From NCBI GenBank assembly GCA_965637545.1, contig OZ281496.1, positions 18,290,001 through 18,354,000 on the forward strand: 64,000 nt of DNA, given 5' to 3'. The translations under genes and the position numbers were made by a program. Position 1 is the stretch's first letter. Every line of letters starts with the position of its first letter. Shown here one piece after another: positions 1-64,000 of the stretch. The notes beneath the pieces are model-generated. The model ran no database searches. It worked only from the letters and a program-made list of their open reading frames with translations, and had not been told where the DNA came from. Origin of the DNA: Phallusia mammillata. Lineage: Eukaryota.

Positions 1-211
1 TCTACACTAAATTCATTTCGCATGCTTATGTGAGAATACATTTGAAAGGAATATATTAACTTTTAGTTGGTGATTCGATAGTTTTATTTTGCTAATGTAT
101 TTTAGTTTTATTCATATATTTAGCTTGGACCGCGAGTGCTCGAAAAAAATTACAAAGGGACCGTTATGACATAAAAATCAAAAAGAGTTTCGATTTTTGT
201 TTATCTTGCAG

Positions 212-363
212 TTCCTGGTTTCAATGTTGGAATCGTACGGGTTTTGCTTTTTGTCAGCCTACCGGCAATGATGCTTCGACTAGTGGGAAACATCGCACAA
301 ATGGTTGGAGCTACATATCGTCTTGCAAACTGGGATGCTAAGCAACGTGGTTGGATTGAATAA
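212..363 (+). CDS. CDIPT: Probable terminal coding exon of a CDP-diacylglycerol--inositol 3-phosphatidyltransferase (phosphatidylinositol synthase)-like gene; upstream exons lie outside the window
   Basis: Acceptor tttatcttgcag at 211; phase-compatible frame PGFNVGIVRVLLFVSLPAMMLRLVGNIAQMVGATYRLANWDAKQRGWIE* aligns without gaps, from memory, to the CDIPT C-terminus (GLFRMGLWVTAPIALLKSLISVIHLITAARNMAALDAADR); AATAAA near 491. Confidence 0.6.
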
Positions 364-1342
364 ACGGGCTATCAATAATGAATAAGTGTGCATCACAACA
401 ATCTGTATCATCTGTTGGTTTTTGTTCTTAAAAGGACCTTACATTAGTTAAAACACAGTTAGTTTTGTTGCGGTGGCCATTTATGCAGCAAAATAAATTG
501 GGTGTCACATTTTTTGCGTGGATTAATTATGATAGTGTACAAATAATCCGCACCTGAAATTTTGAAGGTACTGCAACTGGCGCTAGATGCGTAACCTGCT
601 TCGTGTTAGGGCAGTAAACTCAACGATGGCGAAATAACCACGACGGCTTGCATAAGGTTGAAAATAAGACAACATAAGGACTCAAGTCAAAAACAAGAAC
701 GTTCCTCGAAATTGTGACAATATATTGTTCTGAGACATTGCTCTTCAAGGACAAATCTTAAAAAGGAGGACGGTATGGAAACTCTGTGCATAAGTCACAT
801 ACGTACCCATTATGACGTCATAAGGACAGTTAAAGAACACATTAAACAGTTTAAAGCACTACACTAATGTCTCGATTTAAATCTAAGTTAATCGGTCACA
901 CTTCACTTAAAAATGACTTCCGAATACTTGTAATATACCCAGTTGCACTTCTATGCACCTTTAGACATATTAAACACGCTTAAAAATGAGAACATAAAAC
1001 ACATTGAACATAACTGTTGAATAACAAGGGCTGTACAAGCCATCGGCTAGAGGTTCCACAACTAACAATTCAACAAGTTCACCATTGCTGTAACGTAAGC
1101 ATTATATGGTTTCACTACAAACATTTATACGCAAAGAACATAAGCTAAATTCACTTAGTTTGACTGCAAAACCTAGCAACAAACGCAGTTTGAAAAAAAA
1201 ACGTGGAGTCAAAGCACAAGATCACTCGCGGATGAATATTTCAAACTATCACGAAAAACATTAACCAGTCAAGTATTTTTCGCTGTAACAGGTAACTTAT
1301 TTACAAAAAAGTAAAAAGTAAGTTTTATCGTATGTTTGTGGT

Positions 1343-2141
1343 TGTCACAAATATTCTAGACCGCCCCATGACAATATCCCACGACCCAGTTACAACGCGT
1401 CACGGACAATTTCAGTACGTCTAGAGCAGTGGTTCCCAACCAGGGCCCATGGCCACCCAGGGGGGCCACGAACTGTGTTCCAGGGGGCCACGGGTGTAGA
1501 TTCACAAGAAACACCCACTAAAACTCATTTTCTTTTTAACTTTATTCCCTAATTCAATCGACTATTTCACATACTATTTGTCTATATTGAGGTTTATCAT
1601 GATTGCGGATTCTTGGTTAGTCTATTCGTCCTGTTTAAAGCCGAAATTAGTAACGAATTCCAACACAAGATTGCCTTTTACATTTTTCAAGGGGGCCACA
1701 GGTCCTTCAGGGTTACTTAAAGGGGGCCACAAGGCCAAAAAGTGACTTTTAGGGGGCCTCGGTTCACCAAAGGTTGGGAACCACTGGTCTAGAGTCTATC
1801 GTTACAGGCGCTATTGTGTTGTAATTGTCATAGTGTGCCAGTTTTATCGTGCGCCGTTGCCCGTTGCAGTGTCCATTGTTTTATCTAAAGGAAATCGTCA
1901 TAGCGAATTAGCGCCTTCGACCATCTAACGATTAAAGAGTACATAACAGAGAAGAAGAGGGAGATAACTGCGAAGTAGTGTTGGATTGTTATTTTTGTTG
2001 TTTTGGCTACGTGTGGTTGAACGTAAATAAATGTAAAAGGAAAGGTTTGCTGCCGATCAAAGTACACGAGCGTTAGCTGTTAAGGAACTTCCGATAGTTA
2101 GTCCCAATCTTTCGCGTACCCGTGAAAACGGGAACGTGACA
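1343..2141 (+). repeat. Left LTR (TG...CA), interrupted by a hAT MITE
   Basis: TGTCACAAAT...GGGAACGTGACA; homologous to LTRs at 3605-4089, 7159-7637 and 9282-9759. Confidence 0.85.
1427..1786. mobile_element. hAT (Charlie/Buster-type) MITE inserted in the LTR
   Basis: TIR CAGTGGTTCCCAACC / GGTTGGGAACCACTG; 8-bp TSD GTCTAGAG on both sides. Confidence 0.9.
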
Positions 2142-2143
2142 TC

Positions 2144-2161
2144 TGGGGGCTCGTCCGGGAT
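2144..2161 (+). promoter_or_regulatory. Primer-binding site complementary to the tRNA-Pro 3' end
   Basis: TGGGGGCTCGTCCGGGAT 2 nt after the LTR end; mirror copy at 3585-3602 (-) and a related copy just inside the LTR at 9282. Confidence 0.85.
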
Positions 2162-2207
2162 CTGACTCAAAACGCGAAGTTGAACATTAACCCCTGTAAG
2201 ATCGGCA

Positions 2208-2561
2208 ATGGCGTCTGGATTGCAGTACGTGGAATTAGGGAAGCAATTGGGGCTCGTTGACGAAGAGCTACGCAAGTATGTGAAGAAGCAGATGAAAGAA
2301 GAACGCGACACTGCGCAGAGGAGACGCGATGCAGAGGCTGCGCAGTGGAGACGCGATGCCGAAGTTGCGCAGAGGAGACGCGATGCCGAGGTTGCGGTTG
2401 CGCGGAGAAGACTCGAAGCTACGAAGAGAAAACTTGAGGCCGAACGGGAATTTCGCGAGCACGAACTGGCTATGAAGAAGCTTGAATTGGAAGCTAAGCG
2501 CCGCCGTGCAGAAAAAACAAAGAGGGTTACAACAAATGCAGGCAAGTGTCCAGGTTTTTAA
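2208..2561 (+). pseudogene. Truncated gag N-terminus (coiled-coil, RRRDAE repeats)
   Basis: ORF MASGLQYVELGKQLGLVDEELRKYV... directly after the PBS; ends at the junction with the inverted half. Confidence 0.7.
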
Positions 2562-2571
2562 ACCTTTTAAC

Positions 2572-3538
2572 CTCGCGCAATCTAGCACAAATGTTCCCAC
2601 AACTCATCAGTGCCACCCGAGAGTCAAATGCCCTCACTGAAAGTATTGCTTCCTCTATCCAATGTTTTCTTTCTTTGCCTTTTTCTTGTTTACTTCTGCA
2701 CTTGAACAACTTGTGGAACTCCCCCGGAAGTGACATGGCTTCGAATCTCGGAAGGATGATTCCGCAAAGTGGTCACCTGACTGTATTGGTTGTTCCATCT
2801 GTCGGCGGGTTGTCATGGACGACAGGACACGGATAAATGCGCTTTGAACGGTGTTTTCACTGGTCGCTAAGTCAAGATTGTCATCAGTTGGTTGCTCGAG
2901 AATCTGTTGAAACGAAGAAACAAACTTTCTCTCATCCGGCATTTGCATTTCACTTGTCTCGTGATCCTGAAATAGTTTCTTTCCTTGGTTATCGACGATA
3001 AGCTGGGTCATGGCGTTCGGTAACTTCGCTTCTTGTGTCAAAGAAACCGATTTGCTTCTCTTCATCATCTTCAGTTCCATTGTGATGACATCCTGCGCTG
3101 ACTCTGCTTCGCTCTCATCGGCGCTCGTCTGAATTGTTGCGGTTTGTTCCGTCGATTGTTGAGTCACAGGAATCGACAATTCCTTGCCAGACATCTGTAC
3201 TAACTTTTCGATGCAACCCTGCGAAAAATCCCTGTCTTCCTCGTCTAGCGGGACATGGGTTTCGACGTTTCGCTCCACTGTTGTACTGATTCCCGCCCTC
3301 TCCTGAGACTTTGTCACAAGCCGTTGACTCCTCGATTCTATTCGGCCTCGAGTCTTCTCTTCGTAGCCTCGAGTCTTTTCTTCGTAGCTTCAAGTCTTCT
3401 CTGCACAACCTCGGCATCGCGTCTCCTCTGTGTAGTGTCGCGTTCATCTTTCATCTGCTTCTTCACATACTTGCGTAGCTCTTCGTCAACGAGCCCCAAT
3501 TGCTTCCCTAATTTCACGTACTGCAATCCAGACGCCAT
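2572..3538 (-). pseudogene. Disrupted gag-derived ORF of the right (minus) half
   Basis: MASGLQYVKLGKQLG... (3538) with a stop at 3338, then 2655-3317, homologous to the 566-aa ORF at 7515-9215. Confidence 0.7.
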
Positions 3539-3604
3539 TGCCGATCTTACAGGGGTTAATGTTCAACTTCGCGTTTTGAGTCAGATCCCGGACGAGCCCC
3601 CAGA

Positions 3605-4089
3605 TGTCACGTTCCCGATTTCACGGGTACGCAAAAGTTTGGGACTGACTATCGTAAGTTCCTTAACAGCTAACGCTCGTGTACTCTGATCGGCAGCAAA
3701 ACGTTTCCTTTTATATTTTTTCACGTCCAACCACACGCAATCAAAACAACAAAAACAACAAAAACAACAATCCAACACTACTTCGCAGTTATCTCTATTC
3801 CAGTCTATATCATTCCATGTTATGTTCTTTAAATCGTTAGACGGGGGCGCTGATATACCTTGCATCACAATGATCGGGAAAAAGGCGTTAACTCGTTGTG
3901 ACCATTTCCTACAGATAAAACAATGAACACCGCAACGGGCAACGGCGACGCGGAAAAACTAGCACAGTAGAACAATGACGACACAATAGCGCCTGCAACG
4001 ATAGACTCTGGACGCACAGAAATTGTCCGTGATGCGTTGTAATTGGGTCGCAGGATATTGTCAAGGGGCGGTCTAGAACATTTGTGACA
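3605..4089 (-). repeat. Right LTR, inverted relative to the left LTR
   Basis: Reverse complement reads TGTCACAAATGTTCTAGACC...GGGAACGTGACA followed by the tRNA-Pro PBS. Confidence 0.9.
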
Positions 4090-5922
4090 GTGGTTGTATT
4101 GCATTTGAAAACAAACAACGTTTTTGATGAAAATGTTTATTAACATATTTTGCGAAATAAAGCTTGTGACTTCATAAAACTTTATTATGATGGTTAAATA
4201 TAATTTTTTGGGGGGTTACCCTCTGGAGCTATGCGAGATTGTGCGGATCATACGTCTAAAATGTGCGCACTTACAATGGAAAATCCACAAACATCGCAGG
4301 TTTTTCTTTCCAATCTAGAGCGAAACTGGACTGCAAACGCCAGTTCACCAAAAATGAAAACGAAGATAGCAGCTAAAGTATCTCCAGAAAAAAAGACAGT
4401 GCTTTAAACAAATCTAACTATTTACAAGTCAAAAGATGATAATAATGAAGTGTTATAAGAAGATATAAGGTTTAAGGTGCAATATTGAATGACTTGATAG
4501 CCGGTATAAATCTGATTTCACGCTTGAGCTTTTGACACATAGCCTGTGTTGAGCTTGCACATTCCTATGTGGATTATTCATTTGTTTGATTCACTAGAAA
4601 AATAAAAAAGTAAAAAATAATTACAAAACAAAAATTTATGGTACAATATGTGACCACTGCCCGAGGGTGAAAATTATTGCTCAAGGTGTAATTTTCACAG
4701 CATCTGCAATGGTGGAGTATATACGTGGAACTTTTCACTTGATTGATTTTAAGGTGGCAAGCTGGACCACCCAGCGATACAGTTTGTATATCAAATTTGG
4801 GTGGTAATTACCATTACTACCATTTACAGCGTATACAAAGAATAAGCATCTAACAACAGTCAGGAATAAGGCATTAATTACTCTACGTCCAGTGGCGGCA
4901 CGTGCCTAAAATTACTAAATTACTGCTTTTAGTTTGAAGCCTTCGTTATTACGAAAGTATAGTCACATGCTCTCTTGTTTGTTGAAACGATTTTTTTGTA
5001 AGTTATATCTTCCAGATTCTTAACTGTTTCTTGCCGCTTGATTTGTATGAGAACTAGCTGGGTTAAAACAAAACTGTGATTTTCTCTAAAAAACTTTTGT
5101 TTTTATGTTGCTGAAAATTTCTAAATTTTTGGATTTTGCCTAAATTTCGGTAAGGCATTTTACACACATATATATGTTGTTGATTATTGCTGGCTGACAT
5201 ATTTGAATAGTAGGTGTTAGACGGCCTTTTATCCATGCGTTTTTATTCAATGATAACTGCAAAACCCATGCTGGAGCCCACTTAAATGAAAAGCAATAGT
5301 CATAATAATGTCTAATTCTTATATTTGGAAATGTCACATGCGTTTATCAAATTGGTCGGTCTTGTTATTACTGTCCACCAACAGTCCAACCGTTAACGCG
5401 TGAGCGCATATTATTTTTAAGTATTTAATCTGTTTTTTGCTTTAACAACTTAAAGAGATTAAGTTTTGCCTGCCCGTAAAGGCCCTGAGAAGTGAATCAA
5501 TTACAACTACACAAATCACTAAATTATGATCTGCTTTTAAAGACCTATCGATATTTACCTACAGTTTGGTATTTATGAACTGCAAAGTTCGGTGTGTTCG
5601 ACCAGTCGAAACTCTTGGGTAACAATCAAAGTGATAAAAAGATAACTTTTAACAGCTCTACATAAATTTTAAGAATTCAAACGTTGTGTTACAACACTTT
5701 GTATATTGTTGGTTTAGTATAATTGTGTAGTATAATAACTTACGTTTAAGACAAAACGAAAATAGTGTCCTTTTAAACACCGTGTGTAGGATACACTCGT
5801 TCTTGGTTTGTTCACAAATCCGCTTTATTACAGACTTTTACGCCGCTTTATACTATAAATCGGTCGAAAAAATTAGTCTTTACTAGAAATATTTCTATGC
5901 GGAGGTATTGCATGCTATAGAG

Positions 5923-6234
5923 CAGGGGTGGGCAACCTGCGGCCCGCATACGGCCCTTCAGTCAAGGTTGTGCGGCCCGCAAAGACGCTTGGATTTCAAA
6001 AGTACTGGCAAACCAGTCCAATTATTACATATTTTTGAGCTGATTAATGTGCCTCATGCTAGTTTTCTGCGATCTGGCAAAATGTGGCTAGATTTAAATA
6101 CGAATTATACTTGTAGTTAAGCATATTTGGTTAGAAACCAAGGAAAATCACTTTGTGTTATACACAGGTGCGGCCCTCGATCCCATTTTGACATTTATAA
6201 TTGGCCCTGCAGTAACAAAGGTTGCCCACCCCTG
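5923..6234. mobile_element. hAT (Buster-type) MITE
   Basis: TIR CAGGGGTGGGCAACC / GGTTGCCCACCCCTG; TSD CTATAGAG. Confidence 0.9.
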
Positions 6235-6843
6235 CTATAGAGGTTTCGGCAATCAAAGTAATGTGCGGGCAATTCATATGAATACGAATAATGTGTGCTA
6301 AAATGTTAACAAAGCTGTTGATGGGCTGTATATAAAATACAAATCCGGAAAACTCAGGGCAATTGTAATCGACGATCCAGGCATGATTATGACAGGTTGA
6401 TTGGTTCCGGCTTGTATTGTTTTCGCGGCTTTATTAACCAAAAAATACAGCCGCTCGTGTGCTATAGTTAATCACATTTGCAATGCTGTAGCAGGTGTCG
6501 GACAGAAGCTAACTGCTTATACCCTTGCTGTAAAAGTGCGTGCTGTAAAAAATGAATTTAATCAAGGTTTAACTAATATTTTTGAATACAACTGATCATT
6601 AAGTCGCTAGTTTAACTCAAGTTGATGTCATATTATATGCTGAACAGGTTTTGCTACAAACTGCTGTAAAAATATTAAAGCTTTATTGTTTGATAGTTCG
6701 AGATCAGGAAATGTTTTAGATAGCTTTGAAAACTATTCAAGGCTTTTTATTTTACTTAATTGCAGGTTTGAGTGTTAAAAAAGAATTGGTTTATTCGTTG
6801 TATTGTGCTATGCGGACGCCTATCTGTGGACGCCAAGAAACAG

Positions 6844-9800
6844 ATGCATTTGTCTATACTGTACCGAATCTGTTTAGGTTTGACTGTCATTCTGTCACTT
6901 GTCGCCGTGTGCATGTGGAACCTTTCGGCTTTCACATCGACCGTTGCACCAAAAAAGGAGATCAACAAAGATGTTGGTAGCAAAGCTAACGATTTAACGG
7001 TAAGCGAAATTTTTGTAGGTCAAACGACAGATTTGTTGACATTAATATTTGCGAGCGTATTGTACCAGTTACTGGTAACATGCGAGTACATCAAACTCAG
7101 ACTTGTGAAGAATATTTAACATAACAAATGTATCTAAGAGCTTCCGGATAGTGAACAATGACACGTTCCCGTTTTCACGGGTACGCGAAAGATTGGGACT
7201 GACTATCGGAAGTTCCTTAACAGCTAACGCTCGTGTACTCTGATCGGCAGCAAACCTCTTTTCTTTAACATTTATTCACGTCCAACCACACGTAATCAAA
7301 ACAACAAACAAACAATCCAGCACTACTTCGCAGTTATCTCTCAGTTCTATCTTCTATATTATGTTCTGTTTTTTTTTTAAATCGTTAGATTGGGGCGCTT
7401 ATATATCTTGCATTACAATGATCGGGAAAAAGGCGTTAATTCGCTGTGACCATTTCCTACACATAAAACAATGAACTCTGCAACGGGCAACGGCGACGCG
7501 ATAAAACCGGGACACTACAACAATGATAACACAATAGCGCCTGCAACGATAGACTCCAGACGTACAGAAATTGTCCATGATCCGTGGTAATTGGGTCGCG
7601 CGATTTTGTCATAGGGCGGTCTAGAACATTTGTGACAAAACCCCGTTTTTAAAAGGAGATTTTCCTCGAACAAGAAAATCTCGCGCAATCTACGACAAAT
7701 GTTCCTGCAACTCATCAGTGCCAACCGAAGATCAAAGTTCTTGTTTGCCGAAGGTGTTGCTTTTTCCATCCACCGATTTCTTTCTTTGCTTTTTTCCTGC
7801 TTACTTCCGTACCTAAACCACGTTTGGAAATCCCTCCGAAAGCGACATGGCTTCGAATCTCGGAAGGATGACTCCGCAAATTCGTTACCTGACTGCATTT
7901 GTTGTTTCGTCTGTCGGCGGGTTGTCGTGGACGACAAGACAGGTATAAATGCGCTTTGAACGTTGCACTCACTGGTCGGCGCTAAAACGAGACTGTCATC
8001 AGTTGGTTCCTCGAAAACCTGTTGCAATGAAGAAATAGACATTCTCCTATCCAGCATTTGCAAATCAACACTGGGGCGATTCTGAACCAATTCTTGATCT
8101 TGCACATCGACGACTGTCTTTGATATGGCGCTCTGCTTCGTCGTCTTTTGTATTAAAGCAACAATCCCGCCTCCCTCTTCTGTATGTAATTGCATATTGA
8201 CCTGTTCCTGCGACAACTCTGCGTCTTGCCCCCTGGTCTTCGTTCGAATCGTGGTGTTCTTCTCTGTCGCTTGTTGTGTCACAGAACCTGACTCTTCTTT
8301 GTCAAACATCTCCACTTCCGTTTCAATCCGACCCTGCGACAAATCCTTAGTTTGCTCGTCTGGCTGTTTGACGTTTTTCTCCACTGAATCGCAGATTTCC
8401 GTCCTTTTAACAGAAGTTGTCACAAGACGTTTATTCATTGGCTCTGGAATGCGCTCTTGTTCGTCTTCTACCATGTGGACACGATCCACGTCGACTTTCT
8501 TCTTTACACAAATTTGGGACGACATAGTACTGTTTTCCCTCGGAAAAGCCGCAAGCAACTGCCTGTCTACGGCATTTATCTCATACATGCGTGTCGGTTG
8601 CTCTTGACACTTGCCTGCATTAGTTGTCACCCCGTTCGTTTTTTCTCTACGGCAGTTCCTCGTTTCCAACTCAAGCTTCTTCATAGCCAGTTCGTGCTCG
8701 CGGATTTGTTGTCGCTCTTTCCTTCCGGCCTCGAGTCTTTTCTTCATAGCCTCGTGTCTTCCCTTCGTAGCTTCGAGTCTTCTATGCGCAGCCGCAACCT
8801 CGGCATCGAGTTTCCTCTGCGCAGCCTCGGCATCACGTCTCCTCCGCGCAGCCTCATACTCGGCATCGCGTTTTCTCTGTGCAGTCTCGACATCGCATCT
8901 CCTCTGCGCAGCCTCGGCATCGCGTCTTCTCTGTGCAGTCTCGACATCGCATCTCCTCTGCGCAGCCTCGACATCGCATCTCCTCTGCGCAGCCTCGGCA
9001 TCACGTTTTCTCTGTGCAGTCTCGACATCGCATCTCCTCTGCGCAGCCTCGGCATCGCGTCTTCTCTGCGCAGCCTCGGCATCTTGTTGGAACTTTTGCT
9101 CTTCAAGTTCATGCTCACGGTCATGTTTCACCTGCTCCTCCACATGCTTGCGTAGCTCTTCATCAACATATTCCAATTGCTTTCCAATATCCAGATATTG
9201 TCTTGCAGACGCCATTGCCGATCTTACAGGGGTTAGTGTTTAACTTCGCGTTTTTAAGTCAGTTCCCGACGAGCCCCCAGATGTCACGTTCCCGTTTTCA
9301 CGGGTACGCGAAAGATTGGGACTGACTATCGGAAGTTCCTTAACAGCTAACGCTCATGTACTCTGATCGGCAGCAAACCTCTTTTCTTTAACATTTATTC
9401 ACGTCCAACCACACGTAATCAAAACAACAAACAAACAATCCAACACTACTTCGCAGTTATCTCTCAGTTCTATCTTCTATATTATGTTCTGTTTTTTTTT
9501 AAATCGTTAGATTGGGGCGCTTATATATCTTGCATTACAATGATCGGGAAAAAGGCGTTAATTCGCTGTGACCATTTCCTACAAATGAAACAATGAACTC
9601 TGCAACGGGCAACGGCGACGCGATAAAACCGGGACACTACAACAATGATAACACAATAGCGCCTGCAACGATAGACTCCAGACGTACAGAAATTGTCCAT
9701 GATCCGTGGTAATTGAGTCGCGTGATTTTGTCATAGGGCGGTCTAGAACATTTGTGAGAAACAAATTATTGCAAACGTTTTAATTATCTGCTGTACGCAT

Positions 9801-12800
9801 ACCATTATGGATCAGAATTGTTTCATCTTAATCGTGGATTAATTTTTGTAAGATGAAAGCGTATTTGATAAAAATATATACTTTTTCTTCGTAATCTGAA
9901 ACGTGCAGTTTTATTTTCGCGTGAGTGCGCGAAACGAACTAGTCATGTAATTTAAGTTGTCGCGAGCTCACGTATGCATTGTTGCAATACGGATCATGCG
10001 CTAACAAACCTTAAATTAAATACATTTAGCACATAAAATAAAATACACACTTAATTAACATTGTTTATTAAAAACAATACAACTATTCTATAGGAATGTT
10101 GGTATATGTAAGCTTTTTTAAAACTTTTTTATATGTGAAAGCTTTTTCAACTTTACGAAGACACTCTCTCATTAAGTGTTATAAACTATAGTTATCCCGA
10201 GATTGGGATTCCCAGGATCCCGACCACTGCTTTCTATTTCTAAGTGATGCATGTATTGAGTACTGCATTTATAAAATTACTAATTACACGAAATTCTCAA
10301 TCGAACTTATTGAGGATAGGATATTCGTGTGTTAGACATTCTTTTTATATTGAGAATAGGATATTCGTATGTTGACAATCTTTTTGAATTATCATCTTGC
10401 TGGTATCAAAAATATGCCAAATTATAGGAAAAAAGGCCTTTCTTTTACGCCGCTATTCCCACCTCCCATTCAAAAAATAAATTAATGTGGTACTCAGCGA
10501 TAGGAAAAGTGACCAGGTGTTGCATGACTAGTAAGAGGTTTAGAACCACTGGAATAGGCGAAGTAAATTTCGTGTTTAGTGTTCAAAATTGTTCACCACA
10601 TAGAGGATGTCTAATAATTTTGTGTTTTATCAAGCTTGCATAACTTTTTGTTTAATAGCAGCAAGTTTTTGAACTTGTCACTGAGCCGTTGCCGGAAGAA
10701 AATAGAAACATAACGCTAACGTTAAGAAAGAAGGAATACAAATGTAAGAAGCCGATTTTCAAGTTTGTGTATGTGAAGACTCATAAAACTGGTTCAACCA
10801 CTACGATGTGGCTACTTTATAACTTCATCAGAAAACATCGTTTATGGCAGGTAAGAATCTAAATCCTAACAAGATGGTGGTGCCCAAGGACGTCTATGAT
10901 TGCTAGCAGTAGTAAGATGTCCCGTACGATCTACAGTTCCGTGCAAGACATCTGGTTTCCTTGACCTTGACCTTGAAGGCCTCTTAAGACTTCCGCAGGA
11001 AGTCTTGGTTAGGTCTTGGTTTCCGACTTCCTCATCTTGAAGACGTCTTGTACATCAGGACTTCCCCTTTCTTGAAGATCAGGACTTCCCCTTTCTTGAA
11101 GGTGTCTTACCTTGTGCCCTTTCAAGTGTTTCCGACTTTTCTTACCTTTGGGGACAGGAAGTCGTGACTTTCAGGTGACGTTGCTAACCCTAACCTCTGC
11201 AGGTGTTTTTACGTGGAATTCCAAAGGAAGTGTGGTTTTGTGAAAGACTTGCGCATGTCTTAAGCCTGAAAGGTACCGCGCAGATACCTGTGTGTGACCT
11301 TGTTTAACCTTGAAGGTACCTGTGTTCAGGTGTTGTTGATCTTGGTTTAAGACTTTTAATTATTTGTTCTATGTAGGAATTGCTTTTGTGTTAATTCCTG
11401 TTTTCACAGAACATTTGTTTAGGTTTTGACGTAGTCAAATATATTTATTGATTTATTTGTTTGTTTGTTTGTTGCAAGAAAGCGGGTCGTGGCTTTCAAA
11501 CAACCAAGACAGTAAACCGCCAATAGATGGCGTGCGTCATAGACTTTTTAATCTGCGTTTCTATTGTCGTCTGCCAGCTGTCGAGTTTCACTGGATGAGC
11601 GAGTGCGCGTCGTCCGCCAGCTGTCGTGTTTCGCTGGATGAGCGAGCGCGCGCCGTGCTCGATTGCGTGTCGGATGAGCGGAGCGTCTCGTGCGCGGCGT
11701 TTTCGAAGGCGTTTCGAAGACAATCTAAGTCAAAAAATGTTACAATAAGTTTTATCGGGGTGCTCTACATAAGTATTTCACAACAACAACGCGCAATTAC
11801 ATCAGCTTTTGAAATAGGCGTTGCACGAAGCGATCGTTTGCACGGTAATTACTTGAAAAACAGTCTACAAAATCGTCAAGCGATATGTCACGCGCCATAG
11901 CCATAAGAAACAATCTAAGTCAAAAAATGTTACAATAAGTTTTATCGGGGTGCTCTACACAACTGTTTTGCGTCTGTTGGCACCGAACCTATTAAAATTT
12001 TAATTGTGCGGATATGGCGATCGATTTAACGTTAAAACTCGAGCCGGCCGCATTTTTGGTGAAATACGATACCTCGTTTCCTAAGGCACTGACTGATATG
12101 CTGTTACTAATACAGTCATTGCGCATATGTTATTACAGTAGTCCTATTTATTTGTGTCAGTTTTCATTCAAACGATTCCACGTGTATTTTATGAAAATCA
12201 CACACTTATATATACGAGCATAGAGAATGCATATTAGGGCTGTTATCAAATAATGGTTTTTAATTTTTCAAATAATCAAATAATTTTTTTCCTTTCGAAT
12301 CAAATAATCAAATAATTCAAATAATTTAGAATACCGGATACATAAGGCCCAGAGTCAAATAAGAATAGTTGAAATTACTAAACGCATTTTGTAAGCTCCT
12401 AGTCATTAAATCTAGGCTACATCCTTTTTTCTGTTTAAAATAATAAATTAATACATATAGAGACAAGCTTGAGTTATTCTCCGTAAATTGGCAAAACCAT
12501 ATGTAGACTACATATTCCGTGTGTATTTTTACGTTATTACAACAGCTTTTTCTTGGATACTGGCTGAATTGATTTGTGATCTATACCATTTCATTTACTT
12601 GCTTGAATAACTTTAATTATTCCAGGGTTTAACTAATACTGGAATGAAAACTAAATTGTCATGCTAATACTGGAATGAAAACTAAATTTTTTGTCCAACA
12701 TTTTTGGTGGGATGGGTAATGAACAACCGCAATTTCATAAAAATGTCACCAATGTGTTCAAATAAATTGATCTTAAACATATATCGAGGTTTACTGTGTA

Positions 12801-15800
12801 GAAAAATATTATTTGATTATTTGAAATGATTAAAAAAATTATTTGATAATTTTTTTCAAATAATTACAAATTTCAAATAATCAAATAATTATTTAATGGT
12901 GAAAATAACGGCCCAAATAGACGTAAAAAGCGACATGCTTTATTGTTCAAACGTTTCGGCAAATGCTCATGCCATCATCAGTGATATGAAGGCCACATCA
13001 ATTGCACCCATTTATATACACTTTAATCGCATAAAAGAATGATAAAAAGGTGCGCAGAAGCGAGGTGTAAGCCACCTGCGAGTGTGCGTCTGACCAAACA
13101 GGTGCAGAGCAACTACGACATACAATATATTTACAAACAAAGAAACAATAGTAGGACAGCACGTCACATCAAAAATACGCAATAAGTTAATTAGGTATTA
13201 AACAAATACAGAGGAACCGACTTAGAATCAACGTTTAATTCCGGTTTATAGCGTTGAATGAAAATTGATTCCAGTAACATTAGTCGATAGCGGTCCCTGG
13301 CTGTCCCAAGCACTTCCGGGTTTTTAAAGTCCACTACATGGTCTTTGTTGGCCTGAAGGTGTTGACACACCTCGGACGTTTCGATTTGTTGGTGTTCATG
13401 AACTCGCGTTCCAAGGTTTCGCCTGGTTTCTCCAATGTAGGTTTTTCCACAAGAACATTTCAGTCTGTAAACAACCGAATATTTTGATGTGACGTGCTGT
13501 CCTACTATTGTTTCTTTGTTTGTAAATATATTGTATGTCGTAGTTGCTCTGCACCTGTTTGGTCAGACGCACACTCGCAGGTGGCTTACACCTCGCTTCT
13601 GCGCACCTTTTTTATCTATCGTTTTTATGCGACGCTTGTTTCGCACCTTTTTATCATTCTTTTATGCGATTAAAGTGTATATAAATGGGTGCAATTGATG
13701 TGGCCTTCATATCACTGATGATGGCATGAGCATTTGCCGAAATGTTTGAACAATAAAGCATGTCGCTTTTTACGTCTATTTGGGCCGTTATTTTCACCAT
13801 TAAACTTATGAACAGATCCGTATATAGTGTTCCAAATAATTATTTGTTTGATAACAGCCCTAATACATATGTACATTGAAATAACCCATGCAACGCAAAG
13901 ACAAAATAAACATACATTAAAGAAAACACAAACAAAAAACAATTACCCTGACATCAAACTTTACAAGTGTACCTTCAAATATCTAAAGGATCAGTTGAAA
14001 TACCATCCGATTTAATTTTTCGTTTGCAATACAAATAGGTTAGGCCTTTTTTATATTGGTTATAAGTAAACATTTTTCCGTTTCTAAGCATAAAACCATT
14101 GCTGCAGGCAGTACAATCGTTTTGTGTTTTCAAAACATCTAAATAGTATTGCCGTCGCAAATCATCGATCTTTCCTTTACCCTAAAATTATTTTTTTCCG
14201 GTTTTCTATTGTCAGCCGAAAATTTCAGTTTGCTTTGCAGCATGGTTGCATAACCATAAACCATTGTAAGCCACGTCGGTTGCAAAAACAAAATCGGTAA
14301 AGTGTGATTACCCCGAGATTTAACCCTTACCCCAGCTCCAACTCTCGGTCTAAATCCTTATACCTTTGATAAAAAAAACACAGCACGGCTTGGATCTTAA
14401 CCTTCAAAGCGCCTTATTTTCAGGCCTCTCAAAAGGCTTGGCCACAAATCTGTCATATTGCTTGTTTGTTTTTATTTCAACGGTAGGTCAAGATCTGTAC
14501 AGATGTGATGGGGACAAAAACAACCCAGCAACTGATTAACAGGATTGCAGTCGGGTGTTGTACGATTATAAACAACGTTGGGTTGCTTATGCCGTTTGCA
14601 AACGAGTTGCAAATAAAACCCTGAGCTGCGATCATAAACTTGACAAAGTTAAAATGTGATCTATTATTGTGTGTAAACCTATCAGTGATGCTGAAACTGA
14701 TAAAAGGTCAATCCGCTAGTTCCCATAGCCAAACCCGTTTTTTGTTTTCGCGTGTGACAAAAATTTTACAATTGCATTTTAATGAAAAATACTGATTAGA
14801 AAAAATCTTTTGCAGAAACGCTGTCAAACTGATTGCGAAACTGCCTTTGATTAGGGTTGAGTTATCCGGATAACGGTTAACCGAGTAGATTTTTTGCTAT
14901 CCGATATCCAGATATTTTGGTCGGGTAACCGGATGACAAAGTAGGAAGTATTTTATCAATTTCAGAAAACCATACAATTAATGTGCAGTGAGAGAGATGT
15001 AACGAACGATTTCCTGTCTATCCAAATGTATTCACTTAGTTTTACCGATTACCGCTGGTAAATCGATAAAAGTATGTTATAAATGAAACGCAGTTCAAAT
15101 AGCTATTGCACGTATTGTAAGATGAGAAAATTGAAATATAGGCCCAGGACAATTTTTAATAGGGCAAAAGCCCTGTTTGTGACCTTTTTTCGCTCGGAAA
15201 ATGACCATAAAAGGGCAAAATGTGAAATGATTGATGTATCGTGCCGTTTGAATACATTACAGCAGCAATAAATACTATAAATGCGTAAACTTGTTATGTG
15301 CTGGACAAGTATAAACACTGAAACTAAATTTATTCTACACTTTTATGCAGTTCTAATAGACTTATTATATCTGGGTAACCTTACAGCTAGATTCAAAATA
15401 TCCGTTGTTCGAATAGCAGAAATTATACATATCGAACTTAGCCTACTTGTGATGCGTTTAAGTGTATTTGCCTGTAGAGACGTGTTTGCAATCGTGCTTC
15501 TTCCACATAACAACCGGGAACGGATTTAAGTCCACCAATCAATTGATGTAACCGTTTGTTGCGGTCGCGCTATGTGCTGCAATTTGTTTACACAAATGCA
15601 AACATAGTAAAAAAGTTTACCACCTACAAGCTTGAAGCTGTAAAATAGTTTTGATTGCACCAAATACAAAAGGTAACAAATGTTCTCTTATCCGTTTTAA
15701 TGCGACAAAAAACTCTTAATTTTTATTGCAGTCGGGTGCTGTACAATTATAAACAACTTTGGGTTGCTTATGTCGTTTGCAAACGAGTTGCAAATAAAAC

Positions 15801-18800
15801 CCTGAGCTGCGATCATAAACTTGACAAAGTTAAAACGTGATCTATTATTGTGATTACAGAAATGCAAACATAGTAAAAAAGTCAAGGGTTACCACCTACA
15901 AATTTGAGCTGTAAAATAATTTTGACACACTGAAGACAAAAGGTAACAAATGTTCTCTTATCCTATGAAAAAACTCTTAATTTTAGCATGAACTAATACG
16001 AACGTGCTAAAGCCAAACTGGTTGATACAGAAGAAAGTGCTCTGAAAGAACACCTACACTTTATTTTTAAAGTATTGCATTGCACATGCAAACAACACAT
16101 CGTTTTACTTTTATTCACACAAATACTACATTGTTACTCAGCCAAATAGCCTGAACCGTACCCGAACCCGCGAACAGTGTACAGTCAAAATTCATTGGGA
16201 GTTAGGCAATGAAGATGATGGATAGAATGAAAATTAAACGAAAGGGGATTTGAACCAGTTTATAAAATCAGAACAAAACCCGAATCCACAAACATAGATT
16301 TATTAAAACCTGAACCGAACCCGAAACCGTAAAAACAAAGTGAACCCGAACCGAACTGAACCTGAACCGATATGACAAGCGGTTAGACTCCCTGTTTAAG
16401 AATGAATTGGCGTATAATTAAATTCTGAACACTTTGGTTGGCTTATACTGTGCATTATGGTCAGGGTTTTGTCTTTTACTATGTCTGTTGTTTGGCGGTC
16501 ATCTTGATACGGTGTATTGTTGTCTTGGGCATAGCCATCACGAATGTGCTTTCGGTATGTATCTGATTGCGGCTATGTGGCAAGTGATTGCCTGTTAAGT
16601 GCACATTTGTGTTACTACAAGTGTTTCTGCACGTTCTATGANNNNNNNNNNNNNNNNNNNNNNNNNNNNNNNNNNNNNNNNNNNNNNNNNNNNNNNNNNN
16701 NNNNNNNNNNNNNNNNNNNNNNNNNNNNNNNNNNNNNNNNNNNNNNNNNNNNNNNNNNNNNNNNNNNNNNNNNNNNNNNNNNNNNNNNNNNNNNNNNNNN
16801 NNNNNNNNNNNNNNNNNNNNNNNNNNNNNNNNNNNNNNNNNCCCTGTTTCCACACAATTGTGCAATCGTAAGAAAATGTGATGCAACAATTGGAAGAGCC
16901 GGTTCAACTATAAATCGAACTTTTCATGTTCTGTGCGACGTTTTATGAAGCGAAATTTATAAATTTAACCTGTAAAAAGTGTAATTTATTGCGCTTCTTT
17001 ATAATCCTTTATCATAAATGTCCAATTTTGAGCCTGAATTACGTTTTTCTTTCATTGGAATTTGTAAATTCAGCTGTAGTCTTGGTTAGGCTTCGAACAA
17101 AGTTGTTTTAGCATATATCTGATAAAGTTTCAGCGGTTTCCAGCAAATCCTGTGTTTGCCCGCAATAAAAACTTGGTCGGTTTTCGGTTATAGTAAAAAT
17201 TCGAGCTTGCGCGTTGTTATATTTAGATTGGCTAATCGAATATATTGTGTTTCTTTACATTGCATTGATACCCTGGTTGTGTTGTGTGTGGAGCGGGGAG
17301 AAATGGTGCAATCAAATACCAGGGGCACGTTGAGACCTGCTCCAATCGTATGCATAAAACCGCATGAATTCGGTTGTTGAAAAGTGTATTTGAAACAAAC
17401 GCTATGCATTCCGCCAAAGCTGTATTTGCCGAATTGAACCTAAACAGTAAACGACGTTATCTCTTTGTTACATAACTAACAGAGGCGAATTTTACCGGAC
17501 GTGTTGTGTCACTTTAGGGTTGCTAATATTGGTTCCATGTCGCGAGTTAGGGTCATGTAGCCATCCCTGAGAGTGAAAAACGTAACACTGCAAAATTAGT
17601 TTTCCGGAAAAATCAAAACTTTTTGAGTCATCTAATTGAAGTGGTTAAATTCTGTTTGGGCCATATTTTTGTGGTGAATGACACGTAAATTTGATAGGTC
17701 AGGTCTCAACATGCCCCTGGTATTTGATTGCATCATTTCTCCCCGCTCCACACACAACACAACCAGGGTATCAATGCAATGTAAAGAAACACAATATTAT
17801 TCGATTAGCCAATCTAAATATAACAACGCGCAAGCTCGAATTTTTACTATAACCGAAAACCGACCAAGTTCTTATTGCGGGCAAACACAGGATTGCTGGA
17901 AACCGGCTGAAACTTTATCAGATATATGCTAAAACAACTTTGTTCGAAGCTTAACCAAGATTACAGCTGAATTTACAAATTCCAATGAAAGAAAAACGCA
18001 ATTCAGGCTCAAAATTGGACATTTATGAAAAAGGATTATAAAGAAGCGCAATAAATTACACTTTTTACAGGTTAAATTTGTAAAATTTCGCTTCATAAAA
18101 CGTCGCACAGAACATGAAAAGTTCGATTTATAGTTGAACCGGCTCTTCCAATTGTTGCATCACATTTTCTTACGATTGCACCATTGTGTGGAAACAGGGC
18201 TCTCAAGAGAAGAAACAAATATGCTGGTACAAGTCAATTTCTGCCCCCCTTCACTAAAGTCATGTCTATAAAAGTTTATTCAGTTGGGGAATAGTTTATG
18301 CTCCGAGGATGTAATGAACAAGCATTTAATACGTTTATGCGTCCACGAAAACAAACAAAAGCAGGTTGGCCATTGGAAATAAGTGCGTAGAGATTCTTTG
18401 AAAAATGCTTTTAATTTGACAAATACAAAGACAGAACACCAACCTCTTCAAATGTAAACGTCTTCACATACACACACACACACATAGCTGTCGCTTTATA
18501 AACTTTAGCAAAATGATCCAAAGAGGTATCTCGCTTATAGTTACAAAGCTGTGACCAAATCAAATACGTGTAACAAATACCGTTTTAACGTCATAGAACG
18601 TGCAGAAACACTTGTAGTAACACAAGTGTGCACTTAACAGGCAATCGCTTGCCACATAGCCGCAATCAGATACATACCGAAAGCACATTCGTGATGGCTA
18701 TGCCCAAGACAACAATACACCTTATCAAGATGACCGCCAAACAACAGACATAGTAAAAGACAAAACCCTGACCATAATGCACAGCATATACCAACCAAAG

Positions 18801-21800
18801 TGTTCAGATTTTAACAATACGCCAGTTCTTTCATGTTACACCACAATATTTACGCGACTTCCTTACTTACCAAACAACGGACATAGCTGTGACATACAAA
18901 AACTAGGACCGGCTTGAATTTTTTTTTTCGGACATGTCCGGGTAATTTCGCTATAACTTACGCATGCGCCGACGTAACAATAAAAAAACGTGTAGAATAC
19001 GCAACGAAGCATAGAGTTGCACTAACATAGGGTTACCAGACATCCGAAGTTTCCCGGACATGTCCGAAAATACCGCGTAAAATCTGAGTCCGGAAATAAT
19101 TTGCAAAAACATTCTTAAACAGGGAATCGAACCGATTGTCATATCGGTTCAGGTTCGGTTCTGGTTCACTTTGTTTTTACGGTTTCGGGTTCGGTTCAGG
19201 TTTTAATAAATCTATGTTTGTGGATTCGGGTTTTGTTCTGGTTTTATAAACTGGTTCAAATCCCCTTTCGTTTAATTTTCATTCTATCCATCATCTTCAT
19301 GGCCTAACTCCCAATGAATTTTGACTGTACACTGTTCGCGGGTTCGGGTACGGTTCAGGCTATTGGCTGAGTAACAATGTAGTAAAATAATACATTTACA
19401 TGCTTCGGTTAGGAAGAAATTGTGATGGTTTTAAAAGTTTTCAAATTTTCTTAAATTACCGAGGTGTAATTCACATTTTGCGGACGAATTTTTTTCAAAT
19501 TCTTTTAGTTTTTCCCCTGAACTAAGGGTGGAATTTACGTGGCACTAAGTAGCAACATTTTTGTTGGCAATACATTTGGGTAATAACTACTTCCTAACTT
19601 GTTGTGAATAATTTAGAAACACACTAACACAAAGGTGGATCCAAATTTTCATGCACGCCGGCAATTTCATGTGTAGGCTTTACTGTTAAATACACAATTT
19701 TGTGACCAAAAAAGATTTTTTGAAAAAGCGATGGTATAGAAGCCTAACACACACAGATGTCAAAATTATCTTTATCGACGTGATTCTGAAAAGTCACGCT
19801 TTGGACGTCTGTAGAGGCGTTTTTTGTTTGTTTGCTAGTTTCGAAAAATATCGATCTTTCATTAAACAGTACATGTTGGTGAAAAAGTTAATTTGTGTGA
19901 ATAAAAGTAAAACGATGTGTTGTTTGCATGTGCAATGCAATACTTTAAAAATAAAGTGTAGGTGTTCTTTCAGATCACTTTCTTCTGTATCAACCAGTTT
20001 GGCTTTAGCGCGTTCGTATTAGTTCATGCTAAAATTAAGAGTTTTTTCATAGGATAAGAGAACATTTGTTACCTTTTGTCTTCAGTGTGTCAAAATTATT
20101 TTACAGCTCAAATTTGTAGGTGGTAACCCTTAACTTTTTTACTATGTTTGCATTTCTGTAATCACAATAATAGATCACGTTTTAACTTTGTCAAGTTTAT
20201 GATCGCAGCTCAGGGTTTTATTTGCAACTCGTTTGCAAACGACATAAGCAACCCAAAGTTGTTTATAATTGTACAGCACCCGACTGCAATAAAAATTAAG
20301 AGTTTTTTGTCGCATTAAAACGGATAAGAGAACATTTGTTACCTTTTGTATTTGGTGCAATCAAAACTATTTTACAGCTTCAAGCTTGTAGGTGGTAAAC
20401 TTTTTTACTATGTTTGCATTTGTGTAAACAAATTGCAGCACATAGCGCGACCGCAACAAACGGTTACATCAATTGATTGGTGGACTTAAATCCGTTCCCG
20501 GTTGTTATGTGGAAGAAGCACGATTGCAAACACGTCTCTACAGGCAAATACACTTAAACGCATCACAAGTAGGCTAAGTTCGATATGTATAATTTCTGCT
20601 ATTCGAACAACGGATATTTTGAATCTAGCTGTAAGGTTACCCAGATATAATAAGTCTATTAGAACTGCATAAAAGTGTAGAATAAATTTAGTTTCAGTGT
20701 TTATACTTGTCCAGCACTTAACAAGTTTACGCATTTATAGTATTTATTGCTGCTGTAATGTATTCAAACGGCACGATACATCAATCATTTCACATTTTGC
20801 CCTTTTATGGTCATTTTCCGAGCGAAAAAAGGTCACAAACAGGGCTTTTGCCCTATTAAAAATTGTCCTGGGCCTATATTTCAATTTTCTCATCTTACAA
20901 TACGTGCAATAGCTATTTGAACTGCGTTTCATTTATAACATACTTTTATCGATTTACCAGCGGTAATCGGTAAAACTAAGTGAATACATTTGGATAGACA
21001 GGAAATCGTTCGTTACATCTCTCTCACTGCACATTAATTGTATGGTTTTCTAAAATTGATAAAATACTTCCTACTTTGTCATCCGGTTAACCGACCAAAA
21101 TATCTGGATATCGGATAGCAAAAAATCTACTCGGTTAACCGTTATCCGGATAACTCAACCCTAATCAAAGGCAGTTTCGCAATCAGTTTGACAGCGTTTC
21201 TGCAAAAGATTTTTTCTAATCAGTATTTTTCATTAAAATGCAATTGTAAAATTTTTGTCACACGCGAAAACAAAAAACGGGTTTGGCTATGGGAACTAGC
21301 GGATTGACCTTTTATCGGTTTCAGCATCACTGATAGGTTTACACACAATAATAGATCACGTTTTAACTTTGTCAAGTTTATGATCGCAGCTCAGGGTTTT
21401 ATTTGCAACTCGTTTGCAAACGGCATAAGCAACCCAACGTTGTTTATAATCGTACAGCACCCGACTGCAATCCTGTTAATCAGTTGCTGGGTTGTTTTTG
21501 TCCCCACCACATCTGTACAGATCTTGACCTACCGTTGACATAAAAACAAACAAGCAATATGACAGATTTGTGGCCAAGCCCTTTGAGAGGCCTGAAAACA
21601 AGGCGCTTTGAAGGTTAAGATTCAAGCCGTGCTGTGTTTTTTTTTATCAAAGGTATAAGGATTTAGACCGAGAGTTGGAGCTGGGGTAAGGGTTAAATCC
21701 CGGGGTAATCACACTTTACCGACTTTGTTTTTGCAACCGACGTGGCTTACAATGGTTTATGGTTATGCAATCATGCTGCAAAGCAAACTGAAATTTTCGG

Positions 21801-24800
21801 CTGACAATAGAAAACCGGAAAAAAATAATTTTGGGGTAAAGGAAAGATCGATGATTTGCGACGGCAATACTACAGTGCCGGCAAAAAAAATCTTTGCATT
21901 CGGTCGGCAAAAAAAAACTTTGCATGTCAATTTTGCATAAGTTCTTAGCTTACTCTTTCCGCCAAAAGCATTGTATTACAGAAACGCTTCTAGTTATGTC
22001 ATAAGCTACTCTCTGGCTACACTTCGCCACAAAGCCATTGCTCTGCGTGCCTAATGTTGCTTTACAGCTCCGTGATTCGTAAGGTCGGTGAAATCACACA
22101 ATATTTTTTATTTTCCTAAAGTTTCGAGGTCTTGCAAAATTTTATTCAAACACGAAAATGGGTCGAAAGAAGATTCAAATGGAAAAAAAAACCTTATGCC
22201 TTGACTTTGTTAGAGAATGGAGGTTCTGTGACTGCTGTAGCCAGAGATATTTGGGGTCTCAAAAGAGGCAATTTATTAATTAAAAGGTCAGCGGCGTAAT
22301 TGCCACACGGGATGGTTCAGAAGAGAAAGTCAGGTTCTGGCGCACCTAAGAAGACTTCGCCAAGTACGGATAAGCTTTTGAAGTGTGAAGTAACCTCATA
22401 CCCATCTATAACCGCCGTTGATTTACAAAAACAAGCACCCTGAGCTTCTCCACAACGTTTTAAACAGGACAATCGTCATCGATTTTTGAAGGATCTTAAG
22501 CTACCCTGTCGCCAGGCAGCAAAGAAGCCCATGCTTAGTGCAGCAATCAAAGAATCTCCCTTCTTTAACAAAGTCAAGGCACAAGATTTTTCTTCCATTT
22601 GCATCTTTTTTCGACCCATTTTAGTGCTTGAAAATTTTTTTGCAAGACCTCGAAATTTCGGGAAAATAAAAAATATTGTGTGATTTCACCGACCTTACTA
22701 ATCACGAAGCTGTAAAGCAACATTAGGCACGCAGAGCAATGGCTTTGCGGCGAAGTGTAGCCAAACAGTAGCTTATGACATAACTAGAAGCGTTTTTGCA
22801 ACACAATGCTTTTGGCGGAAACAGTAAGCTAAGAACTTATGCAGAATTTACATGTAAAGTTTTTTTTTGCCGACCGAATGTAAAGATTTTTTTTGGCGGC
22901 ACTGTATTTAGATGTTTTGAAAACACAAAACGATTTTACTGCCTGCAACAATGGTTTTATGCTTAGAAACGGAAAAATGTTTACTTATAACCAATATAAA
23001 AAGGCCTAACCTATTTGTATTGCAAACGAAAAATTAAATCGGATGGTATTTCAACTGATCCTTTAGATATTTGAAGGTACACTTGTAAAGTTTGATGTCA
23101 GGGTAATTGTTTTTTGTTTGTGTTTTCTTTAATGTATGTTTATTTTGTCTTTGCGTTGCATGGGTTATTCCAATGTACATATGTATTCTCTATGCTCGTA
23201 TATATAAGTGTGTGATTTTCATAAAATACACGTGGAAAAACATTTTTTGACTTAGATTGTTTCTTATGACTATGGCGCGTGACATATCGCTTGACGATTT
23301 TGTAGACTGTTTTTCAAGTAATTACCGTGCAAACGATTGCTTCGTGCAACGCCTATTTCAAAAGCTGATGTAATTGCGCGTTGTTGTTGTGAAATACTTT
23401 TGAAAATAAATAAAACGCGTTTAATGCCGCGCACGAGACGCTCCGCTCATGCGACACGCAATCGAGCACGGCGCGCGCTCGCTCATCCAGTGAAACTCGA
23501 CAGCTGGCAGACGACAATAGAAACGCAGATTAAAAAGTCTATGACGCACGCCATCTATTGGCGGTTTACTGTCTTGGTTGTTTAAAGCCATGACCCACTT
23601 TCTTGCAACAAACAAACAAATAAATAAATTAATAAATATATTTGACTACGTCAAAACCTAAACAAATGTTCTGTGAAAACAGGAATTAACACAAAAGCAA
23701 TTCCTACATAGAACAAATAACTAAAAGTCTTAAACCAAGATCAACAACACCTGAACACAGGTACCTTCAAGGTTAAACAAGGTCACACACAGGTAGCTGC
23801 GCGGTACCTTTCAGGCTTTGGACTTGCGCAAGTCTTTCACAAAACGATACTTCCTTTGGAATTCCACGTAAAAACACCTGCAGAGGTTAGGGTTAGCAAC
23901 GTCACCTGAAGGTCACGACTTCCTGCCCCCAAAGGTAAGAAAAGTCGGAAACACTTGAAAGGGCACAAGGTAAGACTTCCTTCGGAAGTCTTAAGACATC
24001 TTCCAGAAAGGCGAAGTCCTGATGTACAAGACGTCTTCAAGATGAGGAAGTCGGAAACCAAGACGTAACCAAGACTTCCTGCGGAAGTCTTAAGACGTTT
24101 TCAAGGTCAAGTTCAAGGAAACCGGATGTCTTGCACGGAACTGTAGATCGTACGGGACATCTTACTACTACTATTGCTGTTTTTTGATTTTTCGGGGTTA
24201 CCTCGATGTTATGGCCCTCATTTAAACAATTTATATTCAAAGACGTTATTATCTACCGAAAATGATATACTGAGTGCTACAAACATGCTGGAAACAACGC
24301 ACAAAGTTTTAATTGATAAAGTCACACCAGTGCAGCTGGTGACGCGATATAGGCCTCTCAACAAACTAAAGCGCTTCCCAACAGACTGAGTTAAGAAAAC
24401 TAACTAAAGGCTAGAGGGTAATGTTTAAAATTCCAGTTTTAATTACTGTCAGCTATAATAGTAATTTCAAAGGCATGTTGCTTGGTATGTACAACAATTA
24501 GCATTAATACACAAACAAAGGAATCTTGATAAAGCACTTCTATTTCCTTTGTTTTTAACCGTTTGTACACACTTTTTTCGGTGTGGTCCACAAAGTTTGT
24601 CGAAATAAACCAAGAACAATGAGTAAAAAGTTAGAAAGTTTTTTTTGGAACGTTTACTTTCAATATCTGATAATAAAATCAATACGAGAATATGACGACA
24701 TTTTGCAGTTTACAACCCACGTTTATCCTCAAGATCTTGTTGGAGGATATCCTGGTCGGTTTAAATGCAAGTTTCGTTTTCCAAAAAACGCTTCCATTAA

Positions 24801-26556
24801 TGTTCACCATTTAAGGTTTGATGGAGAAGAAATGAAGAAATGTTTTCATCCCGAGACAAGGTGTTGTGTTTTAAAATAGATTTGAAAAGGAATATACGCG
24901 TGATTCGAATATTTTGTTAGATGGAAAACCTTTACTCATCCAAGCCCATTTCGCCCTTGTAACGAATTTTAGTTTTGCTTGATTGTTGCAGATATTTTAC
25001 AATCATTCGCCAACCATGGAACCATTTTCTTTCGGCGTACAACTTTTTTCCCGATTGGGAAAAGCGAACTCTCAACTGCGGTGGAATGCCGACTGTATAC
25101 ATTCAACAGGGTGAAAAGATGGATCCTATAAAATTTTTGTCAAAAGCTGCTGTCTTGTTAAATTCGTCAGTTCCTTTTTATTTTAGGTATTTTTTCACTT
25201 TGTCTCAACCCGTTAACGACCCGGTTGTTGAAAAAAAGAAAATGGATATAATTTTCTAATTACTTGGGTATTAAAGTATAAACGAGTGGTTATCAACTTA
25301 AACGTAGTGAAAAAGTAAAACGTTAAAAATAGGCTATTTCCTACCTTGTTTCTAAATTATATCACTCTGAGAGTATAAGATAAAATATTTGAAAACTATG
25401 TAAAGATGTTTTACGCAGATTTCGAAATTATCAATCCCATGATTTGGGAATAGATCCGATGTTAAAGGACGTCAATGAGATTGAAAGCCAAATACAGGAA
25501 TTGGATAAAAACATGGATCTAGTAATGTTACTGGAATATTTTGACGAGTCTTTAATACTGTTAAAGGTTCGCTATGTCACAATCCTCCGTCTGATACTCC
25601 TAACAAACTGGAGTGCCGTTATCTGCTTATTCTTATTATCAGCTGTGCTGATGTGGGTTTGTTGGTCGAAATCGTATGTTCAGTCCGCAGTTAATTATTT
25701 TTTTCGAAGAATATTGTTCGATTTCAAGACTTGGACAAAAGTGCATCGACCAGAAGTCATAATTTTAATAAAAAAATATCATTGTCGTAAAGCGTAGGTG
25801 CCTAATTTTTCCACACAAATTTAGCCCTTTTCCAAAAGTTGACTTTCATGAGTAATGACTTGAACAGCTCGAAGCATTTATAAATGAAAAAATATAATTT
25901 GAAAGGCTCTCTAAAAGCAACATCAAACGCAAAAAAACACAACACTTGCTTTTTTATTAGGATTTGCTTTGTTTTGATTGGGATGTTTTGAATCAAGTTC
26001 GTCACAGTAACAAACGTTACTACAAAGAAAAGACGTTACAAAATGAAGAGGATAAGAAAAACTTTGAGCAGCTTTACAACATTGTACGTATATATATAAG
26101 TGTGTTGACATATTTCTTTTATTCTGACTTACACTTCATTTTGTTTTGATTTTCGTTAAAAATCGTTGAAATCGAAGTAAATTTAAAATGTTTTTTTTTA
26201 TAATGTCTTCTTCGGAACAAACTAAAAGTGGATTTTGTGAGTTTGTATAAATTAGAAGATGTACAATTGTGGTGTTTGAAGAACAACCGTTTTTATTTTT
26301 ACAGGACATTGCACTGTACGATTACTTCAACAAAACCTTCTGGAAACGAGTTGAAGACTACGGACGGGACAGAATGGCTCAAAATCTAGAAATACTTCGT
26401 AAAAGACAAAATAAACCTATAACTTTCCCATCACTTGGTCGCCGACCAAAACCACAGGTGGATTCCCAACTAAAAGCGGAAATTCAAACTTATATGTTTG
26501 AGAACAACGGAAAATGTGTCTACCCGGGTTGGAAAGAGCCGCTGTACATTCCATAG
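6844..26556 (+). CDS. GAL3ST: Galactose-3-O-sulfotransferase family gene, copy A (intact, 405 aa, type II membrane protein)
   Basis: Exons 6844-6999 (TM anchor MHLSILYRICLGLTVILSLVAVCMW), 10659-10850 (5'-PSB motif YVKTHKTGSTT), 24709-24860, 24992-25186 (3'-PB motif YFTIIRQPWNHFLSAYNFF), 25419-25566 (DLVMLLEYFDESLILLK), 25961-26083 (DLLCFDW), 26305-26556; all GT-AG and phase-compatible, total 1218 nt. Family-level assignment only; orthologue number not determinable. Confidence 0.88.
7515..9215 (-). CDS. 566-aa gag-derived ORF (gag N-terminus fused to a low-complexity region, running into the 3' LTR)
   Basis: ORF track; starts just after the PBS; no pol motifs. Confidence 0.65.
   Translation of the reverse strand: MASARQYLDIGKQLEYVDEELRKHVEEQVKHDREHELEEQKFQQDAEAAQRRRDAEAAQRRCDVETAQRKRDAEAAQRRCDVEAAQRRCDVETAQRRRDAEAAQRRCDVETAQRKRDAEYEAARRRRDAEAAQRKLDAEVAAAHRRLEATKGRHEAMKKRLEAGRKERQQIREHELAMKKLELETRNCRREKTNGVTTNAGKCQEQPTRMYEINAVDRQLLAAFPRENSTMSSQICVKKKVDVDRVHMVEDEQERIPEPMNKRLVTTSVKRTEICDSVEKNVKQPDEQTKDLSQGRIETEVEMFDKEESGSVTQQATEKNTTIRTKTRGQDAELSQEQVNMQLHTEEGGGIVALIQKTTKQSAISKTVVDVQDQELVQNRPSVDLQMLDRRMSISSLQQVFEEPTDDSLVLAPTSECNVQSAFIPVLSSTTTRRQTKQQMQSGNEFAESSFRDSKPCRFRRDFQTWFRYGSKQEKSKERNRWMEKATPSANKNFDLRLALMSCRNICRRLREIFLFEENLLLKTGFCHKCSRPPYDKIARPNYHGSWTISVRLESIVAGAIVLSLL
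8784..9083 (-). repeat. 27-bp coding tandem repeat (RRRDAEAAQ / RRCDVETAQ), about 11 units
   Basis: Directly visible repeats gcatcgcgtctcctctgcgcagcctcg and variants. Confidence 0.9.
12947..12984 (-). ncRNA. Minimal type I hammerhead ribozyme motif
   Basis: Reverse complement TCA-CTGATGA-T-GGCA-TGAGCATT-TGCC-GAAA-CGTT-TGA; palindromic stem III (AACGTT). Confidence 0.7.
13191..13463 (-). pseudogene. GIY-YIG endonuclease C-terminal fragment (Penelope)
   Basis: Manual translation LKCSCGKTYIGETRRNLGTRVHEHQQ...LLESIFIQRYKPELNVDSKSVPLYLFNT*. Confidence 0.9.
13712..13749 (+). ncRNA. Minimal type I hammerhead ribozyme motif
   Basis: TCA-CTGATGA-T-GGCA-TGAGCATT-TGCC-GAAA-TGTT-TGA (one change in stem III). 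Confidence 0.62.
16642..16841. other. Assembly gap (200 N)
   Basis: N run; by symmetry it should correspond to about 18200-18590 of the right arm. Confidence 0.98.
17700..24172 (-). repeat. Right arm of the giant inverted repeat
   Basis: Starts CAGGTCTCAACATGCCCC (mirror of 17322-17339); ends at the Maverick-type terminus. Confidence 0.92.
21873..22904 (+). mobile_element. Internally deleted Tc1/mariner element private to the right arm
   Basis: TA TSD (single TA in the left arm); TIRs of about 270 bp starting CAGTGCCG / CGGCACTG; frameshifted Tc1 DNA-binding-domain remnant (RKSGSGAPKKTS...LKDLKLPCRQAAKKPML); no DDE domain. Confidence 0.88.
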
Positions 26557-28205
26557 ATCAGCAGTTTTTCTAAAATTAATCCTGTTATTGCTGCAGATAG
26601 TGTGTTATAAATCGAATAATGTCAATTTAGCCCTGGTCATGCAGAGTTGTTTGAACTGTTTGCTGATTTACTAAAAATTAAAAAAAACAAAAAAACAAAA
26701 ACAATATTACCCCTATTGCAGGTGTTGCGTAATGCAACATGGTGCCATTTGCTAACCATGGTGTTATAATAACACAGACAATCAATCAGTTCCGTCATGC
26801 CTCAAATAGCAGACGAACGGCAGAAGGATGTGATATGGCTCGGTTTGCTCGGGTGGGACAGGAAACGTTTAGGCTTGCGTTGTTAAAAGAAACAAACCAT
26901 GCATTTCAAAAATGAATAACTGACGCATTCTTTATCGCATCTCTTGTAACTTCGCGTGTATTATCTTTGTATTGTGTAAAGTTAGAAGCGCATGACGCAA
27001 GCTGGCAACCGGATATAAAGACCGCGCCCAGTTGCGTCAGTATATATAGGCCTCGCCCAACTTCCTCAAATTTATGTGATGTTTATGTTATGTTATGTTT
27101 TTGACTTTGGGAATGTATGTATTTGTATAATTTTACATTGCATTTAATGAAATCAGAAGGTGGTGTGTTAAAGGTTGTAAGTATTTAGGGCCATAGCCCT
27201 GCTATATAGTTTACGTCTAATTTAAACTAGAAGTAGTGCACAGAGGTCTATAAGCGTAAAAGTGAATTCACGCTTGATTAAGTATGAAATGAGATTTTAG
27301 TTTGTGACGACAGTTTAGACTTGAGACAGATAATCCAGTCTCATTAGGCTAACTGAAGCGTTAACAGCAGGGTTACACAACGCCTGAACTACAGACCAAA
27401 TTAAACTTTTAATCGGTTGAAGTATGACACATGCAAAGCGTTTAGTCACTATTTAGCTTTAAAAATGCCTTGTTGTGGTTTTTGAGTTGAGTTTATTTCG
27501 CCGGACGAATCGTAGCAGCACAATTGCGCTAAAATATTCACCAAGCCAAGTATAACACATGTAAAGCGAATGCCTTGTTGTGGTTTTTAGTGTACTTGAC
27601 TAGTTTGTTTGCTGTTCGTTATAAAATGATATAGTTTTTCTGACCATATTGCTTATTGAACTTTTATTGTTGAAATAAAGTGGCCAACTTGTCAGCAAAT
27701 CGTTAAACATCGCAAAATGATTTCAACTACATTCATAAATGAAAAGGTTCGCCTGTCCGTACGAGTTTCAGGTTCAAGTTTAGTTTATTTGCCCTGAAAT
27801 CAAACGAAAATAAGTGATTTTACCACAAAGATTGTGCGTGCGGTGCAGCGAAAGACCTCGTGATCATCCTGTCAGCCACCCCTTACACGGGAAGGTTTGC
27901 ATTAACACGTCACTAAACATGTGGTGACAAATGTCCAAAAATAAAGTAATCTAAGTAAACAATCTGGAAAAAATAAAGTAAACAGAAACTGTAAAGGAGT
28001 AGCAGAGGGCAAAAAAGATGGCGAGTAATAAACGTTGGAAAATGAACAACTAATCTTACGCAAGATTCACACGGACAAAGAGAGTAAGAGGAGAAATGTA
28101 CCAAATAAACATCCAAAAAAATGAAGCGAACATAAGAAATAACAATAGGAAACACATGATTCAACAAGGCAAAAGACTTGGTCCTGCTTCGTAGGATTTT
28201 TTCTT

Positions 28206-28660
28206 GAGTTGAGTTGAGTTGAGTTGAGTTTATTTTGCCGGGCGAATTCGTAGCAGCACAATTGCGCTAAAATATATACCAAGCCGGAAATACGTTGATG
28301 GAACCAGTCAAGTTGGGACCTAAAAGCTAACCACCCGTGTTAGGAAAGAGGGTGGGGTTCAACAGGAAAAGAAACCACCAAAAGAAACCCTGATGGATAG
28401 TTTCAGGCGCCGGAAGAAAGGGTGCAGCACAAAACTCAGTGACGATGGTACACAGTATGTAGTTGTACTACATTTCACAAAAATGACACAATAAATACAG
28501 ATAAATAAATCAACAAGAATTAAAATAAATAAATAAATAAACAAGAAAAAAAGAAAAAAATGAGTCCATGAGCTGTCGCATCGTCGGGAGGGGTAAGGGG
28601 TCACGAGAGTTGGTCGTTAACTAGCTGGTCAGCTGCCTGTGGAAATAACTGCAACGAATC
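28206..28660 (-). mobile_element. Probable 3' end of a LINE/SINE with AATAAA plus (ACTCA)n tail; shorter copy near 27484-27545
   Basis: (TTGAG)n on + followed by a shared motif of about 55 bp at both sites; far boundary uncertain. Confidence 0.45.
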
Positions 28661-30553
28661 ATCACCTCTTAAAACTACCAGATATTAGCACACTTGCAAG
28701 TAACTTGTTTGTTCACACAGCACCCGGTGAATATTAGTTTAAAGTCGTGTTTTTTATAGCTGTGTGGAGTGCAAACTTAGACAAACACACACACTCAGAG
28801 AGACACAAATATGAATACCTAGTGGGTTTCAAAAGTTTATGTATGTAATATATATGTAAATGTTGTAATGTCAACAACAAGTGGAATTTTCAGAATGTGC
28901 TATTCATGCATGACAATCTGTTAGTAAAAGTAGTGCTGTAGTGGGAGTAAAAAAGGCTAAAAGGCGGTTACTGTGCAGACAACAACTAAAAACACATGCA
29001 AGTTGAGTGACCCTGTGCCTGAACCTCTATTGCCTATGGCGTAGTATTAAGCAAGCAGGTGAAGGGTGTACAAGTCACATCAGTGCTAATCAATATTTGT
29101 TTAACAAATGTGAAGTAAAGTGATTTGCAAACAGTCTTGCTTTAGGTGCATTTCTAATTCGGTCAGGGATATTATGGTTTTATGAAGGAGGAGCTGGCAC
29201 GAGCACTTATTTGCGAGCACTTGTTTGTGTTTCGTTGCCATGCCAAGCCGAGCAAACTCTACATCTCATTCAGTAGCTGTTTTTTGGTGTTTGACTTGAA
29301 TTTGGCAAATGGTAATGTTTTGGTTAGTTTTGGGATTGCAGCCCAAACGCTTACTGCAAGGTATTTGAGTTTTTTTTTCCGAAATTTGTTGCAAAGCGGA
29401 GATGAGAAAAGTTTTTGGCATGATTTTGTCTTGTATCGTGTGGAAAATTTCGGAAGAGGCCTGGAAATATGATTGAAACGTACATAGGAATTTACAAAAC
29501 TCATAAACCAAGAAAAACTCGTTTTAATTATATTTTTATGAAGGATTTACAATTTCGGGGTTGCAAAGGTCATAGAAATATTTCATTAGTTTATAGAGGA
29601 GGCAATAAGGCCCAATAGATTTAAGTTTCATTATTTCTTTAATTATGTTCGAAAGAAAGCTACCAAGCGTAAATTTTTACTCGTTGCGTTGCTGATATGC
29701 TCTCGTTTATCAATACAACTTAGTCAGTTAGGACAAACATATTAATTGCGTACACAAGGAAATTTTGTTTAAAATAACTGCTGTTATGAATTTTTTGAAC
29801 CGATTTTTTTTCATATCTCACTTTTAGCCTTGTTTATTAACCTATTAACATATCCCAACTGAGAAAGTTATCTTTGTGACACGATGACACCAGTTAATTA
29901 CAACTATTACAAAAACGTTATATTTTTGCAGGAAATAAATATGCTTGCATATTCTTTAAACTGTAGTTACACGCAAAAATACATTAATGATGAATTAACG
30001 ATTCCACCAACAAACACTCATAACCGGATTTTTTCATATCTCACTTTGAACCGGATTTTATTTATTAACATATCTCAATTGGAAAAGTTGTAAGTCTTCG
30101 TAATGACACCAGTTCAGTATAACTATATCCGCAAACGTCATTGAAAAAAAATATTTTAACATCTACTTTTTACCAGTTTTCTTATTCTTTCGTTTGTATA
30201 AACTTTTACACCCAAAATATGTATCTACAATAGATTTTCGACATAACTGCATGGCTTCTTTGACAAGAATTCGTCATTGGCGAGTGGTCTGAAGTCCTGA
30301 AGTCCTCGTTAGTTAGTGAGAAGGTGTGCGTTAAGTTTAGAGTCGGTTAGCAAAACGGGGGTTCGAATAAAAAATCTTAACTTAGGTCATGCGTCAAAAC
30401 CGAGCTCGCTAAACTTAATGAGATGTGGTAATAATGCCGCTCCTGGAAATCTAAACATGGTAAAGTTGTCTTGAGAAACGCAAATACATTGGTAACTGCA
30501 ATTGTGTGTATATTTGTAACTGTTTAATGGTCGTATATATTTGTAACTGCAAT

Positions 30554-31022
30554 TGTTACCGAATTATTTCGGCAGGCCTGACAAATCGATCTTATGCACC
30601 AAGCCTGCTTACTTAATTCGTAACCGGTCCAGAACCCTGCAATAACGGCTCACCACTAAAGCCAATTATACTCCCTCACACTGGTTTAGCTTATGGGATA
30701 TATTTTATATTTACTCATATTTAAAACAAGGTAAAAACAAAGTTACACCGGGCACGTGGCAACCCACCACCAACATCAATATCACCACGTTTCACGGCAC
30801 CCAGAGAAAAAGCCATCTCTTTGACTAGTGACGCCCTATTTAAAGCATGCGGAACAGGAAGGCACATTCCGGCGCAATCAACGCTTTCACAACTAATCAC
30901 TCCTAAGGGGAAGCAGCGAGGGTGCCATAACACAAAAACGTAATTAAGGTGCCACAACGAAAAAGAACGAAAACAATAAGTGACGGTGACAAAAAATAAC
31001 AAGCAAATAAAATTTCGCTACA
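30554..31022 (-). mobile_element. Solo LTR related to the LTRs at 37572-39588
   Basis: TG...CA ends; 4-bp TSD CAAT (30550-30553, 31023-31026); shared motifs (gaaccctgcaataacg, acccagagaaaaagcc). Confidence 0.75.
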
Positions 31023-31604
31023 CAATCACCAAAGTAATTAAACTTGCTTCAATTCAAATAACTGTGATCTTTACATACCACCTGTCGGTAGTTAGCAAAC
31101 CTTATTTGGTGCGAGTTACTATGTTAGTTACTCTACCAAACTGGTCAAGGCAAAAAAATACGCAACTTTTTAATGGAAACATTACAAAATTGAGACACTA
31201 AATGCTACTAGAGGTTTCGACAATACACAACGCACGTACGGGTAATTTGAAAACATGTAACGCTAAACAATCGGAAAAAGAGGATCTAGACAGAATTATG
31301 TCAAACGGTTCCGGTTTTCAATTGTTTAGTGTGGTGGTTAGTTACATTTCTAACGTTGCTGCGGGTAACAAATTGAAGCAAGAAAGTTACATCCTTGCGG
31401 GCTGGGAAATGCTGCAGTAGGTGGTCAAGCATTGATGTTTTAGGTAGCTGTTGCCGATATAGCTTTTCCGTAGGCGAATTTAAATGATATGCCACTAAAG
31501 AAAAGCTAATTGCCAATAAGGCTGGTGTTTCTAATCTTGAATGGTTTTGAGAAACCTAACAGCAGGTTTTAATGCGAAAGTAATGTTGTATTTTACATTT
31601 TGTT

Positions 31605-31822
31605 GTGGCAAGTCTATTTTTTTCAACATACGCGTATCCGTGGACTTACAACATTGAAAAACCTGGGCTAAAACCTGGGCAAAATCTGTTTTACTCTTTT
31701 CTATCACTGATCGCAGTGTGCATGTGGAACTTTGCAACTTTTAAATCGTCCTTTGCCCAAAAACAGGAAATCGACAAAAATTTCAATGTTATAAAAAAGT
31801 CGATAAAAAGGAAAGTAAAAAG
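31605..31822 (+). pseudogene. Decayed paralogue of the Gal3ST transmembrane exon
   Basis: ...FLSLIAVCMWNFATFKSSFAQKQEIDK matches ILSLVAVCMWNLSAFTSTVAPKKEINK; donor AG|GTAAGT is phase 2, incompatible with exon 2; deleted in the unit-C counterpart (near 46565). Confidence 0.6.
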
Positions 31823-32295
31823 GTAAGTATTACATTAAAGTTACATAAGAATGTGTGTTGCAAATAGTATTAAAAAACGGTATCTATTACTGATGTTAAG
31901 TTCTGAAAACAATTTGCACTGTGATAGTCGCCAGGCTTTAATTTGTGTTAGAGTTTCATTACAGTATGATTATTCGTACTGTTTTCGTAAACACACTTTA
32001 GTTATTTAGTTGCAAAAAGGATAAACACGCTTTTTTCTGCTTGTCGGCATACAATTTGTTCCAAAGACTAGTATGTCTTGAGAACACTAGATACAAGCTG
32101 TTTTGAAACTTAAGTAGCTTAAACTAAACCAAATTGTCAAGAGCTTACATATAGTGTAAACGTTTTATCGTAAAGTTTTCAACAATTGCTGCCATTACAG
32201 TGTCATTGAACTATTTTACTTCTCATGCCCTTTACCCTGATGCCACGATACCGTACCTTATATGATTGGCTGGTTTTAATAAAAAAAAAAAAAAA

Positions 32296-34166
32296 GTCAA
32301 GTCAAGTCAAGTCAAGTCAAGTTTGGGTATGTCCTGCCGTAGGATCGCAACCGACCGCACGAACCTGTCGGGGTACGTCCGGTTGCATGAGACGGTAGTT
32401 GAACCCGCAGGTTCTGCTGGCCAAATGAAACCCGCCTAAACGGAAACACCAGCTCGGTTCCTCGGAACGTTTCCTGTGATCCCGTAATAGGCAGACCCGG
32501 ATGCCCCGAGGACAGTTCGTTGCGACGATGAAATTGTTGCCGTCGAGCATCTCCTCCTCTGCTTTCGTAAGATCGATCGCGAGATCTCTGATGTTGTTCG
32601 CTGGGAAAGGTGCCGCACTGTCTTCGACCCGGATGGCTGATCTGAAAAACCGAATCCTACGGCAGTATGTTGTTCTTTTGTATGTGACCAAGTTATCCAG
32701 TTGCATATAATAGTATAGAATAAAAAATAAAAACGCAAAATCTCACTAAGACAAAACTGAAACACACACACAAAAACACAAAAGAAAAAAAGTGAAAAGT
32801 AGGGTAGTGATGACATAGGAGAACAAGCTGTGTTATATGTATTCTGGTTTAAGCGACGACACGGAAGTGAATTAATTGTTGATGGGTCATATTGCGTTAA
32901 TAAATGCAAGCGAAGCTGTTTTTTAAAAGAGGACAAGCGTGGCAGAGACTTGATATCGTGTGGTAAGTCTTCCCATACTTTTGGACCTTGATGACAAATT
33001 GATCTTGTGCCGAACGCAGTGTTTACGCGAGGATGAAAGTAATTCTGGTTTTCGGCCCTTCGGGTGTTGTGATGGTGCACTGACGTAATAGGTGTAAACA
33101 GAGAGTTGTATGTGGAAGGTAGGGTACCAGTACGAAACGCATGTAGTAGTTTGGCTACCTCAAGTTTGTAAATGTCTTTAAAGTTTAGAAGACGGAAGTC
33201 GTGATATAGTGGAGTAGCGCGACATCGGTAAGGGCTGCGAGTGATAGCTCGCAAAATTTTGTTATGTTTGATGTTAAGGGTTTTAATTGATGCAGCGCAT
33301 CCGCTACCCCACGCCGCGACGGCATAGTGCAGATAGGGGTACGCAAAAGAGTAGTAAATAATACGGAGAAACTCTTGTCCAAAGTAGTCACGCAGCTTAA
33401 ACATAATACCGCAGGGTTGTGCTAGTTTTCGTTCCACATGAGCTATGTGTTTCTCCCATTTTAACTGATCGTCGATATAAACACCAAGATATTTTGTTTT
33501 GTTGATCGCTGTATTTGCTGCGACCCTATGGAAATCGAAAACTTCTGCGAGTTTGAGCGCCTACAAGGACAAAACAGTAAATACGTTGTTTTATTCGTAT
33601 TAAGCGATAGTTTGTTGTGGCGCATCCAGTTGTCAACATAAACGAGTTCCTTGTTTACGTTTGCCTGTAGATCAGTCAGCGACTCTGATGACATGCTTAA
33701 ACACGTGTCATCCGCAAAGAGTTTCGTTGTGAATTTAAATGCCGTTGGTAAATCATTTATGTAAAGCGAAAAGAGTAAAGGAGCCAGTGACGAACCTTGA
33801 GGGCAGCCACAGGTTACGTTTAGCAGTTGTGATGTTACGTTTGATATGCGTGTGCACTGTTTACGATGACTTAAGTAGCTACGGAACAGTTCTAAGGGGC
33901 TTCCCCGTATTCCATACTGATGCTCCAACTTCCACAACAAAACTCCAAGAAAGGTCCAAGAAAATAGCACATGTGTATTGCTTTTGATCAAGCGCAGCTA
34001 ACACTCTTTCATGGATGTCGTAAATTGCCAGGGATGTGGACCGATTGCATCGAAAGCCATACTGGTGAGTTGTTAACATTTCATTTTTTTCAACATAGTT
34101 GTACAGACGTTGATACATAATTTTCTCAAAAATCTTAGCAAAAGGGGACAGTAGTGAAGGGGACAG
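32296..34166 (-). mobile_element. 5'-truncated CR1/L2-clade (Crack/Daphne-like) LINE with decayed RT
   Basis: ORFs 33879-34181, 33461-33991 (GCPQGSSLAPLLFSLYINDLP, LFADDT) and 32436-33437; frameshifts; (ACTTG)n tail at 32296-32322; absent from the paralogous site near 50450. Confidence 0.9.
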
Positions 34167-34463
34167 AACAAAAGTATTCATCTAGAAAAAGGAAAACAAT
34201 ATAAGTGATTTCTAAGAGCACAAATCTGTTAAGAGTGGTGGTACATACATTACATGAACTCATTGCAAATGTCTCATTCTTTTGGGAGACCCCATATGCA
34301 TCTATTGGTACCCATTAACCCATTTGGCCCATTAACCCATATGCATTACTTATTAACCCATATGCAGCGGTTTGCCCTAAGAGTTCACTGTATTAAAGTT
34401 AATACACTAAAACCAATATACTGTAAATCCTTGGTTAAATAGAATCAGTCGGTTTTAAATGAA

Positions 34464-34500
34464 GAAATATATATTTCACCTATGTGGCATCATCAGTTCC
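34464..34500 (-). ncRNA. Minimal hammerhead ribozyme motif
   Basis: Reverse complement GGAA-CTGATGA-TGCCACATAGGT-GAAA-TATATA-TTTC. Confidence 0.6.
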
Positions 34501-35048
34501 TGTAACCGAAATACAATACGATATAAAAATGATTGCTAAAACAAACACGCTAAAATAAACCAACGGTGGTGGGTGCCGATGGAGTTCCTAACGTATTCGA
34601 GGCAGGACCATTTCTTGAATATTTATTTTAGGGTCCAATATTTTTTGCCATTTGGCCTCGCACAAGTCTAAATTTTCTTTATTAGGTTTTTCAACAAAGG
34701 TAATGCCAAAACATGTAGCGATGTCAGGTTTCTGTTTTAAAATATCAGTGTGGTTGCTGGCGTAATGCCGTAATAAAGCTGCCTTGTCATTTTTTTCCTT
34801 CGGCACCCACCACCGTTGGTTTATCCCTGCATGCGCGTGCCTGCCCTACTTTTCTTCTGTATTTTCATTTTTTCTCCCTTGATTCAGTGCCCGGAGTTTT
34901 CGCTTGTTCTGTTTGTGTTTGAGGTTGGTTCAGACAGCGTTGACAGTTTAAAACAGTAAAATCTTGTTTTACTGCTTTTGTTTTATTTATTTATTTTAGC
35001 GTGTTTGGTTCAGCAATCATTTTTATATCGTATTGTATTTCGGTTACA

Positions 35049-35085
35049 GGAACTGATGATGCCACATAGGCGAAATATATATTCC
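35049..35085 (+). ncRNA. Minimal hammerhead ribozyme motif
   Basis: GGAA-CTGATGA-T-GCC-ACATA-GGC-GAAA-TATATA-TTCC; stems I and II pair; palindromic stem III. Confidence 0.72.
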
Positions 35086-36893
35086 TTCATTTAAAACCGA
35101 CTGATTCTGTTTAACCAAGGATTTACAGTCTATTGGTTTTAGTGTATTAAAGTTACAAAGGCAAACAGTGATCGTCAGTTTAAGACATGCTGTTGATGGT
35201 TTTGATCTATTACTAAAGTTATCATTTTGATCTGTATTAAAGTTATACGTTTATACGTATTAAAGGACTTAGGTTTCTTAAAAATAACGGACTTGATAAG
35301 GACATTGGTTGGCGATTCGAAAGGGGGTGCGAAAATTGGTTGGTGATTTGAAAGGGGTGCAGCAAGGAAAAAAGGTTAAGAACCACTGAGCTAGTGACTG
35401 GACTTGGCCTTATGTCAAACACCCCTAAAACGAAATTCTTTAAGACCAATTGTCTGTTGTGTTTGTTATCTTGGTCTGTTCTGAGCCTTCGATTTGGTTT
35501 GTTCTGAGGGGGAATGTTTAGGCCTGTCAACCAAACTTTCGCGCTTAAACGGACTTCTCAAAAACGATTCGGGTTTGGGCATGGTTCAATTTCAGGTCCG
35601 TTTACAACAAAAGATCCACAGAAAGTACATTTTCAACTTCTAATTGCAGATGTTGAGGATCACATATTTCACTGCACAGGAATGCCGAAAGTTTACAATT
35701 AACAGGGGAAATGTTGGAGAGAACTAAATTTATGTTCAAAGCTGCTGTGCTGAGTTTCGCAACATCATGCTTTTTTCCAAAAAATGCTTGGTAGAGAAAA
35801 TACAGCAAAGTAATGTACATGCAATTCATATGAATACAAATAATGTGTTCTGACATGTCAACAGAGCTGTTGATGGCTGTGAACAAAATAACAATGCGGA
35901 AAACTCAGCACAATCGTCCTCGACGATCCATGCATGATTATGACAGGTTGATTGGTCCCGGCTTATATTGTTTTCGACGTTCGCTATGACGTGGCTTTAT
36001 TAACCAATTGTGCACACAACACATCTTGTGGTAGTTAATTACATTTGTAATGCATTGAACAGATGCTAGCTGCTTAAACCCTTGCTGTAAAAAATATGTG
36101 CTGTAAACACAATGAGTTTATTTAAGGTTTAGCAATAATCATTGCATATAACTGATCTTTAAGGCACTAGTTTAACTTTGTGTCCAAAGTTGGTGTCATA
36201 TTATATGATGAACAGGTTTTGCTACAAACTGCTCTAAACATATAAAAGCTTGATTGTTTGATAGTTCGAGATCAGGAAATGTTTTAGATAGCTTAGATAG
36301 CTGACACTTAATCGCAGGTTTAAGTGTTCAAAAAAATGGTTAATTTGGTGTATTGTGTTATGCAGACGCCTTTCTGTGGACGCCAAGAAACAAATACATA
36401 TGTCTACACTGTACCGAATCTATTTAGGTTTGACTGTCTTTCTGTCACTTGTCACCGTGTGCATGTGGAACCTTTCGACTTTCACATTCACTGTTGCACC
36501 AAAAAAGGAGATCAATAAATATGTTGGAAGTAAAGCTAACGATTTAACGGTATGCGAATTTTTTGTATTTACAAGCGTATTGCACCTATCACTGGTAACG
36601 TACGACTACATCAAACACGGACGCGAAAAATATTTAACATAACCAATGTATCTAAGAGCTTCCAGATAGCGAAAAAAAATATTGTAAACGTTTCAATGAT
36701 CTGCTGTACGGATACCATTAGAAATAGTTTTTGTAACTTGAAAGCGTACTTGATGAAAATATATTTTTATATTCCTTACCTGAAACGTGCAATTTTATTT
36801 TCGCGTGAATGTGACACACGAACTAATTATAATTTACGTTGTCGCAATCTCTCATATGCATTGTTGCAATACCGATCATGCGCTAAAAAATAT

Positions 36894-37188
36894 GGTAGAG
36901 CTACTAACACCATACGTTATTCCTGATCCAAAAGTGCTTAATTTTCAAAACGGTATATCTCAAAAAATGCTAACGGTTAGGGCTATTAGGGGTTGGGGTA
37001 AGGTATTAGCACTTAAAATTCAATAAAACTAACCCAAAAAATCAGTTACTAATGTAAAATTTTTATGTAAATATTACCCAACCCAACTCATTTATAGCCG
37101 CTAAATAAATAATTCAGCTCTTTACGCCACCTATCGAAAATTAAGCACTTTTGGATCAGGAATAACGTATGGTGTAAGTAGCTCTACC
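36894..37188. mobile_element. MITE with TIRs of about 58 bp (Merlin- or Mutator-like)
   Basis: GGTAGAGCTAC / GTAGCTCTACC; 9-bp TSD AAAAAATAT/AACAAATAT; empty site in copy C. Confidence 0.75.
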
Positions 37189-37571
37189 AACAAATATTCA
37201 CAAGAACTTGCGACAGGCCTCGAGCGGCAATTATCGACGCGGAAAATGCGGCGAGGTAAAAACAGTGCGTGGAAAATGGTTGCAACTAGAGCAAAGAAAA
37301 ATAAACCAAATGAAAACTGCATTGAGTGGAAATATATGATTTGTGTCATACAAATCAAATCAACAAGAAAATGTACAGCGGTTCACGAGTGAAATATTTT
37401 TGCCACATTAGCTCTACCACATATTGCATGTATTGATAAACTCTTGCGTCCCCACCCCATTCAATACAAATTTCTGTGGAACTCAGCTATAGGTAAGGTG
37501 ATTAGGTGTTACATGACCAGTAAGAGGTTTAGAACCGCAGGAATAGGCGAATAAAACTTTCCTGTTTTATG

Positions 37572-39588
37572 TGTTACGGAATTATTCTGGGCCCGAACCC
37601 TACAATGACGGCCCACCACCAAAGCCAAAGAATTTTGGGCAGCGCAACTTTATTAAAACTATAAAATATAAAAAAAAACACGATAAAAGTATAGCCACCT
37701 TAAAATGCAACAACACGTGGCGACCTTCAACAAACCAACACCTCGCGTTACACGCGCCACCCAGAGAAAAAGCCTGCTTACATAACAGCAGGTTGCTTTT
37801 GTAAGTGCCTGATTGGCAAAGTAGCGCATTCCAGGCCAATCAGCGCAACTCGCGTAGCCCTACAGGCAAAGGGAAGGGAATGCTAAAAACGTGCCACAAA
37901 CCAAATAACACAAGAGAAAATAAATGCGCGTGACGGTGCCAATCAGGAGAACAAAGTAAACAAAACACCATATTCGTGCATGACGAAAATATTTGGTCAC
38001 ATTCCCCCCAATCTAGATATGTCCTACCCCTGTATGACCGCACATGCGTCAAACATTATCTTTTATAAATCATTCGCTGCGATACGTCATTATGTGCGGC
38101 TGCAGCCTATTTTCACTAACGACATACGGAGGTTGACCATTGCTCAACCTCAACCGTTCCCGCACCGATCGTCTTCTGCTTTTCCGTCGCTTGTTGACGG
38201 TTGGCTCGGGATCAACTCCGAAGAGGAATATATCATGCAAACAATTGCACTGGTTGGGGCTGTCTTTGGCGCAACGTCCGACACGCGCAGTATACTCAGA
38301 CGTCAACCGGTCAACCTTCTTGAGGTAGCAAATGAACCTTATTCTATGTTGTTCGATTGGCCATCGCAAGACGTAGCACTTCATGCGGGAATTTTGGGTC
38401 GTTCTGCGCCGCTTTGCTTTTTCTTTCACACAGGGGCTATCAAGTCGCACAAGTTCCTGTGGCAAACGTTCCGCCGGCACATAACAATATCTGCAGAATC
38501 CATCGGGTGGCAAACGTTCCACCGGCACATCACACGGTCTGCAGAATTCATCAGATGGCCAACGTTCCACCGGCACATCACACGGTCTGCAGAATTTTCA
38601 TCAGGTGGCAAACGTTCCACCGGCACATCACACTGTCTGCCGAATTCCTGGGGTGGCACACGTTCCACCGGAACATCACAATCTCTGCAAAATTCAACGG
38701 CTGCCACACGTTCCACTGGCAAATCACACATTTGTACCACAGCTGGCGCCGTTTCTGGCGGCGCACACCGTGCTCGCGTTTCCACTTGATCCTGAGTCCA
38801 AGAATCGAACTTTGCTGCGCTTCGCTTTAGATCCTCATAAGGCGCAGCCTGCAGATCAGGCACAGTTTCTTGCAAATACGCCAACTGATCTTCCGCAACC
38901 AGGCTCTTCAATAGCGCTTGCTTATCTCTTTCCGGCGCTGTCACGTGATCACAATAAGTTTCTAACAGTATAGCAAATTCACAAAGACGTAGCCTTCCGC
39001 CGTAACGCGGTGATTGCGATAAAACATATAAAAACATGGTTAATTTCGATTTTCGTCATCCAAACGAACAAAACGCTGCCCCAAAATTGACTTTTCTCTT
39101 TAAACTAAACCAGCGGGTGGTGGTGACAGGGTCCTGGCGTGCTCGCTAATTTGTTACGGAATTATTCTGGGCCCGAACCCTGCAATAACGTCCCACCACC
39201 AAAGCCAAAGATACCGCGCACTGGTTTAATTTTGGGCAGCGCAACTTTATTAAAACTATAAAAAATAAACCACGATAAAAGTATAGCCACGTTAAAATGC
39301 AACAACACGTGGCGACCTTCAACAAACCGACACCTAGCGTTACACGCGCCACCCAGAGAAAAAGCCTGCTTTACATAACAGCAGGTTGCTTTTGTAAGTG
39401 CCTGATTGGCAAAGCAGCGCATTTCAGGCCAATCAGTGCAACTCGCGTAGCCCTACAGGCAAAGGGAAGGGAATGCTAAAAACGTGCCACAAACCAAATA
39501 ACACAAGAGAAAATAAATGCGCGTGACCAAATCAGGAAAAAAGTGAACAAAACATCATGTTCGTGCATGACCAAAATATTTGGTCACA
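37572..39588 (-). mobile_element. Non-autonomous LTR retroelement (2.0 kb) in intron 1 of copy B
   Basis: LTRs 37572-38001 and 39152-39588; 4-bp TSD TATG; PPT next to the left LTR; degenerate tRNA-Arg-like PBS (TAGCGAGCACGCCAGGA); empty site in copy C. Confidence 0.9.
38070..39037 (-). pseudogene. gag-like ORF with a frameshift inside a 42-45-bp tandem repeat (CDVPVERxPxxEFCRx)
   Basis: ORFs 38426-39037 and 38070-38576; about 7 repeat units at 38461-38735. Confidence 0.6.
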
Positions 39589-42500
39589 TATGTTTAAAAT
39601 TGTTCACCACATATAAGATGTTTAATAACTTTGTGTTTACCAAGCTTGCATAACTTTTTGTTTAATAGCAGCAAGTCTTTAAACTTGTCACTGAGCGGTT
39701 GTCAAAAGAAAATAGAAACATAACGCCGACGTTCAAAACGAAGGAATACCAATGTGAAAAGCCGATTTTCAAGTTTGTGTTTGCAAGGATTCACAAAACC
39801 GGTTCAACCACTATGAAGGGTCTACTTCTTAACTTCATCAAAAAACATCGTCTATCGCAGGTAAGACTATGAACTCCAACGAAAAGGTGGGGACAAAGGA
39901 CGTCTGTTTTTTAGTATTTTGAAGTTATACATTTAAACAATTTATATTTAAAGACTGCATTGTTTATGAGGAATATGATAAACTGAGGGTCCAACGCTGC
40001 AAACAATGCACAATGTTTTGATCTATGAAGTCTTATCACTGCAGCTGGTGACAAAAAATAGACCGTAATAGCGAGTCTGTAACTCTCAACAAACTAGAGT
40101 GCCTCCCAACCGGAAAGTGATGTTTAAAATTTAAGTTTTAACTGTCAGCTATAAATTTTGTAATTTTATTTCTAAGGCGTGTTACTTGGAATCTTCATAG
40201 GGCACTTCTGTGCTAAGGTCGATACAAAACATTAACAAAATATATGAATAGGGGTATTTATCTGTTTCATTTGCTTTTAAACAACCGTTCGCATACTTTT
40301 GTTTCGATGTGGTCCGAAAAGTATTACCGAAATAAGCCGGGAAAGATGGATATAAAGTTTAAACAAGTTTTTCTTCGAACATTTACTTTCAGTACCTGAT
40401 AATCAACGCGAGACTACTTTTTGCAGTTTACGACCCGCAGGTTTCCTGCAGATTTTGTTGGTGGATATCCTGGTCGATTTAAGTGCAAGTTTATGTTTCC
40501 ACAAGACGCTTCTATTAGTGTTGAACATTTAAGGTTTGATGCAGAAGAAATGAAGAGATGTTTTCATCCCGAGACAAGGTGAAGATTTAAAAAGGACTGT
40601 ACGCATGATTCGAATATTTGCTTGAATGGAAAACATTAATGCCCCAAGCTCATTACGTACTTGTAACGAAATTACTAAAGTATTTTACTTTTGATTGATT
40701 GTTGCAGATATGTTACAATCATTCGCCAACCATGGAACCATTTTCTTTCGGCATACAACTGTCTTCCTGATTGGGAAAAGCGAACCCTTAACTGCGGTGG
40801 AATGCCCACTGTATACATTCAACAGGGTGAAAAGATGGATCCTATAAAATTTCTGTCAAAAGCTGCTGTCTTGTTAAATCCATCAGTTCCTTTTTATTTC
40901 AGGTATTTTTCAGTTTGTCTCAACCCCTTTATGACCAGGTTGTTGGATAAAAAAGTGGGTATAATTCACTAATAACTTGAGGATAAACTTACATACGATT
41001 GTTTATCAACTTAAATGTAGTAGAAATAGTTAAATGTTAAAACAAGCTATTTGTGAAAAACTACTTTGTTTCTGATTTACGCAGATTTCGAAATTTCAAT
41101 CTCATGATTTGGGAATAGATCCGATGTTAAATGACGCAAATGAAATTGAAAGTCAAATACAGGAATTGGATAAAAACATGGATCTAGTGATGCTACTTGA
41201 ATATTTTGATGAGTCTTTAATATTGCTAAAGGTTTGTTATGCAGAAATGATCTTCAGTCTGAAGCTCCTAACAAACTGGAGTGCCGTTATATGCTTATGC
41301 TTACACGGTCAATGTCTTGCTATTAGCTGCGCTGATGTTGGTTTGTTGGTCGAAATCGTATGTTCTTTCCGCAGTTAAATTATTTTTTTTCTTCATGCCA
41401 GTTTAGCGTTTTCCCTAACGTTTGCTTTTGTAAATAATGACTGCTGCAAGCAGTTTTAAATGAATAATTATTGTTTGAAAGCTTTTTTAAAAGCAACTAT
41501 TCAACGCAGTTCAAACGCAAAATCAAACACTTGCTCCTTTTATTAGAATTTGCTTTGCTTTGATTGGGATATTTTAAATGGACTTGGTCACCTTAACAAA
41601 CGCTACTATAAACGGAAGACGTTACAAAATGAAGAGGATAAGAAAAACTTTAAGCAGCTTTACAACATTGTACGTATATAGTTATGAATTGAAATATTTT
41701 TTTTATTCTGTCTTACGCTTTGTTTTGTTTTGATACTCGTTTAAAATCGTTAAAATCTAGACAATATGTGCATTGACATATTTGTTTAATTTCAATGTCT
41801 ATACAATCGTGGTGTTTGGAGAACAACTATTTTTTTACAGGACATTGCACTGTACGATTACTTCAATAGAACTTTCTGGAAACGAGTTGAAGACTACGGA
41901 CGCGAGAGAATGGCTAAAGATTTGGAAATACTTCGTAAAAGACAAAATAAACCTATAATTTACCCATCTCACCGTTCAATGCCAAAAGTGGATTCCCAAC
42001 TAAAAGCGGAAATTCAAAGTTATATGTTTGAGAACAACGGAAAATGTCTCTACCCAGGTTGGAAAGAGCCGCTGTACATTCCGTAAATCAGCTTTTTTTT
42101 CTAAAGATATTCAGGTTTGTGCTCCCGATAGTGTGTTATAAATCGAATTGTGGCAATTTACCGCTGGTCATGCAGAATTGTTTGATCTGTTTGCTGATTT
42201 ACTGAACATTGTACAATATTATGATTTTAACCCTATTGGAGGGTTACACAACATCTGAACTACAGACCAATTTAAACCTTTTCTCTCTTTTAGTATGACA
42301 CATGTAAAGCGTTCAGTCACTATTTAGCTTTAAAAATGCCTTGTTGTGGCTTTCAATGAACTTGTCTAGTTTGTTTTCTGTTCGTTAACAAATGATAGTT
42401 TTTCTGACCATAACAGACTATTTCCCCATTGTTACGAATTTTTATCGTAAAAATAATGTGGCCAATGTCTGTAAATCGTTAAACATTGTAAAATGTTTTT

Positions 42501-44187
42501 AACTACATTAATAAATGAGAAGATATAGTCATATGTTCGCCTGTCTGTACATAAGAATTTGTAAAACTTATCAACCGAGAAAAAGTACAACTCGGTAAAA
42601 TCAAATTTCGTGGTTTTCGGGGTTATAGAGGAGGCAATAAGGCCCAATAGATTTCAGTTCCATGATTTTCTTAACTTTGTTCGAAGGAAAGCTCCCAAGC
42701 GTAATTTTTTACTCGTTGTGTTACTGATTCGATCTCGTTTATAAATACAACTTAGTCAGTTTGGACAAACATGTTAATTGCGTCCACAAGAAATTTTGCT
42801 TAAAATAACTACTGTGATTTTGACATGTTTATAACATGGCTACAATGTTTCTTTGCAACAGAATTTGTGTTTGATGTTAGTAAGAAAAAAACTGTCCTAC
42901 AGTAGGATATAAGATAGTGACTCACGGACGGGCTAGTATGAAAAAACAAAATCGTTTGTGTTTTGCAGGAATTAGATACGCTTGCATATCTTTTAAACCG
43001 TAGTTAAACGCATAAATACAATAATGATGAATTAAGGGCATGTTCTTCCAACGAACAGACACTAATAACCGGATTTCGTTTGTATCTCAATTTTAACCTT
43101 ATTTATGAACCAACTTCTTGATAGAAACATTACTATAATGAGGCATTAAATGCTACTAGAGAAGGGGTGGGCGAACTACTGCCCGCGGGTCACATGCGGC
43201 CTGCCAAATGTTAGTAATTTTGAAAAAGAAAGTTACCGAGCAACGCTACAAACAGTTATGAGCATAGACGTAGAGTTTTAAAAAATACCAGAGTGCGACT
43301 TGCCAGTACCTATACCATTACCATGTTCAGTATCTGCACTTTAGGCCTAAACACAGATATTTTTTACATCATTTAGCCTGAAAGTTCTGGCAAATTATTT
43401 GCAAATAGTCACTTTACGCAATTTTTTCGTTCTGTTTCAGACGTTTGCTGTACGTTTGCGCGTTTGCCGAATCAGCAATTTTTAACGACGACTAAGTTTT
43501 GGGTAATTTGTTATGGCGGGGAATAAAAGTATTAGCGATTTACGTTTTCAAATACAATACAGCTTACTTTGCACTGTTGACGCCAAAATTGCTGATTTTT
43601 TGGTCACCTTGAATCAAGTTCTTTGGTCACCTTGGATCAAGTTTGGGCCGTTTGCAGTACTTTGCAAATGGACATTAAACACGGCTTTGGAATCGTTAAC
43701 ACTGACCTACACATCACCTAAATTTTGAAAACCAACTTACATTAATAAATGTTAGCGCAAGGAACTTATTAACAGAAAAACGTCGTGTAGCCTATGTTGC
43801 AATAAATGCCTGATTATTTTGCAACAATTACAATTGTTGCGTTTCAACCAATGTTTGCACCATGGGCGCCGAGTTTTACAAAAATGCAAGGTGGCGGACG
43901 TAAAATATGACGTCACTTTATGTGACGTCACTTATGCTTGCAACCACATGAACTCCCATAGAATGCAAGGTTCGTCAAAATCACAAGAAAAACGATATGT
44001 TTGAAATAATATTTAGTTGGCAAGTGCAACACGTTGCTGTAGCGTTTATCATTGGTTTAGCAACGTTACAAAATGTTTCGTCAAGTTGTTGCTGCTTTAT
44101 ATCACCTTAGATAAGCATTTATTACAACACATTTGCATTGTACACAATAATGGCCAAACATTCACTGGTAGACAATTGTGTGTTTAA

Positions 44188-44264
44188 TAGGCCTGTTATC
44201 AAATAAATAATTATTTGATTATTTATTTGAAAAATTTCAAAACCTTTATTTGATAACAGCCCAA
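44188..44264. mobile_element. 77-bp minimal hAT MITE of the same family as 12235-13862
   Basis: TAGGCCTGTTATCAAATA / TATTTGATAACAGCCCAA; perfect 8-bp TSD GTGTTTAA. Confidence 0.8.
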
Positions 44265-45035
44265 GTGTTTAACGTCATAAACAAGGCACTAACCTAAACA
44301 GGTTGCAGTTTTAAGCCACGTGTTGTGGCTGAATCGTCAGCACGCTTGTTAAAAGGCAACATTGTTCCTATGTTTTCTCAGATTTTACGATGTTTCGTAC
44401 GATACCGCTATAAACTAACCCAAATTTCCAAGGTGGCCGCCACCGTGCTTTACAAACCCAAGGTGGCGGCGGGTCGGCGCCTATGGTTTGCACGATCATT
44501 GAAGAGACAACAAACATATTTATATTCAGCTGTAAACAAACTATGTTTATATTGCTCTTCTCGGCGCGCACTTTTCTTTCTGAAACAACAACATGGAAAT
44601 TAACTAATTCAGTGTTTGACTTTTAAATTCTTATTAAAAATTTCTTAAGTACACGTTTTTCGGTATTAATTGTCCTGATTTCTGCTGTTTTTGACCATGT
44701 TTTTGGTCGTTGTTTACCTACCTTTAATCATTCAACCGGCTGCAATCCACCCATGTTGTCAAACCCAGTCGCGTTGCCATTAGAGCCACTCGTTTCTCCA
44801 ACGAGATTCCAACCTCTCAGGCCCACTTTCTCTATACCATGTACAGCTGCTGCGTTTTTTACCGTTTCCCTCCATCTGTTAGTATTATTTTAGCGTATTT
44901 TCAACCGCTAGGTTTTCGCAGCTGTGTCCTGTGTTTTCGTGCCATTGTATCGTCATAAGTTACTATGCTTGTCGCGTTCAAGTGCACGTGAACAAAATAA
45001 AATACGATACGATACGATTAATATACTATGCGGCC

Positions 45036-45985
45036 CAGTGGCGTAGGAGCATATGCTGCCGCCCCTGGCTTTCGTTGAAAATGCCGCCCTAAGTAGACTG
45101 CAGCAAATTTTGAAATAGTTTCATGTTCAAGCAATCTTTTCAATAAAAATAATTACAAATAATGCGCCGCGTCTCAGAAGTTCTATATTGCTCGAGAAAG
45201 AAGCCTCACTGTCTCAGCGTTAAGGCCAAAAATAAAAGACAAAAAATGGAGAACAAATGTATTAGGCAAATAAAAGATCAATAGCCGCCTCAAAATTGAA
45301 CTTTTCGAACTTTCGCCGAAGCAAAATCAGCGATAATATCTTCGAAATCAAGTTTTTGAACGTAGTCTCTTTCTACAGAAAGTATCGATTGACTTTTATC
45401 CAGAAGTGTCCACTTAAGTCAGGGGTGCTCAACCTTTTTTGACTCAAGATCGACTTTTGAGGTATTCTAACTCTCAGGATCTACCATTTCAAAAAAAAAA
45501 CTAGCATTAATACAAGACGTTGATTAGCAAGGATAATTAACTAGCGTTTTTCCCTACCCAGTTTTTCGTTTTATCATCGTTTGGTAATGATTTGTTTTAC
45601 AGTGCATGAACGCTATTTACAAACTTGATCAAATACAATAATGTTTAAAATACAAAACACAAATTTAATTGGAAAAAAATAGAGCAACTACCAGTACAAA
45701 GTAACAGTTATCACTGCAACTATACTTTTGTGACGTAACAATGAGCCTTTTGAGTATTTGTGGTGTAAACATTTAAGGATTATCCGATAATTAATTTGTA
45801 TAATAAGGTCATCCGTGTACAGGGACACTCCTCAAAAACGTGTAACAAAACAACTATATATTTTATGTTGTTTTCTACACCCATCGACGGGTTGGACACC
45901 CCTGCCTTAGGTCATTTTGCTGCCCTCTTGCAGCCTGCCGCCCCTGGCGCAGAGCCAGAACCGCCAAGTGGCTGCTACGCCACTG
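45036..45985. mobile_element. Non-autonomous DNA transposon (probably hAT), 950 bp
   Basis: TIR CAGTGGCGTAG / CTACGCCACTG; 8-bp TSD ATGCGGCC. Confidence 0.85.
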
Positions 45986-46840
45986 ATGCGGCCTCATAAA
46001 ATTGAAAACTGTTAATGTCACCTTTGCACTGAAACGTTTGCCCACCACGGTTATAGAGCATTCGACAATACGCAACGCATCGTACGGGCAATTTAATCGC
46101 ATGTAACTCTGGACAATCGGAAAAAAAGACGATCCGGGCTTGATTATGTCAGGATGGTTCCTGTTTCTATTGTTTTTGGTGCTGTATTGCTAATCAACTT
46201 TTAGTGTGGTGGCTAGTTACATTTCTAACGTTGCAAAGGGTATAAAATTGAAGCCAGCAACTTACATCCTTGCGTGCTGTAGAAATGCTGAAGTATAGGT
46301 TTAACTAATCGCAGTGGGTTGTCAAGCATTAGAAAAATAGACAACCGAATTGGATAACATGTCACTAAGCTTTGTTCGAAATTGCTTCAAACAGATTAAA
46401 GCTGTTTTAAGTAAAAGATCGAGATTGAGAAGTATTTTTGGTAGCTGTTGCCGAAATAGCTTTTCCGTAAGCGAATTTAAATGATATGCCACTGAAGAAA
46501 AGCTAATTGCCAATAAGGCTGGTGTTTCTAATCTTAAATGGTTTTGAGAAACCTAACAGCAGGTTTTGTGTGTTGCAAATAGTATTAAAAACGGTATCTA
46601 TTACTGATGATAAGTCCGAAAACAATTTTCACTGTGATAGTCGCCAGGCTTTAATTTGTGTTAGAGTTTCATTACATTGAGGCGACGTGCACTTTATTTA
46701 ATCAAGTCGATAGAATGACGCGAGAGCCACAACACCGCACATAAAAAGACAACACGAGACAATAAAGAAAAAGGTTCACTTCGCGTCCTATGCATGTAGG
46801 GAATTACAGGGTCGCTACATTACCCCCTCCAGAAGTGAAC

Positions 46841-48934
46841 TTAACGAAAACGTACAGGCGGGCGAACATTTCGACCAGTGCGCGTTTGGACGATTTGCCG
46901 CTCCAAGTTACTGGGTGGTGCTGGTGGCGAAGTTCTATGCACAGGTGGTCTTCCAAGGCGGGAAACCTCAGGCATGTGAATAGGCTGTGTCTCGTCCAGG
47001 TACGCTGGCTTCAGGCGATCGATTGAAATTGTCTCGTTACGTCCACCTATATCCAATGTGAACGTCTTGTCAGTGAGACGAATCACCTTAAACGGACCGT
47101 TGTATGGCGGCGATAGAGGTGGGCGATGCTTTTCAATTCGGACAAAACCATAATCACTCGTGCGAAGTGTTGTGGGAATATGTGTCTTTACTTCATTGTG
47201 TCGTGACATCGGCGGCGGGACTAGATGTCGGAATGATTCGTGCAGCGCTGGAAGTATTTGCTGTGGACACGTCGGTTTGTTTACAAAAAAATCACCAGGA
47301 ACGGACAGAGTTGAACCATAAACCAATTCAGCGGAGGAGGTTTGTAGGTCTTCCTTCGGGCAAGTGCGAATACCGAGCATTACCCATGGCAATTCGTCAA
47401 CCCAGTTGGAACCTTGTAAGCGAGCCTTTAGAGAAGCTTTAAGATGCCGATGAAAACGCTCCACAAGGCCGTTCGCTTGAGGGTGGAAACTGGTAGTTCT
47501 GTGCACCCTAATGCCAAGTAGTTCGTTAAATGCTGTCCATAGAGCTGAGGTGAATTGAGGGCCGCGGTCTGAAGAAATATCCTGCGGCAACCCAAAGCAG
47601 TTGGAAATAAAAGCGCGCGCACAAGTCACAGCGGTTGCATCAGGCATTGGTATTGCCTCTGGCCAACGTGTAAATCGGTCGACCATCGTAAGTAGGTAGA
47701 TGTTGCCCTGTGAGGGTGGCATTGGTCCCACTATGTCAATGTTGACATGGGTGAACCGGCCGCTGCACGTTGGATAGTTTGATAAAGGCGCACGGACATG
47801 TCTCTGAATCTTTGAACGTTGGCAACGCACACATTGTTTGGCCCACAAACCCACTTGCCTTCGCAGGCCGTGCCACACGAATTTTGAGGCCATTAGTTTC
47901 TTAGTGATTCTAGTGGATGGATGGGACAGTCCGTGTACCACGTCGAAAACTTTCCGCTGCCATGACGCCGGCACTATTGGACGGGGCATGCCTTGAGAAG
48001 TGTCACATAAAAGCTTTGTGCCAAATCGTCGGACTTCAATGTCTTCAAGCTTGAGGTTAGTTATCGCTGTGCGATAGGCTTGAACCTCTGCGACAAGTTG
48101 AGCCTTCGCGAGAGCAACGTAATCCATATCTAAGGGAAAATGAACTGCATTAACTTCTCCACGTGAAAGAGTGTCTGCCACACAATTTCGATTACCGGCT
48201 ACATGGCGCACATCCGTGGTAAATTCCGAAATGGCGGTCAGATGTCGCTGCTGACGAGCAGACCATGGAGAGGATACTTTAGAAAACGCAAATGTCAGTG
48301 GCTTGTGATCGGTATAAACCACAAACGGACGATCTTCTAGAAAATACCGAAAATGACGTACTGATAGATATAATGCAAGCAGCTCTCTGTCAAATGCACT
48401 GTATTTTGTTTCTGGTAGACGAAACCGCTTACTGAAAAATGCCAGTGGACGCCACTTGCCCTCAATGAGTTGCTGCAAAACAGCGCCAGCAGAATGTTCC
48501 GATGCGTCTGTAGTGAGGGCAGTTGGAGCCTGAGGTAACGGGTGGTGCAGCATAGTTGCTTCAGCTAAAGCCTTCTTGGCGTCTTCAAAAGCTGAATTCA
48601 AAGAGTTATTCCACAAGAGCTTTTTTGGTTTTCCTGCAAATGCTGAGTATATAGGGGACATGATTTTTGCTGATTCAGGAATAAAGCGGTGGTAAAAATA
48701 AATCATACCCGCGAACTGCTGCAGACTTTTTAGGTTTGTTTTGTCGCATTCGTGGCTTAAAATTAAAACCAACGGCGTTCTCAGAATCATAGCGTCCGGC
48801 ACGTAACAAAACATCAGCTGTCTGAGCCATAGCTCGATAGTCGGAAAATTTCTGGGCAGCAAGTCCCGTTCGCACATACGTTGGCATGGGTTGCAGAAAC
48901 AGTTCTTCGAACAAAAAACACTCTTTCTGTTCAC
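46841..48934 (-). pseudogene. pol remnant: RT C-terminus, RNase H and integrase
   Basis: QFAGMIYFYHRF, TDASEHSAGAVL, YSAFDRELLALY, TDHKPL, HPS..C..C zinc finger, DIVGP, SDRGPQF, NGLVERFHR. Confidence 0.92.
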
Positions 48935-49224
48935 CCAATAAAATTAGCATGTCATCCATCAACGCTGATGGCATTTTCTCGCCTAAACGAGGCATCTGAA
49001 GTAGGCGTTGTGCTCTTTGCGACTTTGTCAAAGTAAACATGGAAAGCAAACGTTCTTTAAGACTTACATACTTGTTGTCTTCCGGCGGATTGTCAAAAAG
49101 ATCAATTAACCGACCTGCCGTGTCCTGATCCAACGCCCACAGAACGTAATAGTATTTCGTGATGTCCGCAGTGATATTTCTTAAAGCAAATTGTGCCTCT
49201 GCTTGTTGAAACCATACTTTAGGC

Positions 49225-49893
49225 CAGCGGTTCCCAACCTGTGGGTCGCGACCCCAACTGGGGTCGCCTGACAATTCGCTTGGGGTCGCCTAAGGCAGGG
49301 CTGTCAAACATGCGGCCATCCAACGGTTTTTGTGCGGCCCGCAAGTAACTTTTAAAAGTTATTTTTTTTACTCATGCGAAATACCCTGTCAGACCAGTGA
49401 GTTTAGATGATACAATCATTCTCTACTAGTGGTATATGCAACGTTTCAGTAGGATGATCGAAATAGCCCACCTTTATAATCAACAATTGCGATTGTTGCG
49501 TCATTGTATTCCATTATTTTTGGAGAAAGCGGTTAAGCACAGTTGGTTCTTTCACACTGCGCCACTGTAGCCTATATCTGTATATAGTGGCAGTAATGAA
49601 CTTTGTTCTTTCAAATCTTTCAATTTTTGTTGTTGTCATGTTACATTGTCACAATGTTTCAGTAGTGCGCCCCTAGACTTACTTTAAAGTTTGTTTTTAG
49701 CCCTCAAGGTTGTTTGAGTTTGACACACCTTGCGTAAGGCATGGTTCCCAACTTGTTTTAGGCCAAGGACCACTAGCCCCAATCAAATACAGTAAATTTT
49801 AATTTAGAGCCAACTACTTTTTGACCTTGGGGTCATCGCAACTTGGCAAATGTTATCATGGGGTCACGGCACCAGAAAGGTTGGGAACCGCTG
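49225..49893. mobile_element. Nested hAT MITE cluster inserted in gag
   Basis: Outer TIR CAGCGGTTCCCAACC / GGTTGGGAACCGCTG; TSD CTTTAGGC; inner CAGGGCTGTCAAAC-type element near 49296-49732. Confidence 0.85.
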
Positions 49894-51222
49894 CTTTAGG
49901 CTGAGCTGGCCAAAAGGTTGGTAACTTTATGGCAACTGCGTTTTGAGATTCTGTGCTCATGTTATCACGTCGGTGGTCACCAATAAGGCGACGTGCACTT
50001 TATTTAATCAAGTCGATAGAATAACGCGAGAGCCACAACACCGCACATAAAAAGACAACACGAGACAATAAAGAAAAAGGTTCACTTCGCGTCCTATGCA
50101 TGTAGGGAATTACAGGGTCGCTACAACATTATGATTATTCGTACTGTTTTCGTAAACGCACTTTAGTTATTGAGTTGCAAGAAGGATGAACACGCTTTTT
50201 TCTGCTTGTCGGCATACAATTTATTTCAAAGACTAGTATGTCTTGAGAACACTAGATACAAGCTTTTTTAAACTAAAGTAGCTTAAACTAAACCAAATTG
50301 TCAAGAGCTTACATATAGTGTAAACGTTTTATCGTAAAGGTATCAACAATTGCTGCCATTACAGTATCATTAAACTATTTTACTTCTCATGCCCTTTACC
50401 CTGATGTCACGATACCGTACCTTCTGTGATTGGCTGGTTTTAATAAATAAAATAAAAGTATTAATCTAGAAAAATGAAAACAGTAAAAGTGATTTCAAAG
50501 AGCACAAATCTGTTAAAAGTGGTGGTACATACATTACATGAACTCATTGCAAATTTCTCATTCTTTTGGGAGACCCCATATGCATCTACTGGTACCCAAC
50601 CCATTTGACCCATTAACCCATATGCATTACCCATTAACCCATATGCAGTGGTTTGCCCTAAGAGGTTACTGTATTAAAGTTGTACGTCGGGCCGGGCTTT
50701 TCGGGCCAGGTTCGGACTTAGGTTTCTTAAAAATAACGGACTTGATAAGTAGCTAGTTACTGGACCTGGCCTAATGTCAAACACTCTTAAAACGACTTTT
50801 CTTTAAGAAGTCTGTTGTGTTTGTTATCGTGGTCTGTTCTGAGCCTTCGATTTGGTTTGTTCTGAGGGGAATGTTTAGGGCTGTCAATCAAACATTCGCG
50901 CTTAAACGGACTTCTCAAAAACGATTCGGGTTTGGGCCTGGTTTCCGGCTTGTACTTTCAGGTTCGGGTCGGGGTCGGGTTCGGGCTCTCCAATTTCAGG
51001 TCCGTTTACAACAAAAGATCCACAGAAAGTACATTTTCAACTTCTAATTGCAGATGTTGAGGATCACATATTTCACTGCACAGGAATGCCGAAAGTTTAC
51101 ATTTAACAGGGGATATGATGGAGAGAACTAAATTTCTGTTCAAAGCTGCTGTGCTCAGTTTCATTACATCATGATGATGTGAGTTTCACAACATCATGCT
51201 TTTTTCCCAAAAAATGCTTGGT

Positions 51223-54200
51223 TGTAGCGACCCCTGTCGCTTATTTATTTCTTACGAAGCGTGACGTTTGCCTTTTTCCTATTGTGCGCGTGTTTTGCCT
51301 TTTCGTTTGGTGTGCACGTTTGCTATGCGTTTGGTTTGACGCGTGATTCTATTATTTGCGATTGAAATAAACGGACGCTGTCTTTGGTGACCCCGAGTCC
51401 AGAAACGACTTTTCTGGAGTACATTAAATAAGCATGTCAACCGACGGTGACACCCAGCATGCTGTTGCGATCAAACTTCCGACTTTTTGGTCAGCATAAC
51501 CACGTGTGTGGTTCCAACAAATTGAAGCACAATTTGCATTAAAAAACATAGTTGCAGACCAAACAAAGTTTTATTATGTAGTGTCCGCACTTGATCAAGA
51601 TACAGCAAAGCGTATAATCCATTTATTGGAAGATCCTCCAGCAGAAAACAAGTTTGCATCAATTAAACAAGGACTGCTGGATTCCTTTGATTTATCAAAT
51701 CAAGAAAGAGCAGCAAGCCTGCTGAACAGGCGGATAAGTTTTGGCTTGCTCGGACGAGCAACATAGACTACACCATTGCCAAATTGAGAAAGCAGAGTCA
51801 AGCTAAATCTACAACACCTTTCAATAGCAACGACAGTAGTCAATATTGTTTTTACCACCGGCGTTTCAAACAGGATGCACGACAATGTCGTCCACCTTGT
51901 GCTGCACAACAGGGAAACGCCAAGGCCGGTGTTCCACAATGAATGGGACAACCGGCAAATCACACAACTTATTTTTCGTGTGGGATCGAGCCTCTGGTTG
52001 CAACTTTCTCGTGGATACTTGTGCTGAAATCAGTGTCTTTCCGCCTTCCGGCTGTGAAAGAAGAATGAACCACAAGGGACAAAATCTCACAGCAGCTAAC
52101 GGCAGCCACATAACAACCTACGGTTCCAAGTTAATTACTCTTGATATTCCTTCCAGCAAGTTTCAATGGAGTTTGGAGCAGATTTCCTTCGAGCGCACGG
52201 TTTACTTGTTGATGTTAAACGGCAATGTCTGGTACATGCTCAGTCGTTAACTAGCATGACCATAGGCAAGACAAACCAAGCGGCACCTCGCCTAAATGCA
52301 ATTAGCAACGCACAATCAAGTTACGTCAAACTTTTGGCAAAGTTTCCGGACATAACAACGCCACATTTTTCTGCAGTAATGCCAAAACATGGAGTGGAAC
52401 ATCACATTCCCACAAGCGGCCTACCAGTGCACTCTCGGGCAAGACGACTTCCACCCGAAAAACTAGCCATTGCAAAGGCAGAATTTAGTAAAATAATGGA
52501 GTTGGGAATAGTCCGCCGTTCATCCAGTCCATGGTCGTCTCCACTTTATATGGTTCCCAAAACATCAGGTGGATGGAGGCGATTACAGGCGCCTTAATGC
52601 AGCAACACAACCAGACCGTTACTCGATCCCACATATCCAGGATTTTACAGCACGACTGGCAGGGGCTAAGATTTTTTCTAAAATCGACCTGGTTCGAGGA
52701 TACCACCAGGTACCCGTTGCTCCAGCAGACATTTCCAAAACGGCTGTCGTAACGCCGTTTGGGCTTTTTGAATTTCTGCGCATGCCTTTTTGACTTAAAA
52801 ATGCAGCTCAAGCGTTTCAAAGAATGATGGATACAGTTTGTCAGTCTTTGAAATTCGTGTTTGTTTACCTTGATGACATATTGGTTGCAAGTAAGTCAGC
52901 TAACGAACATCGCAATCATCTTCAACAGCTCTTTAAACAATTAGCTGACCATGAACTTGTCATTAATCTAGCCAAATGTAAGTTTGGACTGACGGAAATC
53001 GATTTTCTCGGCCACCGCGTGGATAGATTTGGTGCCAGACCCTTACCTGACAAAGTCAAGGCAATTCAAAGCTTTCCCAAACCTACCACTATTAAAGGCC
53101 TACAAGAATTTGCTGGCATGATAAATTTTTATCACAGATTTATTCCTGGTGCATCGCGAATCATGATGCCATTGTATGAAGCACTTTCTGGCAAACCAAA
53201 ACACCTGGTTTGGAACAACACAATGCTTGCAGCATTTACCAACGCTAAAAAGGCACTTGCTGCAGCAGCGGTACTTCACCACCCTATACCTCAGGCACAA
53301 ACCGCCTTGACGGTCGACGCGTCACTGTCAGCAGTTGGTGCTGTGCTTGAGCAAAACATTGGAGGTTGCTGGAGGCCATTAGCATTTTTCAGCAGGCATC
53401 TCAGGCCACCAGAAACAAAGTACAGCGCCTTCGACAGAGAGTTACTGGCTTTGCATTTGGCAATCCGCCATTTTCGATACTTTCTTGAAGGGCGCAGTTT
53501 TACCGCTTTTACTGACCACAAACCGTAACATTTGCGTTTGCAAAAGTGTCTGATCCATGGTCAGCGCGCCAACAACGCCACCTTACAGCAATATCCGAAT
53601 TCACCACTGATGTTCGACACATCCAAGGGAAACATAATCAAGTCGCTGACGCATTGTCCCGGATAACTGTTTCAAGTCTACAAAAGGTGATGTTGGATTT
53701 CGATTACAAAGCTATAGCGAATGCTCAACTTGATAAAGATGTGCAGTCATACCGTACAGCAATTACAAACCTAAAGCTCGAGGACATAACTATTGGCAAC
53801 TCTGGTATTTGACATTATTCACTGTTTGTCACATCCGTCAATACGCACGACGCGCAAGCTAATAGCTTTAAAATTTGTGTGGCACGGGCTCAAACAGCAA
53901 GTAGGATTATGGGTTAAACAGTGTACAGCTTGCCAGAAATCAAAGATCCACACACACGTTCGATTAACTCTGGTGGAATACCCATTACCTCGTTCTCGTT
54001 TTGAACATGTTAACATTGATATTGTTGGCCCTTTACCGCCATCACAGGGCAAAACATGTCTGCTGACAATAGTAGATAGGTTTACTAGGTGGCCAGAAGC
54101 AGTTCCCATGACGGATTCCTTAACTCTAACTTGTGCCAGAGCTTTCCTTTCGGTCTGGATTTCACGGTTTGGAATTCCAGCGCACCTATCTTCTGATCGT

Positions 54201-55085
54201 GGTCCGCAATTCACGTCCCAGTTGTGGTCGACCATAAGCCAACTTCTTGGGATACAACTTCATCTCACCACAAGCTTTCACCCCCAATTAAACGGACTAG
54301 TTAAACGATTTCACCGGCATTAAAAAAGTGCTTTGATGGCTCGCCTTTCTGGACCAAACTGGATTGACAAATTACCTTGGGTTATGTTAGGCATTCGAAC
54401 TGCCCCCAAGGATGATTTACAGACATCTTCAGCAGAGCTCGTATATGGCTCCCCAATCGCAGTGCCAGGAGATTTCATCTGTCATGATGAATCAGCTCCC
54501 TCTCAAGTTTTACCTGCTCTACGGGATGCCGTCGACAAGCTTTTACCAACTCCTATGTCCAGACACGGCAATGTGAAAGCAGCAATGCCACCAAGTCTGA
54601 CGGCTAGTGACTATGTGTTCGTTCGGAGAGACACACATCCTCCACCACTGACAAAGCCATATGACGGACCGTTTAAAGTTGTAGCGCGATCCAACACAAC
54701 TTTTACATTAAATATGGGAGGTAAAGAGAAGGTGGTATCGATTGACCGCCTTAAGCCTGCACATCTTGCCTGAGTCAGCCAGTTGTTGTTGAGCAACCTC
54801 CTCGCCGCGACAGACCACCCAAAAAAGCATAGCGTGCAAAAAAACACAATCATTTTTTTCGGACAAATACACTGATTTTTGTGTTTTTCTTGCGTAATGT
54901 GAAAACTTCTCGCTTCTGGAGGGGATTATGTAGCGACCCCTGTCGCTTATTTCTTACGAATCGTGACGGTTGTCTTTTTCCTATTGTGCGCGTGTTTTGC
55001 CTTTTTCGTTTGGTGTGCACGTTTGCTATGCGTTTGGTTTGAGGCGTGATTCTATTATTTGCGATTGAAATAAACGGACGCTTCA
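51223..55085 (+). mobile_element. Near full-length but decayed Gypsy LTR retrotransposon
   Basis: LTRs 51223 to about 51382 and 54929-55085; 4-bp TSD TGGT; tRNA-Trp-like PBS at 51385; gag ATG 51434 with an early stop; protease (FLVDT), RT (YLDDILV), RNase H and integrase fragments with stops and frameshifts; PPT before 54929; empty site near 35790 in unit B. Confidence 0.93.
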
Positions 55086-55689
55086 TGGTAGAGAAAATAC
55101 AGCAAAGTAATGTACATGCAATTCATATGAATACAAATAATGTGTTCTGACATTTCAACAAAGCTGTTGATGGCTGTGAACAAAATAACAATGCGGAAAA
55201 CTCAGCACTATCGTCCTCGACGATCCATGCATGATTATGACAGGTTGATTGGTCCCGGCTTATATTGTTTTCGACGTTCGCAATGACGTGGCTTTATTAA
55301 CCAATTGTGCACACAACACATCTTGTGGTAGTTAATTACATTTGTAATGCATCGAACAGATGCTAGCTGTTTAAACCCTTGCTGTAAAAATATGTGCTGT
55401 AAACACAATGAATTTATTTAAGGTTTAGCCATAATCATTGCTTATAACTGATCTTTAGGGCACTAGTTTAACTTTGTGTCCTAAGTTGGTGTCATATTAT
55501 ATGATGAACAGGTTTTGCCACAAACTGCAGTAAACATATAAAAGCTTGATTGTTTGATAGTTCGAGATCAGGAAATGTTTTAGATAGCTTAGATAGCTGA
55601 CACTTAATCGCAGGTTTAAGTGTTCAAAAAAATGGTTAATTTGTTGTATTGTGTTATGCAGACTCCTTTCTGTGGACGCCAAGAAACAA

Positions 55690-58600
55690 ATGCATATGTC
55701 TACACTGTACCGAATCTATTTAGGTTTGACTGTCTTTCTGTCACTTGTCACCGTGTGCATGTGGAACCTTTCGACTTTCACATTCACTGTTGCACCAAAA
55801 AAGGGATTAATAAATATGTTGGAAGTAAAGCTAACGATTTAACGGTAAGCGAAATTTTTGTATTTACAAGCGTATTGCACCTATTACTGGTAACGTACGA
55901 CTACATCAAACACGGACGCGAAAAATATTTAACATAACCAATGTATCTAAGAGCTTCCAGATAGCGAAAAAAATTATTGTAAACGTTGCAATGATCTGCT
56001 GTACAAATACCATTAGGAATAGTTTTTGCAATTTGAAAGCGTATTTGATGAAAATATATTTTATATTCCTTACCTGAAACGTGCAATTTTATTTTCGCGT
56101 GAATGTGACACACGAACTAATTATAATTTACGTTGTCGCAATCTCTCATATGCATTGTTGCAATACTGATCATGCGCTAACAAATATTCACAAGAACTTA
56201 CGACAGACCTCGAGCGCCAATTATCGACTCGGAAAATGCGGCGAGGAAAAGACAGTGGGTGGAAAATGCGTGCAACTAGAACAAAGAAAAATAAACCAAA
56301 TGAAAACAGCATTGAGTGGAGATATATGATTTGTGTCATACAAAACAAATCAACAAGAAAATGCACAGCGGCTCACGCGTGAAATATTTTTGCCACGGTA
56401 GCTCTAACACATATTGCATGTATTGATTAAACGGCAATTATATAATTACTATTCCTGCATAACGTGATTGTTACATCGAAAGGTTGTACAGAAAGACGAT
56501 CTGAGGGCAAAAAGAAGTTTTTTAAAAGATTTTGGTCTGAATCGAACTTGCCTAATAATGAGGATAGGATATTTGTGTGTTGACATTCTTTTTGAATTAC
56601 CATCTTAACTATAGTTAAGAAAAAAAGCTATTCTCTTGCGCCCCCACCCCATTCAATACAAATTTCTGTGGTACTCAGCAATAGGTAAAGTGATCAGGTG
56701 TTACATGACCAGTAAGAGATTTAGAACCACAGGAATAGGCGAATAAAAATTTCCTGTTTTATGTTTAAAATTGTTCACCACATAAAAGATGTTTAATAAC
56801 TTTGTGTTTACCAAGCTTACATAACTTTTTGTTTAATAGCAGCAAGTCTTTAAACTTGTCACTGAGCGGTTGCCAAAAGAAAATAGAAACATAACGCCGA
56901 CGTTCAGAAAGAAGGAATACCAATGTGAAAAGCCGATTTTCAAGTTTGTGTTTGCAAGGATTCACAAAACCGGTTCAACCACTATGAAGGGTCTACTTCT
57001 TAACTTCATCAAAAAACATCGTTTATCGCGGGTAAGACTCTGAACTCCAACGAAAAGGTGGGGACAAAGGACATCAGTTTTTTTAGTATTTTGATGTTAA
57101 ACATTTAAACAATTTATATTCAAAGACTGCATTGTTTATGAGGAATATAATAAACTGAGGGTCCAATGCTGCAAACAATGCACAATGTTTTGATCTATGA
57201 AGTCTTATCACTGCAGCTGGTGTCAAAAAATAGGCCGTAATAGCGAGTCTGTTACTCTCAACAAACTAGAGTGCCTCCCAACCGGAAAGTGATGTTCAAA
57301 ATTCAAGTTTTAACTGTCAGCTATAAATTTAATTTCAAAGGCGTGGTACTTGGTATGTATAATGATTGGTATAATAATACAAAATCCAAGGAATCTTCAT
57401 AGGGCACTTCTGTGCTAAGGTCGATACAAAACATTAACAAAATATATGAATAGGGGTATTTATCTGTTTCATTTGTTTTTAAACCGTTTGCATACTTTTG
57501 TTTCGATGTGGTCCGAAAAGTATTACCGCATAAACCGGGAAAGATGGACATAAAGTTTGAACAAGTTTTTCTTCGAACATTTACTTTCAGTACCTGATAA
57601 TCAACGCGAGACTACTTTTTGCAGTTTACGACCCGCAGGTTTCCTGCAGATTTTGTTGGTGGATATCCTGGTCGGTTTAAGTGCAAGTTTATGTTTCCAC
57701 AAGACGCTTCTATTAGTGTTGAACATTTAAGGTTTGATGCAGAAGAAATGAAGAAATGTCATCCCGAGACAAGGTGTTATGTTTAAAAAAAGATTTAAAA
57801 AGGACTGTACGCATGTTTCGAATATTTGCTTGAATGGAAAACATTAATGCCCCAAGCTCATTACGTACTTGTAACGAAATTACTAAAGTATTTTACTTTT
57901 GATCGATTGTTGCAGATATGTTACAATCATTCGCCAACCATGGAACCATTTTCTTTCGGCATACAACTGTCTTCCTGATTGGGAAAAGCGAACCCTTAAC
58001 TGCGCTGGAATGCCCACTGTATACATTCAACAGGGTGAAAAGATGGGTCCTATAAAATTTCTGTCAAAAGCTGCTGTCTTGTTAAATCCATCAGTTCCTT
58101 TTTATTTCCGGTATTTTTCAGTTTGTCTCAACCCCTTTATGACCAGGTTGTTGGATAAAAAAGTGGGTATAATTCACTAATAACTTGAGGATAAACTTAC
58201 ATACGATTGTTTATCAACTTAAATGTAGTAGAAATAGTTAAATGTTAAAACAAGCTATTTGTGAAAAACTACTTTGTTTCTGATTTACGCAGATTTCGAA
58301 ATTTTCAATCTCATGATTTGGGAATAGATCCGATGTTAAATGACGCAAATGAAATTGAAAGTCAAATACAGGAATTGGATAAAAACATGGATCTAGTGAT
58401 GCTACTTGAATATTTTGATGAGTCTTTAATATTGCTAAAGGTTTGTTATGCAGAAATGATCTTCAGTCTGAAGCTCCTAACAAACTGGAGTGCCGTTATA
58501 TGCTTATGCTTACACGGTCAATGTCTTGCTATTAGCTGCGCTGATGTTGGTTTGTTGGTCGAAATCGTATGTTCTGTCCGCAGTTAAATTATTTTTTTTC

Positions 58601-59297
58601 TTCATGCCAGTTTAGCGTTTTTCCTAACGTTTGCTTTTGTAAATAATGACTGCTGCAAGCAGTTTTAAATGAATAATTATTGTTTGAAAGCTTTTTTAAA
58701 AGCAACTATTCAACGCAGTTCAAACGCAAAATCAAACACTTGCTCCTTTTATTAGAATTTGCTTTGCTTTGATTGGGATATTTTAAATGGACTTGGTCAC
58801 CTTAACAAACGCTACTATAAACGGAAGACGTTACAAAATGAAGAGGATAAGAAAAACTTTAAGCAGCTTTACAACATTGTACGTATATAGTTATGAATTG
58901 AAATATTTTTTTTTATTCTGTCTTACGCTTTGTTTTGTTTTGATACTCGTTTAAAATCGTTAAAATCTAGACAATATGTGCATTGACATATTTGTTTAAT
59001 TTCAATGTCTATACAATCGTGGTGTTTGGAGAACAACTATTTTTTTTACAGGACATTGCACTGTACGATTACTTCAATAGAACTTTCTGGAAACGAGTTG
59101 AAGACTACGGACGGGAGAGAATGGCTAAAGATCTGGAAATACTTCGTAAAAGACAAAATAAACCTATAATTTACCCATCTCACCGTTCAATGCCAAAAGT
59201 GGATTCCCAACTAAAAGCGGAAATTCAAAGTTATATGTTTGAGAACAACGGAAAATGTCTCTACCCAGGTTGGAAAGAGCCGCTGTACATTCCGTAG
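55690..59297 (+). pseudogene. GAL3ST: Gal3ST family gene copy C; 1-bp deletion in the TM exon (pseudogene or sequencing error)
   Basis: Exons 55690-55844 (155 nt versus 156; premature TAA 55840-55842), 56840-57031, 57625-57773 (in-frame 3-nt deletion), 57916-58110, 58293-58440, 58756-58878, 59052-59297. Confidence 0.85.
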
Positions 59298-60558
59298 ATC
59301 AGCATTTTTTTCTAAAAATATTCAGGTTTGTGCTCCCGATATTGTGTGAAATCGAATTAGGTCAATTTACCGCTGGTCATACAGAATTGTTTGATCTGTT
59401 TGCTGATTTACTGAAATTTGTACAACATTATGATTCTAACCCTATTGGAGGGTTACACAACATCTGAACTACAGACCAATTTAAACCTTTTATCTCTTCA
59501 AGTATGACACATGTAAAGCGTTCAGTCACTATTTGACTTAAAAAAAAATCGGTAAAAATAAATTTCGGGGTTGCAAAGGTCATCGAAACATTTCATTAGT
59601 TTATGGAGGAAGCAATAAGGCCGAATGTATTTAAGTTCCATTATTTCCTTGATTATGTTCGAAAGAAAGCTCCCAAGCGTAATTTTTTACTCGTTGTGTT
59701 ACTGATTTCTCGTTTATCAATACAACTTAGTCTGTTTGGCAGACATGTTAATTGCGTTCACAAGAAATTTTGTTTGAAATAACTACTGTGATTTTGAGAT
59801 GTTTATAACATGACTACAATGTTTCTTTGCAACAGAGTATGTGTTTGATGTTAATAAGAAATAAAACTGTCCTATATAAGGTCATGTTCTTCCACCAACA
59901 GGCACTAATAACCGTACATTTTGTATCTTACTTTTAACCTTATTTATTAACCTATTAATATATCTCAAATGGAAAAGTTAGTTTCGTAAAATGATAACAC
60001 CAGTTAATTACAACTTTTACAGAAACGTTAATTTTTTACAGGAAATAAATATGCTTACTTATTCTTTAAACTGTGGGTGCACGCAAAACTACATTAATGA
60101 TGAATCGATGATTCCACCAACAGACACTTATAACCGGATTTTTTCACATCTCACTTTGAACCGGATTTTTTTTACATTTACATATCTCAACTGAACACCA
60201 GTTGATATTACAACTACTATTCGCAAATGTCATTGAAAAATATTTTAACCGCGACGATTCAGGGTCATTATAACCAGATTAGGGAATACACTGATTCTTT
60301 TTCTTCACATTTCAGTTATTTTGTTTCAAAAAGAATGAATACACTTTTCTCTGCATGTCGGCATACAATTTATCCTAAAGACTAGTATGTCTTGTGAACA
60401 CTAGATACAAGCTTTTGTTGAATTAAGTTGCTTAAACTAAACCAAATTGTCAAGTGCTTACATATAGTGTAAACATTTATCGTAAACGTTTCAACAATTC
60501 CTGCCATTACCGGTAATGTTATTCAACTACTTTTCTTCTCATGCCCTATACCCTAGTG

Positions 60559-61225
60559 CAGGGCTACTCAAACTTTCTTGCTCTGCGACCCCATTTTAAA
60601 ACAGAAATTTCCACGCGACCCCTTGATAGGTATAGCCCAGGGGTGCACAACCTTTTTGCTATGACGGCCGCATCACAGATCCTTATTTCACCAGCGGCCG
60701 CTTAAAGCCTGCATGCTTGTGTTTCAAAATTACTGATGTAAAGAAATACTTATATATACATATATATACTATCTAATGGCGATGCACAAATTGACAGTCT
60801 TATCTTTTATGACGTCATCATCTATATTGTGACGCTTGTGGTACCTGCTTTTTAGCATTGTTTGCACACAATAGGCATAAAAAAGTCTGACACACATGGC
60901 TATTAGGCTGGTAATAATCTTTTCCACAAAATGTGTTTAGAGCAGTTTAAAAGTCAAAATATTTAGCAAAGGGTTTTATTTACGTCACGGCAGCCACTAC
61001 ATTTATTCTAATAAACATGTTCACGGCCGCACAAACTCGTCTCTGTACGGCCGCAAGGTTGTTCACCCCTGGTATAGCCTCTACACGGGATTAATGTTTA
61101 AACAGTAAACGTACGCACGCATACCATTTATTGTGACTGACATAATAACGTATAATGTTTCGCGACCCCAAAATTAAATTCCGCGACCCCAATTGGGGTC
61201 GCGACCCACAGTTTGAGAAGCCCTG
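60559..61225. mobile_element. hAT MITE containing a second hAT MITE (60638-61071)
   Basis: Outer TSD CCCTAGTG, TIR CAGGGCT..TCAAAC; inner TSD GTATAGCC, TIR CAGGGGTG.ACAACC. Confidence 0.88.
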
Positions 61226-61486
61226 CCCTAGTGTATGCCTAATTCTTCAACCTGGGTAGACAGTGAACCCTGTGCAGTAAACCACTGCAGTCACAGGGGT
61301 TAATGCGTACCAATAAATGCACAGGGGCTTCTCAAAAAACGAGAAATGAGTCCATGATAATGTGTCTACTACGACTCGGTGAGGTATGGGATCGTGGCAT
61401 CTGGATATGATCCGGAAATAAACAGAATTAAGTCAATTCTAACTTGTTAAAAAGCCAATTTTATACTTCTACATGTTTTCTTTTAC

Positions 61487-61989
61487 CTTTACACCAATTG
61501 GTATGGTGATGGTCTCAAAAGCAATAAGTACAGTAAAAGTGGTCAGATGTCTACATGTACAAGTGATGTTGGCCGTTGCGTTATCAATGATGATTTGCTG
61601 GTTGATTTTGATAATATATCGGCGTCCCAACCGACAATATCAATGTAAGTTGTGTTTTCCAAAGCTATGTATCGCGTTGTTGCAGTGGATCCCTCTTTTA
61701 ACATCTTAGATTGTGTAATTAAAGAGGAGTTCATCTTGTAGACAAGCACAGTGGCAATGATTCGACTAACATTACCTGTTTGAAGTGAATAGTCAATGTG
61801 CGTAGATCCACTGTAAATAGTTGAGCTGTATGTCTTTTGATCGATGTTAGCGACTACGATGTGCAAATGATCATCGCCATCATTGTAGGTGGTTCCGTTT
61901 GTTTCAGGGTGGATTCGTGCAACATCCTCGATTTTGTTTTCGATATTTTCCAACGCCACACCTTTTGCTCGTTTAACGTTCCATATCTG
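61487..61989 (-). pseudogene. GAIN/GPS-domain exon of an adhesion-GPCR- or polycystin-like gene, with a 1-bp frameshift
   Basis: Acceptor tctgtacag at 61990, donor AAG|GTAAAA at 61486; 503 nt; the shifted frame gives IIDNATANITCTCRHLTTFTVLIAF, a GPS C-x-C-x-H-L-T-x-F motif, preceded by VGWD. Confidence 0.62.
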
Positions 61990-62543
61990 CTGTACAGATA
62001 ATTCGTCTGCGCAAAACTATAGCCATATAAATATGACATATTTCAACATTTATTGGTCCTAATTCAAACAACTGCTTGATCTCTATTGTTTTTACCATAA
62101 GTTTACACACGAAAATACATGTGAGACAACCTACCTTAAATATCACATTGCAAAAAAACTGTGTAATAACCATGTTAACTAGCTGAGATGAACTCAATCT
62201 GAAGTAATAGGTTTAACGGAAAATAAAAATCCAAACAAACAGTTACAACAACCAAACAAGTTATTTGGGATTTTTTCGATATTTATCGAGCTTACAGTTT
62301 TTTTAAGTTGAAGACTTCATATCTTTTGCAAAGACAATTTGTCTGCACGAAAACCATGGTTTTAGTAAAAATTTCGTTTTTTAAATTGTTCTAAAGTAAA
62401 CAAATGCTTGATCTCTATCGTTTTTGTAGTTTGGACAAACAAGAAACGACAAAAACACAAAAACAATAAAAATATTCCAGCAACCCTATCGAAAATCAAA
62501 TAGAAAATTTTAAACGATTTTCACAATTGTTATTCCTTTAGCT

Positions 62544-62778
62544 CAGTGATCGGCAACCGCCGGTCCGCGGCCCAGTACCGGTCCGCGAGGAGTTCGTTAC
62601 CGGTCCGTATAATTTTTCAGGTGAAATGCTATAAAACATTTTGCCCATGTATCCCGGGGATGACAAACTAATTTAAGCGTTTTTATTGCTAAATATTTGT
62701 AGTTTTTTTAAGACCGGTCCGCGATAAAATTTCACTTTCAAAAACGGTCCGCAGTGCAATAAAGGTTGCCGACCCCTG
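62544..62778. mobile_element. hAT (Buster-type) MITE
   Basis: CAGTGATCGGCAACC / GGTTGCCGACCCCTG; TSD CTTTAGCT. Confidence 0.85.
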
Positions 62779-62976
62779 CTTTAGCTCAGCCATAAAAATA
62801 GTATGTGGCAAATTCGTAATATAGATGTTAGCGGAATGACATTAACAAATAACTTTAACAACAACAAAACAACTTACATTTTGGAGGTACATAGGTAAAA
62901 TTAATGTCGTGGTATTTTGCTACTGTAGGACATGGATCCACATACTCGTATTTTTGTGGAAGGTGGCAAGAAGGTT

Positions 62977-64000
62977 TGTTGTATTCTTCAAGTTGTTGTA
63001 TTTACGACACCAAGTAAACGGAAATAAAATAGAATGATTAAACTCAACATGCGCAGCATTATATAGGCAACGATTATCCATTTACATTCCACGGAAAACA
63101 CGCCAGATTAGGAATAGTGTGCTTGCGGACCATACTTGAAATGTAAGGAATGCTGCACTACGCTAAAGGCATACAAGGCTCGAAATGAGGTGCTAATTAA
63201 AACACAACGTTCGAAATTACAACGCAACAATAGAAATCCTTAACACCTCCCCAACAAGTATGAAAAACGATAATTAGCAACACAATAATTGTCGGGGTTT
63301 ACGTTGTCGTTTTGAACGTCTCGGATTGCCGGGACCATATTCTAAATGTTCAGGGTCCGCGACCTTCGGTGGTGAGGATTGTGTCGTGTCAGGTATTTCC
63401 TCATTTATTCTCTCACTCACGGGGTTAGGATCATCCGCCGGATTTTCATCTTCTTCTGTTGCGTAACGAGGACGGAGTTGTTCAATATGACGTCTCCATA
63501 TAGGTCCTCGCGGAATAACACGTACTTCATGTCGCCTGATAACTTTTGCTGCCACCCAGCGTGGTTGTTGGTTGTGCCTAGGACCAAAGTAAAGGGCATA
63601 ACAAGGATCACCAACTTTGTATGAATAAACGTTTGCTCTTCGCACTAGAGACTGAGATTTGGTGGCGATCTTCGATTGGATCCCTTGTGTGGTGTGGGCT
63701 GGAGATGGAAGCAATGCATCAATCTTTGTACGCATCTGTCGGTGGTTTAAAAGCTCGCTTGGTGAATAACCACTTCCGGCCGGTGTTCGGCGGTGCTGCA
63801 TTAAAAACTCGAGCAGCGCTTCTTTAGGCGGACTTGACGACTTCCGAAGAGCCTGCTTAAAAGTTTGTACCAAGCGCTCAGCAGCGCCATTAGTGGCTGG
63901 ATGGTAAGGTGCTCCTGTAACGTGAACTATTCCTCGCTCTTTGCAATAATTCTGAAATTGTTCGGACATGAACGTGGGAGCATTATCTGTCACAAGCGTG
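62977..64000 (-). mobile_element. 3' end of a Gypsy LTR retrotransposon (integrase, PPT, probable 3' LTR); continues beyond the window
   Basis: PPT GGGGAGG then TGTTAAGG at 63245; LTR end at 62977 is tentative. Confidence 0.8.
63274..63993 (-). CDS. Gypsy integrase core and C-terminus (partial)
   Basis: TDNAPTF...APYHPATNGAAERLVQTFKQAL...SPSELL...RRHIEQLR. Confidence 0.9.
   Translation of the reverse strand: MTDNAPTFMSEQFQNYCKERGIVHVTGAPYHPATNGAAERLVQTFKQALRKSSSPPKEALLEFLMQHRRTPAGSGYSPSELLNHRQMRTKIDALLPSPAHTTQGIQSKIATKSQSLVRRANVYSYKVGDPCYALYFGPRHNQQPRWVAAKVIRRHEVRVIPRGPIWRRHIEQLRPRYATEEDENPADDPNPVSERINEEIPDTTQSSPPKVADPEHLEYGPGNPRRSKRQRKPRQLLCC

Follow-up and report, generated by a model that had tools for sequence, protein, structure and literature searches.

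A retrotransposon insertion with two outward-facing U3 tips in Phallusia mammillata: probable concerted integration of DNA from two templates

Introduction

How does an element of an LTR-retrotransposon family come to carry a U3 tip at each of its two ends and to sit within a single target-site duplication? The question is raised by positions 1343 to 4089 of the window, that is, of the whole stretch of DNA that was analysed (64,000 nt of Phallusia mammillata, contig OZ281496.1, 18,290,001-18,354,000, forward strand). A preliminary description had proposed a bimolecular U3-U3 concerted integration, and its components are considered below together with the competing explanations.

Results

Architecture of the element

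Direct reading of the 2747-bp element places a U3 tip at each end, with the LTRs inverted (TGTCAC.../...GTGACA); TGTCACAAAT is read from 1343 and ATTTGTGACA up to 4089. Each outer tip is an exact U3 end that meets host DNA at TG/CA, and GTGGT is read directly at 1338-1342 and at 4090-4094, flanking both sides as previously described. The left-arm LTR (1343-2141, + strand) opens with its U3 tip TGTCAC at 1343 and closes with the U5 end GTGACA at 2136-2141, and the right-arm LTR (3605-4089, - strand, 485 nt) has its U3 tip at 4089. Inward of each LTR there is TC and then the same 18-nt sequence TGGGGGCTCGTCCGGGAT, that is, a primer-binding site (PBS) 2 nt past the LTR, matched at 2144-2161 (+) and at 3585-3602 (-), which is putatively of the tRNA-Pro type, by analogy with the MLV site. 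The left arm continues with the first 347 nt of an ORF (2208-2554, +, ATG at 2208), in agreement with the earlier estimate of about 350 nt of coding sequence, and the right-arm internal region (2554-3584, -) runs from a remnant of the PPT, TTTAAAAAC at 2554-2562 (-), through a frameshifted ORF back to an ATG at 3538. The arms are unequal in length, 1212 nt on the left versus 1536 nt on the right.

The left LTR also houses a hAT-like MITE of 360 bp (1427-1786), absent from the preliminary description and bordered by the 8-bp duplication GTCTAGAG at 1419-1426 and 1787-1794. More than 1000 candidate copies of this MITE occur across the genome, the best being 97% identical. Its insertion into the LTR postdates integration of the element; once the MITE and a single copy of its duplication are subtracted, 431 nt of left-arm LTR remain.

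The family and its regular copies

A regular member at 7159-9759 (- strand), used as reference, has direct LTRs 98.7% identical to each other, a PPT and an intact ORF of 566 aa (7518-9215, -). Its 5-bp duplication was read at both ends (7154-7158 and 9760-9764; AACAA on the + strand, TTGTT on that of the element), bearing out the earlier view that this length is typical of the family. Other regular insertions likewise show 5-bp duplications of varied sequence (13 perfect and three with 4/5 matches), the target 5-mers having only a weak GT..AC bias, and in nine copies a conserved ...TTTTAAAAACGGGGTTG directly precedes the 3' LTR, constituting the PPT. The PBS and ATG noted earlier inward of each LTR are present in the aberrant element; the 566-aa ORF gave no Pfam match above threshold, and its identity as gag is putative. 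As this is the sole ORF of the family element, no gag/pol coding capacity was found in it, neither RT nor integrase, and the enzymes must therefore act in trans.

The family is thus a small non-autonomous LTR retrotransposon of about 2.1-2.6 kb. Apart from aberrant products, it comprises ordinary copies with direct LTRs, PBS and PPT, solo LTRs and LTR-int-LTR-int-LTR arrays within a single duplication, and it clusters locally (three copies within 10 kb of the window). Two direct LTRs with TG...CA tips are found in the regular copies but not at 1343-4089, which is an aberrant product of the family rather than a regular member. A DIRS-like retroelement was considered and rejected on account of the target-site duplication, the lack of a recombinase ORF and the direct LTRs of the regular copies.

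A single integration event

An uninterrupted paralogous host site is located 274 kb away (C3:18564526-18564532), where the flanks abut around a single GTAGT. This comparison is with a paralogue within the same genome, rather than with an allelic or orthologous site, and this paralogue, 82-86% identical, aligns across the insertion point at 82% identity without extra DNA, a 3-nt indel adjoining the site. The preliminary description had called for an empty allele or orthologous site with a single GTGGT; the paralogue has contiguous flanks around its single GTAGT, so that two separate insertions followed by loss of the intervening host DNA are excluded. A chance match of 5-mers, also raised at that time, is effectively excluded: its probability is 1/674 from the base composition of the window and, as the perfect duplications of the regular members vary in sequence, about 1/300 from a hand count of repeated 5-mers among the family flanks. 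The single duplication, together with flanks that are contiguous at the paralogue, supports the origin of the element 1343-4089 from one integration event. No tRNA gene was found near the insertion.

The inner joint

Homology to the left arm extends to 2554 and that to the right arm as far as the C of ...TTTAAAAAC, placing the inner joint at 2551-2554 instead of near 2570, where the halves had been thought to meet. Inspection of this joint for microhomology revealed an overlap of 1 nt at most (G at 2554). The joint falls within the right-arm PPT, 7 nt before the expected start of the 3' LTR; this arm does lack its 3' LTR, as had been stated, but keeps most of its PPT, of which only the last 7 nt are gone.

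A 110-nt read contig from run X2 covers the joint (2492-2601) with zero differences. Both outer borders are covered by read contigs from four runs belonging to three studies, reaching just 24 nt (left) and 28 nt (right) into the element, to be compared with a bridging rule of 31 nt. An assembly artefact joining two LTR copies is thereby made extremely improbable: the arms are repeats, and short-read contigs break within them, but the inner joint was recovered from an independent run, each border was seen in three to four runs, a misjoin would create neither matching 5-mers nor contiguity of the flanks at the paralogue, and the same design is present at two more loci.

Origin of the two arms

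The divergence between the arms is a mosaic. Their U3 regions are 84% identical, with three indels (34, 10 and 9 nt), identity is 93% at 2047-2128, and it rises to 99% (2/184 differ) in a block at 2129-2312 that pairs with 3434-3617 of the other arm and spans the U5 end, PBS, leader and ORF start; past about 2350 the arms cannot be aligned. The indels agree with what had been described by eye, whereas a uniform difference of 10-15% does not fit such uneven values (49/335 in U3 vs. 2/184 in the block; Fisher p=4e-8).

The LTR tree places the right arm beside C3:10021273 and C1:11445695 (support 97/95) and the left arm in another clade (94/97) together with C8:10644487, C2:27575374, C7:23213014 and C4:16867194. 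The two LTRs are 84% identical to one another versus 89-90% to outside copies, the right-arm U3 is 94% identical to a solo LTR at C3:10021434, and positions 2349-2554 of the left arm are 97% identical to a copy at C5:13062338. An AU test against a left-plus-right sister clade gave p=0.024, a modest value obtained with a sample of copies picked as best matches to the right arm. These data support the derivation of the arms from different LTR sublineages, hence from two templates as first suggested, and the tree proposed as a check of that suggestion agrees. The 99% block, which probably reflects later gene conversion between the arms, means that they are not wholly independent.

These data bear on the snap-back alternative, in which a self-primed cDNA of one template would have inserted with identical arms that then diverged for long. 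Such an origin would fit the 184-nt stretch with just two differences and the fact that, among the sampled copies, each arm is the best match of the other over 2035-2359. It is nevertheless improbable, since the arm lengths are very unequal, the contrast between U3 and block rejects uniform neutral decay, each LTR resembles outside copies more closely than it does its counterpart, and the left part of the ORF, so close to another copy, cannot be aligned to the right arm. The different sublineages combined with the 99% block thus argue against a snap-back copy that diverged later.

Recurrence in the genome

The whole genome was scanned with one U3 pattern, yielding about 106 U3 starts. Only three outward-facing U3 pairs within 3 kb were detected, all with perfect 5-bp duplications: the one described above (1343/4089, GTGGT, 2747 bp), C1:32176824/32178961 (ACCAT, 2138 bp) and C2:18426766/18427413 (TGGAC, 648 bp), against a chance expectation of about 0.04. 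The screen proposed in the preliminary description has therefore supplied two further inverted-LTR pairs with target-site duplications. In the same genome-wide scan, there were no U5-out pairs and no inward-facing pairs within 10 kb, and a control pair 6.2 kb apart had unlike flanks.

The C1 and C2 loci, as read through pattern matches only (6-nt flanks, PBS, PPT and landmarks), likewise have exact U3 ends at the host DNA as outer tips. The plus arm of C1 reads ...AAAAACGGGGTTG, stopping exactly at the expected start of the 3' LTR, and past the PPT comes AGATGTCA, in which the U5 end plus TCT is read in reverse complement; the LTR that follows in C1 is thus whole and inverted, its U5 tip still unprocessed. 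The C1 locus contains a single PBS, and its LTRs are unlike in type (506 vs. 447 nt, with a 21-mer landmark exact in one only). An inversion product of autointegration is rejected in view of this retained TCT and of the joint at 2551-2554, which lies between ORF and PPT sequence and not at an LTR tip.

Two independent opposite insertions into the same 5 bp, followed by deletion of the 3' parts and of the middle duplication, are close to refuted. The tail-to-tail copies would form a long palindrome, readily deleted by genomes, and local clustering of the family and arms of different sublineages would also suit this course of events. However, the target 5-mers are varied apart from their weak bias, no landmark of the tRNA type exists, and three occurrences would be needed, each U3-out and never U5-out, with the deletions ending, in each of the two resolved cases, at the PPT/U3 border; moreover, C1 keeps the TCT that integrated LTRs no longer have.

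It is similarly very unlikely that the pairs are non-autonomous cut-and-paste DNA transposons with LTR-derived TIRs, mobilized by a Ginger-like, integrase-type transposase, even if the TGT...ACA tips, the long inverted ends and the 5-bp duplication recall Ginger2/Tdd (PMC2836005). The three pairs are unlike one another in size, in content and in the type of their arms, none was seen as a multi-copy unit in the scan with one U3 pattern, a transposase ORF is absent, and the rest of the family is made up of the direct-LTR copies and solo LTRs mentioned above. The double-U3 product recurs at three loci, so integrase seems to pair U3 tips repeatedly in living cells.

Discussion

The reading that we prefer, to which we assign a probability of about 0.78, is a recurrent type of event in which one concerted insertion used two U3 tips from two templates. 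Integrase would have presented two U3 tips to the target, belonging to DNA copied from two members of this small non-autonomous family: on the right (-), a cDNA extending from the 5' LTR to inside the PPT, without 3' LTR, and on the left a piece of another sublineage, made up of a 5' LTR, a PBS and 347 nt of ORF. As the U3 and U5 tips have the same six terminal bases (TGTCAC/GTGACA), integrase can accept two U3 tips as a pair. Cutting of the target with the usual 5-bp stagger would have produced the single GTGGT duplication, and the inner ends would have been joined without homology. We infer that the cDNAs without 3' LTR arise at the start site of the plus strand. Precedents come from Ty1 integrase, which in vitro inserts two separate oligonucleotide donors in a concerted manner, with U3 preferred over U5 (PMC8487063), and in yeast accepts any fragment of the TG...CA form and integrates it with 5-bp duplications (PMC2939329).

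With regard to the inner joint, host end-joining after integration of the two pieces is slightly favoured over a previous switch by reverse transcriptase, in which the growing plus strand would pass to the PPT-proximal end of the second template. The latter leads to a chimeric cDNA with two U3 tips, built in the particle and then integrated in the ordinary manner, which we regard as possible but the less probable course. Here the plus strand of one template (U3-R-U5-PBS-ORF start) would jump to the 3' end of a second plus-sense template, one ending at the RNase H cut beside the PPT, and would copy that template back to its 5' LTR. This explanation overlaps the preferred one, differing only in the maker of the inner joint, and both leave the same record; of the original proposal, the single event, the two U3 ends and the two templates stand, and its two-molecule form shares that record with the chimera.

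Several features suit a chimeric cDNA. Strands naturally end at the PPT/U3 border during reverse transcription, and this is where both resolved joints fall, the C1 joint exactly and the present one 7 nt inside the border. On its other side, the C1 joint has U5 plus TCT, an end at which run-off would naturally occur. Co-packaged RNAs would suit arms of two sublineages, the family also makes LTR-int-LTR-int-LTR arrays, a product often ascribed to strand switching, and composite elements of Ty1 have been recorded that were put down to erroneous priming and strand switching (PMC2939329). On the other hand, the joints offer no usable complementarity (1 nt at most here and none at C1, where ...GGGGTTG meets the acceptor), even if a jump from end to end can do without it; an exact U3 tip at both ends demands several non-standard transfers, and the 648-bp C2 product is not explained by this route alone.

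Older assays of two-donor integration were made with the avian and HIV systems. In two-donor concerted ('full-site') integration by retroviral and Ty1 integrases (PMC8487063), like ends on separate molecules are joined across one staggered cut, as here; those assays took place in the test tube with short oligonucleotides, whereas the present products are chromosomal, recurrent in an animal germ line and have their inner ends joined into one element. Aberrant one-end retroviral integrations, known from ASLV end mutants and from HIV when the inhibitor is suboptimal or the integrase weak (PMC5041404), are alike in that ends are defective or missing and the aberrant end may join further viral DNA in either orientation. 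In them, however, the second junction is made by host enzymes without the normal short duplication and with large host duplications, deletions or inversions, while both outer junctions here are exact and bear the 5-bp duplication of the family. Autointegration inversion circles of Ty1, SISYPHUS and retroviruses (Garfinkel 2006, as cited in PMC7197481) resemble our element, according to that citing account, in that integrase acting on retroelement DNA leaves the LTRs inverted. As outlined there, they are dead ends in which an internal target receives the processed CA ends and the duplication lies inside the element, in contrast to a chromosomal product with its duplication in host DNA and, at C1, a joint with an unprocessed U5 tip.

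Twin priming of LINE-1 (5'-inverted copies; PMC2912911) also yields an internal inversion in a single event with one target-site duplication. It nevertheless concerns a non-LTR element and target-primed reverse transcription from one RNA template, with no integrase or LTR tips. Tandem or complex elements of the LTR-int-LTR-int-LTR type are ascribed to template switching or unequal exchange; they share with our element an odd LTR layout within one duplication, but their repeats are direct and not inverted. The inverted ends of Ginger elements have been proposed to stem from two LTRs in opposite orientation (PMC2836005), and the TGT...ACA tips, long inverted ends and short duplication are similar. 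Ginger elements encode a transposase and occur as copy families, whereas the double-U3 pairs are unique and transposase-free; the opposite orientation would be made here in one step, versus two chance insertions for Ginger.

A broader view, which we offer as speculative and rather doubtful, is that cDNAs of this family regularly lose, or never gain, the 3' LTR at the plus-strand start, and that integrase pairs one-tipped cDNAs and LTR-sized duplexes in any combination. If true, the inverted U3-U3 dimers would be only the visible part of the process; some solo LTRs would have been integrated directly and some elements would have had unlike LTRs from the start, undermining both LTR-divergence dating and the rule that solo LTRs arise by recombination. 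It would also allow inverted repeats recognised by integrase to form in one step, supplying what is missing from the proposed origin of Ginger-type DNA transposons. Finally, transcription of such dimers from the left LTR would yield long hairpin RNAs that could silence the family, for which the silencing of MuDR by Mu killer offers a parallel.

Structure of the inverted element and its family

The element at 1343-4089 of the window (hereafter the inverted element) is composed of two LTR arms that face each other, with a U3 tip at both ends. On the + strand the order is GTGGT (1338-1342), TGTCACAAAT... from 1343, ...ATTTGTGACA up to 4089 and again GTGGT (4090-4094). The left arm is read directly on the + strand as an LTR (1343-2141), a TC dinucleotide, an 18-nt primer-binding site (PBS; 2144-2161) and a leader leading to the ORF start at 2208. 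The right arm is its mirror on the - strand, with the LTR at 4089-3605, the dinucleotide seen as GA, the PBS at 3602-3585 and the ORF ATG at 3538. The LTR tips form a perfect 6-bp inverted repeat (TGTCAC/GTGACA), and therefore U3 and U5 tips are alike to integrase. A 200-N assembly gap lies elsewhere in the window, at 16642-16841.

A hAT-like MITE of 360 bp (1427-1786) with an 8-bp duplication, GTCTAGAG, splits the left LTR; it is from a MITE family with more than 1000 candidate copies genome-wide. Its use as a marker of subfamily or lineage was rejected, as other copies bear different MITEs at the identical LTR site. In five other LTR copies (L038, L039, L040, L043 and L075 among the loci read) MITEs with different end sequences were found at exactly GTCTAGAG, so this octamer, at LTR positions 77-84 (window 1419-1794 with its insert), is an insertion hotspot and the MITE of the left LTR is a later event. 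Altogether, inserts of roughly 260 to 770 bp occur in six LTR copies, the 8-bp duplication being the same in all of them, and at least four kinds can be told apart by their end sequences (CAGTGGTTCCCAACC, CAGGGGTGGGCAATC, CAGGGATGGCGAACC and CAGGGGTCGCCAACC).

The arms meet at 2551-2554. Homology of the left arm to its closest relative extends to 2554 (...GTGTCCAGG), and the right arm, in the orientation of its own strand, terminates in ...TTAAAAGGTTTAAAAAC, with its last C at 2554. As nine regular copies show ...TTTTAAAAACGGGGTTG and then the 3' LTR, the right arm is complete to within 7 nt of the border between polypurine tract (PPT) and U3, and only these final 7 nt and the 3' LTR are missing from it. 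Microhomology at the joint, looked for at 2551-2554, was limited to an overlap of at most 1 nt.

A regular member of the same family is found at 7159-9759 on the - strand, with direct LTRs 98.7% identical, a PPT and an intact ORF of 566 aa that terminates within the 3' LTR, at 7518. No Pfam match above threshold was obtained for it in a scan of the ORFs; therefore, of the gag ATG reported after each LTR in the preliminary description, the ATG stands and "gag" denotes a position, not a finding. A 27-nt tandem repeat in the element ORF (8745-9128 in the regular member, 2288-2440 and 3336-3460 in the two arms) encodes a charged 9-residue repeat whose copy number differs among copies. The family is non-autonomous. 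Genome-wide, the 18-nt PBS also occurs in two or more further element types whose U5 ends are different, ACGCGACA+TC (at least nine sites) and CCGTGACA+AC (at least seven sites), and these are candidates for an autonomous partner supplying reverse transcriptase and integrase. Tandem arrays of the type LTR-int-LTR-int-LTR were also seen in this family at G000:C7:14912545-14916381 (L024, L028 and L029) and G000:C6:12136598-12140502 (L032, L034 and L036), G000 being this genome and C1, C2 and so on its chromosome-scale contigs; each array has a single 5-bp duplication, GGTTT and CTGCA, respectively, with two of its three LTRs identical and the remaining one nearly so.

A single insertion site

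A paralogue of the host flanks of the inverted element lies on the same chromosome-scale contig at a distance of 274 kb; in it the left flank, matched to its last base, abuts the right flank, matched from its first bases. Global alignment of the flanks plus one copy of the 5-mer against this uninterrupted site was continuous at 82% identity, with a single GTAGT in place of GTGGT, no extra DNA and, as the sole break beside the insertion point, a 3-nt indel just to its right. The insertion of both halves at one target site, as first proposed, is thus borne out, and there was no loss of host DNA between two separate insertion sites.

The 5-bp duplication had been regarded as typical of the family, and this also held: among the fetched copies, the 5-bp duplication was perfect in 13 insertions, with no two alike in sequence, and matched at 4/5 positions in three more; the regular member has AACAA at 7154-7158 and 9760-9764. 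About 80 more 5' flanks of the family revealed a weak GT..AC bias only. A chance match of the 5-mer is expected at approximately 1 in 300 from a hand count of repeated 5-mers among the family 5' flanks, versus 1 in 674 from the composition of the window. As no tRNA gene was found within the window, there is no position-specific targeting like that of Ty3. The left host flank (911-1258) is itself repetitive, its copies occurring genome-wide as same-strand pairs mostly 6-9 kb apart at 74-75% identity, and resembles an LTR belonging to a different, larger retroelement; the start of the inverted element is 84 bp past it.

The assembly has independent support from contigs of four public runs (three studies), which cover 1064/1095-1366 and 4062-4600, the border contigs reaching only 24 and 28 nt into the element; the inner joint is covered by one 110-nt contig (2492-2601) with zero differences. 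In the contigs of the four runs, which drop rare variants, no joint skipping 1343-4089 was detected as would be produced by an empty allele, which is weak evidence against such an allele. A contig of one run, X2, showed 27 differences at 2767-2947, a joint skipping 2615-2725 and one difference over 2948-3476; it stems either from this locus in a divergent haplotype or from a unitig path via another copy.

Origin of the two arms

Identity between the arms over LTR positions 85-485 is 84%, as compared with 89-90% between either arm and other copies. In a maximum-likelihood LTR tree, whose sample consisted of copies chosen as the best matches of the right arm, the right arm grouped with C3:10021273 and C1:11445695 (support 97/95) and the left arm with C8:10644487, C2:27575374, C7:23213014 and C4:16867194 (support 94/97); constraining the arms as one clade lowered the log-likelihood by 27 units (AU p=0.024). 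The solo LTR at C3:10021434 matches the right U3 at 94% identity, and the left part of the ORF (2349-2554), which could not be aligned with the right arm, shares 97% identity with a copy on C5. At the level of sequence, these separate affinities show the arms to derive from different templates, as had been suspected by eye.

The divergence between the arms is not even. In a block at 2129-2312, which takes in the final 13 nt of U5 and continues through TC, the PBS and the leader into the ORF for 105 nt, only 2/184 positions differ between the arms, versus 49/335 in U3 (p=4e-8); this excludes uniform decay from initially identical arms. The block is not simply conserved, because over the wider stretch 2035-2359, block included, the identity of the other sampled copies to the left arm is only 87-92%. 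The simplest explanation is that the inverted arms later underwent gene conversion with each other; alternatively, the block could have been inherited from recombinant source elements.

Further outward-facing U3 pairs in the genome

A scan of the 240-Mb genome with a U3-start pattern gave 106-107 sites, among which three outward-facing pairs lie less than 3 kb apart, the inverted element included, where random placement expects about 0.04. The other two also have duplications: the C1 pair (C1:32176824(+)/32178961(-), 2138 bp) and the C2 pair (C2:18426766(+)/18427413(-), 648 bp). When five flank bases were added to the pattern, the C1 pair showed ACCAT at its left and the complement of ATGGT at its right, and the C2 pair TGGAC and the complement of GTCCA, in both cases a perfect direct 5-bp duplication. 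No inward-facing (U5-out) pair less than 10 kb apart was found among the same U3 starts, and the only other opposite-strand pair, on C6, is 6.2 kb apart with unlike flanks, one member being a solo LTR with its own duplication. Double-U3 products thus amount to roughly 3 of about 80 insertion events. Separately, exact U5-PBS junctions face each other 8.3 kb apart at C2:7344821(+) and 7353118(-), with no match to the U3-start pattern nearby; these may belong to one more outward-U3 pair, from a larger family related to this one, or may be two copies that inserted independently.

The C1 and C2 pairs were characterised by short landmark patterns and DNA-search tables. The C1 pair has a single PBS, in the plus arm and 506 nt from the tip, as in the regular members of that subfamily. 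Its PPT landmark, GAAAATCTCCTTTTAAAAACGGGGTTG, is followed by AGATGTCA instead of TGTCAC, and AGATGTCA is the reverse complement of the U5 end plus TCT, where TC is the spacer and T the first PBS base, which pairs with the terminal A of the tRNA. From AGATGTCA to the right tip there are 447 nt, so the right piece is a whole inverted LTR, which, as read from these landmarks, keeps the unprocessed U5 tip of a linear cDNA, placed exactly at the expected start of the 3' LTR. As an integrated LTR has lost the TCT, a copy that had already integrated cannot have given rise to this joint, whose source was free cDNA. The C1 LTRs are unequal in length, and a 21-mer landmark exact in the inverted LTR is missing (more than one mismatch) from the other C1 LTR and from the regular members of its subfamily; the C1 arms are probably heterologous too. 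For the C2 pair, the patterns for PBS, PPT and two LTR motifs gave no match, and the locus was unscored in the U3 DNA search.

Proposed mechanism of double-U3 integration

These structures show single integrase events that used two U3 tips. One partner was a cDNA that lacked the 3' LTR and stopped at the plus-strand start site or beside it, and the second could be any piece with a free U3 tip: LTR, PBS and 347 nt in the inverted element, a whole LTR in the C1 pair and probably short LTR pieces in the C2 pair. Other routes to inverted arms were rejected: inversion via recombination between inverted copies would leave the structure of each element intact; a break followed by fold-back duplication would give a mirrored flank, whereas here the flanks represent opposite sides of a single site; and autointegration circles would hold a processed CA end at the joint.

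Within the cDNA, the 5' LTR would become double-stranded first, and a natural discontinuity of the plus strand would lie at the PPT/U3 border, so molecules with a U3 tip only should exist. If the U3 tip is made blunt and the U5 tip requires removal of three bases, as the arrangement PPT...TTG|TGTCAC suggests, U3 tips would also be used more readily. The joining of the inner ends could be explained by host end-joining of the two integrated pieces or by a strand switch of reverse transcriptase before integration.

Significance

The synapsis by integrase of two like ends of separate DNAs has been known for decades in vitro and, to our knowledge, only from the test tube; a search of the open-access literature brought up no report of inverted-LTR insertions that arose in vivo and have a normal duplication. 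In vitro, Ty1 integrase carries out concerted insertion of two separate donors with a preference for U3 (PMC8487063), and in yeast any TG...CA fragment can serve as its substrate, with 5-bp duplications at the insertion (PMC2939329). One-ended aberrant retroviral integrations lack the normal duplication, unlike the inverted element (PMC5041404), and autointegration inversion circles also differ from it in joining processed ends to internal targets (PMC7197481). By outcome, its closest analogue is LINE-1 twin priming, although the chemistry differs.

Because the tips are exact, the duplications normal, the arms from different templates and the three cases independent within one family, with no U5-U5 counterpart, the data indicate that like-end pairing by integrase occurs in vivo and is biased towards U3. 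They also point to the plus-strand start site as a weak point of reverse transcription, since one joint lies at the PPT/U3 border, with an unprocessed U5 tip opposite, and another a few bases off. A chromosomal germ-line record is evidence of a different kind from test-tube assays, and it provides concrete molecules to seek in particle cDNA. It also calls for caution in LTR-based dating and in annotation, as double-U3 objects are easily misread as DNA transposons. In the paper defining the Ginger transposons, their inverted ends were proposed to come from two LTRs by chance in opposite orientation (PMC2836005), an arrangement that arises in one step in the double-U3 process. Double-U3 integration is a plausible one-step origin for terminal inverted repeats recognised by integrase.

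What the first reader, a model, noticed from the sequence alone, without database searches (positions are those of the whole stretch)
10899..24178. 13.3-kb foldback element with Maverick/Polinton termini: arms of about 6.4 kb around a 360-bp loop
Seen: the ends read ATTGCT|AGCAGTAGTAAGATG... and ...CATCTTACTACTACT|ATTGCT. The arms 10905-17339 and 17700-24172 are reverse complements, the loop is 17340-17699, and paralogous introns B and C lack the element. Established: 5'-AG termini made of short tandem repeats (AGT)n plus a 6-bp TSD are the signature of Mavericks/Polintons, whose TIRs are usually hundreds of bp and whose interior encodes pPolB, integrase, ATPase and capsid. Here almost the whole element is TIR and no such genes are visible. 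Inference: a snap-back (copy-back) defective Maverick genome, analogous to defective-interfering genomes of linear DNA viruses, made by template switching during protein-primed replication and then integrated in trans by a helper's integrase. This would be a candidate non-autonomous class of giant palindromic Mavericks.
Basis: partly seen in the sequence, partly recalled or inferred. Interest (0 to 1): 0.9.

Follow-up and report, generated by a model that had tools for sequence, protein, structure and literature searches.

The report
Gene-less palindromic element with Maverick-type ends
A 13.3-kb insertion in a gene's intron consists almost wholly of two mirror-image 6.4-kb arms, has no genes, and shows the end motif and 6-bp target duplication typical of Maverick/Polinton virus-like transposons; it looks like a folded-back, defective derivative of one, but a single copy cannot show how it arose.

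Summary
An insertion at 10905-24172 is flanked by a perfect 6-bp repeat (ATTGCT). It ends in AGC-AGT-AGT / ACT-ACT-ACT. It consists of two collinear inverted arms (10905-17339, 17700-24172) around a 360-bp unique centre. Two tandem paralogues of the host gene lack it.

The arms are real, separately evolving DNA. They differ by 2.0% over 4,258 aligned bases. Each carries its own nested transposon with its own target duplication. The N gap (16642-16841) lies in the left arm, and both of its sides are collinear with the right arm.

Nothing in the element looks coding. The longest stop-free stretch is what chance gives, and Pfam, PHROGs, Rfam and one protein search found nothing.

The (AGT)n/(ACT)n ends plus a 6-bp duplication match the published Maverick signature. 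The arms are 4.4 times the longest terminal repeat in that survey. Other foldback or 6-bp-duplicating families I could document do not fit.

Filing it as a non-autonomous Maverick-type element is reasonable (about 0.6). The snap-back replication origin is only one of several untested routes. I found no other copy and no gene-bearing partner, and I was barred from fetching one. I score interest as moderate: a new variant of a known kind.

The parts
10899..10904 (.). Left copy of the 6-bp flanking direct repeat (ATTGCT), read as the target-site duplication
   Evidence: It is identical to 24173-24178. A 4-bp reading (TTGC, with T...A added to the ends) is also possible.
10905..17339 (+). Left arm (6,435 bp including 200 N); its outer end reads AGC-AGT-AGT-AAG
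   Evidence: It is collinear with the reverse complement of 17700-24172.
10905..11204 (+). Left terminal domain holding a cluster of GGAAGT(C) motifs, partly as palindromic pairs, and a 24-bp tandem repeat (11046-11101)
   Evidence: Motif density is 20 per kb in the two terminal 300-bp stretches against 0.39 per kb in the rest of the window.
11932..12174 (+). Segment present only in the left arm (243 bp)
12235..13862 (.). Nested hAT-like non-autonomous element, present in the left arm only. Its ends are TAGGGCTG...CAGCCCTA and its 8-bp target duplication reads ATGCATAT / ATACATAT.
   Evidence: The right arm shows the empty site. Internal inverted repeats are seen.
16642..16841 (.). Assembly gap (200 N) inside the left arm, corresponding to 391 bp of the right arm (18200-18590)
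   Evidence: Both sides of the gap are collinear with the right arm. The gap was not filled.
17340..17699 (.). Unique centre ('loop') of 360 bp with sharp borders and no microhomology at the junctions
   Evidence: It has no other match in the window.
17700..24172 (-). Right arm (6,473 bp); its outer end reads ...CTT-ACT-ACT-ACT
18833..19109 (.). Segment present only in the right arm (277 bp), with its own short inverted repeat
19385..19891 (.). Segment present only in the right arm (507 bp); whether it is an insertion here or a deletion in the left arm is undecided
21873..22904 (.). Nested Tc1/mariner-like foldback MITE, present in the right arm only. It has CAGTG... ends, a TA target duplication and 367-bp arms of its own.
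   Evidence: The left arm shows the empty site.
23873..24172 (-). Right terminal domain holding the mirror cluster of GGAAGT(C) motifs
24173..24178 (.). Right copy of the 6-bp flanking direct repeat (ATTGCT)
10659..10850 (+). Host exon (galactose-3-O-sulfotransferase family). The splice donor GT is at 10851, and the element starts 54 bp into the intron.
   Evidence: PF06990, E = 1.2e-5.

Best explanation
This is a non-autonomous, gene-less transposable element of the Maverick/Polinton type. Nearly its whole length is one terminal segment present twice, in mirror image.

Shown:
- It is an insertion into an intron.
- It is bounded by a 6-bp duplication.
- It ends in (AGY)(AGT)2 / (ACT)3.
- It is palindromic apart from 360 bp.
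- It is non-coding.
- It is old enough to have taken up separate nested transposons in each arm.

Inferred:
- It entered as one unit through a retrovirus-like (rve) integrase supplied by a gene-bearing Maverick. That enzyme makes the 6-bp duplication and needs two like ends.
- The palindrome arose when a one-ended or already defective linear copy was copied back on itself. This could happen by a strand switch, or by self-priming of a displaced strand during protein-primed strand-displacement synthesis. Copying back is the simplest way for a fragment with one end to regain two identical ends that can act as origin and integrase substrate.
- The progenitor was probably already non-coding.
- After insertion the arms drifted apart, with patches kept alike by arm-to-arm gene conversion.
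For: - Structure and borders.
- Absence from two paralogous introns.
- Independent evolution of the arms. There are private nested elements with their own 8-bp and TA duplications, plus 86 substitutions and 15 indel events over 4,258 columns. This rules out a read or polishing artefact.
- No coding capacity. The longest stop-free stretch is 156 aa, against 138 +/- 22 in simulations. Pfam gave nothing on 76 six-frame pieces, nor did PHROGs, Rfam or a protein search.
- Published signature. PMC8097293 reports the 5'-(AGT)2//(ACT)2-3' end motif with a perfect 6-bp duplication, terminal repeats of 46-1,447 bp, and end repeats read as the 'jumping-back' device of protein-primed replication.
- Precedent for growth of the terminal repeat in this superfamily. 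Butterfly polintons have about 2-kb terminal repeats that duplicate capsid and protease genes (bioRxiv 10.1101/2025.02.07.637071).
- Snap-back palindromes are a recognised class of defective genome of linear viruses (PMC13506859; PMC8235507).
Against: - Only one copy is visible. The terminal 15-mer occurs nowhere else in the window.
- No Maverick gene lies in the element or anywhere in the 64 kb.
- The end motif is documented for vertebrates, whereas this window shows no CpG depletion (observed/expected about 1.0). The host is therefore probably not a vertebrate.
- The paralogues do not confirm the duplication exactly, and a 4-bp reading is possible.
- Arm divergence is uneven: about 4% in the outer part, about 0.9% in the middle, about 2.5% in the inner part (chi-square p = 2e-7). 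A single copy-back event predicts even divergence unless later gene conversion is added.
- The dense GGAAGT(C) motif array near both ends resembles the binding-site arrays of cut-and-paste transposons.
- A contig break (N gap) lies 0.5-0.7 kb from the centre.
Confidence: 0.4

Rival explanations
1. The family and integration are the same, but the palindrome formed in place after insertion. An ordinary short-repeat, non-autonomous Maverick-type element suffered an internal break. Repair then copied one half from the other, priming from the terminal repeat, and replaced the interior with a mirror copy.
For: The outer roughly 1 kb is about 4% diverged, while the adjoining 13.9-16.1 kb block is about 0.9%. 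This is as expected if the outer repeat is older than the copied interior. Growth of terminal repeats by inverted internal duplication is documented in Galileo (PMC3573991).
Against: The innermost 1.2 kb is again more diverged (about 2.5%, and 4.2% at 16405-16654), which a simple two-step history does not predict. The borders of the centre show no microhomology. No short-repeat version is available for comparison.
Confidence: 0.2
2. It is a foldback-type cut-and-paste DNA transposon of another, possibly undescribed, family. Its likeness to Maverick ends is a coincidence, and its subterminal motif array binds a DDE transposase.
For: There are 12 GGAAGT(C) motifs in the two terminal 300-bp stretches, a 50-fold enrichment, partly as palindromic pairs. 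No Maverick gene remnant was found. This genome holds several small foldback MITEs. The authors of PMC3573991 state that terminal-repeat length is not a reliable guide to superfamily.
Against: The families I could document do not fit. Foldback/Mutator-like Tm1 makes 9-bp duplications (PMC3169594). Galileo/P makes 7 bp. The nested hAT-like element here makes 8 bp with TAGGG ends. Ginger2/Tdd makes 6 bp, but at RTATAY targets and with TGTNR ends (PMC2836005). The chance that an unrelated end reads (AGY)(AGT)2 is very small.
Confidence: 0.2
3. The centre of the structure is an assembly product. The two ends and at least 5.7 kb of each arm are real, but the join across the 200-N gap is wrong or incomplete, and the true interior is longer and not palindromic.
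For: A contig break lies inside the left arm, close to the centre. The 200 N do not match the 391 bp of the right arm. Long inverted repeats are hard to assemble (my own knowledge).
Against: Both sides of the gap continue the same collinear inverted alignment. The inner palindrome 16842-17339 / 17700-18199 and the centre lie within one gap-free stretch and differ by 1.8%, so this is not a duplicated read. The exon order of the host gene and the paralogues fix the orientation of both flanks.
Confidence: 0.1
4. Two complete copies of one element inserted head to head, or a host inverted duplication that is not a transposon.
For: None beyond the inverted symmetry itself.
Against: There are no internal copies of the terminal sequence near the centre. 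The arms have no similarity to the paralogous introns or to the rest of the window. The borders are sharp, with a 6-bp duplication and defined inverted ends.
Confidence: 0.03

Closest known systems
Maverick/Polinton elements (polintoviruses, adintoviruses)
   Same: A 6-bp target duplication, ends made of AGT/ACT trinucleotide repeats, terminal inverted repeats, and an overall length (13.3 kb) inside the 12.7-24.6 kb range (PMC8097293).
   Different: It has none of the defining genes (pPolB, rve integrase, ATPase, protease, capsid proteins). Its inverted repeats are 6.4 kb against 46-1,447 bp (mean 402). Its interior is reduced to 360 bp.
Butterfly polintons with about 2-kb gene-containing terminal repeats (bioRxiv 10.1101/2025.02.07.637071)
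   Same: They show that terminal repeats in this superfamily can grow inwards and duplicate internal sequence.
   Different: Those elements keep a full gene set and a large unique interior. Here the repeat takes up 97% of the element and nothing is coding.
Snap-back / copy-back defective genomes of linear viruses (AAV snapback genomes, PMC8235507; review PMC13506859; adenovirus type 3 defective DNA, cited there as Daniell and Mullenbach 1978, not read)
   Same: One genome end is present twice in mirror image around a short unpaired centre. There is no coding capacity, and the cis-acting ends are retained.
   Different: Those are free replicating molecules seen in infected cells. This one is a chromosomal insertion with a target duplication. 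A replicative origin is inferred for it, not observed.
Foldback-type DNA transposons (Drosophila FB; Tm1 of root-knot nematodes; Galileo of the P superfamily)
   Same: They are elements made mostly of long inverted repeats, often non-coding, with arrays of short motifs near the ends.
   Different: Their duplications are 9 bp (Tm1/FB) or 7 bp (Galileo). Their repeats are at most about 1.25 kb and are built largely of tandem subrepeats. The arms here are complex sequence with only two short tandem arrays.
Ginger2/Tdd transposons
   Same: A 6-bp target duplication made by an integrase-like transposase related to that of Mavericks (PMC2836005).
   Different: Ginger2 ends follow TGTNR and its targets are RTATAY. 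Here the ends are AGCAG/AGTAG and the target is ATTGCT.

Membership tests
Maverick/Polinton | 6-bp target-site duplication | tested here: met
   ATTGCT lies on both sides. Caveats: a 4-bp reading is possible, and the paralogue empty sites do not contain the motif.
Maverick/Polinton | Ends 5'-AG...CT-3' built of short tandem repeats, e.g. (AGT)2//(ACT)2 | tested here: met
   The left end reads AGC-AGT-AGT and the right end ACT-ACT-ACT. The motif is as described in PMC8097293, but that description is for vertebrate elements.
Maverick/Polinton | Terminal inverted repeats of about 0.05-1.5 kb around a long unique interior | tested here: not met
   Inverted repeats are present but measure 6.4 kb each, and the interior is 360 bp. 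The published range is 46-1,447 bp.
Maverick/Polinton | [quoted passage not shown] | tested here: not met
   No ORF exceeds chance length. No Pfam hit at E < 0.01 among 76 six-frame pieces.
Maverick/Polinton | Encodes a retrovirus-like (rve) integrase | tested here: not met
   Same searches. The rve domains in the window belong to LTR retrotransposons outside the element.
Maverick/Polinton | Encodes capsid proteins, a packaging ATPase and a protease | tested here: not met
   Pfam coverage of Maverick capsid proteins is uncertain, but the lack of any long open frame is decisive.
Non-autonomous derivative of a Maverick family | Shares its terminal sequence with a gene-bearing element in the same genome | not testable with these tools
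   No eukaryotic genome collection is searchable by DNA here. Fetching an animal virus-like element by pattern or look-up is barred, so the step was referred.
Snap-back defective genome | One end duplicated in mirror image around a short unpaired centre, with cis ends kept and genes lost | tested here: met
Snap-back defective genome | Generated during replication of a free linear genome | not testable with these tools
   This cannot be read from one integrated copy. The uneven arm divergence neither requires nor excludes it.
Foldback / Mutator-like (FB, Tm1) | 9-bp (8-10 bp) target duplication, with terminal repeats built of tandem subrepeats | tested here: not met
   The flanks match over 6 bp only. 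There are only a 24-bp x 2.3 and a 43-bp x 2.1 array. Criteria from PMC3169594.
Galileo / P superfamily | 7-bp (P: 8-bp) target duplication | tested here: not met
   Criterion from PMC3573991.
hAT | 8-bp target duplication and YARNG ends | tested here: not met
   The flanking 8-mers differ and the ends read AGCAG/AGTAG. The criterion rests on my own knowledge. The nested element at 12235-13862 does meet it.
Ginger2/Tdd | 6-bp duplication of RTATAY targets and TGTNR ends | tested here: not met
   The length fits, but target ATTGCT and ends AGCAG do not. Criteria from PMC2836005.

The most novel reading that the evidence does not exclude
The element is a chromosomal fossil of a snap-back defective genome of a Maverick. 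On this reading, a replication by-product with two identical origin-bearing ends and no genes was integrated by a helper's integrase. It would be the first member of a palindromic, non-autonomous kind of Maverick derivative. It would also be indirect sequence evidence that Mavericks pass through a free, end-primed replicating stage.
Probability: 0.3. Interest if true: 0.75.

Novelty: new variant of a known kind. Interest (0 to 1): 0.5.

Why it matters
Replication of Mavericks as free linear molecules primed from their ends is a model drawn from their genes and end repeats, not something observed directly. Defective snap-back genomes are a typical by-product of that kind of replication. An integrated one would be a sequence-level trace of it.

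It would also show that Maverick integration can act on gene-less passengers. That would add a non-autonomous, palindromic form to a superfamily known mostly from full-length and decayed copies. In the survey I read, 96% of vertebrate copies are defective through decay, not through this architecture.

Whatever its origin, a 6.4-kb inverted repeat lying 54 bp inside a transcribed intron can fold into a long double-stranded RNA. It is also a potential site of genome instability. Both are inferences.

If it proves to be a single oddity, or to belong to another family, it is an ordinary decayed transposon with unusually long inverted repeats.

Tried and rejected
Searches that found nothing:
- Other copies through spurious ORFs. 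A protein search with the longest arm frame (11430-11897) gave no hit.
- Identifying the host. An exact look-up of the 566-aa ORF at 7515-9215 gave nothing, and so did a homology search with it. A search with the last exon of paralogue C (residues 26-108 of 58971-59294) also gave nothing. The organism stays unknown. The only clue is the absence of CpG depletion.
- Coding remnants. Pfam on 50 right-arm and centre pieces and on 26 left-arm pieces of at least 50 aa gave best E-values of 0.016 and 0.036, which is what that many queries give by chance. PHROGs gave nothing.
- RNA genes. Rfam at gathering threshold and at E <= 0.1, and ARAGORN, found nothing.
- Microhomology at the arm-centre junctions: none.
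- CpG decay as the cause of the higher divergence of the outer arm: rejected, since only 3 of 25 substitutions there are in CpG context.
- Internal or additional copies of the terminal sequence in the window: none.
- Literature. The listed top results of two searches (15 of 106 papers; 15 of 254) included no paper describing a foldback, snap-back or copy-back Polinton/Maverick. One search found no description of palindromic non-autonomous ones. The founding paper (Kapitonov and Jurka 2006) and Daniell and Mullenbach 1978 are not held.

Readings considered and rejected:
- Two head-to-head complete copies: there are no inner termini.
- A host inverted duplication: the arms are unlike host DNA in the window.
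- A chimeric-read artefact: the arms differ and carry private insertions.

Full report
OBSERVATION. The quoted ends and flanks are in the sequence. ATTGCT lies at 10899-10904 and again at 24173-24178. The element between them (10905-24172, 13,268 bp) begins AGCAGTAGTAAGATG. The reverse complement of its other end reads AGTAGTAGTAAGATG. End positions 4-47 are identical between the two ends.

A self-comparison gives eight collinear inverted blocks that cover the element from both ends to a 360-bp unique centre at 17340-17699. The centre has sharp borders and no other match in the window.

The left and right flanks are adjacent in two paralogous introns in the same window (about 39905 and about 57075), which lack the element. 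Those paralogues also lack nine bases that include the ATTGCT motif. They show that the element is an insertion, but they do not independently confirm the duplication. Their introns are only about 80% identical to this one, so a small indel is unremarkable.

A second reading of the borders is possible: a 4-bp duplication TTGC with one more base, T...A, on each end. It needs two extra coincidences where the 6-bp reading needs one. I rate it the less likely, and only weakly so.

THE GAP. The 200 N at 16642-16841 lie in the left arm, 0.5-0.7 kb from the centre. Sequence to the left of the gap (16400-16641) pairs with 18832-18591. Sequence to the right (16842-17339) pairs with 18199-17700. Order and orientation therefore continue across the gap as expected for an unbroken arm.

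The right arm has 391 bp where the left has 200 N. The N run is thus a placeholder, and its true length and content are unknown. No reading frame crosses it. I did not fill it or look its letters up.

REAL OR ARTEFACT. The arms are not copies made by an assembler or a chimeric read. Over 4,258 aligned columns they differ by 86 substitutions (2.0%) and 15 indel events. Each arm also holds its own nested transposon, while the other arm shows the empty site:
- a 1,628-bp hAT-like element (12235-13862; TAGGG-type ends; 8-bp duplication) in the left arm;
- a 1,032-bp Tc1/mariner-like foldback MITE (21873-22904; CAGTG ends; TA duplication) in the right arm.

Three more arm-specific segments (243, 277 and 507 bp) exist. 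Both outer ends are anchored in unique flanks whose orientation is fixed by the host gene's exons and by the paralogues.

The weak point is the centre. The claim that nearly everything is repeat depends on the join across the gap. However, the inner 498-bp palindrome and the centre lie in one gap-free stretch, and those inner arms differ by 1.8%.

CONTENT. Nothing in the element looks coding.
- The longest stop-free stretch is 156 aa, found in the left arm only. Composition-matched simulations give 138 +/- 22 aa, and 17% of them reach 156.
- Pfam on 76 six-frame pieces of at least 50 aa gave only chance-level scores. No polymerase, integrase, ATPase, protease or capsid family appeared.
- PHROGs, Rfam and a tRNA scan were blank.
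- A homology search with the longest frame was blank.

The similarity between the arms dates only their last homogenisation. The insertion itself is bounded by the split of paralogue A from B and C, at about 20% pairwise intron divergence. That is too little time to erase about 4.6 kb of genes beyond profile detection. The sequence was therefore most probably non-coding when it was inserted. This is an inference.

Two features are unexplained. First, the GGAAGT(C) motif is 50 times denser in the two terminal 300-bp stretches than elsewhere, partly as palindromic pairs. Second, arm divergence is uneven: about 4% in the outer part, about 0.9% at 13.9-16.1 kb, and about 2.5% in the inner part (chi-square p = 2e-7). 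CpG decay does not account for the second feature.

FAMILY. Barreat and Katzourakis (PMC8097293) report three things for vertebrate Mavericks. Their commonest end motif is 5'-(AGT)2//(ACT)2-3', together with perfect 6-bp duplications. Their terminal repeats span 46-1,447 bp (mean 402). The end repeats are taken to serve 'jumping back' in protein-primed replication. A second source gives 13-25 kb overall length, 100-1,500-bp repeats and 5-8-bp duplications.

The ends and duplication here match that signature. The chance of an unrelated end reading this way is very small.

Other families I could document fail:
- Foldback/Mutator-like Tm1 makes 9-bp duplications.
- Galileo makes 7 bp.
- Ginger2/Tdd makes 6 bp, but with TGTNR ends at RTATAY targets.
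- hAT makes 8 bp (own knowledge; the nested element illustrates it).

Against full membership, every gene that defines a Maverick is absent, and the inverted repeats are 4.4 times the published maximum. The motif description I could read concerns vertebrates, while this window has no CpG depletion. No Maverick gene lies elsewhere in the window; its integrase domains belong to LTR retrotransposons.

I therefore file it as working like a non-autonomous Maverick-type element, with probability about 0.6. I do not file it as a demonstrated member of a particular Maverick family.

MECHANISM. Shown: a single insertion event with two like ends and a 6-bp duplication, a near-complete palindrome, no genes, and later independent decay of the arms.

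Inferred: integration in trans by a helper's integrase, and origin of the palindrome by copy-back of one end. A fragment that keeps only one end of a linear, end-primed replicon can regain two working ends only by being copied back on itself. This is why snap-back forms recur among defective genomes of linear viruses. Growth of terminal repeats inside this superfamily has a precedent in butterfly polintons, whose roughly 2-kb repeats duplicate capsid and protease genes.

A single event predicts even divergence between the arms, which is not seen. Gene conversion between arms has to be added. The least-diverged block is bounded by two right-arm-only segments, which would fit conversion being limited by heterology, but this is not shown.

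RIVALS.
- (a) The palindrome grew in place after insertion, by break repair that copied one half from the other. The older-looking outer kilobase fits this. The again more diverged inner kilobase does not.
- (b) It belongs to another, undescribed foldback cut-and-paste family. The motif array and the lack of Maverick remnants fit this. The end motif and duplication length do not.
- (c) The centre is mis-assembled.
- (d) It is two copies head to head, or a host duplication. This is rejected because there are no inner termini and no likeness to host sequence.

One copy cannot separate the main reading from (a) and (b).

NOVELTY AND WEIGHT. Among the listed top results of the literature searches, no paper described a foldback, snap-back or palindromic Maverick/Polinton. 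The library is incomplete, and the founding 2006 paper is not held.

If the main reading holds, this is a new variant of a known kind. It would also be a sequence trace of the free replicating stage that is assumed for Mavericks. As it stands, it is a well-verified unusual structure with a plausible but unproven family link and an open origin. I score interest at 0.5.

NOT DONE.
- The step is referred.
- A joined-exon search of the host gene was left out, and exons were searched singly.
- The host organism could not be identified.

Noticed in passing
window 10659-26553, 39669-42083, 56840-59294 (+ strand): There are three tandem galactose-3-O-sulfotransferase-like genes (Pfam PF06990 on single exons). 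Copies B and C have 95.5% identical introns, while A is about 80% identical to either. Only A carries the element, 54 bp after a splice donor.
   Followed up: partly
window 12235-13862 and 21873-22904: Two different small non-autonomous transposons are nested in opposite arms. One is hAT-like, with an 8-bp duplication. The other is a Tc1/mariner-like foldback MITE with a TA duplication. Neither has another copy in the window.
   Followed up: yes
window 10905-11204 and 23873-24172: A dense array of GGAAGT(C) motifs lies near both ends: 12 copies in 600 bp against 25 in the other 63 kb, partly as palindromic pairs. It resembles an array of protein-binding sites, and the core matches ETS-type sites (own knowledge). 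Its role is unknown.
   Followed up: partly
window 7515-9215 (-), 2035-3711: A 566-aa ORF rich in RRDAEAAQ-like repeats has no Pfam family and no homologue in the protein collection. Partial copies lie nearby as an inverted pair (2035-2359 / 3387-3711).
   Followed up: partly
window 32436-33991 (-), 46841-49274 (-), 51846-54773 (+), 63274-63993 (-): Retrotransposon remnants are present: a LINE-type reverse transcriptase; two BEL/Pao- or Gypsy-like pol regions (RT, RNase H, rve), one with a DUF7041 gag-like ORF; and an rve fragment at the window's end. None is Maverick-like.
   Followed up: partly
window 34394-35155: Another small foldback structure (166-bp arms, 95% complementary, 430-bp spacer) is unrelated in sequence to the finding.
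   Followed up: no
window 37980-39037: Overlapping ORFs on both strands carry short peptide repeats (VANVPPAHH-like). None has a Pfam family. They are probably a tandem DNA repeat rather than a gene.
   Followed up: no
whole window: The CpG observed/expected ratio is about 1.0 at 39% G+C, so this is not a vertebrate-type methylated genome. The single gap is exactly 200 N, which looks like a fixed scaffolding placeholder (own knowledge).
   Followed up: partly
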